Shown: piece after piece, positions 1 through 64,000 of the stretch
Numbering within the stretch: position 1 is the stretch's first letter
How the letters are laid out: each line of letters opens with the position of its first letter
Made by a program: the position numbers and the translations under genes
Source: Nitrospirota bacterium
GTDB lineage: Bacteria; Nitrospirota; Nitrospiria; Nitrospirales; Nitrospiraceae
Length of the DNA: 64,000 bases
NCBI GenBank assembly: GCA_039931295.1
Contig: JBDTSF010000178.1
Coordinates: 352 to 64,351, forward strand
Direction of reading: 5' to 3'
Notes under the pieces: generated by a model
What the model was told of the DNA's origin: nothing
Database searches by the model: none
The model's input: the letters and a program-made list of their open reading frames with translations, nothing else

Positions 1-134
1 GATATCTTCGGAAACCAGTGTCTTCATCGGTCTGTGCAATCCTGGGTTTGAAAACGATCGGTCGGTTACGTACACTACGCGGAACTGATTCATCGATGCG
101 GCGCGCATCATAGCATAAGAGGAGACGCTGGCCC

Positions 135-1667
135 GTGAAAACCCTGAAGACTGTAGACGCCTTGACGACCAGACTCCTGGAGATCCAGCGCATTAACAGT
201 GCGGCCTCACTTCTCTCGTGGGATCAGGAAACCTACATGCCGGCCGGTGGGGGCGAGGCCCGCGCCGAGCAGATTTCAACACTCCAGGGTATTGCACACC
301 AAAAGCTCGTCTCGCCAGAGATTGAACGCTTGCTCACCACCTGGGTCGATCCGGAGACCGGTGAAATCCGCGATACCCCTGGCGAAGGCTGGGATGAACC
401 TTCTCGATCGCTGCTCCGCGAAGTGTGGCGCGACTATCGCCGCGCGAAGAAGCTGCCCTCCGATTTTGTGATCAAACTCAGCCGGGAATGTTCGCTGGCG
501 CAGCAAGTGTGGGTGGAGGCTAAAGAGAATCAGGCCTTCGCGCAATTTCTCCCGAATCTCCGCACGGTCCTGTCGCTTAAGCGAGAAGAGGCTGAATACC
601 TCGGCTACGAAGACTCGCCGTACAATGCTCTGCTCGATGTGTACGAACCAGGCTCCACCATCGCGGCCTTGCGGCCATTGTTCGCACAGGTCAAGGGGCG
701 CCTTGTACCGCTGCTCAAAAAAATTCAGCAGAGTTCAGTGCAGATCGACGACGGGATGCTCTTTCATACCTTCGACCAGGCCCACCAATTGGAATTCGGC
801 CGGATGGTTTTGATCGCGATGGGCTACGACTTCGAACGGGGACGCCTCGACTTGTCAGCGCACCCCTTCACGACCTCGTTTCATCCGACGGATGTGCGCG
901 TGACCACCCGTGTGCACGAACACGATCTCCAATCCTGCCTGTTCAGCTGTATCCATGAAGGCGGCCATGGGTTGTACGACCAGGGTCTCGATCCTCGCTA
1001 CTTCGGCACGCCGCTGGGCGATTCGGTCTCGCTTGGCATTCATGAGAGCCAATCCCGCATGTGGGAAAACTGCGTGGGCCGATCGCGGCCGTTCTGGCGT
1101 TTCTTTTACCCCATGCTCCAGCAAACCTTTCATCATCAATTGCGCGCGCTCGACGTGGAACAATTCTACGCGGCGATCAACCGCGTCAAGCCGTCGTTGA
1201 TTCGAGTTGAAGCCGATGAGCTGACCTACAATCTCCACATCATGTTACGCTTTGAAATCGAGCAGGATCTTATTGAAGGCCGGACGCGCCCGGAGGACTT
1301 GCCGGAGATCTGGAACCAGAAAATGGAGGAATACCTGGGCATCCGCCCTTCCAACGATGCGGAAGGCGTCCTGCAAGATGTGCATTGGTCGTTCGGCGCG
1401 TTCGGCTATTTCCCGACGTACACGCTCGGCAATCTCTACTCTGTTCAATTCTATGAGCAGGCCAAACTGGAGATCCCCCATCTAGAGGATGAAATTGCGG
1501 CGGGACAATTGATGGTGTTACGGCGTTGGCTCGGACAAAAGATTCATCGCTGGGGCCGGATGTTCACGCCGGATCATCTCTCACGCCGAGTGACGGGCAA
1601 GAGCCTTGACCCCGAACCGTTCTTATCCTATGTGGAGCGTAAGTACGGGGAACTGTACAAGCTCTAG
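135..1667 (+). CDS. M32 family metallocarboxypeptidase (carboxypeptidase Taq-like)
   Basis: 510-aa ORF with GTG start. HEGGHGLYDQG (HExxH zinc site), HESQSRMWEN and IRVEADELTYNLH motifs are typical of M32 carboxypeptidases. Confidence 0.85.
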   Translation: MKTLKTVDALTTRLLEIQRINSAASLLSWDQETYMPAGGGEARAEQISTLQGIAHQKLVSPEIERLLTTWVDPETGEIRDTPGEGWDEPSRSLLREVWRDYRRAKKLPSDFVIKLSRECSLAQQVWVEAKENQAFAQFLPNLRTVLSLKREEAEYLGYEDSPYNALLDVYEPGSTIAALRPLFAQVKGRLVPLLKKIQQSSVQIDDGMLFHTFDQAHQLEFGRMVLIAMGYDFERGRLDLSAHPFTTSFHPTDVRVTTRVHEHDLQSCLFSCIHEGGHGLYDQGLDPRYFGTPLGDSVSLGIHESQSRMWENCVGRSRPFWRFFYPMLQQTFHHQLRALDVEQFYAAINRVKPSLIRVEADELTYNLHIMLRFEIEQDLIEGRTRPEDLPEIWNQKMEEYLGIRPSNDAEGVLQDVHWSFGAFGYFPTYTLGNLYSVQFYEQAKLEIPHLEDEIAAGQLMVLRRWLGQKIHRWGRMFTPDHLSRRVTGKSLDPEPFLSYVERKYGELYKL

Positions 1668-1740
1668 TTAGGATTCAGGAAAGCGATACCATCCATCAGG
1701 AAATTCCACGGGTCGCATTCCTGGAACAGCAAGACGACCC

Positions 1741-1866
1741 GCAGGCTGCTCAAAAATTTCGTCCAGCAAGGCCGCAGCGAGTGAGGACCGCAGGCGTACC
1801 CTCTGGGGTACGTTGAGGATCTGAACGCTGCGAGAACGCCGCTGGCGGAATTTTTCAGCAGCCTGC
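1741..1866 (-). repeat. Intergenic imperfect-palindrome repeat, copy A (short form, 126 bp)
   Basis: Inverted termini GCAGGCTGCTCAAAAATTTCG...CGGAATTTTTCAGCAGCCTGC. Aligns over its whole length with copies at 37494, 50745, 56525 and 58757, and in reverse orientation with 5730, 44861 and 54799. Strand convention: + means the plus strand reads GCAGGATGCTGAAAAAGTCC... Confidence 0.9.
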
Positions 1867-1868
1867 CG

Positions 1869-2474
1869 CTAATATCCCATCGCCTGATTCAGCTTCGCCA
1901 AGCTCCCGACGGACAACGCGAACTCCGCCTGCACCTCGATGCGAGACGGCACCAAGATCGTCGTATGGAACACAATATCGCGGATCGGGATCTTGAATTC
2001 CGGCTGCTGTGGAGTGCTCAATTCAACTGACTCAACCGACTGGGTAATCGCTCCGCTATCTTGAGGCCCATAGACCGCTACCACCGCCTTCAGAATCTCC
2101 GCGACCTTCTCGTTCGTCTCTACCCCCTCAATGCTTTTCTCCAGCAATGGAATGACTTCTTCCTGTGCCTGGTCGGAGAGTGTGAAATTTTCTACCCGTT
2201 CCTTTCGGCGTAGCGACATCAAGTCATTGTCGAGATCCTTGCTGAAGGCCCCATAGGCAAACCGGAAGAACTCGAAGTGAAAACCTTTGAATCCTTTACC
2301 AAACATCTGCAATTCGCACAGAAAACAGAGTTGCTGCAGCTTCACATCGCTGAGCAATCCGTGAGGTTCCGTCAGATGCAGAACATAGAGCAACAGAGCC
2401 CTGTCGACCGTAATCTGATTGGGTGTCCGCATTCTGATACTCGCGCGCGCGTTCCGCTTTGTGGAAGCTTCCAC
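1869..2474 (-). CDS. Hypothetical protein; N-terminal half resembles the Panacea/DUF4065 (SocA/PanA antitoxin-type) domain
   Basis: 201-aa ORF (GTG start at 2474; ATG alternative at 2432). VKLQQLCFLCELQMFGKGFKGFHFEFFRFAYGAFSKDLDNDL resembles the KLQKLLYF...W.yGP signature of DUF4065. The C-terminal half has no motif I recognise. Confidence 0.45.
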   Translation of the reverse strand: MEASTKRNARASIRMRTPNQITVDRALLLYVLHLTEPHGLLSDVKLQQLCFLCELQMFGKGFKGFHFEFFRFAYGAFSKDLDNDLMSLRRKERVENFTLSDQAQEEVIPLLEKSIEGVETNEKVAEILKAVVAVYGPQDSGAITQSVESVELSTPQQPEFKIPIRDIVFHTTILVPSRIEVQAEFALSVGSLAKLNQAMGY

Positions 2475-2611
2475 TATAGGCAGCGCCGGAGATCTCCGTC
2501 AATTCTTTCTCTCGGCACCCTATGCCATAAGACCCCCTTGACCAGTCAGACAGTTTCGTTTTTAATAGGCCCCATCGGAGGCCCGTCTTGGCAAATACCC
2601 ATGTTAAGGAA

Positions 2612-3022
2612 ATGCAGGCCCTAAAGGAGCACCTGGGCAAGCATCAGCTCAAGCTCACGAGGCAACGTGAATTGATTCTGAGCGCCTTTCTCCGGCAAGA
2701 ACACATTACCGCGGAAGCCATGTATCATCAGCTGGCGAAATCCGATCCGCATCTAGGGCTCGCGACTATCTACCGAACGCTCAATCTGTTCTGCGACGCG
2801 GGCCTCGCACAAGCCCGACACTTCGGCTCTCAGACGAAATACGATAACGTCTCGCACAAAGGCCACCACGATCACCTCATCTGCACTGGCTGTGAAAAAA
2901 TCGTGGAATTTGAAAACGAAGAAATTGAGCGGCTCCAGGAAGAAGTGGCCACCAGAAACGGATTTACCATCAAAACCCACCGGCTTGAGCTCTACGGCCT
3001 CTGTTCTCGCTGCCGTCATTGA
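2612..3022 (+). CDS. fur: Fur family transcriptional regulator
   Basis: Winged-helix N-terminus, HHDHLICTGCEKIVEF and C-terminal CSRC metal sites. The ATG at 2612 is preceded by AAGGAA; the ORF track starts at TTG 2588. Confidence 0.85.
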   Translation: MQALKEHLGKHQLKLTRQRELILSAFLRQEHITAEAMYHQLAKSDPHLGLATIYRTLNLFCDAGLAQARHFGSQTKYDNVSHKGHHDHLICTGCEKIVEFENEEIERLQEEVATRNGFTIKTHRLELYGLCSRCRH

Positions 3023-3047
3023 CGAATCGCCTTTTTTTTAGTATCAT
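3019..3047 (+). promoter_or_regulatory. Candidate sigma-70 promoter of the Fe(3+) ABC operon
   Basis: TTGACG (3019-3024), 17-nt spacer, TATCAT (3042-3047). Overlaps the fur stop codon, 43 nt upstream of the 3090 ATG. Confidence 0.45.
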
Positions 3048-3073
3048 TTTGAGACAGCTTATCAATTTCAATT
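3043..3073. promoter_or_regulatory. Candidate operator (Fur-type) downstream of the -10
   Basis: ATCATTTTGAGACAGCTTATCAATTTCAATT shares TTGAGA and an 11/12-identical TCAATTTCA(A/T)TT block with the Fur-box region at 10007-10045. The reverse complement of 3051-3069 matches the 19-bp Fur consensus at 12/19. Confidence 0.35.
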
Positions 3074-3089
3074 CCATAAGGATTCCCCC

Positions 3090-4130
3090 ATGTCATTTGT
3101 ATGTTCAATGCCCACAGTGCGCCAAATAATCCTTTCGAGCTTCATTGTGCTCTGCGCCGCCTGGGCCTTCGTACCCTCCGCCCCTGCCGCCGATTCGCTC
3201 ATCGTCTATTCCGGTCGGTCTGAGCGGCTTATCAAGCCGGTGCTCGACGCCTTTACGGCAACTACCGGCATTCAAATCGAGTTGTTATCGTCAGGCACGA
3301 CAGAATTGCTCAATCGACTAAAGGCTGAAGGTGATCGCACCTCGGCCGATATCCTGATCACCAACGATGCCGGCAGTTTGGAACTGGCCCGAACAGCAGG
3401 GCTCCTCCACCCGCTGAATATGCGGGAAGTCGAACGAGCCATCCCGGCGCAGTTTCGCGCATCGGACAATGCGTGGGTGGGACTCTCCGGGCGATTCTGG
3501 GTCGTGGTATATAACACCACGATGGTCAAACCGGACCAGGTGAAGTCCCTCCTCGACCTTGCCGATCCGAAATGGAAAGATAAGATTGCGATTCCAAATT
3601 CCGGCAGTGAATATCTGCAAGCAGGCGTGTCGGTCATCCGCGCAACCCATGGTGATGAGAAGACCAAACAGTTCCTGCAAGGCCTCAAGACCAATGCAGA
3701 CAGCCAGGTCTACCAGAAAAGCTCGCAGATCGTGGATGCCGTGGCCAAAGGACAAGTCGCGTTGGGTATCGTCAATCACTACTACGTGTACCGTCATCTG
3801 GCCGCTCAGCCAGGATCGCCGGTTGCGGTGGTGATGCCGGATCAGCAAGAGGGCGGCATGGGAGCGATCATGAACGTCGCGGGCGTCGGTGTGATCAAGA
3901 CAACCAAGCGCCTCGACAGCGCCAAGCTGCTCGTCGAATTCTTAGTCGCCCAGGCGGGGCAGAAGTTATTTGCGGAACTTGACAAGGAATATCCCCTCCA
4001 TCAGGACGTGAAGGCAGATCCGGCACTCGTGGAACGTAAGAGTTTCCGCGCGGCACTGGTCCCCCTCTCCAAACTCGCCGAACTGCGCGAGCCGACGCTC
4101 ACGCTGATCGAACAAGTGGGTCTCCGGTAA
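3090..4130 (+). CDS. Fe(3+) ABC transporter periplasmic substrate-binding protein (AfuA/FbpA/FutA-type)
   Basis: 346 aa with a signal peptide (...SAPAADS). LIVYSGRSE...ADILITNDAG pattern of COG1840 iron-binding proteins. Followed by permease and ATPase genes. Confidence 0.85.
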   Translation: MSFVCSMPTVRQIILSSFIVLCAAWAFVPSAPAADSLIVYSGRSERLIKPVLDAFTATTGIQIELLSSGTTELLNRLKAEGDRTSADILITNDAGSLELARTAGLLHPLNMREVERAIPAQFRASDNAWVGLSGRFWVVVYNTTMVKPDQVKSLLDLADPKWKDKIAIPNSGSEYLQAGVSVIRATHGDEKTKQFLQGLKTNADSQVYQKSSQIVDAVAKGQVALGIVNHYYVYRHLAAQPGSPVAVVMPDQQEGGMGAIMNVAGVGVIKTTKRLDSAKLLVEFLVAQAGQKLFAELDKEYPLHQDVKADPALVERKSFRAALVPLSKLAELREPTLTLIEQVGLR

Positions 4131-4146
4131 CTCGAAGGGACCCGTC

Positions 4147-5730
4147 GTGAGCACGATTCGCCAGCAACTTGCTTCGCCTTTGCAACTCGTTGTCTTGGCG
4201 ACGGCGGGAATTATTCTGCTGCCGCTCGGCTATGTCACTGCGCAGGCCCTCTCGGCTGATCCGGCCGTTTGGAGCCGCTTGTGGGCAACGCGCATTCCCG
4301 AGCTCCTGTTCAACACCGTCTCGCTGGCCGGCAGCGTGTCGATCATCACGCTAATCCTGGGCGTCTCAACCGCCTGGTTGGTGACACGTGTGGACTTCCC
4401 CGGTCGCCGATTGTGGGAAGGCGCCCTGGTTCTTCCCTTGGCGATGCCGACCTATGTGCTGGCCTATGTGTACTCTTATCTCCTAGGATTCGGCGGCCCC
4501 GTTGAACATCTCTGGCAACTCGTGGCCGGGCCCCAAGCCAGAGTCTTTTCTCCCCATAGTTATTGGGGCGCAACACTGGTTATGGCATTGGACACCTTTC
4601 CCTTCGTTTACCTCCTCAGCCGGAGTGCGCTTCTCAGCATGAATGTGTCGTTTGAAGAAGTGGCGCGGACCAGCGGTGTCTCCCGTCTCTCGACCCTGTG
4701 GCGAGTGACGCTGCCGTTGATGCGCCCTTCGATTGCTGCGGGGATTGCGCTCGTTATTTTGTACGTCGTGTCGGACTTCGGCGCCGTGTCGTTACTCCGC
4801 TACCAAACGCTCACCTACGCCGTGTTCCAGCAGATGACGGGACGGTCCGACAATACGGCAGCGAGCATCTTAAGTCTGCTGTTGGTCGTACTCGCACTGA
4901 TATTCCTGATCACGGAACGATGGTTCCGACAACGAAGCCGGTTTTATCAGACCACCGGCCGCTACCGAGCTCCACAACGGCGCCGCTATGGCTGGCTCGG
5001 CTCCATGGCCGTTACCGGTTATCTCGGATTGATCGTCGGCGCAGCCTTTGCCCTTCCAACCTTGCTCTTAATTCAATGGAGCCTCTCACCTGAGGCGCAG
5101 GCGACGCTCGACAGCCGGTTCTTCGGGTTTGTCTGGAACAGCGGTATTTTGGCCGCCTGTGCCGCCACCGGTGGCGTATTGATCGGCTTGCCGATTGCCT
5201 ATCTCGCCAGCCGCCGCCCGACGCTATTGAACCTAGGCTGCCTGCAAGCCGCCTATGCCGGCTATGTGCTTCCAGGACCAGTGGCAGCATTAGCCGTCCT
5301 TGTTCTATTTACTAAGCTCGCCCCGGTGTTCTATGGCTCCGTGCTCATCCTCATCGTCGCCTATGTGATCCATTTTCTCCCGGCCGGGCTCCAGTCACTG
5401 GAACCGGCGCTCCAGCAGATGTCGCCGAATCTAGAGGAAGTCGCGCGCACGCTAGGCCTTGGAATGCGCAACACCTGGCGACGGGTCACACTGCCGCTTA
5501 TTCGGAATGGATTTGTCGTCGCCTGGGTTTTGATGTTTTTACAGACAATGAAGGAGTTACCTGCCACGCTCTTGTTGCGGCCAGTGGGGTTCGACACCCT
5601 GGCCATTCGCGTCTGGATGGAAGCGAGCGAGGAATATTATCAACTGGCCGCTCCCTCCGCGCTCCTCATTGTCTTGTTGAGTCTCCCGGTACTGGCTTTG
5701 TTGGTCTCAAAAGATTGGCGCGCGGCGTAG
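4147..5730 (+). CDS. Fe(3+) ABC transporter permease (fused double permease, FbpB/AfuB-type)
   Basis: 527 aa, GTG start, two tandem ABC membrane-domain halves (about 12 TM segments). Located between the SBP and ATPase genes. Confidence 0.85.
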   Translation: MSTIRQQLASPLQLVVLATAGIILLPLGYVTAQALSADPAVWSRLWATRIPELLFNTVSLAGSVSIITLILGVSTAWLVTRVDFPGRRLWEGALVLPLAMPTYVLAYVYSYLLGFGGPVEHLWQLVAGPQARVFSPHSYWGATLVMALDTFPFVYLLSRSALLSMNVSFEEVARTSGVSRLSTLWRVTLPLMRPSIAAGIALVILYVVSDFGAVSLLRYQTLTYAVFQQMTGRSDNTAASILSLLLVVLALIFLITERWFRQRSRFYQTTGRYRAPQRRRYGWLGSMAVTGYLGLIVGAAFALPTLLLIQWSLSPEAQATLDSRFFGFVWNSGILAACAATGGVLIGLPIAYLASRRPTLLNLGCLQAAYAGYVLPGPVAALAVLVLFTKLAPVFYGSVLILIVAYVIHFLPAGLQSLEPALQQMSPNLEEVARTLGLGMRNTWRRVTLPLIRNGFVVAWVLMFLQTMKELPATLLLRPVGFDTLAIRVWMEASEEYYQLAAPSALLIVLLSLPVLALLVSKDWRAA

Positions 5731-5900
5731 CAGGATGCTGAAAAAGTCCACCAGCTTCGTTCTCGCATCGTCCAGATCCTCAACGTACCCCATACGAGGA
5801 ATAAGCTGTCTTGGCAGATCGGGGAGGGTGGGTGGAAACTATCACGCCTCGGGTCTTCACTCGCTGCGGCCTTGCTGGACGAACTTTTTGAGCATCCTGC
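5730..5900 (+). repeat. Intergenic imperfect-palindrome repeat, copy B (long form, 171 bp)
   Basis: GCAGGATGCTGAAAAAGTCCACCAGC...GGACGAACTTTTTGAGCATCCTGC. The first G is the last base of the permease TAG stop. Lies inside the ABC operon, 21 nt before the ATPase start. Confidence 0.9.
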
Positions 5901-5921
5901 AAGAGGAAGGATCGTGATGCT

Positions 5922-7046
5922 GTGACCTCAGACCACTCCACCGCACCCCGCCCTTCTGGTGAAAGCACATTCCAGGGCAATCTGTTTACGCCGGCCTCGT
6001 CGGTCTTGGAATTGCGTCATGTCTCTTGCGCCTACGAAACCGGGCGCCCTGCGGTCCTGGAAATTTCCTTCGCAGCTAGAGAAGGGGAAATTCTTTGCCT
6101 GCTGGGTCCTTCGGGGTGCGGGAAGACGACCATTTTGCGGGCGATCGCAGGATTTGAACCGGTTCGTTCCGGCCAACTGTTCTTATCCGGGCAACTCGTC
6201 TCGTCACCGGACGTCATGATCCCGACGGAGAGCCGGCACGTCGGAATGGTCTTTCAAGAATACGCGCTGTTTCCCCACCTACGCGTCCAAGACAACATCG
6301 CCTTCGGGCTCCATCATCTTGCCCGGAGCGAACGCGCACCGCGAGTCCAGGAGATGTTACGCCTCACAGGGCTGGAGGGATTCGAACGACGATATCCTCA
6401 CGAATTATCGGGCGGCCAGCAACAGCGGGTCGCACTGGCTCGCGCCCTCGTCCAGAATCCCGTCGTCTTGCTGCTCGATGAGCCATTCAGTAATTTGGAC
6501 CCAGACATGGCCGGGCGCATGCGCCAAGAATTGCACGATCTCTTACGACGGACAAAGACAACCACTGTGCTCGTCACACACGATCATGACGAAGCGTTTG
6601 CCATGGCCGATCGAATCGCTGTACTCAACCAGGGCCGCTTGGAACAACTCGATACGCCGGAAATGATGTACCACATGCCGGCCACACCCTTCGTCGCCGA
6701 TTTCGTCGGTCAAGCAGACTTCATCCCTGGAACTGTCTCCCACGGCCTGGTCCAGACCGAACTAGGAGAGTTTCCCGATACCATCGAATGCGCGGATGGC
6801 ACCAATGTGGTCGTTATGATTCGGCCCGACGATATCCATCTTATCCCCACGAAGGGCGCGCGCGCGCGCGTCCTCTCCCGCCAATTTCATGGATCAGAAA
6901 ATCTGTATACGGTCAGCCTCCCCTCAGGTCAAATCGTTCATAGTAGCCAAGGTTCCACGAGCGTCTATCAGGCAGGCACGGCAGTAGAACTTCGTGTCCT
7001 GGCGACCCATACTGTGCTCTTTCGTCAAGAGAAGCCCACTGGATAG
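5922..7046 (+). CDS. Fe(3+) ABC transporter ATP-binding protein (FbpC/AfuC-type)
   Basis: Walker A GPSGCGKTT, signature LSGGQQQRVALARAL, Walker B LLLDEPFSNLD, and a C-terminal TOBE-like domain. GTG start preceded by GAGGAAGGA. Confidence 0.9.
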   Translation: MTSDHSTAPRPSGESTFQGNLFTPASSVLELRHVSCAYETGRPAVLEISFAAREGEILCLLGPSGCGKTTILRAIAGFEPVRSGQLFLSGQLVSSPDVMIPTESRHVGMVFQEYALFPHLRVQDNIAFGLHHLARSERAPRVQEMLRLTGLEGFERRYPHELSGGQQQRVALARALVQNPVVLLLDEPFSNLDPDMAGRMRQELHDLLRRTKTTTVLVTHDHDEAFAMADRIAVLNQGRLEQLDTPEMMYHMPATPFVADFVGQADFIPGTVSHGLVQTELGEFPDTIECADGTNVVVMIRPDDIHLIPTKGARARVLSRQFHGSENLYTVSLPSGQIVHSSQGSTSVYQAGTAVELRVLATHTVLFRQEKPTG

Positions 7047-7145
7047 GCATACGAGTCAATCCGACAGATCACACGAAAACATTGACAGGCTTTTTCGCGA
7101 TCTGGCATTGATAGAGATTCACGGCGGTTCCTGACCTGCCGGTTT

Positions 7146-7607
7146 ATGAATAATGAAGGAACGAAGGCCTTGTCTATGAATGGGTTACAAAACCTTGTCG
7201 ATTATGGAGTCATTGGGCTCCTATTAGCGCTCAGTGTCTGGACGGTGGCCATCGCGGTGGAACGGTGGATCTTTTACCGTCGTGTCGATCTTACACAATA
7301 CCCTAACAGCCTGGGGTTGGAGATGGCGCTGACCAAACACCTGGTCATTATCGGCACAGTCGCCGCAAACGCTCCGTATATTGGCCTGCTAGGCACTGTG
7401 CTTGGGATCATGCTCACATTCCATACGATGGGGACCTCCGGGACCATGGCGGTCAATGCCATCATGATTGGGCTCAGCCTTGCGCTCAAGGCCACGGCGG
7501 TCGGACTACTGGTCGCGATTCCCTGCGTCGTCATGAACAACGTACTCCGACGGAAAGTAGCCGAGCTCCTTGCCCGACATAAGGAACAACATGCAACGGG
7601 ACATTGA
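7146..7607 (+). CDS. exbB: MotA/TolQ/ExbB family proton-channel protein
   Basis: 153 aa, three TM helices, ...GLLGTVLGIM... motif. Followed by exbD and tonB. Confidence 0.75.
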   Translation: MNNEGTKALSMNGLQNLVDYGVIGLLLALSVWTVAIAVERWIFYRRVDLTQYPNSLGLEMALTKHLVIIGTVAANAPYIGLLGTVLGIMLTFHTMGTSGTMAVNAIMIGLSLALKATAVGLLVAIPCVVMNNVLRRKVAELLARHKEQHATGH

Positions 7608-7965
7608 TCAAATCAACGTCATTCCCCTTGTGGACGTCATGCTGGTTCTCTTGGTCATCGTACTGACCACAGCCACTTTTATCAGCAGCGGGCAGATTCC
7701 GGTCAATTTGGCAAAAGCAAAGGAGGTCGGCGATCGCAAAGAGGCTCCCATCGTCATCACCCTCACGGCCGACGGCGCGCTCTTTCTCAACGACCGGGCC
7801 GTCCCTGAAGGAGGGCTTCAGGGTGCGCTGACTGCGGAGCCTCGGGAATCGTCGGTCGTCGTACGGGCAGATAAAGTTACGTTACTTGAACGATTCGTGT
7901 CCGTGGTCGATGAGGTGCGAGGGTTAGGATTTCAACAGGTCAGCCTGGAGGTCATCCGACTGTGA
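7591..7965 (+). CDS. exbD: ExbD/TolR biopolymer transport protein
   Basis: INVIPLVDVMLVLLVIVL TM anchor typical of ExbD. ATG at 7591 is preceded by AAGGAA; the ORF track starts at TTG 7570. Confidence 0.75.
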   Translation: MQRDIDQINVIPLVDVMLVLLVIVLTTATFISSGQIPVNLAKAKEVGDRKEAPIVITLTADGALFLNDRAVPEGGLQGALTAEPRESSVVVRADKVTLLERFVSVVDEVRGLGFQQVSLEVIRL

Positions 7966-8843
7966 TCGCTGAGGCGCCATTTCGCTCCGGAGGTCACAAG
8001 CAATCCCATGTCCAAGGGTGGTTGATCTCCGTCCTCTTCCACGGAACCGTGGCTCTCATAGCGATCCTCCTTATTAAGCACGTTCAACTCGTGCCGCAGG
8101 AAGACGCGTTCAAGTGGAACGTGGCCATAGTGTCGCCGGCTCAACCTGTTCAACCAGCCACATCATCCTCAGCCCAGGCTCCTGCCAGATCAGCTCCATC
8201 GACGACATCGACCTCCCCTCCCCCCCTGCGGCGGGGTACGCCGACACAAACGCTTACGCAACAGGCGGTCCTGTCCCCACCACAACCCTCAACTCCCTCA
8301 CGATCAGCGGCTCACACCGTGCAACCAGCCGAACCGATCAGACATGAGGTCATTGCACCCATCGCCATTGAAACTTCGCCCGCTCCAAAAACAGACGACT
8401 CATCAACAGCCGTCTCCGCCTCTACTGATGCCGTGACAGGACCATCAAGCGCGCAATCCACAGCCGTCGAACAGACTCCACAATCTGAACACACTTCAGC
8501 GCAAACCCAGATGGCAGCCATTTCTCCGGTACCATCCGTCGTACCGGCTAAGCGTGACTACAGCTGGCTCTCTGAAGCGATTTTACGTCGTATGGAAGAA
8601 TTGAAACGCTATCCCGCCTCGGCTCGAGTCGATCGAGCTGAAGGGAAAGTCGTGGTCAAAGCTGTGATCGACGAGGACGGGAGCATCAGTGAAGTTGGCG
8701 TCTTTCTGAGTTCGGGGCACATCGCGCTCGACGAAGCCGCGGTTGAAACCATGCGGCAAGCCGCCCCATTCCATTTGCCGCATCCATTGGGACAGCCGCG
8801 CATGACGATCAAGATTCCCATGAACTATCGATTGGACCGATAA
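7962..8843 (+). CDS. tonB: TonB family energy transducer
   Basis: N-terminal TM anchor, a roughly 170-aa Ser/Thr/Pro/Ala-rich linker and a C-terminal TonB_C-like fold (YPASARVDRAEGKVVVKAVIDEDG...). 4-nt overlap with exbD. Confidence 0.75.
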   Translation: MIAEAPFRSGGHKQSHVQGWLISVLFHGTVALIAILLIKHVQLVPQEDAFKWNVAIVSPAQPVQPATSSSAQAPARSAPSTTSTSPPPLRRGTPTQTLTQQAVLSPPQPSTPSRSAAHTVQPAEPIRHEVIAPIAIETSPAPKTDDSSTAVSASTDAVTGPSSAQSTAVEQTPQSEHTSAQTQMAAISPVPSVVPAKRDYSWLSEAILRRMEELKRYPASARVDRAEGKVVVKAVIDEDGSISEVGVFLSSGHIALDEAAVETMRQAAPFHLPHPLGQPRMTIKIPMNYRLDR

Positions 8844-8852
8844 CCCTCTGCT

Positions 8853-9911
8853 TCACGGTTTACGGATCCGACCCCGTAACCCTGATGACACATGGACCGA
8901 ACCTTCATGATCGACAATAATGGCCTCCACCTCTGGTAACACTTCGACAAGCTGCATGCCCAATTCAGCCCCCATGACAAAAATTCCTGTGTCCAACCCG
9001 TCCGCCCAGATGCCTTCGCGGGCAATTACCGTGACACTCTGGCAACCGCGCGCGGGTTGGAGCGTGCGCGGATTGAGAATATGGTGATACCGAACACCCT
9101 CACGCTCGAAAAATCGTTCGTAGTCGCCGGCCGTTGAGATTGCCTCATCTTCCAAGTCGATGAAGGCAAGCACCTCTTCCTTTTTGCGTGGATGTAGGAT
9201 ACCGACGGGAAACTTCCCCCCCCCGGGCAACCGTCCGAATGTTCGAATATCCCCTGAGAGGGCTACGATCCCTGCCAACGCTCCGGCTTTCTTCATCACC
9301 GCCACTGCTTGATCCGCCGCATATCCTTTGCCGATCCCACCCACATCAATCCGCATCCCAGCTTTCTCAAGAAAAATCGTCTGCGTCTGTGCGTCAACAT
9401 GAACCGCGTGTAAATCCACCATGTGGCGGATCGCGTCCAGCTCAGATCCTGTCGGTACTCGTCGGCCTTCAATCACATTCCAGGCATCCACCGCCGGGCC
9501 AATGGCGATATTGAATCCGCCATCCGTCAACTCTGCAACTTGGATCGCACCCTGGACAACCGTCATCGTGTCATGACTTACCGGAACCGGCATCACACCC
9601 GCCAAGGCATTCACGCGAGACAATTCACTCGTCGGAATCCAGGTACTCAGAAGTTCTTCGAGGCGATGGATCTCGGCGAACCCGGCAGTCGCCGCAGCTT
9701 GTGCGTCGGATTCATTCCGAGCCACGGCTGTAATCTTGACCAGCGTACCCATCTGCATTTGAGCTCTGGTAACAACGGTTGGTTTCTTGCCAGAGAATAC
9801 CCCTGCACACCCGCCGAAGGCGGCACACAGCAATATGAGAAGGGCTGTCTGGATACGAAGCGAGTGATCGAACAGATTGGAATACATGCGCTCCTTTATC
9901 ATGCCTTGCAC
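8853..9911 (-). CDS. apbE: FAD:protein FMN transferase (ApbE family), lipoprotein
   Basis: 352 aa, lipobox LLCAAFGGC, GGIGKGYAADQA motif and overall ApbE pattern. Confidence 0.85.
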   Translation of the reverse strand: MQGMIKERMYSNLFDHSLRIQTALLILLCAAFGGCAGVFSGKKPTVVTRAQMQMGTLVKITAVARNESDAQAAATAGFAEIHRLEELLSTWIPTSELSRVNALAGVMPVPVSHDTMTVVQGAIQVAELTDGGFNIAIGPAVDAWNVIEGRRVPTGSELDAIRHMVDLHAVHVDAQTQTIFLEKAGMRIDVGGIGKGYAADQAVAVMKKAGALAGIVALSGDIRTFGRLPGGGKFPVGILHPRKKEEVLAFIDLEDEAISTAGDYERFFEREGVRYHHILNPRTLQPARGCQSVTVIAREGIWADGLDTGIFVMGAELGMQLVEVLPEVEAIIVDHEGSVHVSSGLRGRIRKP

Positions 9912-9991
9912 AATCGAGGGATCGGATTATAGGACAAGACTGGACTTAATACACTCCGTACTCGGACCATTGACACACAACATGATGGACC

Positions 9992-10021
9992 TTGACTTTC
10001 GAGCGCTGATTGAGATATTAA
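9992..10021 (+). promoter_or_regulatory. Candidate sigma-70 promoter of the Zn-ribbon ORF / porin-like OMP unit
   Basis: TTGACT (9992-9997), 18-nt spacer, TATTAA (10016-10021). The -10 is embedded in the Fur box. Confidence 0.45.
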
Positions 10022-10032
10022 TAATCGTTCTC
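10014..10032. promoter_or_regulatory. Fur box
   Basis: GATATTAATAATCGTTCTC matches the 19-bp consensus GATAATGATAATCATTATC at 15/19 (counted by hand). Lies within the inverted repeat ATTGAGA-N13-TCTCAAT and in the divergent apbE / porin intergenic region. Confidence 0.55.
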
Positions 10033-10062
10033 AATTTCATTTGAGCGGAAAAATCTATCGCT

Positions 10063-10242
10063 ATGGTCAGTACCACTTCCCCGAGTCATCACTCTGCTGA
10101 GTGCGATGAAACCCGCTGCGAATGCGGTCAACTGATCGCCAAGGTGCGCGGACAAGGGATAGAGCTCAAGTGTAAGCGCTGCAAACGCATCATCGTAATC
10201 CCCTTTTCTTCCATCAAAGGGTGGAGTGCGGTTACATCATGA
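10063..10242 (+). CDS. Small Zn-ribbon protein, Mu Com-like (59 aa; below the ORF-track cutoff)
   Basis: MVSTTSPSHHSAECDETRCECGQLIAKVRGQGIELKCKRCKRIIVIPFSSIKGWSAVTS. RC.C..L.AK...G.IE.KC.RCK resembles the Com zinc-finger family. Starts 31 nt after the Fur box. Confidence 0.4.
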   Translation: MVSTTSPSHHSAECDETRCECGQLIAKVRGQGIELKCKRCKRIIVIPFSSIKGWSAVTS

Positions 10243-10375
10243 TCACCCTATCGCCGAAAGGAGCTATCACCCCAACATACCGATGCGTAACCAACCGTTG
10301 CCGATTTAAAGAAGACCAGAGACCCGCGAGTCCCGAGTCAGACCTCAACCATCTCACTCACCGTGGAGGATACCG

Positions 10376-11851
10376 ATGAAGATCCGGTCAATCCTCGGGG
10401 CTCTCTTGATTACAGCTTTACCATTTACATCGGTGTGGGCTGAAAACATGACCCCGGAGGACATTCAAAAGTTAGTGGATGAAGCCGTCACTAAGCGGTT
10501 ACAGGAACATGAGCGGCGCGAGGGCGCTATGGAACGACGGGAAGGCGTGGTCGCCCCACAGAGCGAACCCGGTATCGGCCCCCTGCATGATGTTGGAAAA
10601 GAGCGACGAACCGAAAGTCAGCCTGCGTTGTCGTTCGGTTCATCTGGTTCAGGCCGACTCGTGTATGCCAAACCGTTCGTATCCTCACCAAAAGCCATCG
10701 TCGGTGGCTATGCTGACATTCAATACCGTGCGCATCGAAACGGGGTGTTAGAAGGTTATGGCAACGGAGTGACGAATGGCTTTGATCAGCAACGATTCGT
10801 ACCCTTCATTTATGCAGACATTACTGAGCATGTGAAGTTTGCCTCTGAGCTTGAAATTGAGCACGGGATTAGAGGAGCCGGAGAAAACGAAATCAGCTTG
10901 GAATTTGCTCATATCGACTATCTCGTGAACGAACCTGTCAACATCCGAGCAGGCATTCTGCTCATCCCCATCGGCAAATTCAATTTACTGCATGACTCGC
11001 CGTTGAATGACTTGACCGATCGTCCACTTGTCAGCCAGTTCGTGATTCCATCAACCATGTCCGAGACGGGCGCAGGCTTCTATGGCACCTTTTACCCTGG
11101 ACGAACCAGTAAGCTCGACTATGAACTCTACGTGACGACTGGCCCTTGCGGGAATGAGCCTGACGGCGCCCCGCGCATCAATGAGGAAACCGGCACAAAA
11201 AACTCCCGCCAACGGAAATGTGCCGACTCCGCTGACGGATTGGACATCAACAGCGGCAAAGCCGTCTCCGGTCGTATCGCCTTTAGCCCGATGCTCGGTG
11301 TGGAGATCGCCGGATCGAGCTATTACGGCAATCAATCTCCTTCCAGCTACAACCCCCTGAGTATCACAGCAATTGACTGGACGCTCCAAAAGGGGCCGTT
11401 TGAGATCATTGGCGAAGCGGCATGGGCCTATTCGCGGGGAAACTCCCGCGCAATTCCTGGCAGTTCCTTCGGCCCTGCTCCGGGCACTCTTCTGACTGGG
11501 ATCAATACATTTAATCCCCTGGCAGCTCCTCCACAAAGGATGCAGGGATTTTATCTCCAGGGTAACTACCACTTCATGCCGGCGTTCCTGACAAAGCTTT
11601 CGCCGAAACGGTTTGGGGAAGGCTCCACCTTTACTGCTGTGATTCGTTACGACCTGGTGAACTTGAACCGAGACAACCGGGGCGAGAACCAAGGCGAACT
11701 GGAGCAGATTTCCTTTGGCCTAAACTACCGTCCGGTGGAAGACGCTGTCTTCAAAATCAGCTATCAATACTTGCCAAAATCGTTTAATCCGAACTCCGGG
11801 CAACGAATTCATGATGGGGCGCTAGTGATCTCAGCGGCAACGTATTTCTAG
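10376..11851 (+). CDS. Exported outer-membrane beta-barrel (porin-like) protein
   Basis: 491 aa, signal peptide ...FTSVWA|EN, charged coiled-coil-like N-terminus, alternating beta-strand pattern and a C-terminal ...AATYF aromatic terminus. GGAGG before the ATG. Confidence 0.6.
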   Translation: MKIRSILGALLITALPFTSVWAENMTPEDIQKLVDEAVTKRLQEHERREGAMERREGVVAPQSEPGIGPLHDVGKERRTESQPALSFGSSGSGRLVYAKPFVSSPKAIVGGYADIQYRAHRNGVLEGYGNGVTNGFDQQRFVPFIYADITEHVKFASELEIEHGIRGAGENEISLEFAHIDYLVNEPVNIRAGILLIPIGKFNLLHDSPLNDLTDRPLVSQFVIPSTMSETGAGFYGTFYPGRTSKLDYELYVTTGPCGNEPDGAPRINEETGTKNSRQRKCADSADGLDINSGKAVSGRIAFSPMLGVEIAGSSYYGNQSPSSYNPLSITAIDWTLQKGPFEIIGEAAWAYSRGNSRAIPGSSFGPAPGTLLTGINTFNPLAAPPQRMQGFYLQGNYHFMPAFLTKLSPKRFGEGSTFTAVIRYDLVNLNRDNRGENQGELEQISFGLNYRPVEDAVFKISYQYLPKSFNPNSGQRIHDGALVISAATYF

Positions 11852-11859
11852 GTCGAATA

Positions 11860-11895
11860 CAGACGAGCCCTCCCTCTGAAGGGAGGGCTCGTCTG
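11860..11895 (+). terminator. Terminator-like hairpin after the OMP gene
   Basis: CAGACGAGCCCTCCC-TCTGAA-GGGAGGGCTCGTCTG, a 15-bp perfect stem 9 nt after the stop. No clear T-tract. Confidence 0.45.
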
Positions 11896-11920
11896 TGAGC
11901 AAGAAAGAGCAGTGTGCATA

Positions 11921-12385
11921 ATGCCTACACCCAGAATAGCTTTAGTAGTCCTCGCGCTCCTCTCTGTCGGGTGCGCCGCCCTAAGCGGGAGTCGTGAGCA
12001 ATATTTTGTGTGCTCCTATGACAGCGTCTGGGACGCAGCACTTGAGACCATGAAAGGACAATCCGTCTCAACCTATGACAAAGAGAAGGGAACGATCGAG
12101 ACAAACTGGCAGGATGTGCCACCAACCTCAGATCGATCCTTCGGTATCTTTGGACGGGAAGGCTTTGGCAACAACGAACGCGCACGAATCACGCTGTCCG
12201 TCAAACAAATGAATGACGTCGCCTCTGTGAGCGTATTAGAAACTAGGCAGCGATGGCATTCCCGCGGAGGAGTCACTCAGCAAGCCCTTAAATGGTGGGC
12301 GATAGAACCATCGGAAGAGGTGATGAATGGCGTCGTCGATCGGCTCAACGCCAAGCTGAAAGTAAAAGGGTGTGTTCCCGCATGA
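11921..12385 (+). CDS. Hypothetical lipoprotein
   Basis: Signal peptide with lipobox LLSVGC. The stop overlaps the next start (ATGA). No family recognised. Confidence 0.6.
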   Translation: MPTPRIALVVLALLSVGCAALSGSREQYFVCSYDSVWDAALETMKGQSVSTYDKEKGTIETNWQDVPPTSDRSFGIFGREGFGNNERARITLSVKQMNDVASVSVLETRQRWHSRGGVTQQALKWWAIEPSEEVMNGVVDRLNAKLKVKGCVPA

Positions 12386-13059
12386 TATTTCAATTGTTCG
12401 TTCTCGCACTCGTGCTCTCCTTCGTCATGTCCCCAGCCATGGTCTGGGCAGAACGAGTCTGGGACAATGACCTCAAGCGCTATCTGACCGAGCAAGAAAT
12501 GTCCATGGCCGAAGTCTTCCTCACCGAGGAAGACGCAATCAAGCTGATGTTCCCCAAATCCGAGCACATCAAAAAAGATCTTCTCCGTGTTCCCGCGGAT
12601 AGGAAGCTAGTGATTGAAGAACGCATCGGCTGGAAATTTCCCGAAGATTCCTTTGAGGTCTACATCGGCGAAACCGGGGTGCAGGTCGATGGCTATGCCC
12701 TTGTGCAAAATACCATCGGCAAACACAAGCCGATGACCTATATGGTTGGAGTCGACGCACAGGGTCGTGTCTCGAACGTAGAACTGCTCGTGTTTCGTGA
12801 AGCGCGCGGCAGCGAGGTACGTACCAAACGATTCAACGTGCAATATGAAGGCAAGACGGCGTCCGATCCTGTCCGCATCAACAAAGACATCATCAATATT
12901 AGCGGCGCGACCATGTCGGTTCGCTCTATGAGCGCCGGCATCAAACGCGTGCTCGTCTTGGTCGATGAATTCTATTTAAAACCGGCAGGGCGCGGCAGCG
13001 ATACGGTGGCCGCAAAGAAATCTGAGCAGGGAATCTTCGGCTCCATCTTCGGAAACTAA
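12382..13059 (+). CDS. Exported FMN-binding domain protein (NqrC/RnfG-type FMN_bind) with flavinylation motif
   Basis: Start at MIFQLFVLALVLSFVMSPAMVWA (signal peptide; ATGA overlap with the previous gene). DIINISGATMSVRS matches the ApbE target motif [S/T]GA[T/S]. Confidence 0.75.
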   Translation: MIFQLFVLALVLSFVMSPAMVWAERVWDNDLKRYLTEQEMSMAEVFLTEEDAIKLMFPKSEHIKKDLLRVPADRKLVIEERIGWKFPEDSFEVYIGETGVQVDGYALVQNTIGKHKPMTYMVGVDAQGRVSNVELLVFREARGSEVRTKRFNVQYEGKTASDPVRINKDIINISGATMSVRSMSAGIKRVLVLVDEFYLKPAGRGSDTVAAKKSEQGIFGSIFGN

Positions 13060-13083
13060 CAGGGGTAGACAACATTCTCTCTC

Positions 13084-13602
13084 ATGCGAAACTTCAACAC
13101 TCGTTTCCGTCTCCGCGACTCCGACCGGCACATCCGTCTGGTCTACACCTTCTTTCTCCTCTTGATGCTGGCTGGTTTTACCTTTTCATTTTTCTGGGCC
13201 CACAGCATGACAGGGCTTTCGCCACAAGGAATCGCCAGTCACTACCGGGGGTCGGATGCCACCTTCGGCGAACCGATGTCGTTCAGGGAGCTGGCGGAAA
13301 TCACCCACTTTCACCTCTTCACGATGCCGGTCGTGTTCATGATCCTGGTGCATGTGCTCTATCTCACCAGCGTCGGCAACAAACTGAAAATCATCACGAC
13401 CTGGGTCTCGTTCGGTGGATTGATCTTGGACCTAGTCTCTCCCTGGCTCATCAGCTACGTCTCGCCCCTATTCGTCCTCACCATGTTGACGGGCGATACC
13501 CTTATGACGGTGGGATTTCTCATCATGATGGTGATTCCTCTCTACGAGATGTGGGTCTTGAACCAGCCACTGTTGGCTGGAAAACACGGAAAAGAAGAAT
13601 GA
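13084..13602 (+). CDS. Integral membrane protein (about 4 TM, conserved His residues), unknown family
   Basis: 172 aa. Hydrophobic segments include ITHFHLFTMPVVFMILVHVLYL. Directly follows the FMN-binding gene. Confidence 0.55.
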   Translation: MRNFNTRFRLRDSDRHIRLVYTFFLLLMLAGFTFSFFWAHSMTGLSPQGIASHYRGSDATFGEPMSFRELAEITHFHLFTMPVVFMILVHVLYLTSVGNKLKIITTWVSFGGLILDLVSPWLISYVSPLFVLTMLTGDTLMTVGFLIMMVIPLYEMWVLNQPLLAGKHGKEE

Positions 13603-13658
13603 TGACCTAAGGTAGCCTGATACTTGACATGGATGCGGCCAGAGGTTTTTTCACCCAG

Positions 13659-13700
13659 AGCCCAAGATCATACGCTGTGATCTTGGGCTTCTTATTTTTC
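13659..13700 (+). terminator. Rho-independent terminator
   Basis: AGCCCAAGATCA-TACGCTG-TGATCTTGGGCT followed by TCTTATTTTTC. Separates the membrane-protein gene from the HD-GYP gene. Confidence 0.65.
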
Positions 13701-13708
13701 TTGGAGAA

Positions 13709-14425
13709 ATGGCGATGGAACAGCGAATCTGTGAACACATCCATCCTAAGATTATCGCGATACAGGGAATGCTCCGAAAGATCGATTGTCTCCGGCTCCC
13801 TACTGAATCACGCCGCGACGTCGAAAGCATTCTTGTTCGCCAGGTCAGCAAGGAAATTGATCGGGCACTCCCCTGGCAGGCAGGTCACGGTCGCCGCACG
13901 GCTACGATCTCCTTGCTGATCGGGCAAGCAATCGGCCTAACGCCCAACGAGTTGCACGATCTGAAGCTCGCAGCCCTCCTCCACGATATCGGGCTCTTGA
14001 TGCTCCCTCGGGAGCTGACCATCGGAGCGAACCCGCTCGATCCAGAATCCTATGTCGCCGTGCAGAATCACCCTCGGCTTGGCGCCTTGCTGCTCGAACC
14101 GTTCTTCTTTCTCCGAGAGGCTTCCATCCTCGTGGCCCATCACCATGAGCGATGGGACGGATCGGGCTACCCATACGGTATCAGAGGACGATTCATCCCT
14201 ATTGGAGCCAGAGTCCTCTCGATCGCCGACGCCTTCGATGCCATCCGTATCCCCAACGTCCCGATCCGCGTTGCCAGAAACACCATCGCACTCAGAATTA
14301 TCCACGTGGCAGCCGGCACCCAATTTGACCCGGAGTTAGTCGACGTGTTGTGGCTACTCCAGGAATCTATTCCAAACTCAAATCTTGTCGAACCAGCGAT
14401 GAGCAACTGTTTCGACTCGTTATGA
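13709..14425 (+). CDS. HD-GYP domain protein (putative c-di-GMP phosphodiesterase)
   Basis: AALLHDIGLL (HD) and HHERWDGSGYPYG (GYP) motifs. No receiver domain. Confidence 0.8.
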   Translation: MAMEQRICEHIHPKIIAIQGMLRKIDCLRLPTESRRDVESILVRQVSKEIDRALPWQAGHGRRTATISLLIGQAIGLTPNELHDLKLAALLHDIGLLMLPRELTIGANPLDPESYVAVQNHPRLGALLLEPFFFLREASILVAHHHERWDGSGYPYGIRGRFIPIGARVLSIADAFDAIRIPNVPIRVARNTIALRIIHVAAGTQFDPELVDVLWLLQESIPNSNLVEPAMSNCFDSL

Positions 14426-16191
14426 AAATTATGGAGGTCCCCGTGTATTCTGTTGATCGCCTTTACCATGCATGGCTTCAAGTCGTTGGAGGGTCATCCT
14501 TGATCTTCTTCTCTCTTCTCCTTATCGGATGCAGCGGAGGCAGCAGCAGCCCTCCACCGGTCTCAGTCGCGATTGCAGGGACATCGGGAGCCGAAGCCTC
14601 GGTGGGAGAACGGCTGTTTGTCGAAACCCGTTTTGCCCAAGCCTTTAAGGTCTATCTGGATTCTGGGGGAAAGGTAAATGACGTTCTCACTGTCGGCGAT
14701 CCGGTCATGGATCTCTCTGAAACAACAAGGTCAGGAGTAGGTCTCCCTGGGCCCTTCGCAAGGCTTACAATGAATTGTCGAGCCTGCCACCTTGTCGATG
14801 AACATGTCGGTACGCCCGGGGGAGGGATGCGGACCTATGCGGACTTCGCCCTCCGAAGTCCGCTTCCTGACCGAGGCGACGGCAAGAGAACTGCCCCTCG
14901 AAACTCTCAGCCTCTGGTCAATGCATCGATTGATCGCCCGGGTGGTGCTTTATTCCACTTTGATGGCGAATTCTCAACGATGGAGGATCTCATCGTCGGG
15001 ACCTTCACCGGTCGGAATTTCGGCTGGTTGCCCGGGCAAAAGGCAGTAGCCATCCATCACATTGCACAAGTCATGCGTGAGGATGACGGCAGCGGGGTCA
15101 TTGCCCAACAATTCGACGGACTTCCCTATGCCGCTCTGTTCACCGGAGCCAACCCAAGCATTCCGGATGAACTTCGTCTGCCTCCGGAGTTTCGTGTGTT
15201 CATCGGATCAGCCAGTGACCAGGAAATCTTCGACGCGGTTGTGAAAGTGGTTGCAGCCTACGTCGTCGGATTGCGCTTCTCGCAAGCCGACGACGCCGGT
15301 AATCTTATTCGTTCACCGTTCGACGTGTTTTTAAGTCGCAACGGCCTCCCGCAAGAGCCGAACAGCGGCGAAACTCCCCTCGATTACAGCCGCCGCCTCC
15401 TGACACTCGTGAACGGACTAGCGAGTCCGCAGTTCGTGACGTCTGATCCACATCGAGGAGATGGCCTATTCCAATTCCACGCTCAGCCATTCCAGTTTGG
15501 AGCCCAAGAGTTGGAAGGTTTGAGAATTTTTCTCGCGGAGCCCTCGGCGACCCCACCCACCGGGCCGGAATTATCCACGGGCAAAATCGGCAATTGTCTC
15601 GCGTGCCACGCGGCTCCGAACTTTACGGATTTCAAGTTGCACAACACCGGCACAACGCAACGAGAGTACGACCGCATTCACGGTGTCAACTCATTCGCGG
15701 CTCTCACGATTCCAAGCCTTGCCGCTCGAAACGGAAATTACAATGGGTTCCTCCCCGCAACCGAGGTCCATCCCAACGCCTCGGAACGTTTCCGAGCCAT
15801 TCCTGTTCTCTCTGACCCTACCTTGACTGATCTCGGTGTGTGGAACGTCTTCGCCAACCCGGACATGCCGACCCCGCAAGAAAAGATTCGAACCATCTTG
15901 TGCGATGACCAAGTGCCCTGTCCCCATTCCGATGCGACGTTACTGGATCGATCCATCGCCAGATTCAAAACACCGGGCCTGCGCGACCTCAGTCATTCCG
16001 CTCCCTTTATGCACAACGGCCAATTTGCCACATTGAACGGCATCATCGATTTCTATATCGATGTCTCAGGTCAAGTCCGAGCAGGCAGGCTGCGCAATGG
16101 CGCCGTGCAACTTCAGGGGATCGCGCTCACCACCGGCGACATCGCATCGCTAGTCGCATTCCTTAAATCGCTGGATGAGGACTATCAATAG
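14422..16191 (+). CDS. Di-haem cytochrome c peroxidase/MauG-family lipoprotein (long form)
   Basis: Two CxxCH sites (NCRACH, NCLACH), lipobox LLLIGCSGG, and CCP-like C-terminal half (FKTPGLRDLSHSAPFMHNG). ATG 14422 overlaps the HD-GYP stop (ATGA); the ORF track starts at 14350. Confidence 0.75.
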   Translation: MKIMEVPVYSVDRLYHAWLQVVGGSSLIFFSLLLIGCSGGSSSPPPVSVAIAGTSGAEASVGERLFVETRFAQAFKVYLDSGGKVNDVLTVGDPVMDLSETTRSGVGLPGPFARLTMNCRACHLVDEHVGTPGGGMRTYADFALRSPLPDRGDGKRTAPRNSQPLVNASIDRPGGALFHFDGEFSTMEDLIVGTFTGRNFGWLPGQKAVAIHHIAQVMREDDGSGVIAQQFDGLPYAALFTGANPSIPDELRLPPEFRVFIGSASDQEIFDAVVKVVAAYVVGLRFSQADDAGNLIRSPFDVFLSRNGLPQEPNSGETPLDYSRRLLTLVNGLASPQFVTSDPHRGDGLFQFHAQPFQFGAQELEGLRIFLAEPSATPPTGPELSTGKIGNCLACHAAPNFTDFKLHNTGTTQREYDRIHGVNSFAALTIPSLAARNGNYNGFLPATEVHPNASERFRAIPVLSDPTLTDLGVWNVFANPDMPTPQEKIRTILCDDQVPCPHSDATLLDRSIARFKTPGLRDLSHSAPFMHNGQFATLNGIIDFYIDVSGQVRAGRLRNGAVQLQGIALTTGDIASLVAFLKSLDEDYQ

Positions 16192-16575
16192 GCATCATCA
16201 AGGCACAGAGAATCAATCTGCCTGTGCCCATCATACCGGCAACGGGGTGGGGGCTCTCCACTCCGAGGGCGGGGACCCGGTCTTCCTCACGAGGCCCCCG
16301 CCCCTCTTTCGGTTCGCGTATCGAGCAGGATAGGCGAAGCCAACGGACATCAGGTTCAGAGCCCATCGTTGTTCAGTGGCCATAGGGGAGATGATGGCAC
16401 GGAGAAGCATTCGCGGAAGTACAGGTCAAAAATCGGCTCGACGATCGATTGATTCAAAGGTACGGCGCTGACCAGAATCTAAGCCTCATAGGACAGTGAG
16501 CCTAGCCTGGAAAGGAGGAAATACCATGAGTTCCCATAGAAGCCTGCTCGCGGTGAAAGCCTGACGCGAGCGCCG

Positions 16576-17046
16576 TTACGCTTTGATCTGTTCTGCCAGA
16601 TAGTTCTCCAGCCCTACTTGCTTAATCGTTTCCAATTGCGTTTCAATCCAGTCGATATGTTGATCCACGTCTTTGGCCATATCCTCAAACATGTGCCGTG
16701 TGGTGAAGTCGGTTACCTTTGTGCAATGCACCACACCATCGTTTAACAAGCCGAGCATTTCTTGTTCAGCTTTTAGATCAAGCTTGAACTGTTCAGGAAC
16801 CGTTTCTCCGACCTGCACCATATTCATGCGTTGCAGATTCGGCACGCCGTCCAGATAGAGAATGTGGCCGATCAACTCGTCTGCATCCTTCATCTCATCG
16901 ACACTACGCTCCCGCACTTTATGATGGAGCCGCTCATAGCCCCAGTTCTCACACATCTTGGCATGGACAAAGTATTGATTGATGGCGGTGAGATCCGCTG
17001 TCAGGATCTTATTCAGGATGTTGATGACGCCCTCTTTAGCTTTCAT
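16576..17046 (-). CDS. bfr: Bacterioferritin
   Basis: 156 aa from MKAKEGVINILNKILTADLTAINQYF... The sequence aligns along its length with E. coli Bfr, including the haem-ligand Met in DEMKDAD. AAGGAGGG precedes the ATG at 17046; the ORF track extends to 17109. Confidence 0.9.
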   Translation of the reverse strand: MKAKEGVINILNKILTADLTAINQYFVHAKMCENWGYERLHHKVRERSVDEMKDADELIGHILYLDGVPNLQRMNMVQVGETVPEQFKLDLKAEQEMLGLLNDGVVHCTKVTDFTTRHMFEDMAKDVDQHIDWIETQLETIKQVGLENYLAEQIKA

Positions 17047-17273
17047 GGCGAGTCCCTCCTTATCAGAAGTGTTGGCAGCGACGGGGCGCTCAATGGCGCT
17101 CACTGACAACGAAAACCTATCAGCCGACAGGCATATTGTCGGCTCCCTGCCGGTGATCTGTCAACGTGTTTTTACGTAGATAATGAAAACAGTTCTCAGC
17201 TTCAGAGATTTGACTCGACCCCAATCACTTACAGGGATAGGAGTGGAACGTTCTGAGCGGATGGGAGCAGGAT

Positions 17274-19652
17274 TCAGCCGGCTTCGCGGTAACCACATTC
17301 TTCACTACGGCATTGGACGCTACGGCCAACTTGCTTGCTGACTTTCTCGATGAGAAACGGGGCGCTACAGGTCGGGCAGGCCTTGTTGATCGGACGGTCC
17401 CACATGGCATATTCACAGGCCGGATATTTGCTGCAGGCAAAAAATGCCCGCGCGCCCTTCTTGGTGCGCTTTTGAACAAGATCGCCACCGCAGCCTTGCT
17501 GTGGGCATTTCACACCCAGCGCAAGCGGCTTGGTCGTCTTACATTCCGGGTACGCAGAACAGGCAATGAACTTGCCAAATCGTCCGGTCTTCACCACCAT
17601 CGGACTGCTGCACTTCTCGCACTTCTCATCCGTCGTCAACTCAATCTTCGGGACTATTTTAATGGTGCCATCCTCAAGCTTCTCAAAATTCTGAGTATTC
17701 TTGCAGGGAGGCTTGTCCTTGTAGGCAGGGCAAGCGAGAAACTTTCCGTTCCGCCCCCATTTAACCTCCATCATCTTGCCGCACTTTTCACAGGGAAGAT
17801 CCGTCGGTGGCTCCACCGTATCCTTGGGGCCAGGAATGTTTTTGGCCTTCTCCAGATCCGTGATGAAGGTCCCGTAAAACTCCCGCACGGCCGTCACCCA
17901 CGGTTTATTGCCTTCTTCGACTGCGTCCAACTCCTCCTCCATGTGCGAGGTGAAATCGACATTGATCAGGTCCGGGAATCCTTTCATTAAAAAATCATTC
18001 ACAGTCTTCCCGGTTTCGGTGGGACCGAACCGCCCATCCGCCTTCTCGGCATATTTGCGATCCTGAATCGTCGAAATAATGCTCGCATAGGTGGATGGCC
18101 GACCGATGCCTTTTTCTTCCAACTCTTTGATCAGCAACGCTTCGTTATACCGGGGCGGCGGCTGGGTGAAATGTTGTTTCGAGAGTAAGCCCGGAACCGT
18201 CTGCCCCTCCAAAGACACAAGCTGTAACTTCTCTCCCTCGTTGAGCAGCGGCAACTGACGCTCCGCCTCCTCCTCAACCTCCTGCTCGCCTTTCTGCTTC
18301 TGCGCAAGCAACTCCTTATCGACTCCCTCCATATAGACGATCGTATGGCCGGGAAACTTCACGACGGTGCCGGTCGAGCGGAAGAGAAACTTCTCCTTCG
18401 TTTTGACGGGGCTCGAATCTACGCGAGTCACGTCGAAGATCGCAGGGACCATCTGTGAGGCAACAAATCGATTCCAGATCAACTGGTACAGCCGATAGAT
18501 ATCCGGCTCTAGGTACTGCTTGATCGATTCCGGGTCACGGGACGCCGACGTGGGGCGAATGGCTTCGTGTGCCTCTTGTGCCGCTTTCTGCGTTTTATAC
18601 AAGTTCGGCGTGGCGGGCAGATACTCGGCCCCGAACCGCTCCTGGATCACCTGACGCGCTTCGTTCATCGCCTCGGTCGAGATACGCGGAGAGTCGGTTC
18701 TCATGTAGGTGATGAGACCGGTCTGGCCTTCCGCCCCGATTTCGATGCCTTCATAGAGCTTCTGCGCCAACGTCATCGTTTTCTTCGACGAGAAATGCAG
18801 CTTACGCGCCGCTTCCTGTTGGAGCCGGCTGGTGATGAAGGGTGCGACGGGATTCCGTTTCTTTTCTTTTCGCTCAATCGAATCGACGACGAACTCTTTC
18901 CCTTGGATGGCATCGACGACGCGCTGCGCATCGGTCGCGGTCTCTATCGATACATCCTGTCCATTGATCTTCTGCAGCTTGGCTTCGAACGACGGAGGGT
19001 TGATCCCGGACAACAGCACAGCAATCGACCAGTACTCTTCCGCCCGAAACGCTTCTCGTTCCTGTTCCCGTTCGCAAATCAATCGCATCGCCACGGACTG
19101 AACCCGACCCATGCTGAGTCCGCGCCGTACCTTGGTCCAGAGTAATTGGCTGCCTTGATAACCGACAATCCGATCCAGCACCCGGCGGGCCTGCTGCGCG
19201 TTCACCAGTTTCATATCGACCTGCCCGGGTGACTGCAGTGCGCGCTTAATGGCCGATTCCGTGATTTCATTAAACAGAACCCGGAACACCTTGCCCTCTG
19301 GTTGATCCTTCGATTTCGACTTGGATTTGGACTTCGATTTTGTTTTTGGCTTCTCGATCAATTCCTGTTCGAGATGCCAGGCGATGGCTTCGCCTTCTCG
19401 ATCGGGGTCCGACGCAAGATACACCCTGTCGGCCTCTTCCGCCTTTTTTTTAATATCCGCCAAGACCTTCGATTTCCCCTTGATCGTCACATACTGGGGC
19501 TCGAAATCGTGTTCCAGGTCCACCCCAAGCTTGCTGGTGGGAAGATCCTTAATATGTCCGACCGAGGCCATGACGGTATACCCACGCCCCAGATACTTAC
19601 TGATGGTGCGTGCTTTCGTCGGGGACTCGACAATGATGAGTGACTTGGCCAT
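17274..19652 (-). CDS. topA: DNA topoisomerase I
   Basis: 792 aa with a Toprim N-terminus (LIIVESPTKA), TYMRTDS active-site region and four C-terminal Cys4 zinc ribbons. Confidence 0.95.
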   Translation of the reverse strand: MAKSLIIVESPTKARTISKYLGRGYTVMASVGHIKDLPTSKLGVDLEHDFEPQYVTIKGKSKVLADIKKKAEEADRVYLASDPDREGEAIAWHLEQELIEKPKTKSKSKSKSKSKDQPEGKVFRVLFNEITESAIKRALQSPGQVDMKLVNAQQARRVLDRIVGYQGSQLLWTKVRRGLSMGRVQSVAMRLICEREQEREAFRAEEYWSIAVLLSGINPPSFEAKLQKINGQDVSIETATDAQRVVDAIQGKEFVVDSIERKEKKRNPVAPFITSRLQQEAARKLHFSSKKTMTLAQKLYEGIEIGAEGQTGLITYMRTDSPRISTEAMNEARQVIQERFGAEYLPATPNLYKTQKAAQEAHEAIRPTSASRDPESIKQYLEPDIYRLYQLIWNRFVASQMVPAIFDVTRVDSSPVKTKEKFLFRSTGTVVKFPGHTIVYMEGVDKELLAQKQKGEQEVEEEAERQLPLLNEGEKLQLVSLEGQTVPGLLSKQHFTQPPPRYNEALLIKELEEKGIGRPSTYASIISTIQDRKYAEKADGRFGPTETGKTVNDFLMKGFPDLINVDFTSHMEEELDAVEEGNKPWVTAVREFYGTFITDLEKAKNIPGPKDTVEPPTDLPCEKCGKMMEVKWGRNGKFLACPAYKDKPPCKNTQNFEKLEDGTIKIVPKIELTTDEKCEKCSSPMVVKTGRFGKFIACSAYPECKTTKPLALGVKCPQQGCGGDLVQKRTKKGARAFFACSKYPACEYAMWDRPINKACPTCSAPFLIEKVSKQVGRSVQCRSEECGYREAG

Positions 19653-19727
19653 GAAGACTCCGATTCGCTACGAGGGTGTCCCTCTCATCCGTACCAAATA
19701 ATTCACATCCGTGCAACTGTTCGATAA

Positions 19728-20891
19728 TTATGTTCGAAGATACCGCTGTCCCGGCAGCTGTGTAACTTGCTGTCGAAGCTCCAGGGACAAGAGCGATCCC
19801 ATCACGATAGATACGGATAATCGTGTAGAGGCAACCACATCATCCACAGTACTGGGGTCATACGACAAGGCATCATACACCAGCTGTTCTTCTTGACCTA
19901 AAGGATCACCGGATACCTTCTTCTCACAAGAAGGCTGCACGCGTACTCGCAGCGCCGGCTCCAACTGCGGCAACAACACGTCGATGACATCCTGTGCGCG
20001 TTCGATCAACGCCGCCCCCTCTTTGAGTAAAGCGTTCGTTCCACGACTGGTATCTTGCTTCACAAAGCCAGGAACGGCGAACACTTCTCGGCCTTGTTCA
20101 GCGGCCAGTCTTGCAGTAATTAACGATCCGCTGCCGACAGCCGCCTCCGTCACAATCACCCCCAGGGACAATCCGCTGATGATGCGATTTCGCCGAGGGA
20201 AATGATGGCTGTGAGGGGCCACACCCATCGCCACCTCAGAGACAATTGCGCCCCGCTCCTCAATCTGCCGACGTAACCGCTCATGTTCCGGTGGATACGT
20301 TCGATCGATCCCGCATCCCAGCACCGCAATGGTGCGCCCACCGGCGGCAAGCGCACCTCGATGGGCTGCCGCATCAATTCCACGCGCCAGCCCGCTCACC
20401 ACCGTCATGCCTGCATCTGCCAAGTCGTGGCTCAGCTCTTCGGTTACGGCACGTCCAGCTGCCGTCGCACGCCGTGCACCCACGATGGCCACCGCCAGCT
20501 CATCCTGCTCAGTCAATGTGCCTGTGATGTATAAGAGTGGAGGAGGGTCCGCAATCATGTTCAGCCGCGCAGGATACCGAGAATCCAACACGCTCCGGAC
20601 TTCAACGTGTTCACGCTCGATCGCCTCGATCTCACGTTCGATACTTCTGCTGGAGGAACGATCAGGCCCGCGCCGTATCGCATCTGCTAATAGCGGGCTA
20701 CATCCACTCTGAATCAACTCGTCGCGGGAAGCACGCAGGACAGCGTCGGGAGAGCGCCAGGCGCGGACTAACCGAACTATCGTCAGGTCTCCCACTCCAT
20801 CGATCGCCCTCAGGCGGAGCCAAGGCTCTAACATCAGTCTTGTCATGAGCTGACCGGAAGGCGTACCCGAACCCTTAGGAGAGAAATCCAC
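19728..20891 (-). CDS. dprA: DNA-processing protein DprA (Smf)
   Basis: GLARGIDAAAHRGAL and the Rossmann-like DprA core, with a C-terminal winged-helix tail. The start is uncertain (GTG 20891 or ATG 20846). Confidence 0.85.
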   Translation of the reverse strand: MDFSPKGSGTPSGQLMTRLMLEPWLRLRAIDGVGDLTIVRLVRAWRSPDAVLRASRDELIQSGCSPLLADAIRRGPDRSSSRSIEREIEAIEREHVEVRSVLDSRYPARLNMIADPPPLLYITGTLTEQDELAVAIVGARRATAAGRAVTEELSHDLADAGMTVVSGLARGIDAAAHRGALAAGGRTIAVLGCGIDRTYPPEHERLRRQIEERGAIVSEVAMGVAPHSHHFPRRNRIISGLSLGVIVTEAAVGSGSLITARLAAEQGREVFAVPGFVKQDTSRGTNALLKEGAALIERAQDVIDVLLPQLEPALRVRVQPSCEKKVSGDPLGQEEQLVYDALSYDPSTVDDVVASTRLSVSIVMGSLLSLELRQQVTQLPGQRYLRT

Positions 20892-20949
20892 ACCCGCAGT
20901 CTGGTTACAAGAAGATTGTGTGAGGCTTGCAGCACGAGAGCCACAATCT

Positions 20950-22470
20950 TTAGAGAACCGCGAGATCGTACTGTTCCAGGTGCAAGTGTTCGTCCGGCAT
21001 CACAATAATTTTCGCCACACACTCACGCTCCACAGCCTCAAGCCCCTGCCGTTCTTCATCTTGCAACAACCCGACGACTGAAGGGTGAGCGCCGATGACG
21101 ATCCGCTGAGGCTCAGGGCTGCTGCCGATCCGACGCACATCGCGGAATATCTCATAGGCGACCGTGGTCGGAGACTTCGTATAGCCTCGTCCCTCACAAT
21201 AGTGGCAGGGCTCAGAGAGCGAGCGGAGGAGGTCCTCTCTCACCCGTTCACGAGAGATCTCGATCAATCCCAAATCTGAGATTCGAGACACTCGGGTGCG
21301 GGCCTTGTCGGTCGACATCGCATCGAGCAACGCGTGGTACACTTTGTCACGATTTTTCTCTCGTTCCATGTCGATAAAATCGACGATAATGATGCCGCCG
21401 ATCCCGCGCAACTTCATCTGATACGCTACTTCTTTTGCCGCCTCAAGATTGTTTCGAAGAATGGTTTCTTCCTGATCGCGCTTCCCCACGAACCGTCCGG
21501 TATTGACGTCGATAACGGTCATCGCTTCTGTATGATCGATCACAAGATGCCCGCCTGACTTCAGCCAGACTTTGCGGCTGAGAGCCCGCGCCATCTCCTG
21601 CTCCACGCCTAGATGATCGAAGAGACTTTCATCTTTGTCGTACAAATGAATGCGTGACGTTTGCTCCGGCGAGAATCGCTGCACGAAGTCGCGAACCGCC
21701 TGGTACTCCTCACGCGAATCGATCCATAATCGATCGACTTTCTTCCCGAAAAGATCCCTCACAACGCGAAAACTCAGACTCAGATCGGCATGAAGCAAGG
21801 CCGGCGAGCCTTTCTGCTCACGTTTCGCCAGAATGTCCTGCCAAAGCACGTGCAAAAAGTCGACATCGGAACGCAACTCGTCTTCTTTGACCCCTTCACT
21901 CACTGTGCGGACAATGTATCCGCAACCAGGTTGCCGCACGCGCTTCATAATGTCCTTCAGTCGAGCCCGCTCCTCATCTCGGGCAATCCGGCGTGATACA
22001 CCGATATGTTCCACGTTGGGCATAAACACGAGATACCGGCCTGGGAGCGAAACATAGGTTGTCACCCGTGAGCCTTTTGTGCCGATCGGCCCCTTGGAAA
22101 TCTGCACCATCAGCTCTTGCCCTTCGCTTAGCAGCTGCTCGATCGGCTTGGAGCTTTGGCGCCGAGGACCCAGCATATCCCCGTCTTTGTCGGCATCCTT
22201 GTCTTCCTCATCCGCATCGACGAGGGTGTCGCCCGGCTCGGAATCCAGGGACAGATCTGACACGTGCATGAACGCCGCCTTCGCGAGACCGATATCGACA
22301 AATGCCGCCTGCATGCCGGGCAGCACTTTCGCCACTTTTCCTTTGTAAATGTTGCCAACGAAGTCCTTGTGTTTCGCACGGTCTCCAAAGAGGTCCGTGA
22401 CGACTCCGCCATCCAATACCGCAACGCGAGTTTCCTCGCGTGCAACTGTAATCGCAATTTCTAGTCCCAT
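20950..22470 (-). CDS. rng: Ribonuclease G (Rne/Rng family)
   Basis: S1 domain GNIYKGKVAKVLPGMQAAFVDIG and the RNase E/G catalytic core. ATG at 22470 is preceded by GGAAGGAG; the 153-codon upstream extension in the ORF track overlaps rodA and is rejected. Confidence 0.85.
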   Translation of the reverse strand: MGLEIAITVAREETRVAVLDGGVVTDLFGDRAKHKDFVGNIYKGKVAKVLPGMQAAFVDIGLAKAAFMHVSDLSLDSEPGDTLVDADEEDKDADKDGDMLGPRRQSSKPIEQLLSEGQELMVQISKGPIGTKGSRVTTYVSLPGRYLVFMPNVEHIGVSRRIARDEERARLKDIMKRVRQPGCGYIVRTVSEGVKEDELRSDVDFLHVLWQDILAKREQKGSPALLHADLSLSFRVVRDLFGKKVDRLWIDSREEYQAVRDFVQRFSPEQTSRIHLYDKDESLFDHLGVEQEMARALSRKVWLKSGGHLVIDHTEAMTVIDVNTGRFVGKRDQEETILRNNLEAAKEVAYQMKLRGIGGIIIVDFIDMEREKNRDKVYHALLDAMSTDKARTRVSRISDLGLIEISRERVREDLLRSLSEPCHYCEGRGYTKSPTTVAYEIFRDVRRIGSSPEPQRIVIGAHPSVVGLLQDEERQGLEAVERECVAKIIVMPDEHLHLEQYDLAVL

Positions 22471-22637
22471 ACCGACTCCTTCCATTCCGTAGAATCGTCG
22501 CGTCGACATGCGGGAGGAACGCGGGGAATCCCCAGGTTCGGCCTCCATTCGCCGACGCGCTGACTCAACGGTTCGCACCCAACATATAGCGGCTTGCTTC
22601 GATCTCGACCTATTCGAAACCGTGCAATCATCTGTCC

Positions 22638-23753
22638 CTAAAAGAAACTTAATCGACGGCGTTTGACATTCAACAACAGGCCCAACGATGCCATCGTCAT
22701 AATCGTCGCACTCCCGCCGTAACTCATCAGCGGGAGAGGAATGCCGACGATGGGAAACATGCCCGCCGTCATGCCGATATTGATCACCACGCAAAAACAC
22801 AGCATGCAGAGAATGCCGACCGCCAACAGTGCCCCGAGCTGATCCTTCGCGCGAGCCACAACTTCGAGCGACAGCCAGATCAACCCGACGAACAACAATA
22901 GAAGTACCAGCACTCCGAGAAATCCCCACTCTTCTGCAAACACTGAAAAGACAAAGTCGGTATGCCCCTCAGGCAAAAACTTCAATTGGCTTTGTGTTCC
23001 TCCGTAGAGCCCCTTCCCTGTCAACTCTCCTGCACCAATGGCAATCCGCGATTGGAGCGCATGATATCCCTTGCCGCCTGGATCATACACCGGGTCGACA
23101 AACGTCATAATGCGCTGACGCTGATAATCATGCAATGACCCCCACATGATTTCCCAGGCGAAGGGAAACAGCATCAATGAAAATAAAAGGATGACCCCCA
23201 CCGCCTTCGACCGCATGCCCACCATCAGCAGCATCGCGGCATAAATCGCCAGGAAGCTCAATCCACTCCCAAGATCCGGCTGCTTCAGGATGAGAAGCAG
23301 CCCCGGCAACACCAAGAGTCCCGGAAGCACCACTCGTTGGAGCCAGCCCACCCGCGGCGCCTGTGAATAGTAGTGCGCCAAGGTCAAAATGAGGACCAGC
23401 TTTGCGAATTCCGAAGGCTGGAAGGCAAAGGGACCCATCGGAATCCAGCGTTGCGCTCCACGGCTACTCCTGCCTTCAAACAACACGACAGTCAATAGGA
23501 TTAAGATAATCGCATAGGCAGGATACGCTAACCGCGCAATCCGATGATAGTCCGAGAGCCACATGACAAGAAACGCGACCGTACCAAGCAGAATCCACAC
23601 AACCTGTTTGGCATAAAACGGGAACGCAACCCCTTGGTCGTGCGTCACACTGTAAATCGACAGGACACCAATCCCCAGAATGGCAAAGATCAGCCCGATA
23701 AAGCGAACATCGAAATTGTCGAAGCCGCGGCTCATATATCCCCGGTCGATCAT
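22638..23753 (-). CDS. rodA: Rod shape-determining protein RodA (SEDS family)
   Basis: 371 aa polytopic FtsW/RodA/SpoVE pattern. 4-nt overlap with mrdA. Confidence 0.9.
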   Translation of the reverse strand: MIDRGYMSRGFDNFDVRFIGLIFAILGIGVLSIYSVTHDQGVAFPFYAKQVVWILLGTVAFLVMWLSDYHRIARLAYPAYAIILILLTVVLFEGRSSRGAQRWIPMGPFAFQPSEFAKLVLILTLAHYYSQAPRVGWLQRVVLPGLLVLPGLLLILKQPDLGSGLSFLAIYAAMLLMVGMRSKAVGVILLFSLMLFPFAWEIMWGSLHDYQRQRIMTFVDPVYDPGGKGYHALQSRIAIGAGELTGKGLYGGTQSQLKFLPEGHTDFVFSVFAEEWGFLGVLVLLLLFVGLIWLSLEVVARAKDQLGALLAVGILCMLCFCVVINIGMTAGMFPIVGIPLPLMSYGGSATIMTMASLGLLLNVKRRRLSFF

Positions 23754-25624
23754 CGTGTTCCCTGGCCTCCGGCATCCCCTACCCGCACGACGGCGCCATC
23801 TTTTACGTGAGAGGGCGCGTCAAGATTTAACTTCACATAGGTCTCGATCAGCTCCTTGGCGAGAGGCGCCGAGGCAGAACCTCCATGGCCCATATGCTCA
23901 CCCAACACTGCAACGGCGATGGTAGGCGCTTCAACTGGAGCGAAGGCAACAAACCACGCGTGATCACGAAATTTCTTCGGGATGTCTTTCTCCGGACCGG
24001 TTCGTAACGCCGTCATCTGGGCCGTGCCAGTCTTCCCGGCAATCGTCACCAGCGCCGACTGCGCCTTGGTGGCCGTCCCCTCTTTAACGACTCCCGCCAG
24101 CGCCTCTTTAATCACCGGCAAGATTCCAGGCCTCAGATTCAACGTCCGCTTGAGCACCGCAGGCCGACGTTGGAGTTCCCCCGTCGCTCGATCCATCACA
24201 GCTTGGACCAAGCGCGGACGAAACATGGCGCCGTCGTTTGCAACGGTCCCGATCAAACTCGCCATCTGCAACGGAGTGACACTCACGTAGCCCTGTCCGA
24301 TCGATGCCGAAATCGTTTCGCCAGGCAACCAGGGCTCATTCTTGGCCTTCCTTTTCCATGCCTCGGAAGGCACAATCCCAATCCGTTCAGACGGCAACTC
24401 AATCCCTGTCTCTTCTCCCAACCCAAACTGATGGGCGAAGGAAGCCATGGTCTCAATCCCCATCCGCTGACCAACCGTATAGAAATACACGTCGCACGAT
24501 TGCACAAGCGCGTGCCGGAGATCCACCGAACCATGCCCCCCAGCTTTCCAGTCATGATACAGACGGCGGCCGAACTGATACCCTCCATTGCAGAAAATGG
24601 TTGTCGAAGGGGTCACCGTTTTGGTTTCTAACGCTGCAGCGGCCATCATCACTTTGTAGACCGAACCGGGTGGGTACTGCCCTTGCGAGGCTCGATTATT
24701 TAAGGGACGCCCCTCGTCTTGCACGATCTCAGCCCATTGCTTCGGTGTGAGCTCCCGCGAGAGGACATTCGGGTCGAAACCCGGACGGCTCGCCATCGCC
24801 AGCACATCACCGGTTCTCGGATCCAGTGCGACAATCGCGCCCGATTCTTCTCCCAACAGATTTTCGGCCACTTTCTGCAACCGCACATCAATCGTGAGAT
24901 ACAAATTGTCTCCGGCATGGGGCTGCTCCACTACCACGGTTCGTTTCTCATGACCGATGGCATCGACTTCTATGCTTTTTTGCCCGGCTTGACCGCGCAT
25001 AAGCCGATCGAAAAACTTCTCCACACCATATTGTCCAACGACGCTCCCTTGGTGCAGCTCGGAAAATTCCGGTTTCTCCAATTGCTCAGGCGAGACTTCC
25101 CCGACATAGCCCAGGAGATGTGACGCCGTCGTTCCGCCAGGATAGTTCCTTTGCGATTCGACTTGCACCATGACCCCGGGCAAATCCAGACGGTGAGACT
25201 CGATTAATGTCGCTTCTCGCAGGGTTAAGCGATCTTTCACTTTACGCGGCAGTTGTTTACTGCCGCGAGCCGCCAGTTTCTTCCTGATGAGCGCCTCATC
25301 GAGCCCCAGGAGGTTGGTGAGCTGACGAATGAGCCCCTCACGATCTGTCACGTCTTCAAGCGAAACATAGAGCGTGAAGCTGGGGACATTATTCGCCAAC
25401 AATACCCCGTTGCGATCGTAAATGAGCCCTCGAGCCGGCTCCATGATGACCGAGCGTGTTCGATTGTTCGCCGAGAGATCGCGGTAGTAGGGCCCCTCTC
25501 GAATCTGCAAGTTCCAAAGCTGCAGTCCGAGTAACGCCACGACCAGCAACAAGCCGACGCGGAGAATGATCAGTCGGCGTTGGAGTTCCCCGAGTTCAGA
25601 ATCGTGCAGACCAGCTGTTGCCAT
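23750..25624 (-). CDS. mrdA: Penicillin-binding protein 2 (elongasome transpeptidase)
   Basis: 624 aa with a PBP dimerisation domain plus a transpeptidase domain (SVYK, SCD, KTGT motifs). Confidence 0.9.
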   Translation of the reverse strand: MATAGLHDSELGELQRRLIILRVGLLLVVALLGLQLWNLQIREGPYYRDLSANNRTRSVIMEPARGLIYDRNGVLLANNVPSFTLYVSLEDVTDREGLIRQLTNLLGLDEALIRKKLAARGSKQLPRKVKDRLTLREATLIESHRLDLPGVMVQVESQRNYPGGTTASHLLGYVGEVSPEQLEKPEFSELHQGSVVGQYGVEKFFDRLMRGQAGQKSIEVDAIGHEKRTVVVEQPHAGDNLYLTIDVRLQKVAENLLGEESGAIVALDPRTGDVLAMASRPGFDPNVLSRELTPKQWAEIVQDEGRPLNNRASQGQYPPGSVYKVMMAAAALETKTVTPSTTIFCNGGYQFGRRLYHDWKAGGHGSVDLRHALVQSCDVYFYTVGQRMGIETMASFAHQFGLGEETGIELPSERIGIVPSEAWKRKAKNEPWLPGETISASIGQGYVSVTPLQMASLIGTVANDGAMFRPRLVQAVMDRATGELQRRPAVLKRTLNLRPGILPVIKEALAGVVKEGTATKAQSALVTIAGKTGTAQMTALRTGPEKDIPKKFRDHAWFVAFAPVEAPTIAVAVLGEHMGHGGSASAPLAKELIETYVKLNLDAPSHVKDGAVVRVGDAGGQGTR

Positions 25625-25653
25625 GCGTCACAAGTCGCATTCTTCCACGCCCA

Positions 25654-26163
25654 TTAAAAGAGACCGTCCGTCCGGTCGGTCCTCAGGCGGGTGAGATCAA
25701 ACCGTCGAGAGAGTAACCAATAAAATCCCGCCCCCGCCGCCCCGTCAAAACACGCCTGCGGAACGACAATCGACTCGACCATCCACCACATCTGAGAGAT
25801 GTCGAGACCTTTGAAATTTATCGCAGCAAGTAGCCCGCTCACTAACGATACCAGCAACAGCATTCCTCCCAGCGAGTACGACGTCACTTGCGACACCTGC
25901 CGCCCCAGGAATCCTGCCAAGAGACCAACCCCTCCATTTGTAAGCAGGCTCAACCATAGTTCGCCGGCTGAAAATAGATTGAGAACCCATCCGATCGTGA
26001 GTCCTATGAGAAGACCTTCCAACTCCCCGGCGAAAAGCCCGATGAGCGCGGCGGCCACAAGCCCCAAATCTGGTTTGATACTCCACACGCTCAAATGTGG
26101 CAATAGCGTCGTCTGCAGCGGGACGAGTAGCAGCACGAGAATAAGGTAGAAGAAGAATTTCAT
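25654..26163 (-). CDS. mreD: Rod shape-determining protein MreD
   Basis: 169-aa polytopic membrane protein between mreC and mrdA. Confidence 0.75.
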   Translation of the reverse strand: MKFFFYLILVLLLVPLQTTLLPHLSVWSIKPDLGLVAAALIGLFAGELEGLLIGLTIGWVLNLFSAGELWLSLLTNGGVGLLAGFLGRQVSQVTSYSLGGMLLLVSLVSGLLAAINFKGLDISQMWWMVESIVVPQACFDGAAGAGFYWLLSRRFDLTRLRTDRTDGLF

Positions 26164-27041
26164 GGCAAGGGCTTCTCAAGCAGATCTGCGCCCGACCCTG
26201 CCTTCGACGACTGCCCGTACGATGTCTGAATCACCAACACCTCCTCCACACGGCTGACGTCGACTTCCGGCATGAGCTCGGCGGACTGGAAGAGGGCGCC
26301 TTCCTGTTTGTCGATGTGGGTAATCGTCCCGATCATCAATCCTCGAGGAAAATCTCCGATGAGGCCTGAGGTCACGACCCGATCGCCATCCCGAAGCGTC
26401 GACAACAGCGGGATATACTTCAGCTGGGCCAGCCCTTGTTGAGTCCCCTCCACAATGCCTTCATCTCTCGTCCGCTGAATAAGCCCAGCGATGGCGTTGT
26501 TTGGATCAGTCACCAAGAGCACCACCGAAGACACCCCCGTCGTTTTCACCACCCGCCCAACAACACCGGCAGGGGTGACGACTCCCATGTCCGACTTGAT
26601 CCCATCGCTTTCGCCCTTATTGAGGATAATGGTGCGATACCGATTCGTGGCATCACGCCCAATGACTTGCGCAGCGACCATCGTGGGAAGGGCCTGTTCT
26701 TTAAAACGCAACAACGCCGTCAATCGCTCTGTCGCAGCAGCCGACTCTCGCAACCGGCTATGTTGCCCGCGTAGCCATTCGTTTTCTTTCCGCAGTTGTT
26801 GGTTCTCTTCTCGAACCCCTTGCAACGCCACGTACTGCTCCCAGCGATCCGCAATGCCGGTATCGATGGACGCAATGGCTTCGAGTGGGACACTCACGGC
26901 GTATCCGACCGGCCCACCCAGATACTGTGAAAGTCCTTGGATTTGATTGGGGAACAGGAAGAGAGCCACCAACAACAGGGCAAAGCAAACAAGCGCAATA
27001 CGTCTGGTACCGTAGGGAGAACTAGAATGAGCCATCCACAT
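26160..27041 (-). CDS. mreC: Rod shape-determining protein MreC
   Basis: N-terminal TM segment, coiled coil (ENQQLRKENEWLR) and beta-barrel domains. Position in the mreBCD cluster. Confidence 0.85.
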   Translation of the reverse strand: MWMAHSSSPYGTRRIALVCFALLLVALFLFPNQIQGLSQYLGGPVGYAVSVPLEAIASIDTGIADRWEQYVALQGVREENQQLRKENEWLRGQHSRLRESAAATERLTALLRFKEQALPTMVAAQVIGRDATNRYRTIILNKGESDGIKSDMGVVTPAGVVGRVVKTTGVSSVVLLVTDPNNAIAGLIQRTRDEGIVEGTQQGLAQLKYIPLLSTLRDGDRVVTSGLIGDFPRGLMIGTITHIDKQEGALFQSAELMPEVDVSRVEEVLVIQTSYGQSSKAGSGADLLEKPLP

Positions 27042-27062
27042 AAGGGAGTTCGGGATGGAACC

Positions 27063-28130
<1,068 letters not shown>

Positions 28131-28150
28131 TCACCACTACGGTAGCGCGC

Positions 28151-28609
28151 TCAGTCAGGCGATAGCAGCCGCCCAACGTCCAAGACCTGGGTACCGGCTA
28201 CCTCATCACCAAACCGCCGCCCCTGCTCGTTTCCAACAATCAATACCGCTTCGAATGCAATAATTGCTATCGAAATAAGCCATCCCACATAGGGAATAGC
28301 GAATGCCACCTGCGCCACCGCAAAGGGAAGATTGCGGATAATGGATTCCCGAAAGCCTGCCGCCTCACGCTGATCTGGAAGCACGGTCTGAAGACCAATT
28401 AACCGTTTACCGATACTGCGCCCGCCGGAAAATCCATCAGCGATCAGTATATACGCCAATCCTCCAAAAAAACCTACCGGCACGAGCATTTGACCAGCTG
28501 CCGCGACAATAAACAAATCGATCAGTCGGGCGATTCCACGGTTCAACATCTGCGCCTTGGGATACACCCCGGCGCTGATTGACTGAACCCCTCTGACCTC
28601 CTCTGTCAA
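28151..28609 (-). CDS. RDD family membrane protein
   Basis: 152 aa. N-terminal RGIARLIDLFIV and a three-TM layout typical of the RDD domain. Confidence 0.6.
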   Translation of the reverse strand: MTEEVRGVQSISAGVYPKAQMLNRGIARLIDLFIVAAAGQMLVPVGFFGGLAYILIADGFSGGRSIGKRLIGLQTVLPDQREAAGFRESIIRNLPFAVAQVAFAIPYVGWLISIAIIAFEAVLIVGNEQGRRFGDEVAGTQVLDVGRLLSPD

Positions 28610-28831
28610 GGGATCTCCTTACAATTAGAGGCAAAGTATAACAAATCGAACTACCTAGCACAAACAAAGAGCGTTTCTTCTGCAGATCAGACATTGTACG
28701 CAATCTTCCTTGTCAAGATGAGCGAAAACTCTACTCGATCGTGAGATGGTCGTGTATGGCGCGGTCGTCTCTTGCCTTTGTGCAGCTCCCCTGAGTAGAA
28801 TCCACATAGGCGAACATTTCCAGAGGTTGTC

Positions 28832-29533
28832 ATGCTCAAATTGATCCGCGAAGGGTCGCACAGCTATCCTTGGCTTCTCAAATCTATCATGGGAGTCATC
28901 GCCCTCACCTTCCTCGTCACGATGGGTTGGTGGGGATTCGGCGAGCAACAGACCGGCGCCGCCGTCGCCTCAGTCGGAGATCTCACAGTGTCCCACGATG
29001 AATTCCGACGTGCCTATGAAAATACGTACCGTTTCTATAAGGACAAAGTCCCTGGAGAATTCAAAGACGAAACGATCAAGCAATTAGTGGTGGATCAACT
29101 GGTCGATAATCGAACCTGGCTCATCGCGGCAAAAAACATGGGCCTCACTGTCACTGACGACGACTTACGCGACGTCATCATGCAGATCCCTGATTTTCAA
29201 AAGAACGGTACGTTCGATCCGGAGGTCTACAAACAGCTCCTGGCAGCGAATCATTTGACGCCTGCAACATTCGAAGCAATGGAAGCGAAGGAAGTACTGA
29301 GCAACAAGGCCAGGATGATCATCCGTGACGCCGTAGCCCTCACTCCTGCCGAACTTGCCGAAGCCCAAGCTCTCACATTGCGGCACACAGAATCAGACCC
29401 TGCGAAAGCTGCCGAAGCGAAAGACCTCGCCATACAGGACGTCCTCTTTCAAAAGCAGCAGCGCGCGCTGATGGCCTACACTCAATCCCTCAAAACGACC
29501 ATTCCCATCAAGATCAACCGCGAGTTGCTGTAG
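28832..29533 (+). CDS. SurA N-terminal domain protein (PpiD-like membrane-anchored chaperone lacking a PPIase domain)
   Basis: N-terminal TM anchor followed by a SurA_N-like helical domain (VGDLTVSHDEFRRAYEN...). Confidence 0.6.
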   Translation: MLKLIREGSHSYPWLLKSIMGVIALTFLVTMGWWGFGEQQTGAAVASVGDLTVSHDEFRRAYENTYRFYKDKVPGEFKDETIKQLVVDQLVDNRTWLIAAKNMGLTVTDDDLRDVIMQIPDFQKNGTFDPEVYKQLLAANHLTPATFEAMEAKEVLSNKARMIIRDAVALTPAELAEAQALTLRHTESDPAKAAEAKDLAIQDVLFQKQQRALMAYTQSLKTTIPIKINRELL

Positions 29534-29629
29534 CTCAATTCTCCGCACCTCATCAAGCCGACCACCTCTCTAGTCAGAACAGAGCACAGTCAAGTCGTTG
29601 ACTGAAATCCGCGATCGTCTCAAGACTCA

Positions 29630-30649
29630 CTAGAGAATCAACATCGCATCGCCGTAGCTATAGAAACGATAGCGCTGTCGAACCGCCTCAGCATAGGCCT
29701 GTCTGAGAAATTCTGTCCCGGCCAATGCGGAGACCAACATCAGCAATGTGGTCCGTGGCAAGTGAAAGTTCGTAAGAAGGGCATCCACCGCCTTGAACGG
29801 GAACCCCGGCGTTATAAACATATCCGTCTCTCCTTGATAGGGTCGGATCTGGCCATCCGCGCGAGCCGCAGTTTCAAGTGCGCGTACGACCGTGGTCCCG
29901 ACAGCCACAATTCGCCTTCCTGTTGCGCGCGTCTGTTCGATAGCACGCACCGTCTCTACTCCGACCTCGACCCACTCCGCGGCCATTCGATGATCTTCGA
30001 TCTGATCAACCGTGACCGGCTTGAAGGTTCCAACTCCGACATGCAGTGTGACAGCCCTCAGTTCGACCTCTCGCTGTCGCAGTCGTCCCAGCAAATCCGA
30101 TGTGAAGTGGAGTCCGGCAGTTGGCGCGGCAATCGCGCCCTCATGCTGCGCAAACATCGTTTGGTACCATGCTCGATCCTGGTCGGTCGGCGCCCGCTTT
30201 ATGTAAGGAGGAAGCGGCATCCGGCCATGTTGTTGCAGCCATTCAGACACTGGAATAGGGCTCTCAACCCGAACTGTTGTTCTGTTGGCGTTACGCTCAA
30301 CCACCACCGCAACCGCCGCTGCGCCCATCTCAAGAATCTGTCCAGGCCGAAACGTTCCCTTGATCAGTACTTCCCACATCGCATCGCCAAGATCCTTCAC
30401 AAAGAGGATCTCGACCTCCGCCCCGGACGGGCGCTTCCGTCCAGTCACGCGTGCGGCCATAACCTTTGTGTTATTAACAACAAGGAGGTCCCCGGGATGA
30501 AGAAGCTCGGGCAATTCGTCGACGCGGCGATGGGCGAGCGAGCGGTCGCCACGCTGTAGCACGAGCAATCTGGCATGATCGCGCGGAAGGCTTGGCTGAG
30601 TGGCAATCAGCGAGGCATCGAAGGGAAAGTCGAATGCTGAGAGTTGCAT
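29630..30649 (-). CDS. queA: S-adenosylmethionine:tRNA ribosyltransferase-isomerase
   Basis: 339 aa matching QueA along its full length (MQLSAFDFPFD..., PLPPYIKR, GAIAAPTAGLHFT). Confidence 0.95.
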   Translation of the reverse strand: MQLSAFDFPFDASLIATQPSLPRDHARLLVLQRGDRSLAHRRVDELPELLHPGDLLVVNNTKVMAARVTGRKRPSGAEVEILFVKDLGDAMWEVLIKGTFRPGQILEMGAAAVAVVVERNANRTTVRVESPIPVSEWLQQHGRMPLPPYIKRAPTDQDRAWYQTMFAQHEGAIAAPTAGLHFTSDLLGRLRQREVELRAVTLHVGVGTFKPVTVDQIEDHRMAAEWVEVGVETVRAIEQTRATGRRIVAVGTTVVRALETAARADGQIRPYQGETDMFITPGFPFKAVDALLTNFHLPRTTLLMLVSALAGTEFLRQAYAEAVRQRYRFYSYGDAMLIL

Positions 30650-31863
30650 CAGGAAGACGGCAGGGTCGGAGCTTTCGTCAACGTCATGTTCTGCAATTCC
30701 GTCCCTGGGTAATAATATCGAAGAATCATCGAGAAAGGATAGCCCAACTCAGCCAGTTCTTTCGCGCCCCATTGGCACATGCCAACAGCATGGCCAGCAC
30801 CATAACCGGACAATACCACATCCTGGCCGATCGACTCGATGGCAAACTGCGTGCTGGGGATGATGGTGTAGCCAACCAATTTCCGCAACTCTTCTCCGCG
30901 AAGAACCAATTCACCGTCGGAGTGGAGAACACGCAGCGTGGCGACTCGCCCTCCTCTGCTAAACGACAACGGCGTGATCGTCGCAATCGTACCCACAGAA
31001 AAGCCCTGCTCCCGCAAATTCTGCTCGAGGGTGTCGATTTTGAAGGAAGACTTCCATTGAAAATAGGGCGACATCAGGTCGAAGGGACACTCCACACCCT
31101 TGAGATAAGGATATTCTTTCGACCACACATTCGTCGCATCTTCCGTCAATCCGGCTGCAGTTGATGAGAACGCTGCGTAGATCGGTGCATCCTGGAAGGT
31201 CACAACCAGCCCTCTCGTCTCTTCAACCGCTCGTAGAATCGCAGCATCAACCCCCTGCTTCCCGCGGTAGACTTGATCTTGTACGGTCGCCGCCACGTCA
31301 TACTCCCGCGCGGCACTCAACTTCTGCTGATAGAGCGCATAGGTTCTGGCTGCAATCGCCTGTGCTTTCAGCATCTCGGGATGCCACGCTGAACTGACCT
31401 CGGCAGGAACCACACCTTTGACATACTCTTCCATATCGACTTGGTTAATAACCAGAAACCCCTTATCTTTTCGCACGAGATGGATGAGGCCGCTCACCGA
31501 GACCTCTGTGCCGGAGTCGCTCGATAACACCGCCGCCCCTTTGGACTTCCGAGTGGGTCGCGGGAAGGTCAGTGTGAGCCCTTGCCCTCCGCCATGCAAT
31601 GTCAACTGCTCCGCCTGCCTGCGGACACCGTTCAATAAAAACCCCTTGCCGGCAGCGATGATCTGAGCCGGCGTGCGCAAAGCCTGACGACGGCCTTTTG
31701 CGTCGGTCGCCCACAGCGGATTGCTTGAACGGATATCGAGCCGTAGCACATCGGCAGACAGCAGCACCCGGATCGATTCTGCCGCCTCGGCTCCAGAAGA
31801 CAGGCTGAGAAGACAGGCCCCTACCGCAATGGCGCGATACACGCTGCTCCTCAACTGGCTCAT
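30649..31863 (-). CDS. SpoIID/LytB domain protein
   Basis: GYGAGHAVGMCQWGA motif and a signal peptide. I prefer the ATG at 31863 (ATGA overlap with the upstream gene); the ORF track starts at 31878. Confidence 0.8.
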   Translation of the reverse strand: MSQLRSSVYRAIAVGACLLSLSSGAEAAESIRVLLSADVLRLDIRSSNPLWATDAKGRRQALRTPAQIIAAGKGFLLNGVRRQAEQLTLHGGGQGLTLTFPRPTRKSKGAAVLSSDSGTEVSVSGLIHLVRKDKGFLVINQVDMEEYVKGVVPAEVSSAWHPEMLKAQAIAARTYALYQQKLSAAREYDVAATVQDQVYRGKQGVDAAILRAVEETRGLVVTFQDAPIYAAFSSTAAGLTEDATNVWSKEYPYLKGVECPFDLMSPYFQWKSSFKIDTLEQNLREQGFSVGTIATITPLSFSRGGRVATLRVLHSDGELVLRGEELRKLVGYTIIPSTQFAIESIGQDVVLSGYGAGHAVGMCQWGAKELAELGYPFSMILRYYYPGTELQNMTLTKAPTLPSS

Positions 31864-32114
31864 CGGCGAAAGATCCATGTAATCAGATAGAATACCAGAC
31901 TCAGGATGACACTGAGGAGCAGGCTGGTGACGATGGGAAACGAAAAGCTGAAATTATCTCGTCGAATGGAGATGTCGCCAGGTAGTTTTCCGAACCATCC
32001 TAGCAGATTTCCGATTCCAGGAACGCGATCTGCGACCAGCAGCAACAAGCCGACCAATACCACACACACTCCAACCCCGACAAATACCTTCCCGAGATTT
32101 CCCCATTCAGCCAT
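31860..32114 (-). CDS. DUF2905 family small membrane protein
   Basis: 84 aa, two TM segments, KLPGDISIRRDNFSFSFPIVTS signature. Confidence 0.65.
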   Translation of the reverse strand: MAEWGNLGKVFVGVGVCVVLVGLLLLVADRVPGIGNLLGWFGKLPGDISIRRDNFSFSFPIVTSLLLSVILSLVFYLITWIFRR

Positions 32115-33136
32115 CAGCCTCGAACGACATATTCTGCGATTTGCACCGCATTGAGCGCAGCCCCTTTGCGGAGATTATCGGATACCACCCAGAGATTCAG
32201 GCCGTTCGTGATCGATTCGTCCTCCCTGACGCGGCCGATGTAGACCTCGTCCTTACCGGTCGCATCCAAGGGCATCGGGTAGAGCTTCTTGGCGGGATCA
32301 TCGTACACAATCACCCCCGGCATCGCCGCCAAGAGCGCACGGGCTTCATTCGGCTTCAGTGGCCGTCCCAGTTCCACATTGATCGCTTCGGAATGACAGC
32401 GTAACACCGGAACACGCACCGTCGTCGCCGTCACGCGAAGCGCCGGCGTTTCAAGAATTTTCCTCGTCTCACGAGCGATCTTCACTTCCTCGGAACAATC
32501 CCCACCATCGTTGAAGGACCCGATATGCGGCAGCAGGTTAAAGGCGATCTGATAGGGATACACTTCGGCCTTCGTGTCGCGAAAGGACATCAGATCTTTT
32601 GTCTGCGTCATCAGTTCATCCATAGCCGCGGCGCCGGTCCCGGAGACCGATTGAAACGTGGTCACAACCACACGCTTGACCCCCACGGCATCCTGCAACG
32701 GCTTGAGCGCCATGACAAGCGGGGTCGTCGTGCAATTGGGAATGGACACAATGCCGCGAGGCATCGTCAGCAGCGCATGGGCGTTGACTTCCGGTACCAC
32801 CAACGGAACATCGGCCTCCATCCGAAAGACGCCGCTGTCATCGATGACGACAACCCCGGCCGCCCCAAGCCGTTGACCGTACTCGCGGCTGATGGCATCC
32901 GTCGCTGAAATAAGCGCGAAGTCGACACCGGCAAACGACGACTCCGTCGTCAGCTCCTCAACCTTCCATTCTTTTCCCTGGCACGACATCACCTCACCGG
33001 CCGAACGCTTTGAGGCAAACAGACGTAGAGAGGCCAACGGAAACTTTCGTTCCTCTAAAATCTCAAGAGTTTCTTTCCCAACCGCCCCCGTTGCGCCAAG
33101 GATGGCCACCACATACCCTGATTTCTTTTTCACCAT
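32114..33136 (-). CDS. asd: Aspartate-semialdehyde dehydrogenase
   Basis: 340 aa. GATGAVG NAD(P) site and SIPNCTT active-site Cys. Confidence 0.95.
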   Translation of the reverse strand: MVKKKSGYVVAILGATGAVGKETLEILEERKFPLASLRLFASKRSAGEVMSCQGKEWKVEELTTESSFAGVDFALISATDAISREYGQRLGAAGVVVIDDSGVFRMEADVPLVVPEVNAHALLTMPRGIVSIPNCTTTPLVMALKPLQDAVGVKRVVVTTFQSVSGTGAAAMDELMTQTKDLMSFRDTKAEVYPYQIAFNLLPHIGSFNDGGDCSEEVKIARETRKILETPALRVTATTVRVPVLRCHSEAINVELGRPLKPNEARALLAAMPGVIVYDDPAKKLYPMPLDATGKDEVYIGRVREDESITNGLNLWVVSDNLRKGAALNAVQIAEYVVRG

Positions 33137-33151
33137 GCCCCTCGATCCTAC

Positions 33152-34357
33152 CTACAATATGATCTCCCGAATGCGATGATTGAACGTATCGGCCACGAAC
33201 ATATGCCCTGCGCGATCTAACACGATTCCAAATGGGTAGCTCAAACCGGCTTCGAGAGCTGCACCCCCATCGCCACTATAGTCAGACACACCCACGCCGG
33301 CGATGCGTTCAATACGCCCGGAGATTCGATCCCACCGCCGCACCAGGTGATTGTCAGAATCGGTCATGTAAAGATTTCCCTCATCATCCAGTGCAATCCC
33401 CGCTGGCCGAGAGACACTGGCGCTGGGCGGTTCATCCAACCCTTGATATCGATACTCTCCGCCGTCCCCTACCACAGTTCGTATCAGACCAGTGACAGGA
33501 TCGACAGCGCAAATCCTTCGGTTGAAACAATCGGCAATGTACAGCGTACCATCCGATGCCAACGCCAATCCGCTGGGGCTGGCCAGATCGGTCTCTGTCG
33601 CAGTCAGACCGTCTCCATTATACGCTGCTGTGCCTGTCCCTGCGACCGTCCGAATCATTCCCGAGGCCAAATCTACCGCCCGTACACGATTGTTACTCTG
33701 ATCAGCAATGTAGAGAATCCCGTCGTCGCTCAACGCTAAGGCAGCCGGTTCGTTCAACCCGGCCTCCTCAGCCAATCCTCCATCGCCAGAGTACCGAGGC
33801 TTACCCAGGCCTGCCACTGTCGTAATCGCCCTTGTCGCGGCATCCACGCGCCGTACCCGATGGTTCAGGGTGTCCGCAATATAGAGATGCCCCGCTCGAT
33901 CGACCACCACGGCCGTTGGAAAATTCAGTAGCGCGTGATCAGCGGGTCCACCATCACCACTGAAGTGCATAGCCGGCGCGGCACTGACCGCAATATATCG
34001 CACCGTCCCACTCAAGTCGGTCTGTTGGGTCACAGTGCGCAAGTCGACCTTGCTGGTTTCTGCAAGAGGATCCTCATCGACATCTTCAGACCTCGAAACC
34101 GGCAGAACGGGTGTCGCCCCTGCGTCAAACGCCTGAACCCTTCCCGCAACGGTCGTGATACATAGGGTCTTCCGATCGATCTTTCGAACGACGTGGTTCT
34201 CCGAATCAGCGATGAAGAGATTTCCCTCTGCATCGAGGGTCACACTCTTCGGCTCATTCAGACAAGCCTCAGAGGCGACCGTTCCATCACCTGACCAGCC
34301 TGAGATTCCGGTACCGACAATGGTCCGGATCAATCCGGCTGTGAGATCGGTCTTCAT
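33152..34357 (-). CDS. NHL-repeat beta-propeller protein
   Basis: 401 aa with about six repeats of the ...G.LYIAD..NHRVR.VD... type. No signal peptide. Confidence 0.7.
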   Translation of the reverse strand: MKTDLTAGLIRTIVGTGISGWSGDGTVASEACLNEPKSVTLDAEGNLFIADSENHVVRKIDRKTLCITTVAGRVQAFDAGATPVLPVSRSEDVDEDPLAETSKVDLRTVTQQTDLSGTVRYIAVSAAPAMHFSGDGGPADHALLNFPTAVVVDRAGHLYIADTLNHRVRRVDAATRAITTVAGLGKPRYSGDGGLAEEAGLNEPAALALSDDGILYIADQSNNRVRAVDLASGMIRTVAGTGTAAYNGDGLTATETDLASPSGLALASDGTLYIADCFNRRICAVDPVTGLIRTVVGDGGEYRYQGLDEPPSASVSRPAGIALDDEGNLYMTDSDNHLVRRWDRISGRIERIAGVGVSDYSGDGGAALEAGLSYPFGIVLDRAGHMFVADTFNHRIREIIL

Positions 34358-34375
34358 CTCTATCGAAAATCTCTC

Positions 34376-35449
34376 TTAGTTCAGATTGCGCAGGATGGCC
34401 TCGCCCATTTCCGTTGTGCTGACCAGGCGAGTACCAAGACTGTGAATGTCTTTCGTGCGATAACCGAGATCGAGCGTTTTCACAATCGCCTGCCCGATGG
34501 CTTCCGCTTCCGCATACAACTTGAACCCATAGGACAGCATCATCGCCGCCGAAGCAATCGTCGCAATAGGATTCGCCACATTCTTTCCGGCAATGTCCGG
34601 TGCGCTGCCATGAATCGGCTCGAACAGTCCGACCTGCGCGCCGATACTGGCCGACGGCAACATGCCGATGGACCCAGTCAACATCGCGGCTTCGTCGCTC
34701 AGAATGTCGCCAAAGATATTGTTGCAGAGCATCACGTCGAACTGCCTTGGATTACGCACGAGTTGCATCGCCGCATTATCGACATAGATATGACTCAACT
34801 CTATATCCGGATAGTGTTTGTGAACGTCCGTGACCACACGACGCCACAGCTCGGATGACTCCAGCACGTTCGCTTTGTCGACAGACATGACTTTTTTCCG
34901 TCGTTTTCTCGCCGCCTCGAATGCCACTTTTGCGATACGTTGGATCTCTTCAGTCGTATAGACCTCGGTATTGACGCCTCGCTCGCTCCCATTCGGCAGT
35001 TTCTCAATCCCCTTTGGCTTCCCGAAATAAATGCCGCCGGTCAGTTCACGAACGACGAGAATGTCGATGTCCTCAATCACCTCGCGTTTCAACGTGGAGG
35101 CATCGGCCAACATCGGATAGAGCTTCGCCGGGCGCAAATTCGCGTAGAGCCCGAGGTGCTCTCGCAAACCCAGCAGCGCACGCTCTGGACGCAAGCGATA
35201 CTCTAACCCCTCCCACTTCGGACCGCCGACCGCACCGAGCAAGACCGCGTGGCTCTGTTTCGCCAAGGTCAGCGTTTCTTGAGGAAGTGGAACACCCACT
35301 TTGTCGATGGCCTGCCCACCGACATCACCGGGGAGAAATTCGAATGTGTGGCCGAACTTCTCGGCTACAGCCTTCAACACCTTTACCGCTTCAGGAACGA
35401 TCTCTCGACCCACTCCATCACCAGCCAATACGGCTATCTTCGCTTTCAC
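34376..35449 (-). CDS. leuB: 3-isopropylmalate dehydrogenase
   Basis: 357 aa matching LeuB along its full length ([11 protein letters not shown]..., [25 protein letters not shown]). Confidence 0.95.
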
Positions 35450-35490
35450 AGGCTACTCTCCCCTATTGTGAGTATTGATCGCACCAACTT

Positions 35491-35853
35491 CTATTCCAAC
35501 ACTTCTTCATCCTCCGGCCGCCAAGCAGGATCGACCAGACACAGGAACTCGATGTCAGTAGGCCCAACATTTTCCAAATACTGTGTGCCTCCAGGGGGCA
35601 CATAGACGACGGAACCAGCTACCACCGAGACGGCAGCATCATCGACGGTCAATTGCCCACGACCTGCAATAATGTAGTAGACCTCTGAGGACGTGAGCCG
35701 GTGCCTTTTCGAGCGAGCGCCGGGAGCCAAGATCCCATGCGCCATACTATACCCTAGCGCGAGCGGTTGTTTTACCGGATGCAGGAGCTCTCGCAGGCGC
35801 GTATGATCCCCGGCCAGAAACTCAGGCCGAGTTGCCAGATTCACATGAACCAC
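35491..35853 (-). CDS. Cupin domain protein
   Basis: 120 aa cupin_2-like core (HRLTSSEVYYIIAGRG...VVYVPPGGTQYLEN). Confidence 0.65.
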   Translation of the reverse strand: MVHVNLATRPEFLAGDHTRLRELLHPVKQPLALGYSMAHGILAPGARSKRHRLTSSEVYYIIAGRGQLTVDDAAVSVVAGSVVYVPPGGTQYLENVGPTDIEFLCLVDPAWRPEDEEVLE

Positions 35854-35925
35854 GGATCACCTCACAGTCAACAATATCGTCCCGGATTCAGACCGGATCC
35901 GCTGACTCTATCGTCCTCACTTTCC

Positions 35926-37473
35926 TTAAATCAAGCTTACCCTTTGTTCGCCCTGCGCCTGTTTTCCTGCCAGGTATGACAGCTTATTCAGCGCGTTCAG
36001 ATAGGCTTTTGCTGAGGCCATAATGATATCCGTGTCCGCGCCATGCCCTGAAACCGTACGCCCATCTTCTTGAACCCGGACCGAGACTTCTCCTTGAGCA
36101 TCCGTACCCCCCGTGATCGCCTTTACGACATACATGAGAAGAGTGCTTTTCGTCTGCGTAATGATGGCGATCGTCCGATACACCGCATCCACCGGCCCAT
36201 CTCCGGCCCCAGTCTGCGCAATCGTTCGCCCATCGAGCTCGAGCTCGACTGTGGCGGTCGGGACCTGATCCGTCCCGCTGGATACATGGAAGGACTTCAG
36301 CGTAATCCGATCGGCCATTTTCGCCAACTCTTCGGACACGATGACTTCGAGATCTTCTTCGTAGATCTCTTTCTTTTGATCGGCCAATTTTTTAAACCGC
36401 TCGAACGCATGATTGACCTCTTCGTCCGAAAGGGTATAGCCTAACTCCACCAGCCTCTGCCGAAACGCATGCCGGCCTGAGAGCTTTCCCATGACCATTT
36501 TGCTCTCAATCAACCCGATCGTCTCCGGCCGCATGATTTCATAGGTTGTCTTGTCTTTCAGCAGACCATCTTGATGAATGCCGGACGTATGGGCAAAGGC
36601 ATTCGCCCCGACGATCGCCTTGTTCGGCTGCACCACCATACCGGTAATCTTGCTGACCAATCTGCTGGTCTTCGAAATCTCTTCGGTGCGAATCCTCGTG
36701 TCTGCCTGGTAGAAATCCTTCCTGGTACGAAGCCCCATGACAATTTCTTCCAATGCTGTGTTCCCCGCACGCTCGCCTATGCCGTTGATGGTGCATTCGA
36801 CTTGGCCTGCTCCCTCAAACACCGCCGCCAAACTATTCCCCACAGCCAAGCCAAGATCATTATGGCAGTGGACAGAGATCACCGCTTGTGCACTGTTCGA
36901 CACCTGCTCACGAATGCCCCGAATGAGCCGGCCAAACTCTTGCGGCACCGCGTAGCCGACCGTGTCGGGAATGTTGATCGTCCCAGCTCCTGCGGCAATC
37001 ACCGCCTCAATCACTTCATAGAGATACGCCGGATCGGAACGACTGGCATCCATGGGCGAAAACTCCACATCCTCCACATAGCCCCGCGCACGTTGCACCA
37101 TCTCGACCGCGCGTTTCTTTGCTTCATCACGCGTCATTCTAAACTGATGCTTCAAATGGATATCCGAGGTCGAGAGAAACGTATGAATGCGGACCTTCGG
37201 AGCCCCCTTCAATGCCTCCCAGGCTCGATCGATATCCTCCGGACGCGCCCGCGCCAAACTGCAAATCGTCGGTCCCTCGACTTCCTGTGCGATCCGCCGC
37301 ACCGCTTCAAAATCCCCAGGCGAGCTATACGCAAACCCTGCCTCGATGATATCGACCCCTAACCGCGCTAGTTGTTTCGCCACCATGATTTTCTCTTCCA
37401 CATTCATGCTAGCCCCGGGCGATTGCTCGCCGTCCCGCAAGGTCGTATCGAAAATTCGAATCATGCGTGTCAT
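35926..37473 (-). CDS. leuA: 2-isopropylmalate synthase
   Basis: 515 aa from [20 protein letters not shown] (ATG 37473 preceded by GAGGTGG). The 52-codon upstream extension in the ORF track is translation of repeat copy C. Confidence 0.95.
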
Positions 37474-37493
37474 GGTTCCACCTCTTTTCGGTT

Positions 37494-37619
37494 CAGACTG
37501 CTCATAACGATCGTCCAGCAAGGCCGCAGGTGCAGAAGACACCGCAGGCGTACCCTCGGGGTACGTTGAGGATGTCTTCAAGCCGAGAACGAAGCTGGCG
37601 GTCGTTTTCAGCAGTCTGC
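37494..37619 (-). repeat. Intergenic imperfect-palindrome repeat, copy C (short form, about 126 bp)
   Basis: CAGACTGCTCATAACGATCGTCCAGCAAGGCCGCAGG...GGTCGTTTTCAGCAGTCTG. Sits between the T-box terminator and the leuA Shine-Dalgarno sequence. Confidence 0.9.
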
Positions 37620-37620
37620 A

Positions 37621-37845
37621 AAAACACAAAAGCCTCCATCCCTACGCCCAGGGACGGAGGCTTAAGAAGCTCCGTGGTACCACCCTGATTTAGCCTTGGA
37701 CAACATACGCTATCCACGGCGCTTCATTACACCCTGTCACGGGGGCGAGACGGAATCCATTACTCGGGTTTCATGGATTCTGGCTCAGAGGCGAGTTCGG
37801 CGCCACACAGGCTGGTTTGCACCATTCACCAGCTCTCTACTGCTG
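37621..37845 (-). promoter_or_regulatory. T-box leader (tRNA-sensing riboswitch), probably Leu-specific, controlling leuA
   Basis: Minus strand reads AAAUCAGGGUGGUACCACGGAG (T-box sequence, 37670-37691). Antiterminator: AGGG / 7-nt bulge UGGUACC / ACGGAG pairs with CUCCGU-CCCU. Competing terminator: GCCUCCGUCCCU-GGGCGU-AGGGAUGGAGGC plus UUUUGUGUUUU (37621-37661). 5' AGUAGAGAG...GGUGAAUGG stem-I-like start. Candidate specifier GAA-CUC-G (CUC at 37793-37795). Confidence 0.85.
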
Positions 37846-37878
37846 TGCAAATCGCGTACTACTCCTCGTCGTAGCCAA

Positions 37879-38685
37879 TTACACCTTCGATTCATTCACT
37901 GGCTGTTCGGTCTTGGGCAATGGACGCTTCCCAGCCACTTTGGAAAAAAGTCCGACAAGCCGCTCTGCCGGGCCAAGGAGAGCGTACCCTGCAAAGAGAA
38001 CAAATAACATCACCTGGGGCCAGGCTGCTAAGAGCATGAGCGTCAAAATGCCCCACACCAGATAGGTAATGTGCCGACCGCCACGGAACTTCATGTCTTT
38101 AAAGCTTCGATACTTGAGGGTACTCACCATCAAGAACGACAAGGTCAGCGTAATAATCAACACAAGGAAGGGCTTCACTTCCGTCCCCATCCTGAGGCTA
38201 TAGTGATCAAAAATCACGAGCGACGCCACAACCCCAGCCGCTGCAGGAATCGCCAACCCGGTAAAGTACTTGCCGTCCGGCACAGAGGTCGTCGAATTAA
38301 ACCTGGCCAACCGGACCGCGCCCATCGCGACATACGCAAACATCACCGCCATACCGAACATACCCTGCCCGCTCAGCGCCCAGGAATAAATCAAGAGGCC
38401 TGGTGCAACCCCGAACGACACCACATCGGACAACGAGTCGTACTCAAAACCAAAATGGCTGGTGCTGTTCGTCAACCGTGCGGATTTCCCATCAAGTATA
38501 TCGAAGATCATCGCCACCAGAATGGCGACTGCTGCAATCATGTAGTCCGCATTAAACACGGACAGCATTGAAAACACGCCGCACAACAGATTCCCTGTCG
38601 TGAAAAGATTGGGAATCAAATGCATGGCGGCTTTTCGCCGCTTCCCATCTCTTCCAAATGATTGGCGAAGTCCGGTAGTTTTCAT
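37879..38685 (-). CDS. pssA: CDP-diacylglycerol--serine O-phosphatidyltransferase
   Basis: DGKSARLTNSTSHFGFEYDSLSD equals the CDP-alcohol phosphatidyltransferase motif DGx2ARx8Gx3Dx3D. ATGA overlap with psd. Confidence 0.85.
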   Translation of the reverse strand: MKTTGLRQSFGRDGKRRKAAMHLIPNLFTTGNLLCGVFSMLSVFNADYMIAAVAILVAMIFDILDGKSARLTNSTSHFGFEYDSLSDVVSFGVAPGLLIYSWALSGQGMFGMAVMFAYVAMGAVRLARFNSTTSVPDGKYFTGLAIPAAAGVVASLVIFDHYSLRMGTEVKPFLVLIITLTLSFLMVSTLKYRSFKDMKFRGGRHITYLVWGILTLMLLAAWPQVMLFVLFAGYALLGPAERLVGLFSKVAGKRPLPKTEQPVNESKV

Positions 38686-39332
38686 GGTAGTTGTCCCAAG
38701 ATGGTCTCCCCACCTTTCACTCGATCGCCGACCGCAACCTTTATAGACGTCCCGAGAGGAAGAAACGTATCCATCCTCGATCCAAATCGAATCAAACCGA
38801 ACCGCTCACCCAGCACTGCCCGATCTTTTGGCGACACCCAACAGACGATCCGTCTGGCAATCAACCCGGCGACCTGCACACACAATACTTTCGCACCCTC
38901 TACGGTCCGAATCATGAGTGCATTTTGCTCATTTCTCAACGTCGCATCCGGCTTACTGGCGACCAGAAACAAACCTGGTTGGTACTGCACATCCTCAATA
39001 ACCCCTTCACAGGGAATCCGATTGATATGCACATCGAAGACGTTCAAGAAGATGCTAACCCTGATGCTACGATCCTTGATGAAGCGGGACTCGTACTCCT
39101 CTTCAATAGCGATCACTTTCCCGTCACCAGAGGCGAGAACGAGGCGTGGCCCCTGAGGGATCACGCGGGATGGATTGCGAAAGAACCACGAGACAAAGAG
39201 CGTCAGGATCGCCGCTCCGACCGTCGCAATGATCCAGCCCAACCATCCTGCCAGCAGTGTAACGCCGACAGCCGCCCCGATGAAGGGAATTCCCTCTTTG
39301 GCAAACGGGATGCCGACGGCACGATCCGCCAC
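38682..39332 (-). CDS. psd: Phosphatidylserine decarboxylase (short form proenzyme)
   Basis: 216 aa, N-terminal TM helices, FGSRMD self-cleavage-type motif. Adjacent to pssA. Confidence 0.8.
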   Translation of the reverse strand: MADRAVGIPFAKEGIPFIGAAVGVTLLAGWLGWIIATVGAAILTLFVSWFFRNPSRVIPQGPRLVLASGDGKVIAIEEEYESRFIKDRSIRVSIFLNVFDVHINRIPCEGVIEDVQYQPGLFLVASKPDATLRNEQNALMIRTVEGAKVLCVQVAGLIARRIVCWVSPKDRAVLGERFGLIRFGSRMDTFLPLGTSIKVAVGDRVKGGETILGQLP

Positions 39333-39450
39333 AGGGTCGCCTCAGGTTATTCAGGAAGGGTGCCCGCCCCGACAATCATTTTCATTCGCCCAGCCTGGCC
39401 ACACTGAGACTCGACTAACACCAGGTAAGACCATAGCGATTGAATACGAC

Positions 39451-39475
39451 GTAGGAAGTTGGCTTCAACTTCCTA

Positions 39476-39476
<1 letters not shown>
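39451..39476 (-). terminator. Terminator-like hairpin at the ilvC 3' end
   Basis: GTAGGAAGTTG-GCTT-CAACTTCCTAC, an 11-bp perfect stem abutting the ilvC stop. The tail GTCGTATTCAAT is only moderately T-rich. Confidence 0.45.
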
Positions 39477-40516
<1,040 letters not shown>

Positions 40517-40553
40517 TCAAGAAACCAATTGGGCATTGAGTCCGAGGTAACGC

Positions 40554-41078
40554 CTATTCGCGGGCAATCTTTTTCGCCGGCACATCCGCCGAGCGAATCA
40601 ACTCGCGGGCAACCGCAACCCGTCCGGTACGTGTGAGTTCTTTAATCCCAAGCGGCTGCAGCAAGTTGATGATGGCTCCGATCTTTCGCGGGTCCCCGGT
40701 CACTTCAATCGTGTACGTCGCCGGCGTAGAATCGATGACGTTCGCGCGAAAGATATCAGCGATTCGCAACGCTTCGGCTCGATCCTCCGGCCGCGTATGC
40801 ACCTTGATGAGCGCCGTCTCCCGCGAGACAAAATCGCTCTCGTTCAGGTCCACGACTTTAATGACGTCGATGAGTTTATTGAGCTGTTTCACGATCTGCT
40901 CGATGATCCGTTCGTCACCGGATGTCACAATAGTCATCTGCGACATCGAGGGATCAAGCGTCGGCGCAACTGAGAGGCTTTCGATGTTGAATCCGCGTCC
41001 GCTGAACAAGCCAGCGATGCGAGACAGAGAACCAAACTTATTCTCGACTGTCACCGAGATAATATGTTCCATACCCAA
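40554..41078 (-). CDS. ilvN: Acetolactate synthase small (regulatory) subunit
   Basis: 174 aa, ACT domain ([31 protein letters not shown]) plus the ALS_ss_C domain. Confidence 0.9.
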
Positions 41079-41100
41079 TTTGTACTCCCGACACCGACGA

Positions 41101-42876
41101 TTAGGCCGTGAGGATCGTGTCCGAATCCTTCGGAGTCACCTGCCCCGCTCCAGACTGCTTACTTCTCAAGGCGGGCGGATCTTCCAAAATCATTTCATGG
41201 TTGCAGCCGCCAGCGGGAATCATCGGATAAACGTTTTCATATCGATACGTCGGCACATCGACGATGACCGGTTTATTCACTGCGATCGCTTCCTTGAGAA
41301 CGGCATCAATCTCAGACGGCTTGCTGGCCCTGAGCCCGACTGCTCCGTACGCCTCTGCCAACTTGACAAAGTCCGGCGTCGTCTCCAAATCGCTCGAGGC
41401 ATACCGACCTTCATAGAAGAGATCCTGCCACTGCCGGACCATCCCATGGAATCGGTTGTTCAGAATGATGATCTTGACCGGCAACTTATGCACCACCGCT
41501 GTTGCCATTTCTTGCATATTCATTTGGATACTGCCGTCTCCGGCAATGCAGAGAACCAGCCGACCCGGGAACGCCGCCTGCGCCCCCATCGCAGCAGGGA
41601 AACCGAACCCCATGGTCCCAAGCCCCCCCGAGGTTAACCAGCGATTTGGCTTCGCCAACTTAAAATATTGGGCAGCCCACATCTGGTGTTGCCCGACATC
41701 GGTCGACACAATCGGATCCCGATCCTTCGTGAGTTCATACAGTCGCTGAATAACATGCTGCGGCTTGATCGGCCCATCCGCTTCTTGTTGATACGCAAGC
41801 GGGTTCGCCTGTTGCCATTCGCGGATCTGATCCCACCAGGGCTTGCGCAACTCCCGTTGATCGCCGTTCACCGTGGCACGAAGAATTTGAATCAACTCAC
41901 GGAGCACCATCTTGCAATCGCCCACGATTGGAATGTCGACATTGACATTTTTGCGAATCGAAGTCGGATCGATATCGATATGAATCACCTTGGCATGCGG
42001 GCAAAACTCTGACACCTTTCCGGTGACACGATCGTCAAACCGTGCTCCGATGGCCACGACAAGATCGGAATAATGCATGACCATATTCGCCCAATACGTG
42101 CCGTGCATGCCCAGCATGCCCATGGATTGGGGATGCTCGCCAGGGAACGCCCCAAGCCCCATCAACGTCATGTCGACCGGCATATGGGTCAGCTCAGCCA
42201 ACTCCAACAACTCTTGCGACGCACCAGAGAAGATGACACCGCCGCCGACATACAGCACCGGCTTCCTGGCCTTCGTCATGGCCTCGGCCGCTTGTTTGAT
42301 CTGCCACTTATTTCCCTCATACACGGGATTGTAGCTCCGGATAGAGATGGAATTCGGATAGATGAATTCCGTCTTCTCCATGGACACATCTTTTGGAATA
42401 TCTACCAACACAGGACCCGGACGTCCCGTTGTCGCGATGTAGAAGGCTTCTTTGATTGTGACCGCCAGATCCTTGACATCTTTGACGAGGAAATTGTACT
42501 TGGTGCAAGGGCGACTCAACCCCACATTATCCGCTTCCTGGAACGCATCATTTCCAATCAGGCTGGTAGGAACTTGCCCGCTAAAACACACCAACGGCAC
42601 GGAGTCCATGTATGCATCCGCTAACGCTGTAATCACGTTCGTCATACCCGGCCCGGAAGTCACAAGACAGACTCCGGCTTTCCCGGTCGCCTTGGCATAG
42701 CCTTCCGCCATATGGCCCGCACCCTGCTCATGGCGTGTCAGCACCACTTCAATGTCTTTCTGCTGATGAAGCATGTCGAAAATCTTCAGAACGACACCAC
42801 CAGGAAGCGCAAAAATTGTCTTGACGCCTTCCCGTTTGAGACATTCGATCAGGATTTCAGCACCTGTGAGCTTCAT
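41101..42876 (-). CDS. ilvB: Acetolactate synthase large (catalytic) subunit
   Basis: 591-aa ThDP enzyme ([30 protein letters not shown]). Confidence 0.95.
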
Positions 42877-43026
42877 GACAGAACCTCCCTCCTTACCGCT
42901 AGTGAGGCACTAGACAGAGGAGTCAGCACGAAAAATAGGATACTCGGCAGCTCGTCAACACTTAGACGGGGCAAGACAGCCACGACTGATCGGAACATTC
43001 TGAAAAATCAGGGATAAATATAGTTG

Positions 43027-43056
43027 ATCTTATCACCACGTGTTTCTACGCGTCAA
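43027..43056 (-). promoter_or_regulatory. Candidate sigma-70 promoter of ilvBNC
   Basis: Minus strand TTGACG (43056-43051), 18-nt spacer, TAAGAT (43032-43027) preceded by a TG at the extended -10 position. About 145-nt leader. Confidence 0.35.
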
Positions 43057-43156
43057 TAGATAGCAGGGGTTGGTCTGGCAACTTCTTCCCTGACAGCGTA
43101 CTTCAGTACATGATATTTTCTACACACCAACCCCATGGTTCGGATCGCGTTCAACC

Positions 43157-43465
43157 ATGAGCACCCCTATCCGCGTAATCATCTTGTCTCGTAAAGACTG
43201 CCACCTTTGCGATGTCGTCTATCGAATGGCTGCGCGCCTACAGCGAGAGCTCCACATCGACACAAAGAAGCGATCTATCGAAGGCGATACAGATCTGTTA
43301 GAGCGCTATGGGGCACTGGTTCCTGTGGTCCTGCTCGACGACATCGAGTATTTCTCAGGACATGTGACGGAAGGAGAGCTGCGACGAGCAATAAAAAAAG
43401 CGCGGTGGAGAAGACCGATAAGCCGGATTCTGTCTTGCCTAGGATATGCTCCCAAACAGGGGTGA
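43157..43465 (+). CDS. Glutaredoxin-like protein (DUF836/thioredoxin fold)
   Basis: 102 aa. VIILSRKDCHLCD redox motif and ...YGALVPVVLLDD pattern. The last roughly 18 codons overlap the rnpB 3' end on the other strand. Confidence 0.6.
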   Translation: MSTPIRVIILSRKDCHLCDVVYRMAARLQRELHIDTKKRSIEGDTDLLERYGALVPVVLLDDIEYFSGHVTEGELRRAIKKARWRRPISRILSCLGYAPKQG

Positions 43466-43825
43466 TCATTTCTCTGGGATTCGAGTTACCTCGAACCTCA
43501 AGCGACCTACCCGAAGACCTCGGCCGGGCCAGCCGGTCGCCGACTCTCCGAAGAAAGCCGACAGATGTCTTCCTATTTGGCCTTGCATCGGGCGACGCTT
43601 ACCGTGCCGGTGATGTCGCCACCACCGCGGTGGGCTCTTACCCCACCGTTTCACCCTTACCTGAGCCAAGGTGCGAATGAGAATTCTGTCGCCTTGGCCA
43701 TCGGCGGTCTGTTCTCTGTGGTGCTGGTGTCGGATCGCTCCGCCTGGGAATTACCCAGCGCCCTACCCATGAAGTCCGGACTTTCCTCTCGTAGCGTCTC
43801 CACCACGAGCGATCACCCAGTCTTC
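43410..43825 (-). ncRNA. rnpB: RNase P RNA, bacterial type A
   Basis: Minus strand contains GAGAGGAAAGUCCGGACUUC, GGUAAGGGUGAAACGGUGGGGUAAGAGCCCACCG and ACAGAAUCCGGCUUAUCGGUCUUC. P1 pairs 5' GAAGAC with 3' GUCUUC. Ends are approximate. Confidence 0.9.
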
Positions 43826-43894
43826 TCCCTCGCGCCAGAGCACTATAGTGCTGCATGTGGTGCGCTTTCAAGGGCGCTCTGCACAAGTTTCGAC

Positions 43895-44758
43895 CTACTG
43901 CACTCCCGGCAAGAATGCCTCTGAAACCGGCTGCCTGGCCTGGTAAATTGCCATGGCCTCCGGCATCCATTTTTTCAGCTGGTCGATGCGGGTCTCATGG
44001 CTTGGGTGCGTGGACATAAATTCTGACGGCCCTCCGCCACCGGACGCTTGCCCCATCCTCTCCCACAGAGCTACCGACTCGCGCGGGTCATAGCCGGCAT
44101 CCGCCGCGAGTAAGATGCCAATATAGTCTGCTTCCGATTCATGCTTTCGACTGAAAGGGAGCAACACGCCCACCTGCGCGCCGACACCCAACGCCGCCAT
44201 CGTCGCCTGCCCCAACATCCCTCCCCCACCTGCCGCCCCGGCTGCTGCACCAAGTATCTGGAGCCCGAAATTCGTGGCCTGGCCTTGACTCATCCGTTCG
44301 GCACCATGCCGGGCCAAGGCATGGACAACTTCATGCCCCATAACCGCGGCAAGCCCTGCTTCTGTCTGGGCCATAGGGAAGATACCGGTATACACCGCCA
44401 TCTTGCCGCCAGGCAGCGCAAAGGCATTCGCCGTCTTATCATCCTTGATGACCGTCACTTCCCACTGAAACTTCAGCGCCGTCTCGGCATACTTCGACCG
44501 TTTCGCGGCTTCGACGATGCGAGCCACAACTCTCTTGACTGGCTCGATCTCGCGAGGATCTTGAGACGGGCGCATTTTGGGATCGCTCTTGACTTGATCA
44601 TAGGCCTGCGCGCCCATTTTCATTTCATCCGACACCGATGTCATGAGCAGCTGTGACCGCCCCGTGTAAGGATTGGTTTGGCACCCTACCAGCGAGAGGA
44701 GCGTCAGACTCATCACGACAAAGAATGCCGAACGCGAACGCTGTTTCACAATACGCAT
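43895..44758 (-). CDS. M48 family metallopeptidase, lipoprotein
   Basis: HEVVHALARH (HExxH) and lipobox LSLVGC. ATG at 44758 is preceded by GAGGAGG; the ORF track starts at 44812. Confidence 0.8.
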   Translation of the reverse strand: MRIVKQRSRSAFFVVMSLTLLSLVGCQTNPYTGRSQLLMTSVSDEMKMGAQAYDQVKSDPKMRPSQDPREIEPVKRVVARIVEAAKRSKYAETALKFQWEVTVIKDDKTANAFALPGGKMAVYTGIFPMAQTEAGLAAVMGHEVVHALARHGAERMSQGQATNFGLQILGAAAGAAGGGGMLGQATMAALGVGAQVGVLLPFSRKHESEADYIGILLAADAGYDPRESVALWERMGQASGGGGPSEFMSTHPSHETRIDQLKKWMPEAMAIYQARQPVSEAFLPGVQ

Positions 44759-44860
44759 TGAACGACCTCCTCTTCTCCAGTCGATTGTATCGACTCCAAG
44801 GAAATTGACCACTCTAGATTGGTCTGTTAGATTACCGCGCCGCTCTGACCTTTTCTACTA

Positions 44861-45117
44861 GCAGGCTGTTGATAAAGTCCGCCAACGGTGTTCTCGCATC
44901 GCTCAGAGGTTCAACGCAGAGACAAACCTCCTCGGAGATCGGAAACACGTGAAGGGGGCTTCCGTTTGCCAAGAACTATTGAGAAGGGCAAACGGTTACA
45001 CGAAGTGCGGTCCGTACCTCCTCACCTCTTCGCTCGCTGCGGCCCTGCATGGGAGAAGGCGCGTCTCGGCGCGCAGGGTTGGACGGGTGAGATGTCGGGC
45101 CTTTCCGAACAGCCTGC
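44861..45117 (+). repeat. Intergenic imperfect-palindrome repeat, copy D (long form, 257 bp)
   Basis: GCAGGCTGTTGATAAAGTCCGCCAAC...CCTTTCCGAACAGCCTGC. The central insert shares blocks with copy F (CTCGGAGATCGGAA, TTTGCCAAGA, AAGTGCGGT..GTACCTCCTC). Confidence 0.85.
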
Positions 45118-45202
45118 GTGGCATTAAAACCGCGTCTGCTCAGACGCGGCTTCGTGTGACGTCGTCATGCAAATTTGTCAACAAACCGCTAGGCCATAAC
45201 CC

Positions 45203-45865
45203 GTGACCGACAAGACCCCGCACACCTTCATCGAACGCATCGGCATCGATGAATCCGGCAAGGGAGACTATTTCGGCCCTCTGGTCATCGCCGCCGTCTT
45301 CGTCGACGCCACCACACAGAGCGAACTGACCCTCATGCAGGTCCGGGATAGCAAGAAAATATCAGACGGACGTATTCTCGATATGGCGCCTGATATCCGG
45401 ACAATTTGTCCTCATAGCATTATTGCAATCGGGCCACAACGATACAACGAACTCTATGCAAAGATCCGGAACTTGAATCGCCTCCTGGCATGGGGACATG
45501 CGAAGGCCTTAGAGACGTTACTGGAAAAGGTTTCGTGCGGGCGAGCGATCGCGGATCAGTTTGGCAACGAGCGATTGATTCTCAACGCCTTACAGGAAAA
45601 GGGGCGCACGATCACATTAGAACAACGCCATAAGGCCGAGTCCGATTTGGCAGTGGCTGCCGCCTCCATCGTCGCCCGTGCAGAATTCCTCCTGCGATTA
45701 CAACGCCTCTCCGACGAGCTCGGCACGACGTTGCCCAAAGGGGCATCCCCCACCGTCGAACTGGCCGGACGCATGATCGTCAAAAAGCATGGAGAGGAGC
45801 GGCTGGAATCGGTTGCCAAACTGCACTTTAAAACGACCCAGGCTGTGTTGAGAAAAATCGATTAA
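45203..45865 (+). CDS. Ribonuclease HIII-like protein (RNase HII/HIII superfamily, short form)
   Basis: 220 aa, GTG start. IGIDESGKGDYFGPLVIAAV and RDSKKISD motifs match RNase HIII. The roughly 80-aa N-terminal domain of canonical RNase HIII is absent. Confidence 0.7.
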   Translation: MTDKTPHTFIERIGIDESGKGDYFGPLVIAAVFVDATTQSELTLMQVRDSKKISDGRILDMAPDIRTICPHSIIAIGPQRYNELYAKIRNLNRLLAWGHAKALETLLEKVSCGRAIADQFGNERLILNALQEKGRTITLEQRHKAESDLAVAAASIVARAEFLLRLQRLSDELGTTLPKGASPTVELAGRMIVKKHGEERLESVAKLHFKTTQAVLRKID

Positions 45866-46668
45866 ACCGACTCACCGATCTCAAGGACGGACGTCTTTTC
45901 GAGATCGGAACCTGGTATAGACTCGACAGGAATCGTCCCACTCCAGTAGAGCATCCGACGGCAGTAGGGGCAGGTGTGGAGATCTTCAGACCGTTTGACT
46001 TGTGAAATCAGTTGTGGTGGAAGCTGCAAACGGCATCCGGAACAGTTCCCCTCCTTGATTTCAGCGAGCGCATGATCCTTGCGCGACGCTTTGATGGAGT
46101 TATAGCGATTGAGAAGCCCTTTCTCAACATGAGCCGAACGGGCTTGCTGCTGCGATTCGAAATCCGCCAATTCCGTTGAGAGCCTGCGTTCCAGCTCATC
46201 AAGCGCCTGTTTTTCCTGTGCGAATGATTTCTCGATGGCACTGAGCTTCTCTTGCGCGTCTTTCGCCGCCTGTTGCAGCTGTTCAACCTTCTCCATGCAC
46301 AACAAGATCTTTTCTTCGATATCCCCCTTTTTCTTGTTGGCCACCTCGATCTCGAACAGATGAGCCTGGTATTCCTTATTGGACTTTAACTCGGACAGCC
46401 GCGACTTCATTTTCTCAGTGTGCGCTTCATGCGATTCGAGATCCTGTTCGTACGACCGCCGCTCTTTGACAAGTGTCTCCACAGACCCACTGGTCTGCTG
46501 ATGAAGCTGCCGCGCTTCTCGAAGCGGGGTGTCAATCACTTGGAGTCGTTCGGGAATTTTCCGGCGCTGTTCCTTGATTTCCGCAATGCGGAGATCTAAT
46601 TTCTGCAGATCGATAAGAGGAGAAAGATTCTGGCTCAATGCACTCCTAACTGCTGTTGGTCCGAACAA
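45862..46668 (-). CDS. Coiled-coil protein with C-terminal C4 zinc ribbon (COG1579-type)
   Basis: Long coiled coil, then CSGCRLQLPPQ...CPYCRRMLY. TTG start at 46668, or TTG at 46638 preceded by AGGAG. Its stop overlaps the RNase HIII-like stop by 4 nt (convergent). Confidence 0.65.
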   Translation of the reverse strand: MFGPTAVRSALSQNLSPLIDLQKLDLRIAEIKEQRRKIPERLQVIDTPLREARQLHQQTSGSVETLVKERRSYEQDLESHEAHTEKMKSRLSELKSNKEYQAHLFEIEVANKKKGDIEEKILLCMEKVEQLQQAAKDAQEKLSAIEKSFAQEKQALDELERRLSTELADFESQQQARSAHVEKGLLNRYNSIKASRKDHALAEIKEGNCSGCRLQLPPQLISQVKRSEDLHTCPYCRRMLYWSGTIPVESIPGSDLEKTSVLEIGESV

Positions 46669-46699
46669 CGATCTCGACCGATGAGTTCCCCAGCTACAC

Positions 46700-46776
46700 T
46701 GGTGGGCCCACTAGGACTTGAACCTAGGACCAGCTGATTATGAGTCAGCCGCTCTAACCACCTGAGCTATGGGCCC
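46700..46776 (-). tRNA. tRNA with CAT anticodon (elongator Met or lysidine-modified Ile2), CCA encoded
   Basis: GGGCCCATAGCTCAGGTGGTTAGAGCGGCTGACTCATAATCAGCTGGTCCTAGGTTCAAGTCCTAGTGGGCCCACCA. Cloverleaf with anticodon loop CTCATAA. Closely resembles E. coli ileX but cannot be told apart from tRNA-Met by eye. Not an initiator (1:72 is paired; no GGG/CCC anticodon stem). Confidence 0.9.
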
Positions 46777-46879
46777 GATCAGGCGGTGACTCTCCCGTAC
46801 CTGCCCCGCAGACCGGCACAACCGATTTTAGGCTGTCCAGGAAAGGGAGTCAAATTCCGAGGGAATATTTCATCGCTCA

Positions 46880-48727
46880 TCACAGACCTTCCACAAAGCT
46901 GCGCAGCTTCTTGCTCCGGCTCGGATGACGCAGCTTACGTAAGGCCTTCGCTTCAATCTGCCGAATACGTTCACGGGTTACTTCGAAATCCTGACCGACT
47001 TCTTCGAGAGTATGGTCGGTGGCCTCGCCGATACCGAACCGTTTCCGCAACACTTTTTCCTCCCGCGGAGTGAGCGTCTCCAGTGCGCTATTGATCTGGC
47101 GCTGGAGATCGTAGCGAATCGCAGCCTCCAGAGGAGACACCGCCTTCTTGTCCTCGATAAAGTCGCCTAAATGGCTGTCTTCTTCTTCACCGATCGGGGT
47201 CTCCAGAGAAATCGGTTCGCGCGCGATCTTTAAAATCTTCCGTACTTTGTCGAGCGGCAAATCCATGCGCTCGGCAATTTCTTCCGGGGTCGGTTCTCGC
47301 CCCAGTTTCTGGACCAGATGGCGAGACGTTCGAATCAGCTTGTTGATCGTCTCGATCATATGTACGGGAATACGGATCGTCCTGGCTTGATCGGCAATCG
47401 CGCGAGTAATGGCCTGGCGGATCCACCAGGTGGCATAGGTACTGAACTTATAGCCGCGCTTGTACTCAAACTTGTCGACGGCCTTCATCAAGCCGATATT
47501 GCCTTCCTGGATCAAGTCGAGAAACTGAAGACCTCGGTTCGTATACTTCTTGGCAATGCTGACAACGAGACGCAGGTTTGCCTCGACTAGCTCGGCTTTC
47601 CCGCGCTTGACCTTGTCCTCCGCCACATCCAGATGCTTGACTGCATCTTTAATCTCTTCCGCAGAGGCGAGGGCCTCTTCGGTCTCGAGTGTTCGAATCC
47701 GGCCCTTCGCCGCCTGATACACTTTTTTTATTTCGTTGAGCGCCTCCTCTGAGCAGCTCGTCCTGCGTTTGACGGCGAGAAAGTCTTTCCGTTCGCGACA
47801 GAGTCTCTTCAGCGCCTCAGCCCCGGCCTCACCGCTGATCCCAAGCCGCCGCTGGCAACTGACAATCTCCCGTTCCGACGTTCGGATCTGAATCGCCAAT
47901 TCCCGAACACGCTGCACCATCCGATCTTTCAGCACCCCGTGCAGGTTGACGGACTCCATCTTCTCGACGACCTGATCCCGAATCGTATCGATCTGCTTCT
48001 TAATCTTCTTCTGTTTCGCAGGATCGCTATTGGCATGCCGGGCCACTTCGTAGAGGCTCTTGAGCGACGTCGAGATTTTCCGGACGGAACTCAACCCTTC
48101 CAGCGTCTTCACCCGAAGCTCTTCATAGTCCCGCTGGATTTGTTCTTCCTCGAATTCCTCCTCGGTCTCGACGATCGGGACAATCTCACGCACGTCGATG
48201 GTCCCATTCTTGAGCTGATCGTACAGTGCGAGGACAAACTCAATCGTCATCGGCATCCCATAGATGACCGAGGCGATGTCCTTCTTTCCCTCTTCAATGC
48301 GCTTTGCGATCTCAATTTCCCCTTCACGACTCAACAACGCCACACTGCCCATCTCCTTGAGATAGAGTCGTACCGGGTCGTCGGTCCGGCTGAGTGCGCC
48401 GGGAGTGAGATCGATCTCCTTCTCCTCTTTTTCTTCCTTCTCATTCTCCTCCCCGGATCCGGCGCCGGATCCGGCTTCGATCTCGGCATCCTCGGCGTCC
48501 TCACTTGGATCTTCACTGTCACGGGCTTTCCTAATCCGTTCCCCCTCAGGCGCATCGACGATCTCGATGTCCATTTCACCGAACATCGTCATGATGCTGC
48601 CGAACTGTTCGGAGGACACCACTTCCGCTGGCAACGTGCTATTCAGCTCGTCATACGTCAAAAAGCCCTTCTCTTTTCCCATCGAGATCAGCTTCTTCAC
48701 TTCGCCGAGCAACTCTGGTTTCGCCAT
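46880..48727 (-). CDS. rpoD: RNA polymerase sigma factor RpoD (sigma-70)
   Basis: 615 aa with an acidic region 1 and regions 2-4 ([47 protein letters not shown]). Confidence 0.95.
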
Positions 48728-48729
48728 GA

Positions 48730-50544
48730 CTACTCCTTCACTAAGGACAACATTCCGGCAGAGGACTGGCCGGCCTTGTGCATTCGCAATTCATTAACTC
48801 GTCCGTTTAACATCCGCGCATCCTCCACACGGCCTTCCCGTTCGGCGGCCCTGAGTTGCACGATCAAATCTCGCATGCCGGCCTCGGCCCGCTTCCGATC
48901 CAACGTCTCTAAGCAGCCCTCAATGTGAGCCTTCACGTCGTCGAAATGGTCTTCCCTCATGGATAACTCAGTTGCCAGCGACCCACAATCTGGGTGATCC
49001 ACCACCGCGTCCAGCAACAACCTGAGCCCGACTCGTCCGTCTCGATCAAGGTGGTTCAGCGCCGCCTCGACGAGGGACCGACAGGCCGGAACCGAAAAGG
49101 CTTCGGGCTTCAGTCGTTGCACATCGGCAGAAGTCAAATGTCCGTGCAGCAGTAGATACGCCAGATCCCGCTCCTCGCTCGCACCTTTGAACGTCGCTGG
49201 CGTGGGAACGGCTGATCGAGCGACCGTCGGACGAGTTCGCTCCGACTGCTCCAATGCCGGATACCGTTCAATCAACCGTTGTTGGCTGATCCCCAATCGT
49301 TCTGCAACGACACGAATTCGTTCTTCTCGTTCGATTGGATGTTCGCTTTTTTGCAGAATCCGCAACACATCATCCACGCTGCGGATACGCCCTTCAATCG
49401 TACTGGACTCTGCGGTGCTTAGCCGATGCTCGAGGGCAAAATCCAAGAGGCTCGGAGCCTGTTCTTCTAACCAGGCAAAGGCATCCGGTCCTTCTTTTCG
49501 CACATACGTATCGGGGTCTTCTCCAGTCGGTAACGTCACAACTTTCACACCGATCCCGCTGTTCACAAACAGATCGAGCCCTCGCAATGCAGCACGAACC
49601 CCAGCCTGATCCGGATCGAACAGCAACACGACCTTTGAGGCAAACCGTCTCAGCACCTGAATATGCTCTTCCGTCAGAGCAGTCCCCAGCGTTGCAACCG
49701 TATGAGTCAGTCCGGCTTGATGAAGCGCAACCACATCAAAATACCCTTCCACCACAATCGCGGTCTTCAGCCGAGCCACCGCTTCCCGTGCAAGATCCAA
49801 CGCGTACAGCGTCTGCCCCTTCTTGAATAAGGGAGTATCGGGCGAATTCAGGTACTTCGGAATCCCCTCGCCAAGGATACGCCCTCCAAACCCGACGACC
49901 CGCTTGCGCAAGTCCGTGATAGGAAACATCACACGGGAACGAAAACGATCATAGGCCCCGGCGGCATGTTCGCGAGCTATCGTCAATCCAGCAGAGGCCA
50001 AGTCGTTCTGTGCAAAGCCCTGCTTGCTCAGCCCCTTGATGAGGCCGTCCCACTCAGCCGGGGCGCAGCCAATTTCAAATCGCTCGATCGTTTCAGCTCG
50101 TATGCCCCGGCCAGCCAAGTAGCCTCGTGCCGTCGCGCCGGTCACGTCATCCCGCAAATTCTGTTGGAACCATGCCGTGACCGCCCGATTAAGCGGTTCA
50201 AGGCGATTCGCCTGCGCAGCCTGAGGTCCCGCGCTTGGCCCACTGTCCGGCACATCAATCCCAAGCTTCTGCCCGAGATCACGAACCGTTTCAGGAAAGT
50301 TCGCGCCGGTAATCCGCATCAGAAACGTAAACACATCGCCGCCCGCGCCGCATCCGAAGCAATGGAAAATCTGGCGGGAAGGACTCACCGTAAAAGAAGG
50401 TGATTTTTCCTGATGGAACGGACAGAGCCCCTTCAGACTCTGTCCAGCCCGAGTCAGGCTCACGTGATGTCCAACGACCTCAACGATATCGACCCGATCT
50501 CTGACTTGATTGATCACATTTTCAGAAATCAGACCTCGGCCCAC
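48730..50544 (-). CDS. dnaG: DNA primase
   Basis: 604 aa with a zinc ribbon ([14 protein letters not shown]...[11 protein letters not shown]), a Toprim domain (VVEGYFDV) and a C-terminal helicase-binding region. Confidence 0.95.
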
Positions 50545-50744
50545 GGGAGTCGCGGCTCCTATTTCCCCACCTGATTCCGGTGAGAATACTATTTGTAAAA
50601 GGGTCGTAAAATAGACCGGTCAGGGTAACAGACGGGAAAGAAATCTGTCAACGTGGTAACAAGCCGCTAGCCAGTTTCAGAAAACGATGGCGGGCTACCA
50701 GAAATCCTCTGGTCCACATGTCTGGGACAACGAGACACAACCTC

Positions 50745-50870
50745 GCAGGGTGCTCAAAAAGTTCGTCCAGCAAAGCCGCAGCGAGTTTAGGCCCGAATCG
50801 TACCCTCTCGGGTAAGTTGAGGGTCTGAACGATGCGAGAACCCCGCTGGCGGACTTTTTCAGCATCCTGC
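50745..50870 (-). repeat. Intergenic imperfect-palindrome repeat, copy E (short form, 126 bp)
   Basis: GCAGGGTGCTCAAAAAGTTCGTCCAGCAAAGCCGCAGCGAG...GGACTTTTTCAGCATCCTGC. Its last base is part of the HIT-gene stop codon (TAG on the minus strand). Confidence 0.9.
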
Positions 50871-51214
50871 TAACCGGGAGGCCAAGCCATGTGTCGTCCG
50901 CCCAAGACATGGAGATGCAGGTGAAACACAGTCTGGCCGCCATGCCTACCGGTATTGATGACGAAACGATACCCGGTATCGGCAATTCCTTTCAGTTTCG
51001 CAATTTGGTTACCGGCCAGCATCAACCGTCCGAGCAGCCCGACATCCGAATCTTCTAGCTCGGCAATCGACGTCACATGTTTCCGAGGGATGACGAGGGT
51101 ATGAGTCGGAGCCTGAGGATTGATATCGTCGAACGCAACGACCAGATCGTCTTCATAGACCAGCGTGGCTGGAATGGTCCTCGCCACGATCTTGCAAAAG
51201 AGGCATTCACTCAT
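50870..51214 (-). CDS. HIT (histidine triad) family protein
   Basis: 114 aa. HLHLHVLGG triad and CLFCKI zinc-site N-terminus. Confidence 0.85.
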   Translation of the reverse strand: MSECLFCKIVARTIPATLVYEDDLVVAFDDINPQAPTHTLVIPRKHVTSIAELEDSDVGLLGRLMLAGNQIAKLKGIADTGYRFVINTGRHGGQTVFHLHLHVLGGRHMAWPPG

Positions 51215-51864
51215 GAGGTGGGTCCTTTTCTCAATCCAGACTTGCCGAACCTAGCTGCCAGCTCCTGATAGATCTCTTGCGGCGTGATGTTGTGGTATCC
51301 CAACGCCACCACGGTATGGAACAACAAATCCGCCGTTTCATACACAATCTCGTCCTTCTTCCCACCCTTCCCGGCAATTGCGACCTCTCCGGCTTCTTCC
51401 ACCACTTTCTTGAGAATTCGATCAACCCCGCCTTCTAAAAGTTTGGAGGTATAGGACTCGCTCGACGGCTGACGCTTCCGCTCCTGGATCATCTGATAGA
51501 GCCGTTCGAGAATCCCCCCCCAGGACTCGGACGTCGTCGTCTCAGGCGAGTCCAAACGAGAAAAGAAGCAGGCTCGCTCTCCCGTGTGACACGTCGGGCC
51601 GACCGGTTCAACCTTCACAAGAAGGGCATCGCCGTCACAGTCGAGAAACAGGTCTTTAAGTTGCAGCTTGTGGCCGGAGGTCTCACCCTTTTCCCATAAC
51701 GTCTGGCGCGACCGGCTCCAGAAATGCACCGACTTCGTCTCAATGGTCTTTTGCAGTGCCTCCTGGTTCATAAAGGCCACCATCAGCACCGTACCATCCC
51801 GCCAATCCTGCACGACCACTGGAATCAGCCCTTGCGCATCAAATGTCAATCGCCCGACATCCAT
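51211..51864 (-). CDS. hisI: Bifunctional phosphoribosyl-AMP cyclohydrolase / phosphoribosyl-ATP diphosphatase
   Basis: 217 aa. HisI half (WSRSRQTLWEKGETSGH...CHTGERACFF) fused to a HisE half (SYTSKLLEGG...EAGE). Confidence 0.95.
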   Translation of the reverse strand: MDVGRLTFDAQGLIPVVVQDWRDGTVLMVAFMNQEALQKTIETKSVHFWSRSRQTLWEKGETSGHKLQLKDLFLDCDGDALLVKVEPVGPTCHTGERACFFSRLDSPETTTSESWGGILERLYQMIQERKRQPSSESYTSKLLEGGVDRILKKVVEEAGEVAIAGKGGKKDEIVYETADLLFHTVVALGYHNITPQEIYQELAARFGKSGLRKGPTS

Positions 51865-52625
51865 TATCGAACCGCCAATCCCTTCTGACGAAGATAGGTT
51901 TTCGCCTCCTGAATCGTGTGAGTCCGGAAATGAAAAATGGACGCGGCGAGTACCGCATCGGCCTTGCCCCTGACAAATCCGTCATAGAGATGCGCCAAAC
52001 TTCCCACGCCGCCCGACGCAATCACCGGAATCGATACAGCCTCTGACACCGCCGCCGTCAACGCGAGGTCATAACCCTGCTGTTGCCCATCTTGATCCAT
52101 GCTCGTGAGCAAAATCTCACCTGCCCCATACCGAGCCATCGTCTTGGCCCATTCAACGACGTCGAGACCTGTGGACTGACGTCCGCCGTGCGTGAACACG
52201 TCCCACCCTGTTGCCGGCTCGGGGCGATGCTTGGCGTCGATCGCCACGACGATACATTGTGTCCCGAATCGTTCGGCCGCTTCTTTCACAAATTCAGGCC
52301 GTTGGACCGCAGCTGTATTGATACTCACCTTGTCCGCGCCCGCGCTCAACAGCGCCCGAATGTCGTCAATTGTTCTCACCCCACCCCCCACAGTCAGCGG
52401 CATGAACACCCGTGCCGCCGTCTGCTCGACCACGTCGATGATAGTCTTGCGATTCTCATGCGAGGCGGTGATATCGAGAAAACAGAGTTCATCGGCCCCT
52501 TCACGATCGTACACGGTGGCCACTTCGACTGGATCTCCCGCATCGCGCAAGTTCACAAAGCTCACGCCTTTGACGACACGGCCGTCCTTGACGTCGAGGC
52601 AGGGAATAATGCGTTTGGTCAACAT
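51864..52625 (-). CDS. hisF: Imidazole glycerol phosphate synthase, cyclase subunit
   Basis: 253 aa ([20 protein letters not shown]..., [14 protein letters not shown]). Confidence 0.95.
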
Positions 52626-52633
52626 CGCAGCGC

Positions 52634-52661
52634 GTGAAACGTGAAATGTGAAACGTGAAAC
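52634..52661. repeat. Tandem heptamer repeat (GTGAAAY)x4
   Basis: GTGAAAC GTGAAAT GTGAAAC GTGAAAC in the 74-bp hisA-hisF spacer. Confidence 0.8.
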
Positions 52662-52699
52662 GAATATGTCAGCAAAGAATTTCTCACATCTGTCCCTTT

Positions 52700-53422
52700 T
52701 CAGTACCGGAGAGCATCAAGAGCTGTCCGATAATCGAGTTTGCCGTCGTAGAGGGCCTTCCCCACAATCGCACCTTCAATCCTTGGGCCGAGCGCCTGCA
52801 CGGCTCGAAGATCCTCAACCCGCGAAATCCCCCCGGAGGCGATCACGGGAAAGGACGACAACTCCACCACTTCCTGCAACGCCGCCAGATTCGGTCCTCC
52901 CAACATACCATCGCGGGCAATATCGGTATAAATCACGGCGCCCAAGGAATGGTCAGTTAATTCCTTGAGCAGATCTGTCGCCTTGGTCTCCGATACCGAT
53001 GTCCACCCCTTGACCGCCACCTTCCCATCACGAGCATCCAGCCCCAACAGAATCTGACGAGGAAACTCCCGGCAGGCCTTCTCCAAAAAAGATCGATCGG
53101 TTAATGCCGCAGTACCGAGCACCACCCTGGCCACACCCGCCCCAAGATAGCGACGCACCGTCTCAATCGAGCGAATCCCTCCCCCGACTTGCACCGCCAC
53201 ACGTACGGCGCGAATGATCGCTTCGATCTGAGGAAGATTGCGCGGCTCTCCGTCCACGGCTCCATTGAGATCCACCACATGAATCAGTGTCGCACCGCCC
53301 TGTTGCCATTGCCTCGCGACAGCCGGAACGTCGTCGGAATAGACCGTTTCAGCCGCCATGTCACCCTGACGCAACCGCACACAGCGGCCATCTTTCAGGT
53401 CAATCGCAGGAATAACGAGCAT
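52700..53422 (-). CDS. hisA: ProFAR isomerase (HisA)
   Basis: 240 aa ([17 protein letters not shown]..., [12 protein letters not shown]). Confidence 0.95.
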
Positions 53423-53440
53423 GCAAAGAACCGCGTCCTC

Positions 53441-54181
53441 TCAATGTTCTACTGCCGTTCCAAACGGAAACTCGTTGAGCAGATGCTCGACTCCATACGC
53501 CGCCAGCTCTTCCGCCGTAACAAACACTCCACGCCGCTGAATGAACCCCATCAAGTCTTCCGTCATTGGCCGCTGCTTTTCGTAGTAATTCCCTTCCCAG
53601 AGAACTTGCCCGTCAGCCGCGACCACCTTGGCCTCAAACCCCACCGTCGCCGGTGGGCTGGCGCCGAAGCGACCACCCACTCGTTCCCGATACACCCGCA
53701 CTTGCCCAATCAGCGAGGCATCCGCCTTCAGCTGTTTCGCCACCGTCACCGCCTGTGATTGACCGGGAGAAGGTTGCAGCGCCGCTTGAGACGTCAGCAC
53801 TCTAGTCGCCTCCCCCGGCGACAGCACGGTCATACCCTGCCGTGTCTTCAACCTGTTCCAGAGCAATTGCGTGACGATATCCCCAGCGCCAGCCGGCACG
53901 GTGACTGTTTGCCTGAGAGGCTGTTCGATATTCGGCGGTACCGCCATCGCCATATCGGACCTGCGAACCTCCGGCGGCACCGAGAAATGCTGATCGGAGA
54001 CATCCCTGACTTGTGGCGTCGCGAGTGTTGTGAACGGGACCAACGCGATGGTTCGAATCTGATAGCGTGATAATTCCGCAGACGCCTTCGTGGTCACTTT
54101 CGACCCGCTACAGCCGACAACCAACAGCACAGCCAATCCCATCAAGGCCATCGACCGACTCGTATTACTCATCGTGCTCAT
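53441..54181 (-). CDS. Hypothetical lipoprotein embedded in the his operon
   Basis: 246 aa, lipobox LLVVGCSG. Its start overlaps the hisH stop (ATGA). Possible DUF799/LpoB-like fold, but I cannot confirm that. Confidence 0.6.
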   Translation of the reverse strand: MSTMSNTSRSMALMGLAVLLVVGCSGSKVTTKASAELSRYQIRTIALVPFTTLATPQVRDVSDQHFSVPPEVRRSDMAMAVPPNIEQPLRQTVTVPAGAGDIVTQLLWNRLKTRQGMTVLSPGEATRVLTSQAALQPSPGQSQAVTVAKQLKADASLIGQVRVYRERVGGRFGASPPATVGFEAKVVAADGQVLWEGNYYEKQRPMTEDLMGFIQRRGVFVTAEELAAYGVEHLLNEFPFGTAVEH

Positions 54182-54786
54182 TTCCAGGATCCAAAGTTTT
54201 TGATCAACCGCAACCCCACGGCTTGGCTCTTTTCAGGATGGAACTGACAAGCCAGGACATTATCTCTCCAGATACTTGACACAAACGGGAGTCCATATGT
54301 GGTTAACGTCGCGACAATCTTCCTGTCGACCGGCTCAACATAATACGAATGCACAAAATACCAATGGTCTCCATCCGCAATCCCCTCGAACAAGGGACAG
54401 GCCCGCTGAATGGCAACCTGATTCCAACCCATGTGAGGAACTTTCAGCGCGGGATCAATCCCAAACCGCCTGACCCTGCCCGGAATGATGCCGAGTCCTT
54501 TGTGAGTGCCAAACTCTTCGCTCTCCGTGAACAACAGTTGGAGCCCTAAACAGATTCCCAGAAATGGCTTTCCCGATTGAATCGCGGTACGAATCGGCTC
54601 CTCTAACCCATACCGCTCGATGTTGGCCATGCAATCGCCAAAGGCTCCCACCCCAGGCAGCACCACATGACTCGCATTGCCGATCACGTGCGAATCCCGC
54701 GTGACCACCGCCTGATGCCCCACCGCCTCGAAAGCTTTGGAGACACTGCGAAGATTGCCCATGCCGTAGTCGATGATCGCAATCAT
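54178..54786 (-). CDS. hisH: Imidazole glycerol phosphate synthase, glutamine amidotransferase subunit
   Basis: 202 aa (MIAIIDYGMGNLRSV..., GICLGLQLL, QFHPEKS). Confidence 0.95.
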   Translation of the reverse strand: MIAIIDYGMGNLRSVSKAFEAVGHQAVVTRDSHVIGNASHVVLPGVGAFGDCMANIERYGLEEPIRTAIQSGKPFLGICLGLQLLFTESEEFGTHKGLGIIPGRVRRFGIDPALKVPHMGWNQVAIQRACPLFEGIADGDHWYFVHSYYVEPVDRKIVATLTTYGLPFVSSIWRDNVLACQFHPEKSQAVGLRLIKNFGSWK

Positions 54787-54798
54787 AACCCCTTCCTA

Positions 54799-55010
54799 GC
54801 AGGATGCTGAAAAAACCCGTCAGCTTCGTTCTCGGCTCATCGAAATCCTCAGCGTACCGAAGAGATTCTCGGAGATCGGAATCTCTGGAGGGGCTTTTCC
54901 ATTTGCCAAGATCAACTGTACAGGCGAACAGTTCCACAAAGTGCGGTGGGTACCTCCTCCGGTTTCGACTCGCCTGCGGCCTTCCTGAACCGCCTTTTTG
55001 AGCATCCTGC
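54799..55010 (+). repeat. Intergenic imperfect-palindrome repeat, copy F (long form, 212 bp)
   Basis: GCAGGATGCTGAAAAAACCCGTCAGC...CCGCCTTTTTGAGCATCCTGC. Ends 12 nt upstream of the hisH ATG, leaving only the SD (GGAAGGGG) between them. Confidence 0.9.
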
Positions 55011-55124
55011 GGGAGCACTCTTCTGTTATGGCACACGGACGGAGTATCGAAATACCATTCTGCTAAGTGGCGTACATCCACAGCCATCTGAAGGCGAGAG
55101 GAAAACCTCTTGTGGCACTCATAC

Positions 55125-55320
55125 CTAGCCCGCATTATTCATGAGCACTTCTGCTGTAATCGCGCATTCGCTGCTGCGACGAGCCTTCGGCGGGCAGGCT
55201 CGCCACTCGCTCCCTCGACGTACTGTGCAAGTACGCCTCGGGGTCTCGCGGCTCCGCGTGCCCGTCTCACAACGCCACTGCGCGATTTCGCGACAAACCA
55301 TCATGAATAGTGCGGGCTAG
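55125..55320. repeat. Second, unrelated 196-bp imperfect palindrome (MITE-like), single copy in this window
   Basis: Termini CTAGCCCGCATTATTCATGA...TCATGAATAGTGCGGGCTAG. Internal arms also pair (AATCGCGCA...TGCGCGATT; GTAC-TGTGCAA-GTAC centre). Confidence 0.7.
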
Positions 55321-55679
55321 TGCGCCACGACACTTGGCCTTAACCTGGCCGTAAGGTCGTAACAATACCGCAACCAGCGCAGTCCTGCCACTATCATCTA
55401 TCACGCGTTCAAACAGGACCCGATGACCATGAATCAACCGATCTCTGAACTGGCAGGCTGCAGAAACGCTCTTGTGGCAGAATACCCGATAGAGACACCA
55501 AGCCTGTCCCCACCGCTGAGTGAGTCAGAAGGGACCGGGGCCTTGTTGATGGTCTGAATGATTCACGAGAACAGGCGTGTGCCTGGGCAAAGAGGCTGTC
55601 TTGGCGGCCTCAGAGCAAGAGGGTGAAGTAGCCCCGCCGGGGTAGGATTGACGAGAAGAACGACTTGTTCAGGGCGCTG

Positions 55680-56456
55680 CTAAATGCCTGCGTACCATTC
55701 GTAACCTTGATCGTCCTCCCAATACCCGCCCTTTCCGCCGGCAGTGCCAGAGAGGGTCTCCACCAATTCGACCATGATCACATACTTGGCCTGCTTGTAG
55801 CCGAGCTGCTGTTCGAAGCGGAGTCGAATCGGGGCGCCATGGGGGATGTCTAACGGGGTCCCATTCAACTCGTACGCCAAGATCGTTTGCGGATGATAGC
55901 AATCGGCCAGGGCCATGCTCTCGTAGTATGGCACCCCGTCCTCATCGACATCGGCACAATGAAAGACCGCATATCGGGCGGTCGGCAACGGTTGAACCTC
56001 GCGCATGAGATCGCCGAGTGGGACCCCGGTCCACTTGCCGATCGCACTCCAGCCTTCGACACAGTCATGCCGGGTGATTTGTGTCCGCGATGGCAATTCT
56101 TTCAGCGCCGCGAGCGACCAACTCATCGGGGTCTGAACCAATCCACCAACCTCCACCGTCCATTCTGAAAAATTCTTCGCCACATGTTCAGCATAGTCTT
56201 CTGTGCCCGGATCGGTATTGCCGTTTGATGGAAACACCTTCGAGATGTCGGCGTCCCCATATTCTTTGGCAAGAGCATTCGTGGGCGTGACCGCTCGTTG
56301 CACTCGTTCAGTCAGCTTCTCCGCCTTGCTTAAGATCGAAGGGAGCCAACTGCTCTGCGACAGATTATCGCAGCCGGCGAGGGCCACAAGACTTGCCGCG
56401 CCCAACGTCCCTTTCAAAAACTGTCTACGTTCCATCGCTCGTTCATGTGAATCCAT
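55680..56456 (-). CDS. Periplasmic molybdopterin-dependent oxidoreductase (SUOX fold; MsrP/YedY-like)
   Basis: Tat signal (ERRQFLKGTLGAASLVALAGC) and a Mo-binding core with TRHDCVEGWSAIGKWTGVPL. 258 aa, with no dimerisation domain. Confidence 0.8.
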   Translation of the reverse strand: MDSHERAMERRQFLKGTLGAASLVALAGCDNLSQSSWLPSILSKAEKLTERVQRAVTPTNALAKEYGDADISKVFPSNGNTDPGTEDYAEHVAKNFSEWTVEVGGLVQTPMSWSLAALKELPSRTQITRHDCVEGWSAIGKWTGVPLGDLMREVQPLPTARYAVFHCADVDEDGVPYYESMALADCYHPQTILAYELNGTPLDIPHGAPIRLRFEQQLGYKQAKYVIMVELVETLSGTAGGKGGYWEDDQGYEWYAGI

Positions 56457-56524
56457 GATGCCTCCATTTCAGTGGCTTGACCGAATGTCCAAAAAAGAAA
56501 ATTGAAAGGATGACAACTTGAGTC

Positions 56525-56717
56525 GCAAGACGTTCAAAGAAGTCGTCCAGCAAGGCCGCAGGTGAATCGAAACCGGAGGCGTACCCCCGGGGGCGCACGG
56601 TGCGACGAATAAGGAGCACCAAGTCTGTGCGCGCCGCCGAGTGGTGAGGCGGCCGGGTCCCCGTTGAGGATCTGAACGATGCGAGAACGAAGCTGGCGGC
56701 TCCTTTCAACGTCCTGC
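56525..56717 (-). repeat. Intergenic imperfect-palindrome repeat, copy G (long form, 193 bp)
   Basis: GCAAGACGTTCAAAGAAGTCGTCCAGCAAGGCCGCAGG...CTCCTTTCAACGTCCTGC. Its terminal repeat supplies the last three codons and the TGA stop of the cytochrome b gene. Confidence 0.85.
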
Positions 56718-57671
56718 CTCATGCTTCACGACAAACCATCCGGTCACCATCGACCGGATGTTGTTGAAGAATCCGGTCAGGATCACTTCCAACACATGAA
56801 TCACAATAAACCCGACGAAGGTAAAACAGGCGATAAAGTGAATCGTCCGCGCCGCCTGCCGCCCACCGAAGATCGTGAGCAGCCAGGGGAACGCCGTATC
56901 GATCGTCGGCGACATCGTGAGGCCAGTCAAAACGATCACGGGCGCCACAATAAATAGAATGACTATATAGGCGAACTTCTGCAGCACGTTGTACCGCTTG
57001 GCCTCCTCCCCTTTGGGGTGCCGGAAGACAATGTGATCCTTGACGGTCTTGCCGATGCCACGCAGGTCCTTGCCTGTCGGAGCCAAGTCGCGCGTGACAT
57101 GTCGGCTCAACCACGCATAGGCCATAAAGAACAGGCCGTTGATGACAAGGAGCCACGCGAAAAACAGGTGCCACTGCCGGCCCATCGCCAGAACTTTAGC
57201 GCTCGGAATGGTCGCCCAAGCAGGGAAGGCCCGGCGCTTGCCGTCCGAATAGCCGAGCACTCCTGTCGTGTCGAACTTATAGCCAAGAATAGTGGTGATG
57301 CCGCGCATCTCGCCGCTTTCGGTCTTCATGGGGCGGATCGAGAGCAACGGCTGGTCTCGATCGGAACGATCACCCCAATAGAGGGCGGGATGCGCGTTGA
57401 AGATTTGGAGTCCACTCATAATCAGGATGATGAGAATCGGGACGTTGAGCCAATGGCTGATTCGTACCGGTAGTCGATGGCGGTAGACCCTCTCAAGCAT
57501 CGGAGTTGAAGCAGGTCGTGCGGCTGAGGCGGCATCCTGACTTGGAGCCAAACCAGCAAGAACTGAGGGCTCCTTGAGCGGATACGGTTCAGACCTCATC
57601 GCGAGTTCCGAGACCGGCTTGTTCTCCCTACCTTTCCTGACTCCAATTCCTTCATGAGTAAGTGAGGCCAT
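56706..57671 (-). CDS. Membrane di-haem cytochrome b (Ni/Fe-hydrogenase b-type / cytochrome b561-like family)
   Basis: 321 aa. HRLPVRISHWLNVPILIILIMSGLQIF and four or more TM helices with conserved His. About 70-aa soluble N-terminal extension. Confidence 0.75.
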   Translation of the reverse strand: MASLTHEGIGVRKGRENKPVSELAMRSEPYPLKEPSVLAGLAPSQDAASAARPASTPMLERVYRHRLPVRISHWLNVPILIILIMSGLQIFNAHPALYWGDRSDRDQPLLSIRPMKTESGEMRGITTILGYKFDTTGVLGYSDGKRRAFPAWATIPSAKVLAMGRQWHLFFAWLLVINGLFFMAYAWLSRHVTRDLAPTGKDLRGIGKTVKDHIVFRHPKGEEAKRYNVLQKFAYIVILFIVAPVIVLTGLTMSPTIDTAFPWLLTIFGGRQAARTIHFIACFTFVGFIVIHVLEVILTGFFNNIRSMVTGWFVVKHEAGR

Positions 57672-57760
57672 AATCCTGTCTCCTCTGGCTTGAAATTACC
57701 TGCCTGCTGTTTAGTCGACACCCAGTCTCGATTCTTACAACTGTTGGAGAGCAGACACAG

Positions 57761-57796
57761 AACAGCCTGCGGTCGGTGTGAACCGAGCGCAGGCTG
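57761..57796 (-). terminator. Terminator-like hairpin after the Met-rich peptide gene
   Basis: Minus strand ACAGCCTGCG-c-TCGGT-TCAC-ACCGA-c-CGCAGGCTGT (15 bp paired) followed by TCTGTGTCTG. Confidence 0.5.
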
Positions 57797-57827
57797 TGAG
57801 GATCGATGACGGAAGATCAGATGAAGC

Positions 57828-58091
57828 CTACTTCCCCATGGCTCCCTTCATCTCACCTTTCATCTCGTCTTTCATTCCCTTCATGTCGCCCTTCATCTCA
57901 TCGTGTTTGGCTTTCATCTTGTCCTTCATCTCACCTTTCATATCGCCCTTCATCCCCTTCATGTCATCTTTCATGCCCTTCATGTCACCCTTCATCTCAT
58001 CCTTCATTTTCCCCATATCCTCGGCAAATGAAAGGGAACTGAACCCGACCAGACACATGACTGCGATGACTGACAGCATAATCTTCTTCAT
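57828..58091 (-). CDS. Secreted methionine/lysine-rich repeat peptide (MxKDx-type pentapeptide repeats)
   Basis: 87 aa from the ATG at 58091 (preceded by AAGGAGG). Signal peptide MKKIMLSVIAVMCLVGFSSLSFA. The 64-aa mature part is built from MKGDM/MKDEM units and has 16 Met. The upstream part of the ORF-track call (to 58274) is rejected. Confidence 0.7.
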   Translation of the reverse strand: MKKIMLSVIAVMCLVGFSSLSFAEDMGKMKDEMKGDMKGMKDDMKGMKGDMKGEMKDKMKAKHDEMKGDMKGMKDEMKGEMKGAMGK

Positions 58092-58170
58092 AGGAAACCT
58101 CCTTGTGAACAGTGAAGAAATGGACACCGGGAAAATACCCGGCGCCCCCTGACGAACGAAGTCAACCAAG

Positions 58171-58632
58171 CTACTCATGTACCTTAGAGAGCTTCCTGAT
58201 CTCCGGCCAGTTTGCGTTTGCCTTACTGATATAGCCGGGGATATCCAACACCCATTGGGAACGGACTGTCTCACTATAGTTCAGGTAGAGCTTATCGCCG
58301 ACCACGGTAAATGCGTCTGGATCGATGACAGCCTTGTACCCCTTGGCCATGCCGAAAGCGCAATAGCCTCCGTACTGTGGGGCAAACTTGTCCGGGTTGG
58401 CTGTAAACGCGTCACGATTGGCTGCCGTAGAGAAGTAAAAGACCGAGCCTTGGTACTCTGCATGGAACTCCGGCAAGCCCGTCACCGGCTTCATCTCAAC
58501 GAAATAGGCGACTGGGTCGTAGCCGCTAATCGCCACACCGTCGCGTTCGAAGTACTCGCCAGCAAAGGCCGGTGTAGCAAAGACTACCGCCAGCAGAAGT
58601 GTCAGAAACCGATGGCTCACGAGTTTCTTCAT
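58171..58632 (-). CDS. Exported YHS-domain protein, paralog 1
   Basis: Signal peptide ...ATPAFA. ISGYDPVAYF, PQYGGYCAFGMAKG and GDKLYLN motifs are shared with the ORF at 60659-61120. ATG 58632 is preferred over the ORF-track start 58746. Confidence 0.75.
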   Translation of the reverse strand: MKKLVSHRFLTLLLAVVFATPAFAGEYFERDGVAISGYDPVAYFVEMKPVTGLPEFHAEYQGSVFYFSTAANRDAFTANPDKFAPQYGGYCAFGMAKGYKAVIDPDAFTVVGDKLYLNYSETVRSQWVLDIPGYISKANANWPEIRKLSKVHE

Positions 58633-58756
58633 TGCAACACCTGATAAAGGATGCATAACAATCAGTCGGACAAGAAGGTTGAATCTTACATAAAGAAGCA
58701 GGTCCTCGTTTCCCGGCAAGCAGCGGTCAGGCGCACCCACGCCCATCGTTTTCTTT

Positions 58757-58877
58757 CATGATGTTCAAAGCGATCTTCCGGCAAGGCCGCCGCAAGCGAA
58801 GAGGCGAGGCGTACGCGTCGGTACCTTGAGCTTCTGAGCGATGCGAGAACGCAGCGGGAAGCTGTTTTCAACATCCT
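58757..58877 (-). repeat. Intergenic imperfect-palindrome repeat, copy H (short form, about 121 bp, most diverged)
   Basis: CATGATGTTCAAAGCGATCTTCCGGCAAGGCCGCCGCAAGCG...GCTGTTTTCAACATCCTG. Lies between the hydrolase and YHS paralog 1. Confidence 0.8.
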
Positions 58878-58942
58878 GTTCATTCGTACGCGACGTTCAC
58901 ATAGACCTTAATCGCCAACACGCGGCGATGGGACTGCTTCGA

Positions 58943-59938
58943 TCACTTACCTGGCAGCCACCGGTCAAGGAAGTCGCGCATGAACATTGCAATTTCATCG
59001 CCCATATCCTCCAGCGCAAAGTGACCACTGTCGAGAAGGTACAACTTAGCGTTGGGAAGATCGTGCAGGTACGCATACGCGCCATCAGCTGGGAATATCT
59101 CATCATTCTGTCCCCACACGATGAGAGTCGGCGGCCGCCGTGTACGAAAGAACTGCTGGAATTGCGGGTACAGCGCAACGTTCGAACCATAGTCCTTGAA
59201 CAAGTCGAGCATGATCTCATCGATGCCAGGCCTGCCGAGCAGCGCTTGATCATGGAGCCAGGTGTCAGGGGAGATGCGTGACACATCACGGACACCCTTG
59301 ACGTACTGGGATTTCGTGGCTTCAGGAGTAAGCCCTACGCGTAGGGCCTCGCGATGCTGCTGCGAGCCGTCGGCCCAGTAGGCCTTAATCGGATTCCAGA
59401 AGTCCTTCAGCCCGTCCTCGTAGGCGTTGCCATTCTGTATCACCAGGGCAGTAACTCTCTCTGGATGCTTGAGCGCCAATCGGTAACCGACCGGCGCGCC
59501 GTAATCCTGCACGTACAAGCTATAGTTTTTCAGCCCAATTGTGTTCGTGAATTTGTCAATGACTCCCGCCAGGTTATCGAATGTATAATTGAACTCATTC
59601 ACCGATGGCGCTGAACTCTGCCCGAAGCCCGGATAATCCGGTGCAACCAGATGGAATCGATCCGCCAGCGCCGGGATCAGGTTGCGGAACATGTGTGACG
59701 ACGTGGGAAAGCCGTGCAGCAGTAAGATCGTTGGCTTCGACGGATCGCCCGCTTCGCGGTAGAAGATGTCGAGACCGTCAATATTGATCGTGTTGTAGGT
59801 TACTTGAGTTGTGCGTTGATCAGGACTGACGCGGTTGGCGGTGGGCTTCTGGGCTTGCCCATCAATGGGAAAGAACCAAAACGCTAATGAAAGCAGCACG
59901 ATCAACCACAATTGTGAAGATTTTTTGTGTATGTTCAT
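58943..59938 (-). CDS. Exported alpha/beta hydrolase (epoxide hydrolase / haloalkane dehalogenase-like, Asp nucleophile)
   Basis: Signal peptide. [16 protein letters not shown] oxyanion region and [10 protein letters not shown] nucleophile elbow. Confidence 0.8.
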
Positions 59939-59967
59939 TTCTGCTCTCCTTTCATGTCATCGTTGCG

Positions 59968-60579
59968 CTACTGTTTTCGAAGCACCGGATATCCGAACGA
60001 GTATATCCACTTGTCGGCGTCAACAGCATTGCGCGGGGCGAGTTCCCTCGCAGGCATATGACAGGGGATACAATCTGTCTTGTAGTTTTTTGAGGCGGTG
60101 TGTGTGAGATCGTCGGCATTAAACAGCGACCACGCCCAGCCATCGCCCCACAGGCTGGATTCCTTGTACCGACCCTTGGTGTCCCTGATCAATACGAACC
60201 ATCCTTTGATTGTCGTCCCATGACCGACTGCAGGCCCTGTGGTCATCGCCATGGTTTCGGCATTGAGGAGTTCCTTGACCAGCACCGCGCCGTCCGGAAA
60301 CCGACGATGCGTACGATAGTAGGCAATGGTTTCCGGTTGGGTGTAGACGACATGGTACTCGTGCACACCGGGGCCCATCTTCTCGAGCTGCTCTCCCGTG
60401 TGTGCGTGCGCCCATGTGCCAAGCGTGGGCCATTCGGTGTAGCCCTCAGGAACCCTGATGGCGCCGGTGTTTACGTCGACATTGGGCGCAAAGGGTTTCT
60501 CCTCCCTGGCCATCACTCCTCCTGCCAGGCCCAACGCGGCCAGTATTAAAACAAATGCTGTGAGCGTTCCGTGTTTCAT
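59968..60579 (-). CDS. Cytochrome P460 / c'-beta family haem protein
   Basis: Signal peptide ...GGVMA and a single C-terminal CIPCH haem site preceded by WAWSLFNADD, the layout typical of the P460 fold. ATG 60579 is preferred over 60600. Confidence 0.7.
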   Translation of the reverse strand: MKHGTLTAFVLILAALGLAGGVMAREEKPFAPNVDVNTGAIRVPEGYTEWPTLGTWAHAHTGEQLEKMGPGVHEYHVVYTQPETIAYYRTHRRFPDGAVLVKELLNAETMAMTTGPAVGHGTTIKGWFVLIRDTKGRYKESSLWGDGWAWSLFNADDLTHTASKNYKTDCIPCHMPARELAPRNAVDADKWIYSFGYPVLRKQ

Positions 60580-60610
60580 CTGTGTTTCCTTGCCTCCCAT
60601 ATTGCGGTCA

Positions 60611-60644
60611 GGAAAATACGGCCCGCCGCTGCGGAGCGGCGGGC
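60611..60644 (-). terminator. Rho-independent terminator after YHS paralog 2
   Basis: Minus strand GCCCGCCGCT-CCGC-AGCGGCGGGC followed by CGTATTTTCC. Ends about 31 nt before the P460 ATG. Confidence 0.7.
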
Positions 60645-60658
60645 TTCCCCGTCATTCT

Positions 60659-61120
60659 TTATAGATCAGACGGCGCCTTCTCCTTGATCTCGATCCAATT
60701 TACATCGGCCTTCTTGATGTAGTTGGGGATGTCCTTACCCCATTTCTGCTGAATGCCCTTGTCCAGGTTCAGATAGAGCTTGCCCTGGACGATCTTCCAC
60801 ACCTCAGGGTCTGCAACGAACTTTTTACCCACTGCCACGCCGTAAGCACAGTAGCCGCCGTAGGCTGGAAGATATTTCTGTGGGTTAGCCTCGAACATCT
60901 TTCGGTGTTCGGCATTGGCGAAGACGTAAGTCACACCGTCAACGACGGTGACGTGATAGCCGCTCCCTCGCTCCGGCTTGCCCTCGGTGAAATACGCCAC
61001 CGGGTCATATCCGCTAATGCCTGGCGTGCTGTGACTGAACTCTTCTACAAAGGCGGATGCTGAGACAACGCTCGCGACCAAGACCATGATGGCCAGAAGG
61101 AATCTAGTTGCAATGTTCAT
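60659..61120 (-). CDS. Exported YHS-domain protein, paralog 2
   Basis: Signal peptide ...VVSASA. ISGYDPVAYF, PAYGGYCAYGVAVG and GKLYLN motifs. ATG 61120 is preceded by AAGGGAG. Confidence 0.75.
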   Translation of the reverse strand: MNIATRFLLAIMVLVASVVSASAFVEEFSHSTPGISGYDPVAYFTEGKPERGSGYHVTVVDGVTYVFANAEHRKMFEANPQKYLPAYGGYCAYGVAVGKKFVADPEVWKIVQGKLYLNLDKGIQQKWGKDIPNYIKKADVNWIEIKEKAPSDL

Positions 61121-61481
61121 GACATGCTCCCTTATCGATGTGATGGCACCTATCTGCATCCCCTGTCGCACGGCCTACCGGACCTCTGCACGCCTCCCTT
61201 CTTCACGGCACTCTGACGTTGATGGCCAAGGCAGTAACTTGCTGCTGTGAAGTCGGTTCTGGACCCCGAACCTTACAGTCCGTGGAGCCTCATCGTGACT
61301 CCTCAGATAGGGCTGTGAGACTTCTCGAACAGCCGAGCCGCGTGAAGGTGCGCCATCATCTACAATCGTGCAGAAAAGAAGAGACATCCCTAGGCATTGA
61401 CGAAGAAGCTGCGTTCTCGCCCGATGCAGGCAGTACTCCAAGTGAGGGGACACCCTTGGTGTCTCTCCCTCCGCGGCTTTC

Positions 61482-62210
61482 TTACGCGACCCTCTTCCGA
61501 CCCTCCAGCGTGCGCTCCACAGCGGCACGCACTCGCTCTCGAGCCCGGTGGAGCCGGACGTACAAATTGGTTTCGGTAATCTTCAACAGCTCGCAGACTT
61601 CCTTGACCTCAACACCTTCTACACCGCGGAGAATCAACACGTCTTTCAAGGTCGTCGGCAGGGCATCGACCGCATGCTGCATCGCCTGGACCGCCTGCCG
61701 GCTCGCCAGCAATTTCTCCGGGGTCTGATCGTCCCACGGTTGCGGCGGAAAGGCCCAATGCCCCGCCCATTCGCCGCTCTGATGGAAGCGGGACGGATCG
61801 ATTGCTTCGTCGTTGTCGTCATCGTAAGACTCAAAGGCCGAGAAGGTCGTATGCCGTTTCTCGCGCACACCGCGATCCTTGGCCTTATGGATGAGAATCC
61901 CGCAGACCCAGGTGCGAAGGGACGACCGGCCTTCGAACCGATTCAGGCTTTCGATCACTGCCATCCAGGTGTCCTGCACGACCTCTTCAGCCACTTCCCG
62001 ATCAGCCACATAGCCCATAGTCATTCGAACGAGCGTGCTGTGGTGCTGATTCACCAGTTCATCGAAGGCCCCTTCGTCACCGCGCCTCAGCCTCGAAAGG
62101 AGTGTGTCCTCGGCCCTCGTGGGACCGGGAGACTTGAGCGCCGTCGAGCACCCACTGATCGATGGGCTGTGACCAATGGACTCCATATAGGTGCTGGCGT
62201 CTGCGTTCAT
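61482..62210 (-). CDS. ECF-type RNA polymerase sigma factor with a long sigma2-sigma4 linker
   Basis: Region 2 (FDELVNQHHSTLVRMTMGYV...AEEVVQDTWMAV) and region 4 (VLILRGVEGVEVKEVCELLKITETNLYVRLHRARERV). About 60-aa acidic/Trp-rich linker. The start overlaps the STAS stop (ATGA). No anti-sigma ORF lies downstream. Confidence 0.85.
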   Translation of the reverse strand: MNADASTYMESIGHSPSISGCSTALKSPGPTRAEDTLLSRLRRGDEGAFDELVNQHHSTLVRMTMGYVADREVAEEVVQDTWMAVIESLNRFEGRSSLRTWVCGILIHKAKDRGVREKRHTTFSAFESYDDDNDEAIDPSRFHQSGEWAGHWAFPPQPWDDQTPEKLLASRQAVQAMQHAVDALPTTLKDVLILRGVEGVEVKEVCELLKITETNLYVRLHRARERVRAAVERTLEGRKRVA

Positions 62211-62479
62211 GACCGGCCTCCAATTCGTAGCAACTCCGTGACAAAGACTGGAGCGCTCATAAGGGTGACTTGTGATTGGGGGAAGTTATTCAGGACCTCC
62301 ACCCCTTTGGCATCGATGAAGTCGACATGGGAACAATCCAGATGCACAGCTTTCTCCTGTCGAAGATACGACCGACATTCACCATCCAGGAGAGCGGCCC
62401 ACTGATCCGTGATTTTTCCTTCGAGCTTGATAAGCACGTCGCGTCTGCTTTCTTGAACTTTTGTAATCTTGAGCATCAT
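62207..62479 (-). CDS. STAS-domain protein (anti-sigma-antagonist fold), apparently non-phosphorylatable
   Basis: About 90 aa from MMLKITKV (AAGGGAG before the ATG). LDCSHVDFIDAKGVEVL corresponds to the STAS DLS.V.FiDSsG segment, with Ala in place of the phospho-Ser. Confidence 0.6.
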   Translation of the reverse strand: MMLKITKVQESRRDVLIKLEGKITDQWAALLDGECRSYLRQEKAVHLDCSHVDFIDAKGVEVLNNFPQSQVTLMSAPVFVTELLRIGGRS

Positions 62480-62518
62480 CTCTATCGCTCCCTTGTGTTC
62501 ATCTGATGACCGGGTATT

Positions 62519-62536
62519 CAGCAACAGCGATGCCAG
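62519..62536 (-). promoter_or_regulatory. Sigma-54 (-24/-12) promoter upstream of the STAS-ECF pair
   Basis: Minus strand CTGGCAT-CGCTG-TTGCTG, i.e. TGGCAT-N5-TTGCT against the consensus TGGCAC-N5-TTGC(A/T). About 40 nt upstream of the STAS ATG and directly downstream of a sigma-54 activator gene. Confidence 0.6.
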
Positions 62537-62644
62537 ACTAATTGCGTGGCAGACAGAACAGCGTAAGTATTTGATGTGGAAAGATGAGGTGAGGAGTTTT
62601 CAAGATGGAGACGCAGGGAGCCAACAGGAATAAATTCCTAACAT

Positions 62645-62670
62645 ATTGGGAGCGTCCCAATTAGTTGGGA
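62645..62670. promoter_or_regulatory. Candidate enhancer (UAS) for the sigma-54 activator
   Basis: Palindrome ATTGGGA-GCG-TCCCAAT (62645-62661) plus a third TTGGGA half-site (62665-62670), about 110-135 bp upstream of the -24 element. Confidence 0.3.
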
Positions 62671-62761
62671 ACTTTCGATAGGAAAAGAGCGAATGGCGTA
62701 TGGCTGATAGCAGGGAGGAAGTAGAGAAGTGGGAATGCGCGGTGAGAACGCTCAGTGCATG

Positions 62762-64000
62762 TTACCTCTCACGTTTCACCCGCGTAATCCCGAGCTTCTT
62801 CATACGGGCTTCGAGTGTCGTGGCATTGAGGCCGAGGATTTTGGCTGCGCCTTTCTCGCCGCTGACGCGCCAGTTGGTCTGTTCCAGCACATCGACGATA
62901 TGCTGGCGTTCCATCTCTTCCAAGGTTGGCGTCTTGCCCACGCCGGCCTTGCCGGGGGATTGCGAGAGCCAGTCGATTGGTTCCAGTTCAGGCCCCTCGC
63001 TCAAGATTATGGCACGTTCGATCACATGTTCCAGCTCGCGGATGTTCCCCGGCCATGGATAGCGCTGAAGCGCCGTCATCATCTGTTCCGGAATCCGATC
63101 GATCTTCTTCCCGAGGTTTGCCGCAAATTTACGCACGAAGTATTGCACCAGCAAGGGGATATCGTCCGCTCGCTCGCGCAACGCCGGGAGGTGGATCGGG
63201 AATACGTTCAGACGGTAATACAAATCAGGGCGATAGTGACCGGTCTTCGATTGTTGTTCGAGGTCCCGGTTTGTGGCAGCAATCACCCGCACGTTGACTT
63301 TGAACGTCTGCGTCCCGCCCACCCGCTCGAACTCCCCTTCTTGCAACACGCGCAGCAACTTGGATTGCAGATCGAGCGGCAGCTCCCCGATTTCGTCAAG
63401 AAAGATAGTTCCCTTGTCGGCCAGCTCAAAGCGGCCCATCTTTTTCGCAAGCGCACCGGTGAAGGCACCCTTTTCGTGACCGAACAGTTCGCTTTCGATC
63501 AAGCCGGCTGGAATGGCTGCGCAGTTGACTTTGACGAGGGGGCGATCCTTCCGCTGGCTCAGATTATGGATGGCGCGCGCAATCAGCTCCTTCCCTGTGC
63601 CGGTCTCGCCGGTAAGGAGCACGGTCGAGTCAGTCGGGGCTACCCGTTCGACGTTCTTGAGCACCTTTTTCAACGAGGTCGAACCACCGATCAACTCTTC
63701 GAAGTTGTGGGTGCCCTTGATTTCCTCTTGCAAATAGACGTTCTGGGCCTCAAGCCGAGCCTTCTCCTGCTCCATCAACACTTGCTCGGTAATGTCGAGG
63801 AACATCGTGCGCGTGTAGGTGCCGCCGGGATCGGGCCGCGACCACCACTTCATCCAGAGCGGTTTGCCGTTATCTTTGCGCCGCAGTTCCAGTACCACGC
63901 CGCTGGTGTCGATGCCCTTACCAACCGAGGCAAACGCCTCTTTCAGGCGCCGTTGTGCGTCGGGTGTATTGGGAACGAAATCCCTGCCGTAGAGGCCGTT
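62762..64000 (-). CDS. Sigma-54-dependent Fis-family transcriptional activator with PAS sensor (5' end outside the window)
   Basis: AAA+ core (GETGTGKE, GAFTGA, ELFGHEKGAFTGA), C-terminal HTH (AAKILGLNATTLEARMKKLGI) and a PAS-like segment upstream. The reading frame stays open from 63898 to the window edge. Confidence 0.9.
   Translation of the reverse strand, partial: NGLYGRDFVPNTPDAQRRLKEAFASVGKGIDTSGVVLELRRKDNGKPLWMKWWSRPDPGGTYTRTMFLDITEQVLMEQEKARLEAQNVYLQEEIKGTHNFEELIGGSTSLKKVLKNVERVAPTDSTVLLTGETGTGKELIARAIHNLSQRKDRPLVKVNCAAIPAGLIESELFGHEKGAFTGALAKKMGRFELADKGTIFLDEIGELPLDLQSKLLRVLQEGEFERVGGTQTFKVNVRVIAATNRDLEQQSKTGHYRPDLYYRLNVFPIHLPALRERADDIPLLVQYFVRKFAANLGKKIDRIPEQMMTALQRYPWPGNIRELEHVIERAIILSEGPELEPIDWLSQSPGKAGVGKTPTLEEMERQHIVDVLEQTNWRVSGEKGAAKILGLNATTLEARMKKLGITRVKRER

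Follow-up and report, generated by a model that had tools for sequence, protein, structure and literature searches.

A fur gene and an FbpABC-type iron ABC importer (SBP, permease and ATPase) lie on the forward strand at 2588..7046 of the window, by which we mean the entire 64-kb stretch of analysed DNA, with Pfam matches to FUR, SBP_bac_6/8/11, BPD_transp_1 and ABC_tran+TOBE_2. They are followed on the same strand by exbB (7146-7607; PF01618, 6e-26; TIGR02805, 149 bits, above the cut-off), exbD (7570-7965; PF02472, 3.9e-22) and tonB (7962-8843; TonB_C, 4e-15), and on the reverse strand by a gene for a lipoprotein ApbE (FAD:protein FMN transferase; 8853..9911; PF02424, 1.7e-79; lipobox AFGGC).

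Transcribed divergently from apbE, the forward-strand genes between 10063 and 13602 form one operon. Its first gene (10063..10242) encodes a Nitrospirota-specific 59-aa Cys-rich product (CxC...CxxC), for which a Pfam search returned no family and whose identity amounts to 52-98% in Nitrospira loci and 53-65% in loci L087-L089. The second gene (10376..11851) encodes a 491-aa porin-like outer membrane protein (OMP) of beta-barrel type, with a signal peptide, an N-terminal helix and a C-terminal YF. Its score against Porin_O_P is 16.8 bits, under the cut-off of 20.9, so that this assignment is only marginal; the match to Porin_4 is weak too, and close homologues carry a precomputed PF07396 match. 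About 17 strands are predicted, the AF2 model failed (pLDDT 41), and the conserved charged residues are both acidic (E158/E162) and basic (R140/R191/R216/R300/R424), so that they do not reveal selectivity. The third gene (11912/11921..12385) encodes an accessory lipoprotein (lipobox LSVGC) with weak matches to DUF3576 and NlpB (BamC-like); homologues were found in Nitrospira and in the nearer relatives L088 and L089, and none in the more distant loci examined. This gene shares an ATGA overlap (12382-12385) with the fourth gene, which specifies an exported RnfG/NqrC-like FMN_bind protein (12382..13059; PF04205, 3.9e-8; signal peptide). The last gene (13084..13602) encodes a 172-aa four-helix (4-TM) protein of the inner membrane assigned to PF27139 (Aq_1264_TM). 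All genes listed for this region by an earlier sequence-only reading were recovered in their positions, as was the ATGA overlap, and all its domain calls were upheld, the suggested Pfam searches for ApbE and FMN_bind included.

The region 13709-16191, beyond a strong terminator (13658-13690) that parts it from the operon, also encodes an HD_5 protein and a di-haem CxxCH lipoprotein, both missed by that reading. Farther downstream a bacterioferritin gene lies on the reverse strand (16576..17109; Ferritin domain, 1.5e-33), with a Fur-like box containing five mismatches upstream of it (17179-17197).

Promoter, Fur box and transcription

A sigma-70-like promoter, TTGACT-16-GATATT, is located on the forward strand at 9992..10019 and scores 9/12 with a TG extension in a consensus scan. 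The Fur box at 10014..10032 (+), GATATTAATAATCGTTCTC, starts at the -10 hexamer of this site and thus overlaps it. It agrees with the E. coli consensus at 15 of 19 positions and is the top match of the whole window, where 0.13 such matches are expected per shuffle, which bears out the earlier proposal of a Fur box here. The 19-mer is unchanged in 43 of 58 Nitrospira loci, at ~49 bp from the first ORF, while the length of the surrounding intergenic region ranges from 135 to 2356 bp. Upstream Fur-like boxes also occur at the corresponding genes of L085, L087 and L088, and the box recurs in Dadabacteria and other relatives.

Contig depth in a sediment metatranscriptome is ~4 in bin 9800-9936 versus ~286 in the promoter bin 9937-10073, and metatranscriptome depth drops to 0 in the bin beginning at 13636, at the intrinsic terminator that closes the operon (13658..13700, +; a stem of 15 pairs, then a T-run). 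In related strains, metatranscriptome contigs include the first ORF, the FMN_bind gene and the 4-TM gene, run across the junction of the latter two and end at the terminator. Because the Fur box is found genus-wide and in Dadabacteria and other relatives, and because iron genes flank the same genes elsewhere, iron control of the operon appears plausible.

Conservation of the module and its neighbours

Co-occurrence was assessed across 38 diverse loci from metagenomes, each with 2.5 kb or more of upstream sequence, and neighbours were counted within 6 kb. The 4-TM gene adjoins this FMN_bind subfamily in all 38 loci, an OMP homologue in 29 and apbE in 15 (39%); the module genes all lie on one strand in variable order. 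The trio of OMP, FMN_bind and 4-TM genes was found, among others, in a Dadabacteria MAG and in a TARA contig labelled as Gemmatimonadetes, at 32-39% identity. Gene fusions join further members: FMN_bind and ApbE are fused in 12 of 80 loci, and two proteins (P0285 and P0382) combine the 4-TM domain with ApbE. The co-occurrence on which the sequence-only reading had depended thus holds across several phyla for the OMP, FMN_bind, 4-TM and ApbE genes, and on this comparative evidence the conserved core of the module consists of the OMP, the predicted flavinylated protein and the 4-TM protein, with ApbE as the putative maturase.

In other lineages the module is bordered by fur, feoAB, FTR1, dtxR, hemP and ferritin genes. 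For instance, the order in L091 is dtxR-hemP-OMP-FMN_bind-ApbE-4TM-fur-FTR1, ferritin genes adjoin the module in L085 and L088, and the same ABC importer as in the window flanks it in L087-L089. Among the 38 diverse loci, fur is adjacent in ten and feoB in five. Iron genes of any kind occur near the module in ~39% of these loci, and the remaining ~60% contain none within 6 kb. The latter fraction would fit a module that acts on something else, be it reactive oxygen, a different metal, or a quinone or organic oxidant, and which neighbours iron genes through a shared regulon or by chance, as would the presence of FMN_bind modules in many redox systems (PMC8238504). We nevertheless consider this unlikely, since five kinds of iron genes (Fur, DtxR, FeoAB, FTR1 and ferritin) recur beside the module in unrelated lineages and the upstream Fur boxes are conserved.

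The position of exbB-exbD-tonB, beside the ABC importer and before apbE, is conserved throughout Nitrospira. Together with the lack of a TonB-dependent receptor in the window and a weak, sub-threshold Plug match in one OMP homologue (E 0.004), it could suggest TonB-energised uptake in which the neighbouring ExbBD-TonB would gate the 491-aa OMP despite its lack of a plug domain. However, ExbB, ExbD and TonB were found in none of the 38 diverse loci within 6 kb; none adjoins the module in L088, and L089 has a separate TonB/ExbBD set beside an ordinary plug-and-barrel receptor. The OMP itself has neither a plug nor a credible TonB box, and such gating seems highly improbable. ExbBD-TonB, which had been counted as part of the unit, was thus dropped from it: judged by gene neighbourhoods, the complex lies outside the conserved module and is its neighbour in Nitrospira only. 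As for the receptor, six scanned ORFs of 567-659 aa were all housekeeping (RNase E/G, PBP, LeuA-like, TPP enzyme, sigma-70 and primase), and the sole larger one (17274-19652, reverse strand, 792 aa) is a topoisomerase as read from its translation alone, in agreement with the receptor's reported absence. Since the TonB adjacency reflects Nitrospira gene order, the puzzle of a missing receptor does not arise.

The predicted flavin carrier and its putative membrane partner

The FMN_bind protein contains the motif NISGATMS, and in an alignment this pairs with the Thr motif that is flavinylated in RnfG; G175-A176-T177 are invariant in 56 of 56 homologues, and RnfG (9eri_G) is the best PDB match of the family profile (7.5e-11). 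The protein is therefore predicted to carry covalent FMN on Thr177, and the divergently transcribed ApbE is its likely maturase.

Close homologues of the 4-TM protein have precomputed matches to PF27139, a family of 523 representatives at 50% identity to which Pfam gives no known function. The AF2 model shows four long helices (pLDDT 88.7). The protein has no relative in the PDB by fold or by sequence, and consequently no known cofactor site can be transferred to the model. Across 61 diverse members, G56, H75 and H77 never vary, while H90 is present in 44 of them and absent in ~28%. The protein had been called His-rich, an overstatement for seven His in 172 residues; the relevant feature is the conservation of H75, H77 and H90. 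With only two His invariant family-wide, a single chain cannot provide the classical di-haem conduit with four His, and given the absence of H90 in ~28% of members any haem would have to be bound by a dimer. The ExxHFH motif lies at the periplasmic end of TM2 in the predicted topology. The positively charged N-terminus and an additional hydrophobic segment ahead of ApbE in both 4-TM+ApbE fusions fit an N-in/C-in arrangement, with the HxH motif oriented toward the periplasm. Conserved patches occur on both membrane faces, that of the periplasmic face comprising an invariant YxG loop, the ExxHxH motif and a PW patch.

The fusions may also be read differently, with the 4-TM protein serving as a supply or assembly factor that provides FAD to periplasmic ApbE and with the electrons of FMN_bind coming from elsewhere. 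Fusions to ApbE are known, a 4-TM+FMN_bind fusion was found in none of the ten longest representatives scanned, and the route of FAD to periplasmic ApbE has been described as unresolved (PMC12052999). Such a role is nonetheless rather unlikely when adjacency to FMN_bind (38 of 38) is set against adjacency to ApbE (15 of 38), when four helices and 172 aa are small for an FAD transporter, and when conservation extends to both membrane faces.

Proposed role in iron acquisition and related systems

The operon at 10063-13602 is, in our assessment, probably a Fur-repressed, envelope-spanning, flavin-based iron-acquisition module, although we hold this with modest confidence, and its most likely function is the reduction of iron in the cell envelope for uptake. 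Under iron starvation, Fur would leave the box at the -10 element and the operon would be transcribed. Iron species such as ferric chelates or hydrolysed Fe(III), the inferred substrates of the OMP, would enter the periplasm through this porin-like protein, and ApbE would attach FMN to Thr177 of the exported FMN_bind protein, which may dock on the 4-TM protein from the periplasmic side. Electrons would be drawn from the membrane, with the quinol pool as putative donor, and would flow outward through the 4-TM protein, perhaps via a cofactor with His ligands, for instance haem b, in a homodimer; H77-x12-H90 has a haem-spanning spacing. The flavin would finally reduce or release Fe(III), as a presumed ferric reductase, and the iron would pass to a nearby-encoded importer, which in other lineages may be FeoAB or FTR1 and for which the FbpABC-type system is the likely sink here. 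Counted against the proposal are the Fe(3+) type of the Nitrospira importer, with no obvious need for reduction, and the limited adjacency of both ApbE and iron genes noted above. So are the points already made on the few invariant His and the missing structural relative of the 4-TM protein, and on the failed model and mixed conserved charges of the OMP.

Fur-type regulation would also suit an iron-sparing carrier, in which the flavoprotein and the 4-TM protein replace an iron-containing carrier of the periplasm or membrane (cytochrome c or an Fe-S protein) during starvation and do not act on iron, much as flavodoxin replaces ferredoxin. The flavin cofactor in place of haem or Fe-S agrees with this, and the respiratory chain of Nitrospira is very iron-rich. 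The co-conserved OMP (29 of 38 loci) instead points to a substrate from outside, and tightly adjacent feoAB, FTR1 and iron ABC importers point to iron transport, which makes sparing a fairly improbable explanation.

Parts of the proposed iron-acquisition module resemble known systems. RnfG and NqrC of Rnf and Na+-NQR share with its FMN_bind protein the fold family, the extracytoplasmic location and ApbE-attached FMN on the Thr of (S/T)GAT (predicted for the module). However, other Rnf or Nqr subunits are not encoded near the module, its 172-aa four-helix partner is unrelated to RnfD/NqrB or RnfA/E, and it has a co-conserved OMP. In the Listeria locus for flavin-based extracellular electron transfer (PplA, FmnB/ApbE, EetA/EetB, Ndh2 and DmkA), small membrane proteins relay electrons from the quinone pool to a flavinylated extracytoplasmic FMN_bind protein, and ferric iron is one substrate. 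That locus is Gram-positive and lacks an OMP, whereas the module has one; it also has an NADH dehydrogenase of its own and genes for quinone synthesis, neither of which the module possesses, and homology to EetA/EetB was not detected in the module. Being apparently regulated by iron starvation, the module would be assimilatory, unlike the Listeria locus.

The sequence-only reading, whose co-conserved unit and iron control are otherwise retained, regarded such a pathway as uncharacterised. This applies only in part, because published work already ties ApbE flavinylation to iron assimilation, with PepSY-like, MsrQ-like and P19 clusters under Fur regulation among the examples, and with membrane cytochromes in the PepSY-like/FoxB + DUF2271, MsrQ-like and DUF4405/FezC systems (PMC8238504, PMC11334425). 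Their haem-b membrane partners include homodimeric FezC, whose haem sites are proposed to arise through homodimerisation (Méheust 2021, PMC8238504; Huang 2024, PMC11334425). Like the PepSY-like, MsrQ-like and FezC systems, the module combines ApbE with a (predicted) flavinylated extracytoplasmic protein and a small membrane protein that bears His residues; it likewise appears to be under Fur regulation and has iron transporters as neighbours. In contrast, the 4-TM protein matches none of the Pfam domains PepSY_TM, ferric reductase (MsrQ) and DUF4405; it shows no fold match to FoxB, and just two of its His are invariant throughout the family. The module also differs in having FMN_bind, not DUF2271, as flavin carrier and in including a porin-like OMP. 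Neither this membrane family nor the porin is among the published systems, and these partners are what is new, the tie between flavinylation and iron assimilation being already known (Méheust 2021).

The periplasmic ferri-siderophore reductases FpvGHJK, FoxB and FsrB likewise release iron reductively in the periplasm for an inner-membrane importer such as FeoAB, but these reductases function downstream of TonB-dependent receptors, with haem or other cofactors in place of an ApbE-flavinylated protein, and have no porin partner (PMC10760861). Finally, the OMP is weakly similar in sequence to the phosphate-selective porins OprO/OprP (Porin_O_P), with a similar size, a predicted all-beta structure and a C-terminal aromatic signal. 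It differs from them in its sub-threshold Pfam score, an N-terminal helix of ~30 residues, a conserved E-x-E-x-E strand, a GRFNxxH(D/E) loop and a genomic context of iron instead of phosphate.

Gene content and operon boundaries

The gene map of the locus was built from the ORF listing combined with Pfam and NCBIfam scans. The forward strand carries fur (2588-3022), an FbpABC-type iron ABC importer consisting of an SBP (3090-4130), a permease (4147-5730) and an ATPase with TOBE_2 (5922-7046), and the genes exbB (7146-7607; TIGR02805, above its cut-off), exbD (7570-7965) and tonB (7962-8843). A lipoprotein ApbE is encoded on the reverse strand (8853-9911; PF02424, 1.7e-79), divergent from an operon that comprises genes for a 59-aa Cys-rich ORF (10063-10242), a 491-aa porin-like outer-membrane protein (OMP; 10376-11851), a lipoprotein (11912-12385), an exported FMN_bind protein (12382-13059) and a 172-aa membrane protein (4-TM protein; 13084-13602), all on the forward strand. 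Further downstream lie genes for an HD_5 protein (13709-14425) and a 589-aa di-haem CxxCH lipoprotein (14422-16191), both on the forward strand, and for bacterioferritin on the reverse strand (16576-17109). This map bears out the gene content listed in the sequence-only reading.

Homologues with organism names assign the window to Nitrospira. Six window ORFs of 567-659 aa were scanned; all encode housekeeping proteins and none a TonB-dependent receptor, while the single larger one, of 792 aa, reads as a topoisomerase from its translation, outside the domain scan. The window thus lacks a plug-and-barrel TonB-dependent receptor, as had been claimed. TonB-dependent transporters are defined by a PF07715 plug and a PF00593, 22-strand barrel, and the 491-aa OMP has no Plug or TonB_dep_Rec match.

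The operon starts with a sigma-70-like promoter (9992-10019) and a Fur box, GATATTAATAATCGTTCTC (10014-10032), the first six bases of which form the -10 hexamer of this promoter. The box agrees with the 19-bp E. coli Fur consensus at 15 of 19 positions and is the best match in the window; 0.13 matches of this quality are expected per shuffled window. On the 3' side of the 4-TM gene there is a terminator with a 15-pair stem (13658-13690). Based on the positions of these elements, the transcription unit includes the small ORF, OMP, lipoprotein, FMN_bind and 4-TM genes. Searches of RNA data turned up no run of this strain and no iron-limitation set from a strain with this sequence. Transcript boundaries were examined with sediment metatranscriptome contigs from related strains at 85% identity or more; contig depth, a weak measure of expression, was used solely for operon boundaries and as a sign of transcription. 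Depth rises from ~4 in the bin 9800-9936 to ~286 in the bin 9937-10073 and is zero in the bin beginning at 13636. The contigs cover the small ORF, the FMN_bind gene and the 4-TM gene, and bridge the junction between the latter two. The depth profile therefore agrees with the predicted operon boundaries. No RNA family was matched in an Rfam search of window positions 1-20000.

The Fur box is well conserved among relatives. Its 19-mer is identical in 43 of 58 Nitrospira loci and differs by one or two changes in another 14, and it lies ~49 bp 5' of the small ORF despite intergenic lengths of 135-2356 bp. As a control, the best Fur matches in shuffled intergenic regions carry 7-9 mismatches. Fur-like boxes behind TTGACA also precede the homologous operons of the contigs L087 and L088 and of the Dadabacteria contig L085. 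The conservation of this promoter site places the operon in the predicted Fur regulon. Weaker Fur-box-like sites, with 5-6 mismatches, occur upstream of bacterioferritin (17179-17197), just past fur and upstream of the iron ABC importer (3051-3069), and at 39371-39389.

Predicted components of the module

The FMN_bind protein carries an N-terminal signal peptide, MIFQLFVLALVLSFVMSPAMVWA, as read from its sequence, and matches PF04205 at 34.3 bits (cut-off 22, E 3.9e-8), so that the Pfam assignments expected of both it and ApbE were recovered. A profile of its subfamily finds RnfG, the nearest solved relative, at 7.5e-11. Thr177 of its ISGATMS motif aligns with the ITGSTIT/ITGATIT motifs of RnfG, and the residues G175-A176-T177 are invariant in all 56 FMN_bind homologues. 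These features place the protein in the ApbE-substrate FMN_bind family, and it is predicted to be flavinylated. A remnant of an Rnf/Nqr complex was considered and rejected, because the other subunits of these complexes (RnfA-E/NqrA-F) are encoded beside FMN_bind neither in the window nor in the related loci examined. As a separate observation, FMN_bind and ApbE are fused into single ORFs in 12 metagenome loci (L100, L106, L113, L114, L117, L122, L125, L126, L135-L137 and L139), an unusual arrangement in which a flavin transferase is joined to its own substrate. Fusions of the 4-TM protein to ApbE, each with an extra hydrophobic segment, are found in the cluster representatives P0285 and P0382.

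The 4-TM protein was assigned to PF27139 (Aq_1264_TM) through its homologues, since the precomputed match is carried by 77-94%-identical proteins and by the identical protein of contigs L001 and L002. PF27139 is a very recent Pfam family named solely after a locus tag, and an exhaustive phmmer search expanded it to 523 clusters at 50% identity. G56, H75 and H77 are the only residues invariant in 61 diverse members, and the YxG loop, E72 and P120-W121 vary little. The charge distribution indicates an N-in/C-in topology; a fifth hydrophobic segment precedes ApbE in both natural 4-TM+ApbE fusions, in agreement with it. This predicted topology would put the ExxHFH motif at the periplasmic end of TM2, with the conserved H90 (72%), K102 and PLxEMW motif on the opposite membrane side. 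H77 and H90 are spaced by 12 residues. A distance of this kind would suit a pair of haems stacked across the membrane, the arrangement in ferric-reductase-domain proteins, and is regarded here as a lead. With one H77/H90 helix per chain, any haem would need a homodimer; homodimeric haem binding has been proposed for FezC (PMC11334425). A canonical single-chain di-haem cytochrome with four haem-ligating His was rejected, the invariant His being too few.

Structure prediction, proposed earlier for both membrane proteins, was successful for the 4-TM protein, for which AF2 returned a confident four-helix bundle (pLDDT 88.7, pTM 0.80). The PDB entries that a Foldseek search retrieved with this model, MAPEG and rhodopsins among them, are all generic helix bundles (E >= 1.4, TM <= 0.46) and were set aside as uninformative. 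The sequence profile of the family has no match in the PDB. Membership in described families of membrane partners was likewise not found, with no Pfam match at E <= 10 to PepSY_TM/FoxB (PF03929/PF16357), MsrQ/FRD (PF01794) or DUF4405.

The OMP carries a signal peptide and ends in YF; a helix of ~30 residues at the N-terminus and ~17 strands are predicted for it. Its similarity to Porin_O_P (PF07396) reaches 16.8 bits, below the cut-off of 20.9, and that to Porin_4 is likewise marginal, while many homologues of 82-90% identity carry a precomputed PF07396 match. Conserved elements include an E-x-E-x-E strand (E158/E160/E162), a GRFNxxH(D/E)xP loop, D334 and five invariant arginines. PDB searches with the single sequence and with a profile returned nothing, and the AF2 model, based on 121 close homologues of 82-95% identity, is too poor for fold comparison or pore geometry (pLDDT 41). 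Given the marginal porin similarity and the unusable model, we go no further than terming the OMP a porin-superfamily barrel.

Conservation across lineages and proposed function

The full array of ABC importer, exbBD-tonB, ApbE, small ORF, OMP, lipoprotein, FMN_bind and 4-TM genes is retained throughout Nitrospira, and the 80 loci listed in the genome-contig scan all belong to this genus. Breadth outside Nitrospira was assessed from contigs encoding homologues and from a metagenome scan. Among the former, OMP-FMN_bind-ApbE-4TM is found in Dadabacteria contig L085, with a Fur box and a ferritin gene nearby, and OMP-FMN_bind-4TM in L086 and, divergent from feoAB, in L090. The order dtxR-hemP-OMP-FMN_bind-ApbE-4TM-fur-FTR1 occurs in L091, while L084 combines FMN_bind with a 4-TM+ApbE fusion and L092 has 4TM-(other OMP-like protein)-FMN_bind.

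The metagenome scan was seeded with non-Nitrospira members and gave 80 loci, which were annotated with HMMs built for this analysis. Partner-less loci account for 11 of the 80, and all 11 of these contigs break off no more than 650 nt on the 5' side of the 4-TM gene; counts were made over the 38 loci that retain 2.5 kb or more in this direction. FMN_bind lies beside the 4-TM gene in all 38, an OMP homologue is present in 29 and ApbE in 15, with an adjacent fur gene in 10 and feoB in five. ExbB, ExbD and TonB were found in 0/38. The genes occur in at least eleven arrangements and always on a single strand, and linkage kept despite such shuffling marks a functional unit. The conserved core unites the OMP with the predicted-flavinylated FMN_bind protein and Aq_1264_TM, with ApbE as the presumed maturase; ExbBD-TonB and the FbpABC-type importer are encoded nearby but do not belong to the module. 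Co-occurrence as suggested for the locus thus holds for the OMP, FMN_bind, 4-TM and ApbE genes and fails for ExbBD-TonB, so that the question of TonB without a receptor does not concern the module itself. For the same reason, gating of the OMP by TonB is unlikely.

The best-supported function of the module, to which we give somewhat better than even chances, is iron-starvation-induced reductive iron mobilisation in the periplasm. This iron-acquisition reading is based on the repeated presence of five kinds of iron genes beside the module across unrelated lineages, the conserved Fur boxes and the published precedent of flavinylated iron assimilation (PMC8238504). Iron would enter through the porin-like OMP, electrons would pass from quinol via the 4-TM protein and FMN to Fe(III), and the iron would then be handed to Feo, FTR1 or the ABC importer. 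Besides TonB gating of the OMP, three main rivals are considered. The module may be an iron-sparing replacement electron carrier, or its substrate may be other than iron. Alternatively, the 4-TM protein could supply FAD to ApbE, which fits the 4-TM+ApbE fusions; however, the 4-TM gene is linked to FMN_bind in 38/38 loci and to ApbE in only 15/38.

A more far-reaching version of the reductive iron proposal is advanced tentatively, as we judge it to be on the doubtful side. The OMP, flavinylated FMN_bind protein and Aq_1264_TM might constitute an undescribed siderophore- and TonB-independent pathway of trans-envelope reductive iron uptake, shared by Nitrospirota, Dadabacteria, Gemmatimonadota-like lineages and others. 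Aq_1264_TM would then represent a new class of quinol:flavoprotein oxidoreductases and might bind haem b as a homodimer via H77-x12-H90. Nitrospira, which include nitrite oxidisers and comammox bacteria, have very iron-rich respiratory enzymes, and their iron acquisition is little understood. A conserved Fur-box-bearing module beside an iron importer is a concrete candidate for this role, and the trans-envelope pathway, if true, would help to explain the iron supply of these iron-hungry nitrifiers.

In its proposed working, the module resembles the flavinylation-linked iron systems described by Méheust et al. (PepSY-like/DUF2271, MsrQ-like and P19) and, more loosely, Listeria PplA/EetAB. It differs from the former in its membrane protein, which falls outside PepSY_TM, MsrQ and DUF4405, and from Rnf/Nqr in the missing subunits; it includes no TonB-dependent transporter. 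What is new is the membrane-partner family and the co-conserved porin, the link between flavinylation and iron itself being already known. Of the earlier interpretation, a real, iron-linked and predicted-flavinylated unit was retained, while TonB membership and the novelty of the general idea were not. Publications on the module, including in Nitrospira, were not found in the searched collection, which is incomplete, nor was aq_1264 mentioned in the publications searched; the searched Méheust 2021 supplement text (PMC8238504) has no Nitrospira or Porin_O_P entry. The proposal gives the Aq_1264_TM family a testable role and extends the set of ApbE-flavinylated extracytoplasmic systems by a fourth type of membrane partner and a first co-conserved porin.

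Accessory genes and variable segments

Two genes of the operon show narrow distributions. The small Cys-rich ORF was detected solely in Nitrospira and the nearer relatives L087-L089, and the lipoprotein homologue solely in Nitrospira, L088 and L089. The 59-aa product contains the stretch …CECGQLIAKVRGQGIELKCKRCKRII…, which we take to be reminiscent of Com-type zinc ribbons; a Pfam search with it gave no match. It is conserved at 53-98% in Nitrospirota relatives, sits in a strongly covered metatranscriptome stretch and is separated from the OMP start (10376) by a 133-nt spacer. This product may act as a small operon regulator.

The HD_5 (HD-GYP-like) gene and the gene for the two-CxxCH lipoprotein (weak CCP_MauG) overlap by 4 nt (14422-14425). 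The pair is located 3' of the operon terminator in most Nitrospira loci and is not beside the module elsewhere; the intervening terminator and the absence outside Nitrospira rule both genes out as operon members. Uncharacterised proteins of 203-305 aa without a Pfam match recur by ApbE or the 4-TM gene in L088 (6125-6736, reverse strand), L089 (5467-6090, reverse strand) and L090 (10567-11484), and may be further accessory components.

A sharply bounded OMP-lipoprotein cassette (10506-12458) is replaced between related genomes, covering the OMP from about codon 44, the entire lipoprotein and the first ~25 FMN_bind codons. The DNA of the closest genome, Nitrospira sp. RSF6 (L006), is 96% identical up to 10506 and 89% identical from 12458 onwards; the segment in between cannot be aligned. 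Throughout Nitrospira, two types of OMP and lipoprotein are seen, with protein identities of 45-50%/40% versus 70-90%, while the flanking 4-TM protein is 78-98% identical. This pattern suggests recombinational exchange of, or diversifying selection on, surface-exposed parts.

Follow-up and report, generated by a model that had tools for sequence, protein, structure and literature searches.

Do nitrite-oxidising Nitrospira possess a periplasmic defence based on methionine, as reported for several Proteobacteria? The question arises from a contig of a Nitrospirota bacterium in which genes for a small, secreted, methionine-rich peptide, a membrane cytochrome b and a Tat-exported molybdoenzyme follow each other on one strand. 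We analysed the stretch of 64,000 nucleotides that contains these genes, here called the window. The initial annotation of the window had compared the genes with MrpX and YedY1, i.e., with a system in which an ECF sigma factor controls a sacrificial methionine-rich peptide of the periplasm, together with a Mo-reductase similar to YedY and a cytochrome in the membrane. This core reading is supported by orthology and conserved synteny, and the coordinates it assigned to the three genes, a repeat element and the ECF sigma gene were all confirmed (Table 1). We consider it likely that the Nitrospira trio is an orthologue of the module which consists of a Met-rich peptide, a cytochrome b and a short YedY-like molybdoenzyme (MrpX-YedY1Z1, BcrXQP, C3566-C3568). 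This kind of module is already known from Brucella, uropathogenic E. coli (UPEC) and Azospira; nitrite-oxidising Nitrospira carries its own copy. What differs from the known systems are the regulators and the repeat unit of the peptide.

Table 1. Positions of genes and sequence elements in the 64-kb window.
Feature	Position	Strand	Remarks
Short Tat-exported SUOX-fold molybdoenzyme, 258 aa	55680-56456	-	PF00174 (Oxidored_molyb), E 6e-32; twin-arginine signal
Inserted dispersed repeat with terminal inverted repeats	56457-56705		core 56523-56717, overlaps last cytochrome b codons
Membrane b-type cytochrome, 321 aa (cytochrome b/b6 or b561 type)	56706-57671	-	PF01292 Ni_hydr_CYTB, E 7.5e-22
GC-rich stem-loop with pyrimidine-rich tail, between peptide and cytochrome b genes	57762-57797	-	fold z-score -5.1
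Secreted Met-rich peptide, 87 aa	57828-58091	-	23-residue Sec signal peptide ending SFA; 64-residue mature part
Conserved block GTTGACTT...GGGCGC... 5' of the peptide gene	58122-58166	-	overlaps a hairpin here
YHS-domain (seleno)protein family member with signal peptide	58171-58746	-	NF041384, 151 bits; 79 nt upstream of the peptide gene
ECF sigma factor	61482-62210	-	begins 3.4 kb 5' of the peptide gene; not SigF/ECF16-like
STAS-domain protein	62207-62479	-	ATGA overlap: translational coupling to the ECF gene
Sigma-54 promoter TGGCAT-N5-TTGCT before the STAS-ECF genes	62520-62535	-	only match in the window (expected 0.12)
Two palindromes, TCCCAATATGTTAGGA and TCCCAACTAATTGGGA	62636-62670		4 matches, 0.16 expected
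Sigma-54-dependent activator, AAA+ and HTH_8 domains	62762-64000	-	gene runs past the window end

Close counterparts are found in Rhizobiales. With the proteins of the window, the Mo-enzyme of a Rhizobium plasmid operon shares 55% identity across its entire length (E 3e-101), and the cytochrome b of this operon shares 48% (E 7e-97). The operon is annotated as 'pentapeptide MXKDX repeat protein, cytochrome b/b6, molybdopterin-dependent oxidoreductase', and genes for an ECF sigma factor and NrsF diverge from it. In Microvirga the layout is the same, followed by msrA and msrB. Such plasmid operons have exactly the layout of bcrXQP of Brucella melitensis, and by this published layout Brucella is likened to Nitrospira: the order is peptide, membrane subunit, periplasmic Mo subunit, and both carry a secreted Met-rich peptide in first position and an ECF sigma factor nearby. 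In Brucella, with the regulators BcrS/AbcS, the three genes are co-transcribed, induced by HOCl and required for HOCl survival (PMC8315932).

In Azospira suillum, chlorite and hypochlorite induce MrpX, which is first oxidised and then, within an hour, re-reduced in vivo (PMC4436054). MrpX-YedY1-YedZ1 with SigF/NrsF follows the same concept as the Nitrospira genes: the peptide is secreted, charged and about 20% Met, the enzyme is of YedY type and exported by Tat, and both a membrane partner and an ECF sigma factor are present. The gene order is membrane subunit, Mo-enzyme, peptide, whereas the peptide comes first in Nitrospira. This comparison was drawn by layout, via a Paraburkholderia operon (SigF/NrsF, cytochrome b/b6, Mo-enzyme, Met peptide) which is arranged as in Azospira and comprises the same families as in Nitrospira. 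The cytochromes b of the Paraburkholderia sub-branch have about 200-216 aa and lack the long loop of the Nitrospira and Rhizobiales proteins; Azospira presumably belongs to this proteobacterial sub-branch. Equivalent trios exist in Paraburkholderia and Rahnella, governed by SigF/NrsF or a two-component system.

The third system, C3566-C3568 of UPEC CFT073, was compared directly. C3567 (34% identity over 242 aa) shares with the Nitrospira enzyme the RR signal, a G-C-D lipobox, the motif ITRHxCVEGWSAIGKW and the GGYWED tail; for C3566 the annotation names a cytochrome b/b6 protein, which is also the type of the Nitrospira partner, and C3568 is a secreted Met-rich peptide of 80 aa. Here the peptide gene is last, control is by the two-component system OrhK/OrhR, and the genes reside on a pathogenicity island and are co-transcribed with hemolysin genes. 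The reported response is to peroxide, and c3566-c3567 protect from peroxide and macrophage killing (PMC8550376).

The Nitrospira peptide is unusual in its composition. A count confirmed 16 Met in the 64 mature residues, as initially annotated; the remainder are 18 K, 11 G, 10 D, 6 E, 2 A and 1 H, without a Cys. Thus, 25% of the residues are Met and 55% are charged. The repeat units are MKGD, MKGE and MKGMKDE, reflected in DNA repeat periods of 12 and 21 nt. No other open reading frame in the window has at least 10 Met in a stretch of 40 residues. The ATG is preceded at 6 nt by a perfect AGGAGG Shine-Dalgarno sequence which, like the signal peptide, is preserved in 21 loci. Searches of Pfam and NCBIfam yielded no significant match and a single sub-threshold one to WXG100.

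The initial annotation considered an MxKDx-type repeat a difference from the Azospira system. This does not hold. MXKDX is precisely the annotation of Brucella BcrX, a homologue of MrpX (PMC8315932), and it is the Nitrospira peptide that the pentapeptide MXKDX model TIGR02953 (cutoff 41 bits) does not recognise even at E <= 10; with this model, 64.5 bits were obtained for the peptides of Rhizobium and Microvirga and 35.2 bits for C3568 of UPEC. A comparison of the Nitrospira peptide with proteobacterial MXKDX peptides gave no significant similarity (E 13), so that the equivalence of these peptides is argued from composition and position.

Such a composition raises the possibility of a peptide that mainly buffers Cu(I) or Ag(I) in the periplasm, with the cytochrome b-Mo pair maintaining its thioethers in reduced form under copper stress. 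The dense Met residues, spaced as M-x2-M and M-x3-M, would suit such a role. YHS-domain proteins flank the peptide, and the YHS domain also occurs in copper ATPases. In E. coli, MsrPQ has been linked with copper stress and with the repair of CusF, a chaperone rich in Met (PMC9302797). Against this stand the single His and missing Cys of the mature peptide, and database searches which, without a significant family match, also connect it to no copper-protein family. Neither cop, cus or pco genes nor a multicopper oxidase are present in the annotated stretch (55-64 kb; 50-64 kb for copper genes). Moreover, relatives of the module are under HOCl- or peroxide-responsive regulators (PMC8315932; PMC8550376) and are linked to msrA and msrB. 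We regard a predominant metal-buffering function as unlikely.

How tightly is the peptide connected to the enzymes? Among 31 loci of the Nitrospira lineage, 27 have a Met-rich ORF at the position of the peptide, with a drifting number of repeats. Wherever a locus covers this side, the genes for cytochrome b and the Mo-enzyme are direct neighbours, and among relatives independent fusions of the two proteins exist. The pair without a peptide is found in the other four Nitrospira loci and in several proteobacterial operons (Agrobacterium, Paroceanicella, Arenimonas); the enzyme therefore also serves a peptide-independent role. One might view the pair as a general, MsrPQ-like periplasmic Met-sulfoxide repair system. 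In this view the peptide would not be a dedicated substrate but a hydrophilin, a one-way decoy or a protectant acting like a chaperone. In UPEC, deletion of c3566 or c3567 alone indeed produced the phenotype (PMC8550376). However, the tight linkage of peptide and pair, which extends from Nitrospira to Alpha-, Beta- and Gammaproteobacteria, and the re-reduction of MrpX in vivo (PMC4436054) speak against such a separation, and we give it a low probability.

What kind of enzyme is encoded? The initial assignment to the YedY-like branch of the SUOX fold is corroborated by sequence, profile and structure. YedY is the best match by sequence among solved structures. A profile search returned it first (E 8e-30, compared to 6e-19 for SorA, i.e., 11 orders of magnitude), and the top eight fold matches of an AF2 model (pLDDT 82.9) are all YedY. 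The Mo-ligand Cys132 is located within the motif QITRHDCVEGWS, which aligns with the CVEAWS motif of YedY. Nevertheless, the enzyme is not a canonical MsrP. Its best NCBIfam match is the MsrP model NF003767 with 97.6 bits, far below the cutoff of 207, and identity with E. coli MsrP is 24%. E. coli MsrP, the closest solved structure, shares the periplasmic Tat-exported SUOX fold, the CVE(G/A)WS Cys motif and a membrane haem partner, but has 334 aa compared to 258 aa and, in the alignment, no lipobox Cys opposite C29. In the Nitrospira enzyme an invariant G-C29-D follows the RR signal, which makes a lipoprotein with a lipid anchor in the membrane probable. RR signal, G-C-D, a QITRHxCVEGWS motif and the GGYWED tail are common to this enzyme and its orthologues from MXKDX operons. 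That the enzyme acts oxidatively, dehydrogenating sulfite or a different sulfur compound with electrons passing via cytochrome b to the quinone pool and with an unrelated peptide, is most improbable: the SUOX fold, weak matches to SorA, SorT and SoxC models and the fact that PF01292 cytochromes serve oxidising and reducing enzymes alike would be compatible with it, yet these matches reach 33-38 bits against cutoffs of 420-600 for sulfite dehydrogenases, 258 aa hold neither a second nor a dimerisation domain, the partner is a cytochrome b and not a cytochrome c, YedY leads both profile and fold searches, and the gene context is that of Met-sulfoxide repair.

The membrane partner also departs from the canonical MsrPQ pair. 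E. coli MsrQ is of the ferric-reductase type (PF01794) and its gene order is reversed, whereas the Nitrospira gene immediately upstream of the Mo gene encodes a PF01292 protein without similarity to MsrQ (BLASTP E 0.38). The initial annotation counted the hydrogenase-type cytochrome b as a deviation. This is correct with respect to E. coli MsrQ, but not with respect to systems with a Met-rich peptide: PF01292 cytochromes are equally present in UPEC c3566, in the MXKDX operons of Rhizobiales and in the Paraburkholderia SigF/NrsF operon. Identity with the cytochromes from an E. coli plasmid and the Paraburkholderia operon is 25-26%. His73, His168, His278 and His292 are among the invariant residues, and we take the protein to be the electron donor on the quinol side.

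Two further deviations noted initially, the repeat element and the missing anti-sigma factor, are real. The repeat between the cytochrome b and Mo genes is a lineage-specific insertion. It belongs to a dispersed family with at least seven sites in the window and is identically inserted in six close relatives; in 19 loci without the insertion the gap between the genes is 7-26 nt.

The stem-loop on the other side of the cytochrome b gene, a trait peculiar to Nitrospira, is situated 3' of the peptide stop codon in 17 of 19 loci. It has 13 pairs, two with compensatory changes, the remainder being conserved in sequence. It matches no Rfam family and likely is a partial terminator or an RNA-stabilising hairpin. 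The conserved block upstream of the peptide gene may hold the promoter. An ECF-type promoter was not recognised in front of the peptide gene, so that gene order is the argument for its control by the ECF sigma factor. In about 10 related loci the YHS gene is found immediately upstream of the peptide gene; it is a frequent but not a constant neighbour. In this genome a cassette of YHS, cytochrome P460 and hydrolase genes separates the sigma gene from the operon.

The regulatory genes are where Nitrospira and the known systems part. SigF (ECF16) together with the membrane anti-sigma NrsF/DUF1109 is characteristic of the Azospira and Brucella systems, not of UPEC. The ECF sigma factor of the window is unrelated, with 22% identity to a SigF-type sigma of Rhizobium, and NrsF is absent; instead, its gene lies behind a sigma-54 promoter together with a STAS gene, and relatives also encode a soluble anti-sigma of the ZAS type. 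At least 13 loci retain the ECF gene, as part of an activator-STAS-ECF block, on the upstream side of the module, and in three loci a short anti-sigma gene is all that lies between this block and the peptide gene. A zf-HC2 (ZAS) anti-sigma directly follows the ECF gene in at least 15 related loci. In the window a tblastn search with the ZAS proteins of relatives found none; the absence of an anti-sigma factor is a local loss. The sigma-54 promoter and the palindromes are each kept in 10 loci; the latter are probable binding sites of the sigma-54 activator, of which a full-length relative has 890 aa with PAS-GAF-GAF-PAS sensor domains. A comparable circuit is that of HrpL-type ECF sigma factors, which are transcribed from sigma-54 promoters via an activator bound at upstream palindromes. 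The HrpL-type regulon, type III secretion, is unrelated, and in Nitrospira the STAS protein and, in relatives, the ZAS anti-sigma would add a second layer of control.

Taking the trio as a methionine redox-cycling module, we propose the following mechanism. The strong Shine-Dalgarno sequence would ensure large amounts of peptide, and the hairpin downstream of its stop codon probably limits read-through. The peptide, predicted to be intrinsically disordered, would be exported by the Sec system. Its 16 exposed Met thioethers would react with periplasmic oxidants, likely hypochlorite or chlorite-derived species and possibly peroxides, to form Met-sulfoxide. The Tat-exported, probably lipid-anchored Mo-enzyme would reduce the Met-sulfoxides of the peptide back to Met with electrons from the quinol pool, which the di-haem cytochrome b would pass on to the neighbouring enzyme. 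On the regulatory side, the PAS/GAF sigma-54 activator would act on the sigma-54 promoter and thereby on STAS-ECF(-ZAS); the ECF sigma factor is presumed to drive the peptide operon.

A more far-reaching proposal has two linked parts. The short lipoprotein Mo-enzyme and its PF01292 cytochrome b would constitute a separate two-subunit Met-sulfoxide reductase family with a membrane subunit not orthologous to MsrQ, and the Nitrospira module would be driven by an undescribed cascade from a PAS/GAF sigma-54 activator to STAS, ECF sigma factor and ZAS anti-sigma. We put this combination forward tentatively, as possible rather than probable. The literature on the relatives treats the enzyme pair simply as 'MsrPQ/YedYZ homologues' (PMC4436054, PMC8315932, PMC8550376), and in it we found no report of Met-sulfoxide reductase activity of a purified enzyme from the short clade. 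As regards annotation, the enzymes linked to Met-rich peptides in UPEC, Rhizobiales and Nitrospira differ from canonical MsrPQ: a short YedY-like enzyme, probably anchored by a lipid, is combined with a cytochrome b of PF01292.

With these findings a methionine redox-cycling defence, studied in Proteobacteria among perchlorate reducers and in pathogens, probably reaches into the phylum Nitrospirota, where the module is kept in most of the related genomes inspected. The cascade from sigma-54 to the ECF sigma factor is a specific circuit that lends itself to experimental testing. For nitrite oxidisers chlorate is a classical inhibitor, as its reduction yields chlorite. A sink for chlorine oxidants in the periplasm would matter for the chlorate sensitivity of nitrite oxidisers and for their behaviour in chlorinated water systems. 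The cascade may sense self-made oxidants, e.g., chlorite or hypochlorite from chlorate reduction by nitrite oxidoreductase; in that case the module would contribute to the tolerance of Nitrospira to chlorate and chlorite.

Three neighbouring minus-strand genes, coding for a Met-rich secreted peptide, a cytochrome b and a short molybdoenzyme (Mo-enzyme), were proposed in the initial annotation to form a periplasmic module for Met-based oxidant scavenging. All three are found where they had been placed. The host is a Nitrospira; its closest genomes are Nitrospira MAGs with a protein identity of about 90%. We fetched 44 loci with relatives of the Mo-enzyme. The cytochrome b and Mo-enzyme genes are neighbours in every locus whose contig reaches that side, separated by 7-26 nt in 19 loci and by 89-460 nt in 12 loci. 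We found no description of the Nitrospira version of this module in the literature.

Features of the module and its surroundings (window positions)
Feature	Position	Strand	Remarks
his cluster (hisH, hisA, hisF, hisIE) and dnaG	50870-54786		adjoin the module
Mo-enzyme	55680-56456	minus	258 aa; Oxidored_molyb PF00174, E 6e-32; twin-arginine signal
Cytochrome b	56706-57671	minus	321 aa; PF01292, E 7.5e-22
Hairpin	57762-57797		GC-rich; 3' of the peptide stop codon; z-score -5.1
Met-rich peptide	57828-58091	minus	87 aa; Sec signal peptide with SFA end
YHS-domain (seleno)protein	58171-58746		secreted; NF041384; GGYC motif
Alpha/beta-hydrolase	58943-59938		between the YHS genes; weak haloalkane-dehalogenase-like matches
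Cytochrome P460 family	59968-60600		between the YHS genes
YHS-domain (seleno)protein, paralogue	60659-61171		secreted; NF041384; GGYC motif
ECF sigma factor	61482-62210		3.4 kb upstream of the module
Sigma-54 promoter	62520-62535		TGGCATCGCTGTTGCT; before the STAS gene
Two palindromes	62636-62670		100-135 nt upstream of the sigma-54 promoter
Dispersed repeat copies	1750-1867, 5730-5900, 37511-37601, 50743-50872, 54797-55011, 56523-56717, 58754-58879	both	

The mature peptide comprises 64 residues: 16 M, 18 K, 11 G, 10 D, 6 E, 2 A, 1 H and no Cys. In the 64-kb window its gene is the sole ORF which reaches 10 Met per 40 residues. The DNA is a tandem array with periods of 12 and 21 nt, corresponding to MKG(D/E) and MKGMKD(D/E) units. 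The co-occurrence of such an ORF with the Mo-enzyme extends across genomes: it is located upstream of the cytochrome b gene in 27 of the 31 loci of the Nitrospira lineage that offer at least 650 nt at this position, and is absent from all three loci from outside Nitrospira, of which two are from Arenimonas and one is from a betaproteobacterium. Across loci there is hardly any variation in the signal peptide and in the Shine-Dalgarno sequence AGGAGGT, whereas the repeats change in number and order, with mature parts of 31 to 92 residues and 14-35% Met. This is consistent with a product that is translated, disordered and selected for its composition. Some Nitrospira relatives carry another flavour, MMKDGKMMMM... 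(L018, 4523-4870; L021, 1976-2311), with 32 Met among 92 mature residues and a sub-threshold match to NF040942 (ExtJ, encoded in a selenite/tellurite operon). Identities as ExtJ and ExtP were considered and rejected, the matches lying below cutoff; probably they reflect signal peptide and composition in one case and general PF01292 similarity in the other.

The peptide has no NCBIfam match to TIGR02953, the pentapeptide MXKDX repeat model. A pairwise BLASTP comparison with an MXKDX peptide was not significant (E 13), and tblastn against plasmids returned no matches, low-complexity masking being the probable cause. With these searches failing, the peptide appears equivalent to MrpX-type peptides in composition and position, whereas homology could not be demonstrated.

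Counterparts of the whole module are evident in Proteobacteria. In uropathogenic E. coli (UPEC), c3566-c3568 constitute an oxidative-stress operon under the control of OrhK/OrhR, and C3568 was named an MrpX homologue (PMC8550376); a yedYZ-mrpX operon of UPEC strain 536 is cited by Melnyk et al. (PMC4436054). In RefSeq, c3566 of strain CFT073 is a 'cytochrome b/b6 domain-containing protein', c3567 a 'molybdopterin-dependent oxidoreductase' of 247 aa and c3568 a secreted Met-rich peptide of 80 aa. The window Mo-enzyme shares 34% identity with C3567 over 242 residues (E 2e-44). RefSeq flags c3566 as frameshifted (L045, the CFT073 locus, 30552-31150), yet deletion phenotypes have been reported for it (PMC8550376).

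A plasmid protein search with the Mo-enzyme returned 404 records in three identity bands: a Rhizobiales type at 51-57%, an enterobacterial, Rahnella and Paraburkholderia type at 34-38%, and annotated MsrP at 24-32% with partial coverage. Rhizobium and Microvirga possess an operon of MXKDX peptide (64.5 bits on TIGR02953), cytochrome b/b6 (PF01292) and Mo-oxidoreductase with a divergent NrsF (PF06532)/ECF sigma pair; in Microvirga the operon runs on into msrA and msrB. The window proteins are 48% (cytochrome b) and 55% (Mo-enzyme) identical to those of Rhizobium. Cytochrome b, Mo-enzyme and a Met peptide are combined with SigF/NrsF in Paraburkholderia and are likewise present on E. coli IncF plasmids; in Rahnella, cytochrome b, Mo-enzyme and an MXKDX protein are accompanied by a two-component system. 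The trio is common on conjugative plasmids of E. coli and Klebsiella, with 76 records from Escherichia and 21 from Klebsiella; on one E. coli IncF plasmid (CP091400.1; L050, 2822-4480) it adjoins IS26. The cytochrome b partner had been listed as a peculiarity of the Nitrospira locus; this does not hold, as PF01292 is common to UPEC-, Rhizobiales- and Paraburkholderia-type systems. From these look-alike operons we infer that the founding members in Brucella and Azospira use a PF01292 subunit, too.

The functional idea of the initial annotation is the best reading. In the best-supported mechanism, Met side chains of an abundant disordered periplasmic peptide would absorb oxidants, the resulting sulfoxides would be reduced by a membrane-tethered YedY-like Mo-enzyme, quinol electrons would be delivered through the di-haem cytochrome b, and a sigma-54 to ECF cascade would turn expression on, the link from ECF factor to peptide promoter being putative. 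Oxidant uptake and sulfoxide reduction have genetic support in relatives (PMC4436054, PMC8315932, PMC8550376), and MrpX is oxidised and then re-reduced in vivo (PMC4436054). Because operons without a peptide occur, as the cytochrome b-Mo pairs of Agrobacterium and Paroceanicella demonstrate, it is plausible that the pair serves general protein repair and that the peptide is merely a decoy. Copper buffering by the peptide could coexist with oxidant scavenging, but the gene context gives it no support.

An oxidative, sulfite-type role of the Mo-enzyme is disfavoured by family scores and fold ranking. Its best NCBIfam match is the MsrP model NF003767 with 97.6 bits, missing the cutoff of 207, whereas the SorA, SorT and SoxC models score 33-38 bits against cutoffs of 420-600. 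The nearest solved sequence is E. coli YedY (1XDQ), and Cys132, in QITRHDCVEGWS, aligns with the Mo-ligand motif of YedY. A PDB search with the family profile ranks YedY (E 8e-30) ahead of SorA (E 6e-19). The top eight matches in a fold search are YedY; the AF2 model used (pLDDT 82.9) was built from a more diverse alignment, an earlier one from 18 close homologues (pLDDT 43.5) having been discarded. Within the SUOX fold the enzyme is thus nearer to YedY than to the sulfite dehydrogenases. Identity to E. coli MsrP is 24%, and the cytochrome b shows no similarity to MsrQ (PF01794; E 0.38). Thus, the enzyme resembles YedY without being an equivalog of MsrP, and its partner in the membrane is from a different family than MsrQ.

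Fused proteins of PF01292 and Mo-domain occur in several independent clusters, which supports a physical partnership of cytochrome b and Mo-enzyme. A G-C-D following the Tat signal is invariant in the Nitrospira, Rhizobiales, Arenimonas and UPEC enzymes and suggests a lipoprotein. In E. coli, Asp at +2 retains lipoproteins in the inner membrane; lipid anchor and Asp +2 would keep the enzyme beside the cytochrome.

Seventeen of 19 loci have the hairpin behind the peptide gene, and a T-rich tail often comes after it; what supports it is mainly conservation of the sequence, as only two pairs are compensatory. It could act as a partial terminator or stabiliser and would then yield more peptide than enzyme. 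The repeat element noticed earlier between the cytochrome b and Mo-enzyme genes is real: the 249-nt spacer belongs to a dispersed intergenic family whose members measure about 130-260 nt, carry terminal inverted repeats and occupy at least seven window sites. One copy overlaps the last cytochrome b codons. The family resembles a MITE or REP element; Rfam has no family above threshold for either hairpin or repeat. As the same element fills the long gaps of six close relatives (L003, L006, L032, L033, L038, L042), it is a lineage-specific insertion in this spacer.

The regulatory region differs from that of the SigF/NrsF-type operons in that the ECF sigma factor is not SigF-like (22% identity). 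It is preceded by a STAS gene, the two overlapping by ATGA. The sigma-54 promoter is the single match in the window, with 0.12 expected; promoter and both palindromes are kept in ten loci. The next upstream gene codes for a sigma-54 activator and extends past the window end; the full-length activator of a relative has 890 aa with sensor domains PAS-GAF-GAF-PAS. The lack of an anti-sigma factor, previously considered a difference of the system, is confirmed for the window, where neither a trace of the gene nor, on the coding strand after the ECF gene, a credible decayed remnant was detected. As a difference of the system it does not stand, since at least 15 relatives encode a 99-aa zf-HC2 (ZAS) anti-sigma factor after the ECF gene; the absence is a local loss. 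In L007, L010 and L016 the peptide gene directly follows the anti-sigma gene. It is unusual to see sigma-54-dependent transcription of an ECF factor combined with a STAS partner and, as in the relatives, a ZAS anti-sigma. Regulators are swapped within the genus: L011 (916-1455) and L015 (317-1160) have a different ECF factor (34-36% identity) upstream of the module, that of L015 with its own zf-HC2-like anti-sigma.

Before the peptide gene, 21 aligned upstream regions display no convincing ECF-type -35/-10 pair; they share one conserved block, which occurs once in the window. A sigma-70 scan of this position yielded nothing and the Brucella SigF motif TGTAAC-N-GCGAAA is absent from it. Metatranscriptome runs had only 5-6% of sampled words in common with the locus.

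Genes for the two YHS proteins, cytochrome P460 and the hydrolase occupy the interval between ECF and peptide genes. In the window and in about 10 related loci, a YHS gene is the immediate upstream neighbour of the peptide gene; its product may therefore be a further periplasmic redox component of the module. The same four-gene YHS-P460-hydrolase-YHS cassette is carried by L030, preceded by a second, partial Mo-enzyme gene (380-865), which suggests tandem duplication or rearrangement of the module in some genomes. In L038 the module lies between hisB and hisH, suggesting its insertion into the his region.

Since the cytochrome b partner is common to described systems and the absence of an anti-sigma is local, the module belongs to an already described kind of system and is less novel than initially estimated. 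The proposed MxKDx character of the peptide was correct in that the repeat type differs, but the unit is MKG(D/E), not the MxKDx of the MXKDX-peptide operons. Regulatory wiring and peptide repeat are what is distinct in Nitrospira, and the known Met-peptide system gains a member from a new phylum.

Follow-up and report, generated by a model that had tools for sequence, protein, structure and literature searches.

A described system close in design to the present locus is the HrpR/HrpS–sigma-54–HrpL cascade of Pseudomonas syringae, in which HrpL is an ECF32 sigma factor (PMC5263251; ECF32 in PMC7826278). The Hrp system also has small feedback proteins, HrpV and HrpG, that bind the enhancer-binding protein (EBP), and we propose a parallel to them here. 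ECF16 sigma factors (SigF/BcrS, with NrsF/AbcS) of Brucella, Azospira and Caulobacter control a Met-rich peptide and MsrQP from promoters of the consensus (T/C)GTAAC-N17-CGAA; their hypochlorite regulons include the Met-rich peptide BcrX/MrpX (PMC8315932). SypA of Vibrio fischeri is a single-domain STAS protein that is active when unphosphorylated and whose target is unknown (PMC4517449). Like the STAS gene analysed here, sypA is the first gene of a locus under a sigma-54-dependent activator (SypG), but SypA differs in having Ser56, a dedicated kinase/phosphatase (SypE), a response-regulator EBP and no ECF sigma factor. PspA is likewise the product of the first gene in a sigma-54 operon and binds the AAA+ domain of PspF, the EBP of that operon; unlike a STAS protein, it has a coiled-coil, ESCRT-III-like structure.

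Organization of the locus

We analysed 64 kb of contig JBDTSF010000178.1 (the window). On the minus strand a sigma-54 EBP gene is followed by a 285-nt spacer, a stas gene (89 aa) and an ecf sigma gene (242 aa). A sequence-only reading of the window had described these elements, and domain searches together with direct reading recovered each of them in its place. As in the Hrp system, the ecf gene lies behind a sigma-54 promoter under an adjacent EBP and has no anti-sigma gene in cis, so that activity would be set by synthesis. The likeness is one of regulatory design. The differences are that one EBP with PAS/GAF sensors stands in for HrpR/S, a pair without sensors, that the sigma gene is coupled to a STAS gene ahead of it, that a zinc-type anti-sigma (ZAS) gene is found in orthologues, and that the regulon looks oxidative-stress-like, whereas that of Hrp is type III secretion. 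The EBP–STAS–ECF synteny is kept in about 20 Nitrospira genomes along with the spacer elements and gene order, and the arrangement of the window, with no ZAS gene, recurred in four independent assemblies.

A conserved sigma-54 promoter precedes the operon

The following features lie upstream of stas.

62762-64000, minus strand: 3' part of the EBP gene, 412 codons, cut by the window end (Pfam Sigma54_activat 249 bits, AAA_lid_14, HTH_8)
62635-62670, minus strand: candidate UAS, four alternating half-sites TCCCAA / TTGGGA / TCCCAA / TTAGGA (direct reading and alignment)
62564-62576, minus strand: IHF-like box CATCAAATACTTA (WATCAA-N4-TTR with one mismatch), between UAS and promoter
62520-62535, minus strand: sigma-54 promoter TGGCAT-CGCTG-TTGCT (motif search and alignment)

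The EBP gene ends with a stop codon at 62762. Read on an identical contig (L001), the full protein has 937 aa and the architecture PAS-GAF-GAF-PAS-AAA+-HTH_8; the PAS domains predicted by the sequence-only reading are found in this full-length copy, and the sigma-54 activation domain in the window itself. As read from sequence, the operon has next to it a gene for an AAA+ activator that carries a sigma-54 interaction domain, and upstream of its promoter an enhancer to which this activator is predicted to bind. Within the EBP–stas spacer (62477-62761) the candidate UAS reads TCCCAAC-TAA-TTGGGA-CGC-TCCCAAT-ATGT-TAGGAA at 62670-62635. Its half-sites, which combine into palindromes that overlap one another, lie about 120 bp upstream of the -24 element and are nearly invariant in an alignment of 20 Nitrospira spacers; the palindrome reported earlier was correct as given on the plus strand, but the half-sites number four, not three. 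WATCAA-N4-TTR is the textbook IHF consensus, and within the IHF-like box the spacer alignment shows conserved TCAA and TTA columns. The promoter, TGGCATCGCTGTTGCT at 62535-62520, is unique: nothing else in the 64 kb matches TGGCAY-N5-TTGCW (0.12 matches expected). Its GG lies 10 nt from the GC dinucleotide (62521-62522), in agreement with TGGCAC-N5-TTGCW, and both are invariant, at the same position, in 20/20 orthologous loci; the sequence-only reading had described this -24/-12 element correctly. Because the UAS, the IHF-like box and the GG/GC dinucleotides are all kept in 20/20 aligned Nitrospira spacers while their surroundings have diverged, these elements represent more than chance matches.

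Neither a sigma-70-like nor a TGTAAG-type promoter was found in the region upstream of stas. The sigma-54 promoter is the operon's only recognisable one, and the ECF sigma factor would therefore be synthesised in dependence on whatever signal the EBP senses. Every orthologous locus keeps the promoter and UAS and has the EBP gene alongside; the sigma-54 to ECF cascade proposed by the sequence-only reading is thus well supported by comparison of these loci.

The mini-STAS protein lacks the phosphorylatable serine and is coupled to the sigma factor

62207-62476, minus strand: mini-STAS gene, 89 aa (Pfam STAS 28 bits; AlphaFold2 and Foldseek)
61482-62210, minus strand: ECF sigma gene, 242 aa (Pfam Sigma70_r2 and r4_2; NCBIfam; alignment; AlphaFold2)

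Comparison with homologues places the stas start at the second ATG (62476), giving 89 aa. The stas stop overlaps the ecf start (ATGA), read directly here and retained in 22/23 Nitrospira loci, consistent with the translational coupling of an approximately 90-aa STAS protein to the sigma factor that had been claimed. Its score against Pfam STAS (28.0 bits) exceeds the cut-off of 22.6, and the STAS fold is confirmed by the predicted structure: the AlphaFold2 model (pLDDT 85.8) has as its best Foldseek matches SpoIIAA and RsbV (TM 0.79–0.81; 1thn_B, 6m36). It is not a member of the anti-sigma factor antagonist family TIGR00377 (19.4 bits, cut-off 53.45).

Across the mini-STAS family W26, C34, C48, D55 and G58 are invariant and position 56 is variable; D55 and G58 belong to the canonical STAS interaction loop. 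As noted from the sequence, the position phosphorylated in the DSSG loop of other STAS proteins lies in D-A-K-G here. The window has Ala at this position and the Nitrospira orthologues have A/G/S/Q/D/K; across 123 family members the residue is R/A/G/E, with Ser in only 5, so the phosphorylatable serine is not conserved. No RsbW-type kinase had been seen near stas, and no GHKL kinase/anti-sigma (RsbW, SpoIIAB) or PP2C phosphatase was found in any of the loci covered, about 30 from Nitrospira and 80 from metagenomes; the sole kinase encountered in about 100 loci was a HisKA histidine kinase in one arrangement. Mini-STAS therefore shares with SpoIIAA/RsbV the fold (TM about 0.8) and the DxxG loop, but has only 89 aa and no C-terminal helix, phosphorylatable serine or nearby SpoIIAB/RsbW kinase or PP2C, and its partners are sigma-54 EBPs and ECFs, not group-3 sigma factors. 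Between the window and a relative that also lacks ZAS (L030), dN/dS was 0.14 for STAS, an estimate based on only 25 substitutions, and 0.17 for sigma; both proteins thus appear to stay under purifying selection (dN/dS about 0.15).

The sigma factor consists of a variable N-terminal segment of 30 aa, sigma2 (about 30-117), a linker (about 118-163) and sigma4 (about 164-241). With Sigma70_r2 at 48 bits, r4_2 at 42 bits, Sigma70_ECF at 25.9 bits and no r3, it has the sigma2 and sigma4 domains only, with no sigma3 or sigma1.1, as expected of an ECF (group 4) sigma factor, and it scores 76 bits against TIGR02937 (cut-off 42.9). The nearest NCBIfam models are TIGR02943 (116.5 bits, cut-off 162.2) and PRK12520 (120.8, cut-off 255), and it is a member of neither. 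The N-terminal extension noted earlier exists (residues 1-30) but is poorly conserved and of low confidence in the AlphaFold2 model. The linker is indeed acidic and Trp-rich, but not unusually long as had been claimed: the alignments to PRK12520 and TIGR02943 run through it without a break (query 50-232, model 5-180), which makes its length ordinary for ECFs resembling these models. It is almost invariant among relatives although predicted to be disordered alone, and this suggests a binding partner.

The anti-sigma gene of relatives is absent from the locus in this lineage

A soluble zinc-type protein of about 88 aa (C-x26-H-x3-C-x2-C, Pfam zf-HC2 41 bits) is encoded directly 3' of the sigma gene in 19 orthologous Nitrospira loci, and wherever present this ZAS gene is strictly cis-linked to sigma. 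The sequence-only reading had described the ECF as having no anti-sigma, and had named beforehand a cognate anti-sigma nearby as a finding that would speak against it; one exists in the relatives. What stands of that claim is narrower. In the window ZAS is absent from all frames, no match to the relatives' anti-sigma occurs anywhere in 64 kb, the region after the sigma stop holds no zf-HC2 or transmembrane ORF, and no adjacent gene encodes H-x3-C-x2-C with an upstream Cys/His ligand. ZAS is missing also in L030, a 90%-identical relative. Since both have lost ZAS, the lack of an anti-sigma holds only for this lineage and only in cis, and is not a property of the sigma family. Comparison of the loci shows a presumptive ancestral operon with a third gene (ZAS), deleted in this lineage. 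ZAS or another anti-sigma could be encoded beyond the 64-kb window.

61121-61481, minus strand: non-coding spacer at the position of the relatives' ZAS gene (no protein or nucleotide homology to it)

The sigma stop and the next real start codon (61120) are separated by 361 nt. This spacer is about 85% identical to that of L030, from which it differs by indels of 1, 3, 1 and 5 nt, and for this reason is not coding. It opens with a hairpin (61444-61469; -19.2 kcal/mol, z -2.1), and Rfam gave no match within it.

In most Nitrospira orthologues the small soluble zf-HC2 protein after sigma and the redox-flavoured regulon recall SigR-RsrA (ECF12). The window, however, has no anti-sigma, its operon is sigma-54-driven and not autoregulated, it has an additional STAS gene, and the nearest NCBIfam models are the two above (sub-cut-off), not that of SigR.

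Candidate ECF promoters precede neighbouring putative oxidative-stress genes

Downstream of the sigma gene we located the following.

61252-61277, minus strand: candidate ECF promoter 1, upstream of a YHS-family gene (motif search)
60659-61120, minus strand: YHS-domain (seleno)protein family gene, 153 aa (NCBIfam NF041384 145 bits, cut-off 70)
59968-60513, minus strand: cytochrome P460 gene (Pfam Cytochrome_P460 74.6 bits)
58943-59938, minus strand: alpha/beta-hydrolase gene (Pfam Abhydrolase_1 123 bits)
58665-58690, minus strand: candidate ECF promoter 2 (motif search)
58171-58632, minus strand: second YHS-family gene (NF041384 152 bits)
57828-58091, minus strand: gene for an 87-aa secreted Met/Lys-rich MxKDx-type repeat peptide (repeat read directly)
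57714-57739, minus strand: candidate ECF promoter 3 (motif search)
56706-57671, minus strand: cytochrome b gene (Pfam Ni_hydr_CYTB on orthologues)
55680-56456, minus strand: molybdopterin oxidoreductase gene (Pfam Oxidored_molyb on orthologues; best NCBIfam match MsrP)

The motif TGTAAG-N16-CGAC, which was first derived from the spacers following the operon, is matched exactly at three places in the window, where 0.07 would be expected. Each of these lies ahead of a gene, on the strand of the sigma gene and no more than 3.6 kb downstream of it, and all 35 exact sites in related loci are on the operon strand. The motif is tied to this sigma factor by co-location only, and the ECF sigma appears to drive neighbouring oxidative-stress genes. 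In L030, promoter 1 has lost 5 nt and its -35 box reads TGTACG, so that the site is disrupted. An intrinsic terminator (60621-60644) lies 3' of the first YHS gene. There is no exact ECF-type promoter ahead of the P460 and hydrolase genes, whose membership of the regulon is uncertain for that reason. In relatives the set also includes genes for Zn-dehydrogenase, DUF417, cytochrome bd and thioredoxin-like proteins.

The Met-rich peptide, the Ni_hydr_CYTB-type cytochrome and the MsrP-like gene (97.6 bits, below the MsrP cut-off of 207) are found behind TGTAAG-N16-CGAC, and would be targets of the kind that ECF16 controls. In gene content and in promoter shape (N16 here, N17 in ECF16) the candidate regulon resembles those of ECF16, which protect the periplasm against hypochlorite and methionine oxidation. 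ECF16 differs in its anti-sigma, a six-helix DUF1109 membrane protein, and its autoregulated operons; here ZAS is present or absent and control is by sigma-54 and the EBP.

Mini-STAS genes adjoin EBP genes in many genomes

The mini-STAS family comprises 222 clusters (E<=1e-10). Among 80 metagenomic loci, an EBP adjoins the mini-STAS gene in 62 of the 64 informative for it and an ECF sigma in 31 of the 50 informative for that; the family is thus tied more tightly to the EBP than to the ECF. Partner EBPs examined were all PAS/GAF one-component types, and at least 23 of the 80 loci have a perfect -24/-12 element ahead of their first gene. The adjoining ECFs are of visibly different sequence types. 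In 19 loci EBP and STAS genes are followed only by enzymes or other genes (lactonase, GSDH/CHRD, Rieske and DinB, radical SAM), with no ECF sigma. Where stas and ecf are together their coupling is tight, whichever gene comes first and also in distant lineages, with ATGA or GTGA overlaps or 4-36-nt gaps; in ECF>STAS<EBP loci STAS occupies the usual anti-sigma position, with no other anti-sigma in cis. The EBP and mini-STAS pair, previously undescribed, recurs in many uncultured bacteria.

A two-tier cascade and the possible roles of mini-STAS

We propose a two-tier sigma cascade, forming a conserved module in Nitrospira and beyond, and give this model, with all four of its steps, a probability of roughly 0.55. 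The cytoplasmic PAS-GAF-GAF-PAS EBP would bind the tandem-palindrome UAS and activate the sigma-54 promoter, a step that is well supported, probably aided by bending through IHF, predicted to bind the IHF-like box. The ECF sigma would then direct RNA polymerase to the TGTAAG-N16-CGAC promoters, as motif statistics and synteny support, with the YHS-domain proteins, the secreted Met-rich peptide, and cytochrome b and the MsrP-like molybdoenzyme as targets. In the ancestral operon the soluble zinc-thiolate ZAS, an RsrA-like anti-sigma, would add a redox gate; since this lineage has deleted it, sigma activity here would be set mainly by sigma-54/EBP-dependent expression. The fourth and least certain step, to which we would give somewhat less than even odds, is that the STAS protein (89 aa) works as a binding module independent of any kinase and is produced stoichiometrically with sigma. 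It would most likely be a feedback modulator of the AAA+ EBP, by analogy with PspA on PspF, the model we favour, or HrpV on HrpS, because the EBP is its only near-universal genomic partner and STAS is under selection with or without ZAS or ECF. Conserved Cys34 may serve as a thiol sensor. The EBP adjacency, on the other hand, may only reflect that stas is a target gene of the EBP, with no protein contact needed.

It is possible, if rather doubtful, that STAS acts on sigma, as the sequence-only reading had suggested, either as a kinase-independent ZAS antagonist or, where no anti-sigma is present, by binding the ECF itself in the role of a chaperone or a non-canonical anti-sigma. RsfA of M. tuberculosis provides an example of redox-controlled partner switching without phosphorylation. 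Coupling in 22/23 Nitrospira loci, its recurrence in distant lineages and in reverse order, and the placement of STAS at the anti-sigma position would favour such a role, as would the conserved loop residues D55 and G58 and the near-invariant linker with its suggested partner; the Nitrospira order STAS-sigma-ZAS also puts the antagonist first, as in rsbV-rsbW-sigB. However, in 19/50 informative family loci the STAS gene has no ECF sigma gene nearby, and where ECFs are adjacent their sequence types diverge. Purifying selection on STAS persists after ZAS loss, which makes a purely ZAS-directed role unlikely, and a literature search returned no precedent for a STAS protein that binds an ECF sigma or a ZAS domain. 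We also regard a classical anti-anti-sigma function as less likely than action on the EBP. We consider it improbable that the locus is an ordinary one whose anti-sigma (ZAS or other), perhaps with an RsbW/RsbU pair, is encoded elsewhere and acts in trans. The visible sequence is 64 kb of a genome, and such partners are conceivable because Nitrospira genomes carry paralogous ECF sigmas (L019, L022) and paralogous mini-STAS proteins; but the window has no ZAS homologue, ZAS is strictly cis-linked where present, no GHKL anti-sigma kinase adjoins any of about 100 loci, and the phospho-site is not conserved across the family, making an RsbW-type cycle unlikely.

A further, tentative reading is that the serine-less mini-STAS proteins of roughly 89 aa form an undescribed kinase-independent class that physically links PAS/GAF EBPs to their output, gating the AAA+ EBP or replacing an anti-sigma by binding the ECF, perhaps through a Cys34 thiol switch; we hold this to be possible but doubtful. 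If true, EBP-miniSTAS(-ECF) would be a new and widespread three-part signalling module. Far less probable is a mini-STAS with no transcriptional role, which would serve the operon cargo as a small ligand- or protein-binding accessory, such as a redox adaptor or nucleotide-binding adaptor of periplasmic-stress enzymes, and would be first in these sigma-54 operons only by coincidence. Nucleotides, ACP and ABC ATPases are among the known binding partners of STAS domains, the structural neighbours found by Foldseek include MlaB and YchM STAS, and the operons in which enzymes alone follow STAS would fit an accessory of this kind. From one locus to the next, however, the cargo changes entirely and the EBP and sigma-54 promoter do not, and a cargo-specific role therefore does not explain the conservation.

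Operon structure and the sigma-54 promoter

The sequence-only reading had described a sigma-54 enhancer-binding protein (EBP), a STAS protein and an ECF sigma factor in this order, and its account of the genes proved accurate. The features of the operon are as follows.

Features of the operon
64000 (window edge) to stop at 62762, minus strand: EBP, last 412 codons; Sigma54_activat (249 bits), AAA_lid_14 and HTH_8
EBP stop to STAS start, 285 nt, minus strand: EBP–STAS spacer
62670-62635, minus strand: candidate UAS, four alternating half-sites TCCCAA/TTGGGA/TCCCAA/TT(A/G)GGA; conserved block 1
62576-62564, minus strand: box ATCAA-N4-TTA resembling an IHF site; conserved block 2
62535-62520, minus strand: -24/-12 element, GG and GC invariant, fixed distance to start codon; conserved block 3
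From 62476, minus strand: STAS ORF, 89 aa; Pfam STAS 28.0 bits against a threshold of 22.6
ATG overlapping the STAS stop as ATGA, minus strand: ECF sigma, 242 aa; Sigma70_r2, r4_2 and Sigma70_ECF

The full-length EBP, read on an identical contig from independent assemblies, has 937 aa and the architecture PAS-GAF-GAF-PAS-AAA+-HTH. A protein with exactly the sequence of the ECF sigma (100% identity) is encoded in a Nitrospirota MAG. Across 22 related loci from Nitrospira genomes, the EBP-STAS-ECF order was kept wherever contig extent permitted. On the strand opposite the sigma and STAS genes, a 285-aa ORF (61548-62405, plus strand) recurs in relatives (cluster c9); it is most probably not a gene but an effect of the codon bias of GC-rich coding sequence.

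The -24/-12 element, TGGCATCGCTGTTGCT at 62535-62520 on the minus strand, is the sole match to TGGCAY-N5-TTGCW in the 64 kb (0.12 expected), and no sigma-70-like promoter was found between 60500 and 62800. When 20 EBP–STAS spacers from Nitrospira were aligned, the sequence was mostly diverged apart from three conserved blocks, and it was the second ATG (62476) that the alignment marked as the STAS start. The conserved blocks form a phylogenetic footprint that matches, as far as sequence comparison goes, what is expected of a sigma-54 promoter with its enhancer. The -24/-12 element proposed earlier is borne out by its uniqueness in the window and by the invariance of its GG and GC across the 20 spacers; the palindromic half-sites of the proposed UAS are likewise conserved, although there are four of them and not three.

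The sigma factor and its missing anti-sigma

The NCBIfam models closest to the sigma factor, PRK12520 and TIGR02943, both score far under cut-off; they align across the sigma2-sigma4 linker with almost no insertion. Linker length is therefore normal for an ECF sigma of this type, and the earlier description of it as unusually long does not hold. The linker (residues ~118-163) is near-invariant in orthologues, yet modelled with low confidence. Residues 1-30 are variable and of low model confidence, and the N-terminal extension was rejected on these grounds as a fused regulator. A PDB sequence search returned AlgU and RpoE as the closest solved structures, a generic similarity.

Clustering of the ORFs of related loci revealed, directly 3' of the sigma gene, a gene for a protein of ~88 aa with no transmembrane segment, carrying C-x26-H-x3-C-x2-C ("HLASCAHC") and matching Pfam zf-HC2 at 41 bits. 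zf-HC2 is a zinc-binding anti-sigma motif, and we refer to this protein as ZAS. Its gene is intact in 17 of the genome loci, and also in two more sequences closely related to the window (sigma 87-89% identical). It is frameshifted in two assemblies, L010 and L025, in which the EBP or sigma genes are disrupted too; these frameshifts are therefore probably long-read sequencing or assembly errors, and they were left uncounted as independent losses. The gene is absent from L023 and from two loci, L019 and L022 (Nitrospira CG24A and RSF6; ~5914-6650), that encode a paralogous ECF sigma. The paralogue is 73-75% identical and shares the invariant linker, but its N-terminus differs; its surroundings lack STAS, EBP and ZAS genes as well as TGTAAG sites, and lactonase-like and thioredoxin-like genes come after it.

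In the window, the ZAS profile had no match in any reading frame of the 361 nt that follow the sigma stop, nor elsewhere in the 64 kb; candidate remnants on either spacer strand or elsewhere reached E-values of 0.16-0.29 at best, which is chance level. Nor does the spacer share nucleotide similarity with ZAS-bearing loci. A second ZAS-less case was found in the ENA contig L030 (sigma 90% identical), whose post-sigma spacer is ~85% identical to that of the window and differs by indels of 1, 3, 1 and 5 nt. Because these indels break its frame, a 117-aa spacer ORF (61175-61528, "HLEYCLHR") is not a gene; it matched neither Pfam nor the ZAS profile and was rejected as a degenerate anti-sigma. From the presence of ZAS in relatives and the lack of any trace here, it is well supported that the anti-sigma was ancestral to the operon and was deleted in the window's lineage. 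The earlier statement that there is no anti-sigma thus stands for this operon in cis, and fails as a feature of the sigma family.

Comparison of the two ZAS-less genomes gave a dN/dS of 0.14 for STAS (dS 0.31) and 0.17 for sigma, and the values were no different between ZAS-bearing loci; STAS is therefore maintained without a cis-encoded ZAS. The 361-nt spacer had no Rfam match to a structured RNA or riboswitch at E<=1. A GC-rich hairpin right after the sigma stop (61444-61469, minus strand; -19.2 kcal/mol, z -2.1, no U-tract) is kept in L030 and could serve as a stabiliser or weak terminator.

Candidate ECF regulon

The spacers 3' of the operon were searched by enumerating bipartite motifs, which yielded TGTAAG-N16-CGAC. 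The window contains three exact matches against 0.07 expected (0 of 100 shuffles reached three), two of which lie outside the motif-discovery set. Related loci hold 35 exact sites, all on the operon strand. No TGTAAG-type site lies 5' of stas in any locus, and autoregulation by the ECF sigma was rejected on this ground.

Features of the candidate regulon
61277, 58690 and 57739, minus (operon) strand: candidate ECF promoters in front of genes, at most 3.6 kb 3' of the sigma gene
60659-61120 and 58171-58632, minus strand: two paralogous YHS-domain (seleno)protein family genes; NF041384, 145 and 152 bits
59968-60513, minus strand: cytochrome P460, accompanied by an alpha/beta-hydrolase gene; inside the cluster, no exact ECF-type site in front
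57828-58091, minus strand: secreted Met/Lys/Asp-rich peptide, 87 aa, MKGDMKG/MKDEMKG repeats; no NCBIfam match
Behind the third site, minus strand: b-type cytochrome and molybdopterin oxidoreductase, the latter with MsrP as best NCBIfam match

Each YHS gene has a site 5' of it, and similar genes recur 3' of the operon in many Nitrospira loci. The repeat peptide is placed between a YHS gene and the cytochrome b/MsrP-like pair. Cytochrome P460 is normally tied to hydroxylamine/NO chemistry; here the P460/hydrolase genes follow an intrinsic terminator (60621-60644), and this cassette has been rearranged, since in L016 its distance from the sigma gene is 3.7 kb greater. Relatives add genes for a Zn-dehydrogenase, DUF417, cytochrome bd, carbonic anhydrase and a thioredoxin-like protein.

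Both promoter and cargo resemble the Brucella ECF16 system, in which a sigma factor recognizing (T/C)GTAAC-N17-CGAA controls a Met-rich MxKDx peptide and MsrQP for protection against hypochlorite (PMC8315932). The 87-aa peptide is similar to the hypochlorite-scavenging, sacrificial MxKDx peptides (MrpX/BcrX) of such regulons. By this analogy, the regulon may function in periplasmic oxidative or chlorine-stress defence, which would fit a redox-sensitive ZAS in the ancestral operon.

The STAS protein and its wider family

The AlphaFold2 model of the STAS protein (pLDDT 85.8) has a beta-beta-alpha-beta-alpha-beta-alpha topology, a minimal form with the last helix missing. Structurally it comes closest to SpoIIAA and RsbV (TM 0.79-0.81), and sequence-level similarity to PDB entries was insignificant; fold and Pfam score together uphold the STAS assignment. 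The residue phosphorylated in SpoIIAA/RsbV is Ala in the window and A/G/S/Q/D/K in Nitrospira orthologues, among which W26, C34, C48, D55 and G58 are invariant. 

Searching 1.8 billion cluster representatives with the Nitrospira STAS profile (E<=1e-10) gave a mini-STAS family of 222 clusters, nearly all of 85-92 aa, with the pattern MLRIT...LKLEGRI...W...LE.EC...LD...V.F.D..G. W26, C34, D55 and G58 are kept in 84-92% of 123 members; position 56 is R/A/G/E, and Ser in just five. As the earlier reading had it, the phospho-site is non-canonical and an RsbW-type kinase is missing nearby: neither a GHKL kinase nor a PP2C phosphatase was found in any related locus. That STAS undergoes no phosphorylation cycle is well supported.

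Among 80 metagenomic loci, fetched with a 10-sequence subset of the family, 62 of the 64 informative ones have a PAS/GAF-type sigma-54 activator beside mini-STAS; for an ECF sigma the count is 31 of 50. The window thus belongs to an EBP-miniSTAS(-ECF) module that recurs. Arrangements include EBP>STAS>ECF, ECF>STAS<EBP, EBP>STAS followed by two ECFs (L039 2231-3531 and L038 4261-5543, in tandem right after mini-STAS, each with sigma2 and sigma4) and EBP>STAS followed by enzymes only. A further branch (L074, L077, L082, L094, L107 and others) reads EBP>STAS>soluble histidine kinase>ECF>response regulator; the kinase is HisKA-HATPase with no sensor domain, its stop overlaps the sigma start, and the regulator is OmpR-type. 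STAS might regulate the kinase in this branch. In at least 23 loci, a perfect TGGCAY-N5-TTGCW precedes the first gene by 30-65 nt. STAS–ECF junctions are ATGA or GTGA overlaps or 4-36-nt gaps. No ZAS followed a STAS-linked sigma in metagenomic loci outside Nitrospira. The clusters come from soil, freshwater and engineered-system metagenomes, with almost no organism names from cluster look-up; a plasmid search gave no match.

Proposed mechanism

We propose that the EBP would activate the sigma-54 promoter of stas-ecf, and that the ECF sigma would in turn drive the TGTAAG promoters of neighbouring genes. This cascade is well supported, and the part of the sequence-only reading that proposed sigma-54 control of an ECF sigma stands on the footprint and the uniqueness of the promoter; ECF control without an anti-sigma, as a trait of the sigma family, does not stand, given ZAS in relatives. 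With the ZAS gate lost in this lineage, the sigma factor would be controlled chiefly through its synthesis, as is HrpL, a view that is also well supported. An anti-sigma encoded in trans, outside the 64-kb window, may nevertheless exist.

STAS may act on the activator, in a feedback like that of PspA/HrpV. This reading is favoured because of the near-universal association of STAS with an EBP, its place at the head of the operon with any cargo, and its persistence where ZAS or ECF is missing; STAS domains are known to regulate ATPases, which would fit action on an AAA+ EBP. Action of STAS on the sigma factor, as first proposed, is a serious rival: tight STAS–ECF coupling is repeated, including cases with STAS in the anti-sigma position. 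Either way, the module offers a possible new STAS-domain partner, AAA+ activator or ECF sigma.

Each of the component systems is textbook material: sigma-54-to-ECF cascades (HrpL), anti-sigmas of the ZAS type, and partner switching by STAS proteins. Literature searches, including full text, for STAS with ECF, ZAS or sigma-54 returned no description of the EBP-miniSTAS(-ECF) module, nor of a kinase-independent STAS beside an ECF sigma or sigma-54 activator. The module is widespread and, going by these searches, undescribed; it is built from known parts (sigma-54/EBP, STAS, ECF, ZAS), and the window is one instance among hundreds of sequence clusters in metagenomes. The nearest parallel in print is SypA, whose gene comes first in the SypG/sigma-54-dependent syp locus (PMC4517449); it too is a STAS protein, and its target is not known.

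Lineages with and without ZAS provide a natural experiment in transcriptional versus post-translational control of an ECF sigma. In water treatment, Nitrospira are important as nitrite oxidisers and comammox organisms. The operon gives a first handle on how they regulate what seems to be protection of the periplasm from methionine oxidation or reactive chlorine, a matter of relevance where systems are chlorinated or chloraminated. In one locus, L020, a TGTAAG-N16-CGAC site (2792) lies 5' of the EBP gene, other loci having no such site; if used, it would place the activator under its own ECF sigma, closing a positive feedback loop.
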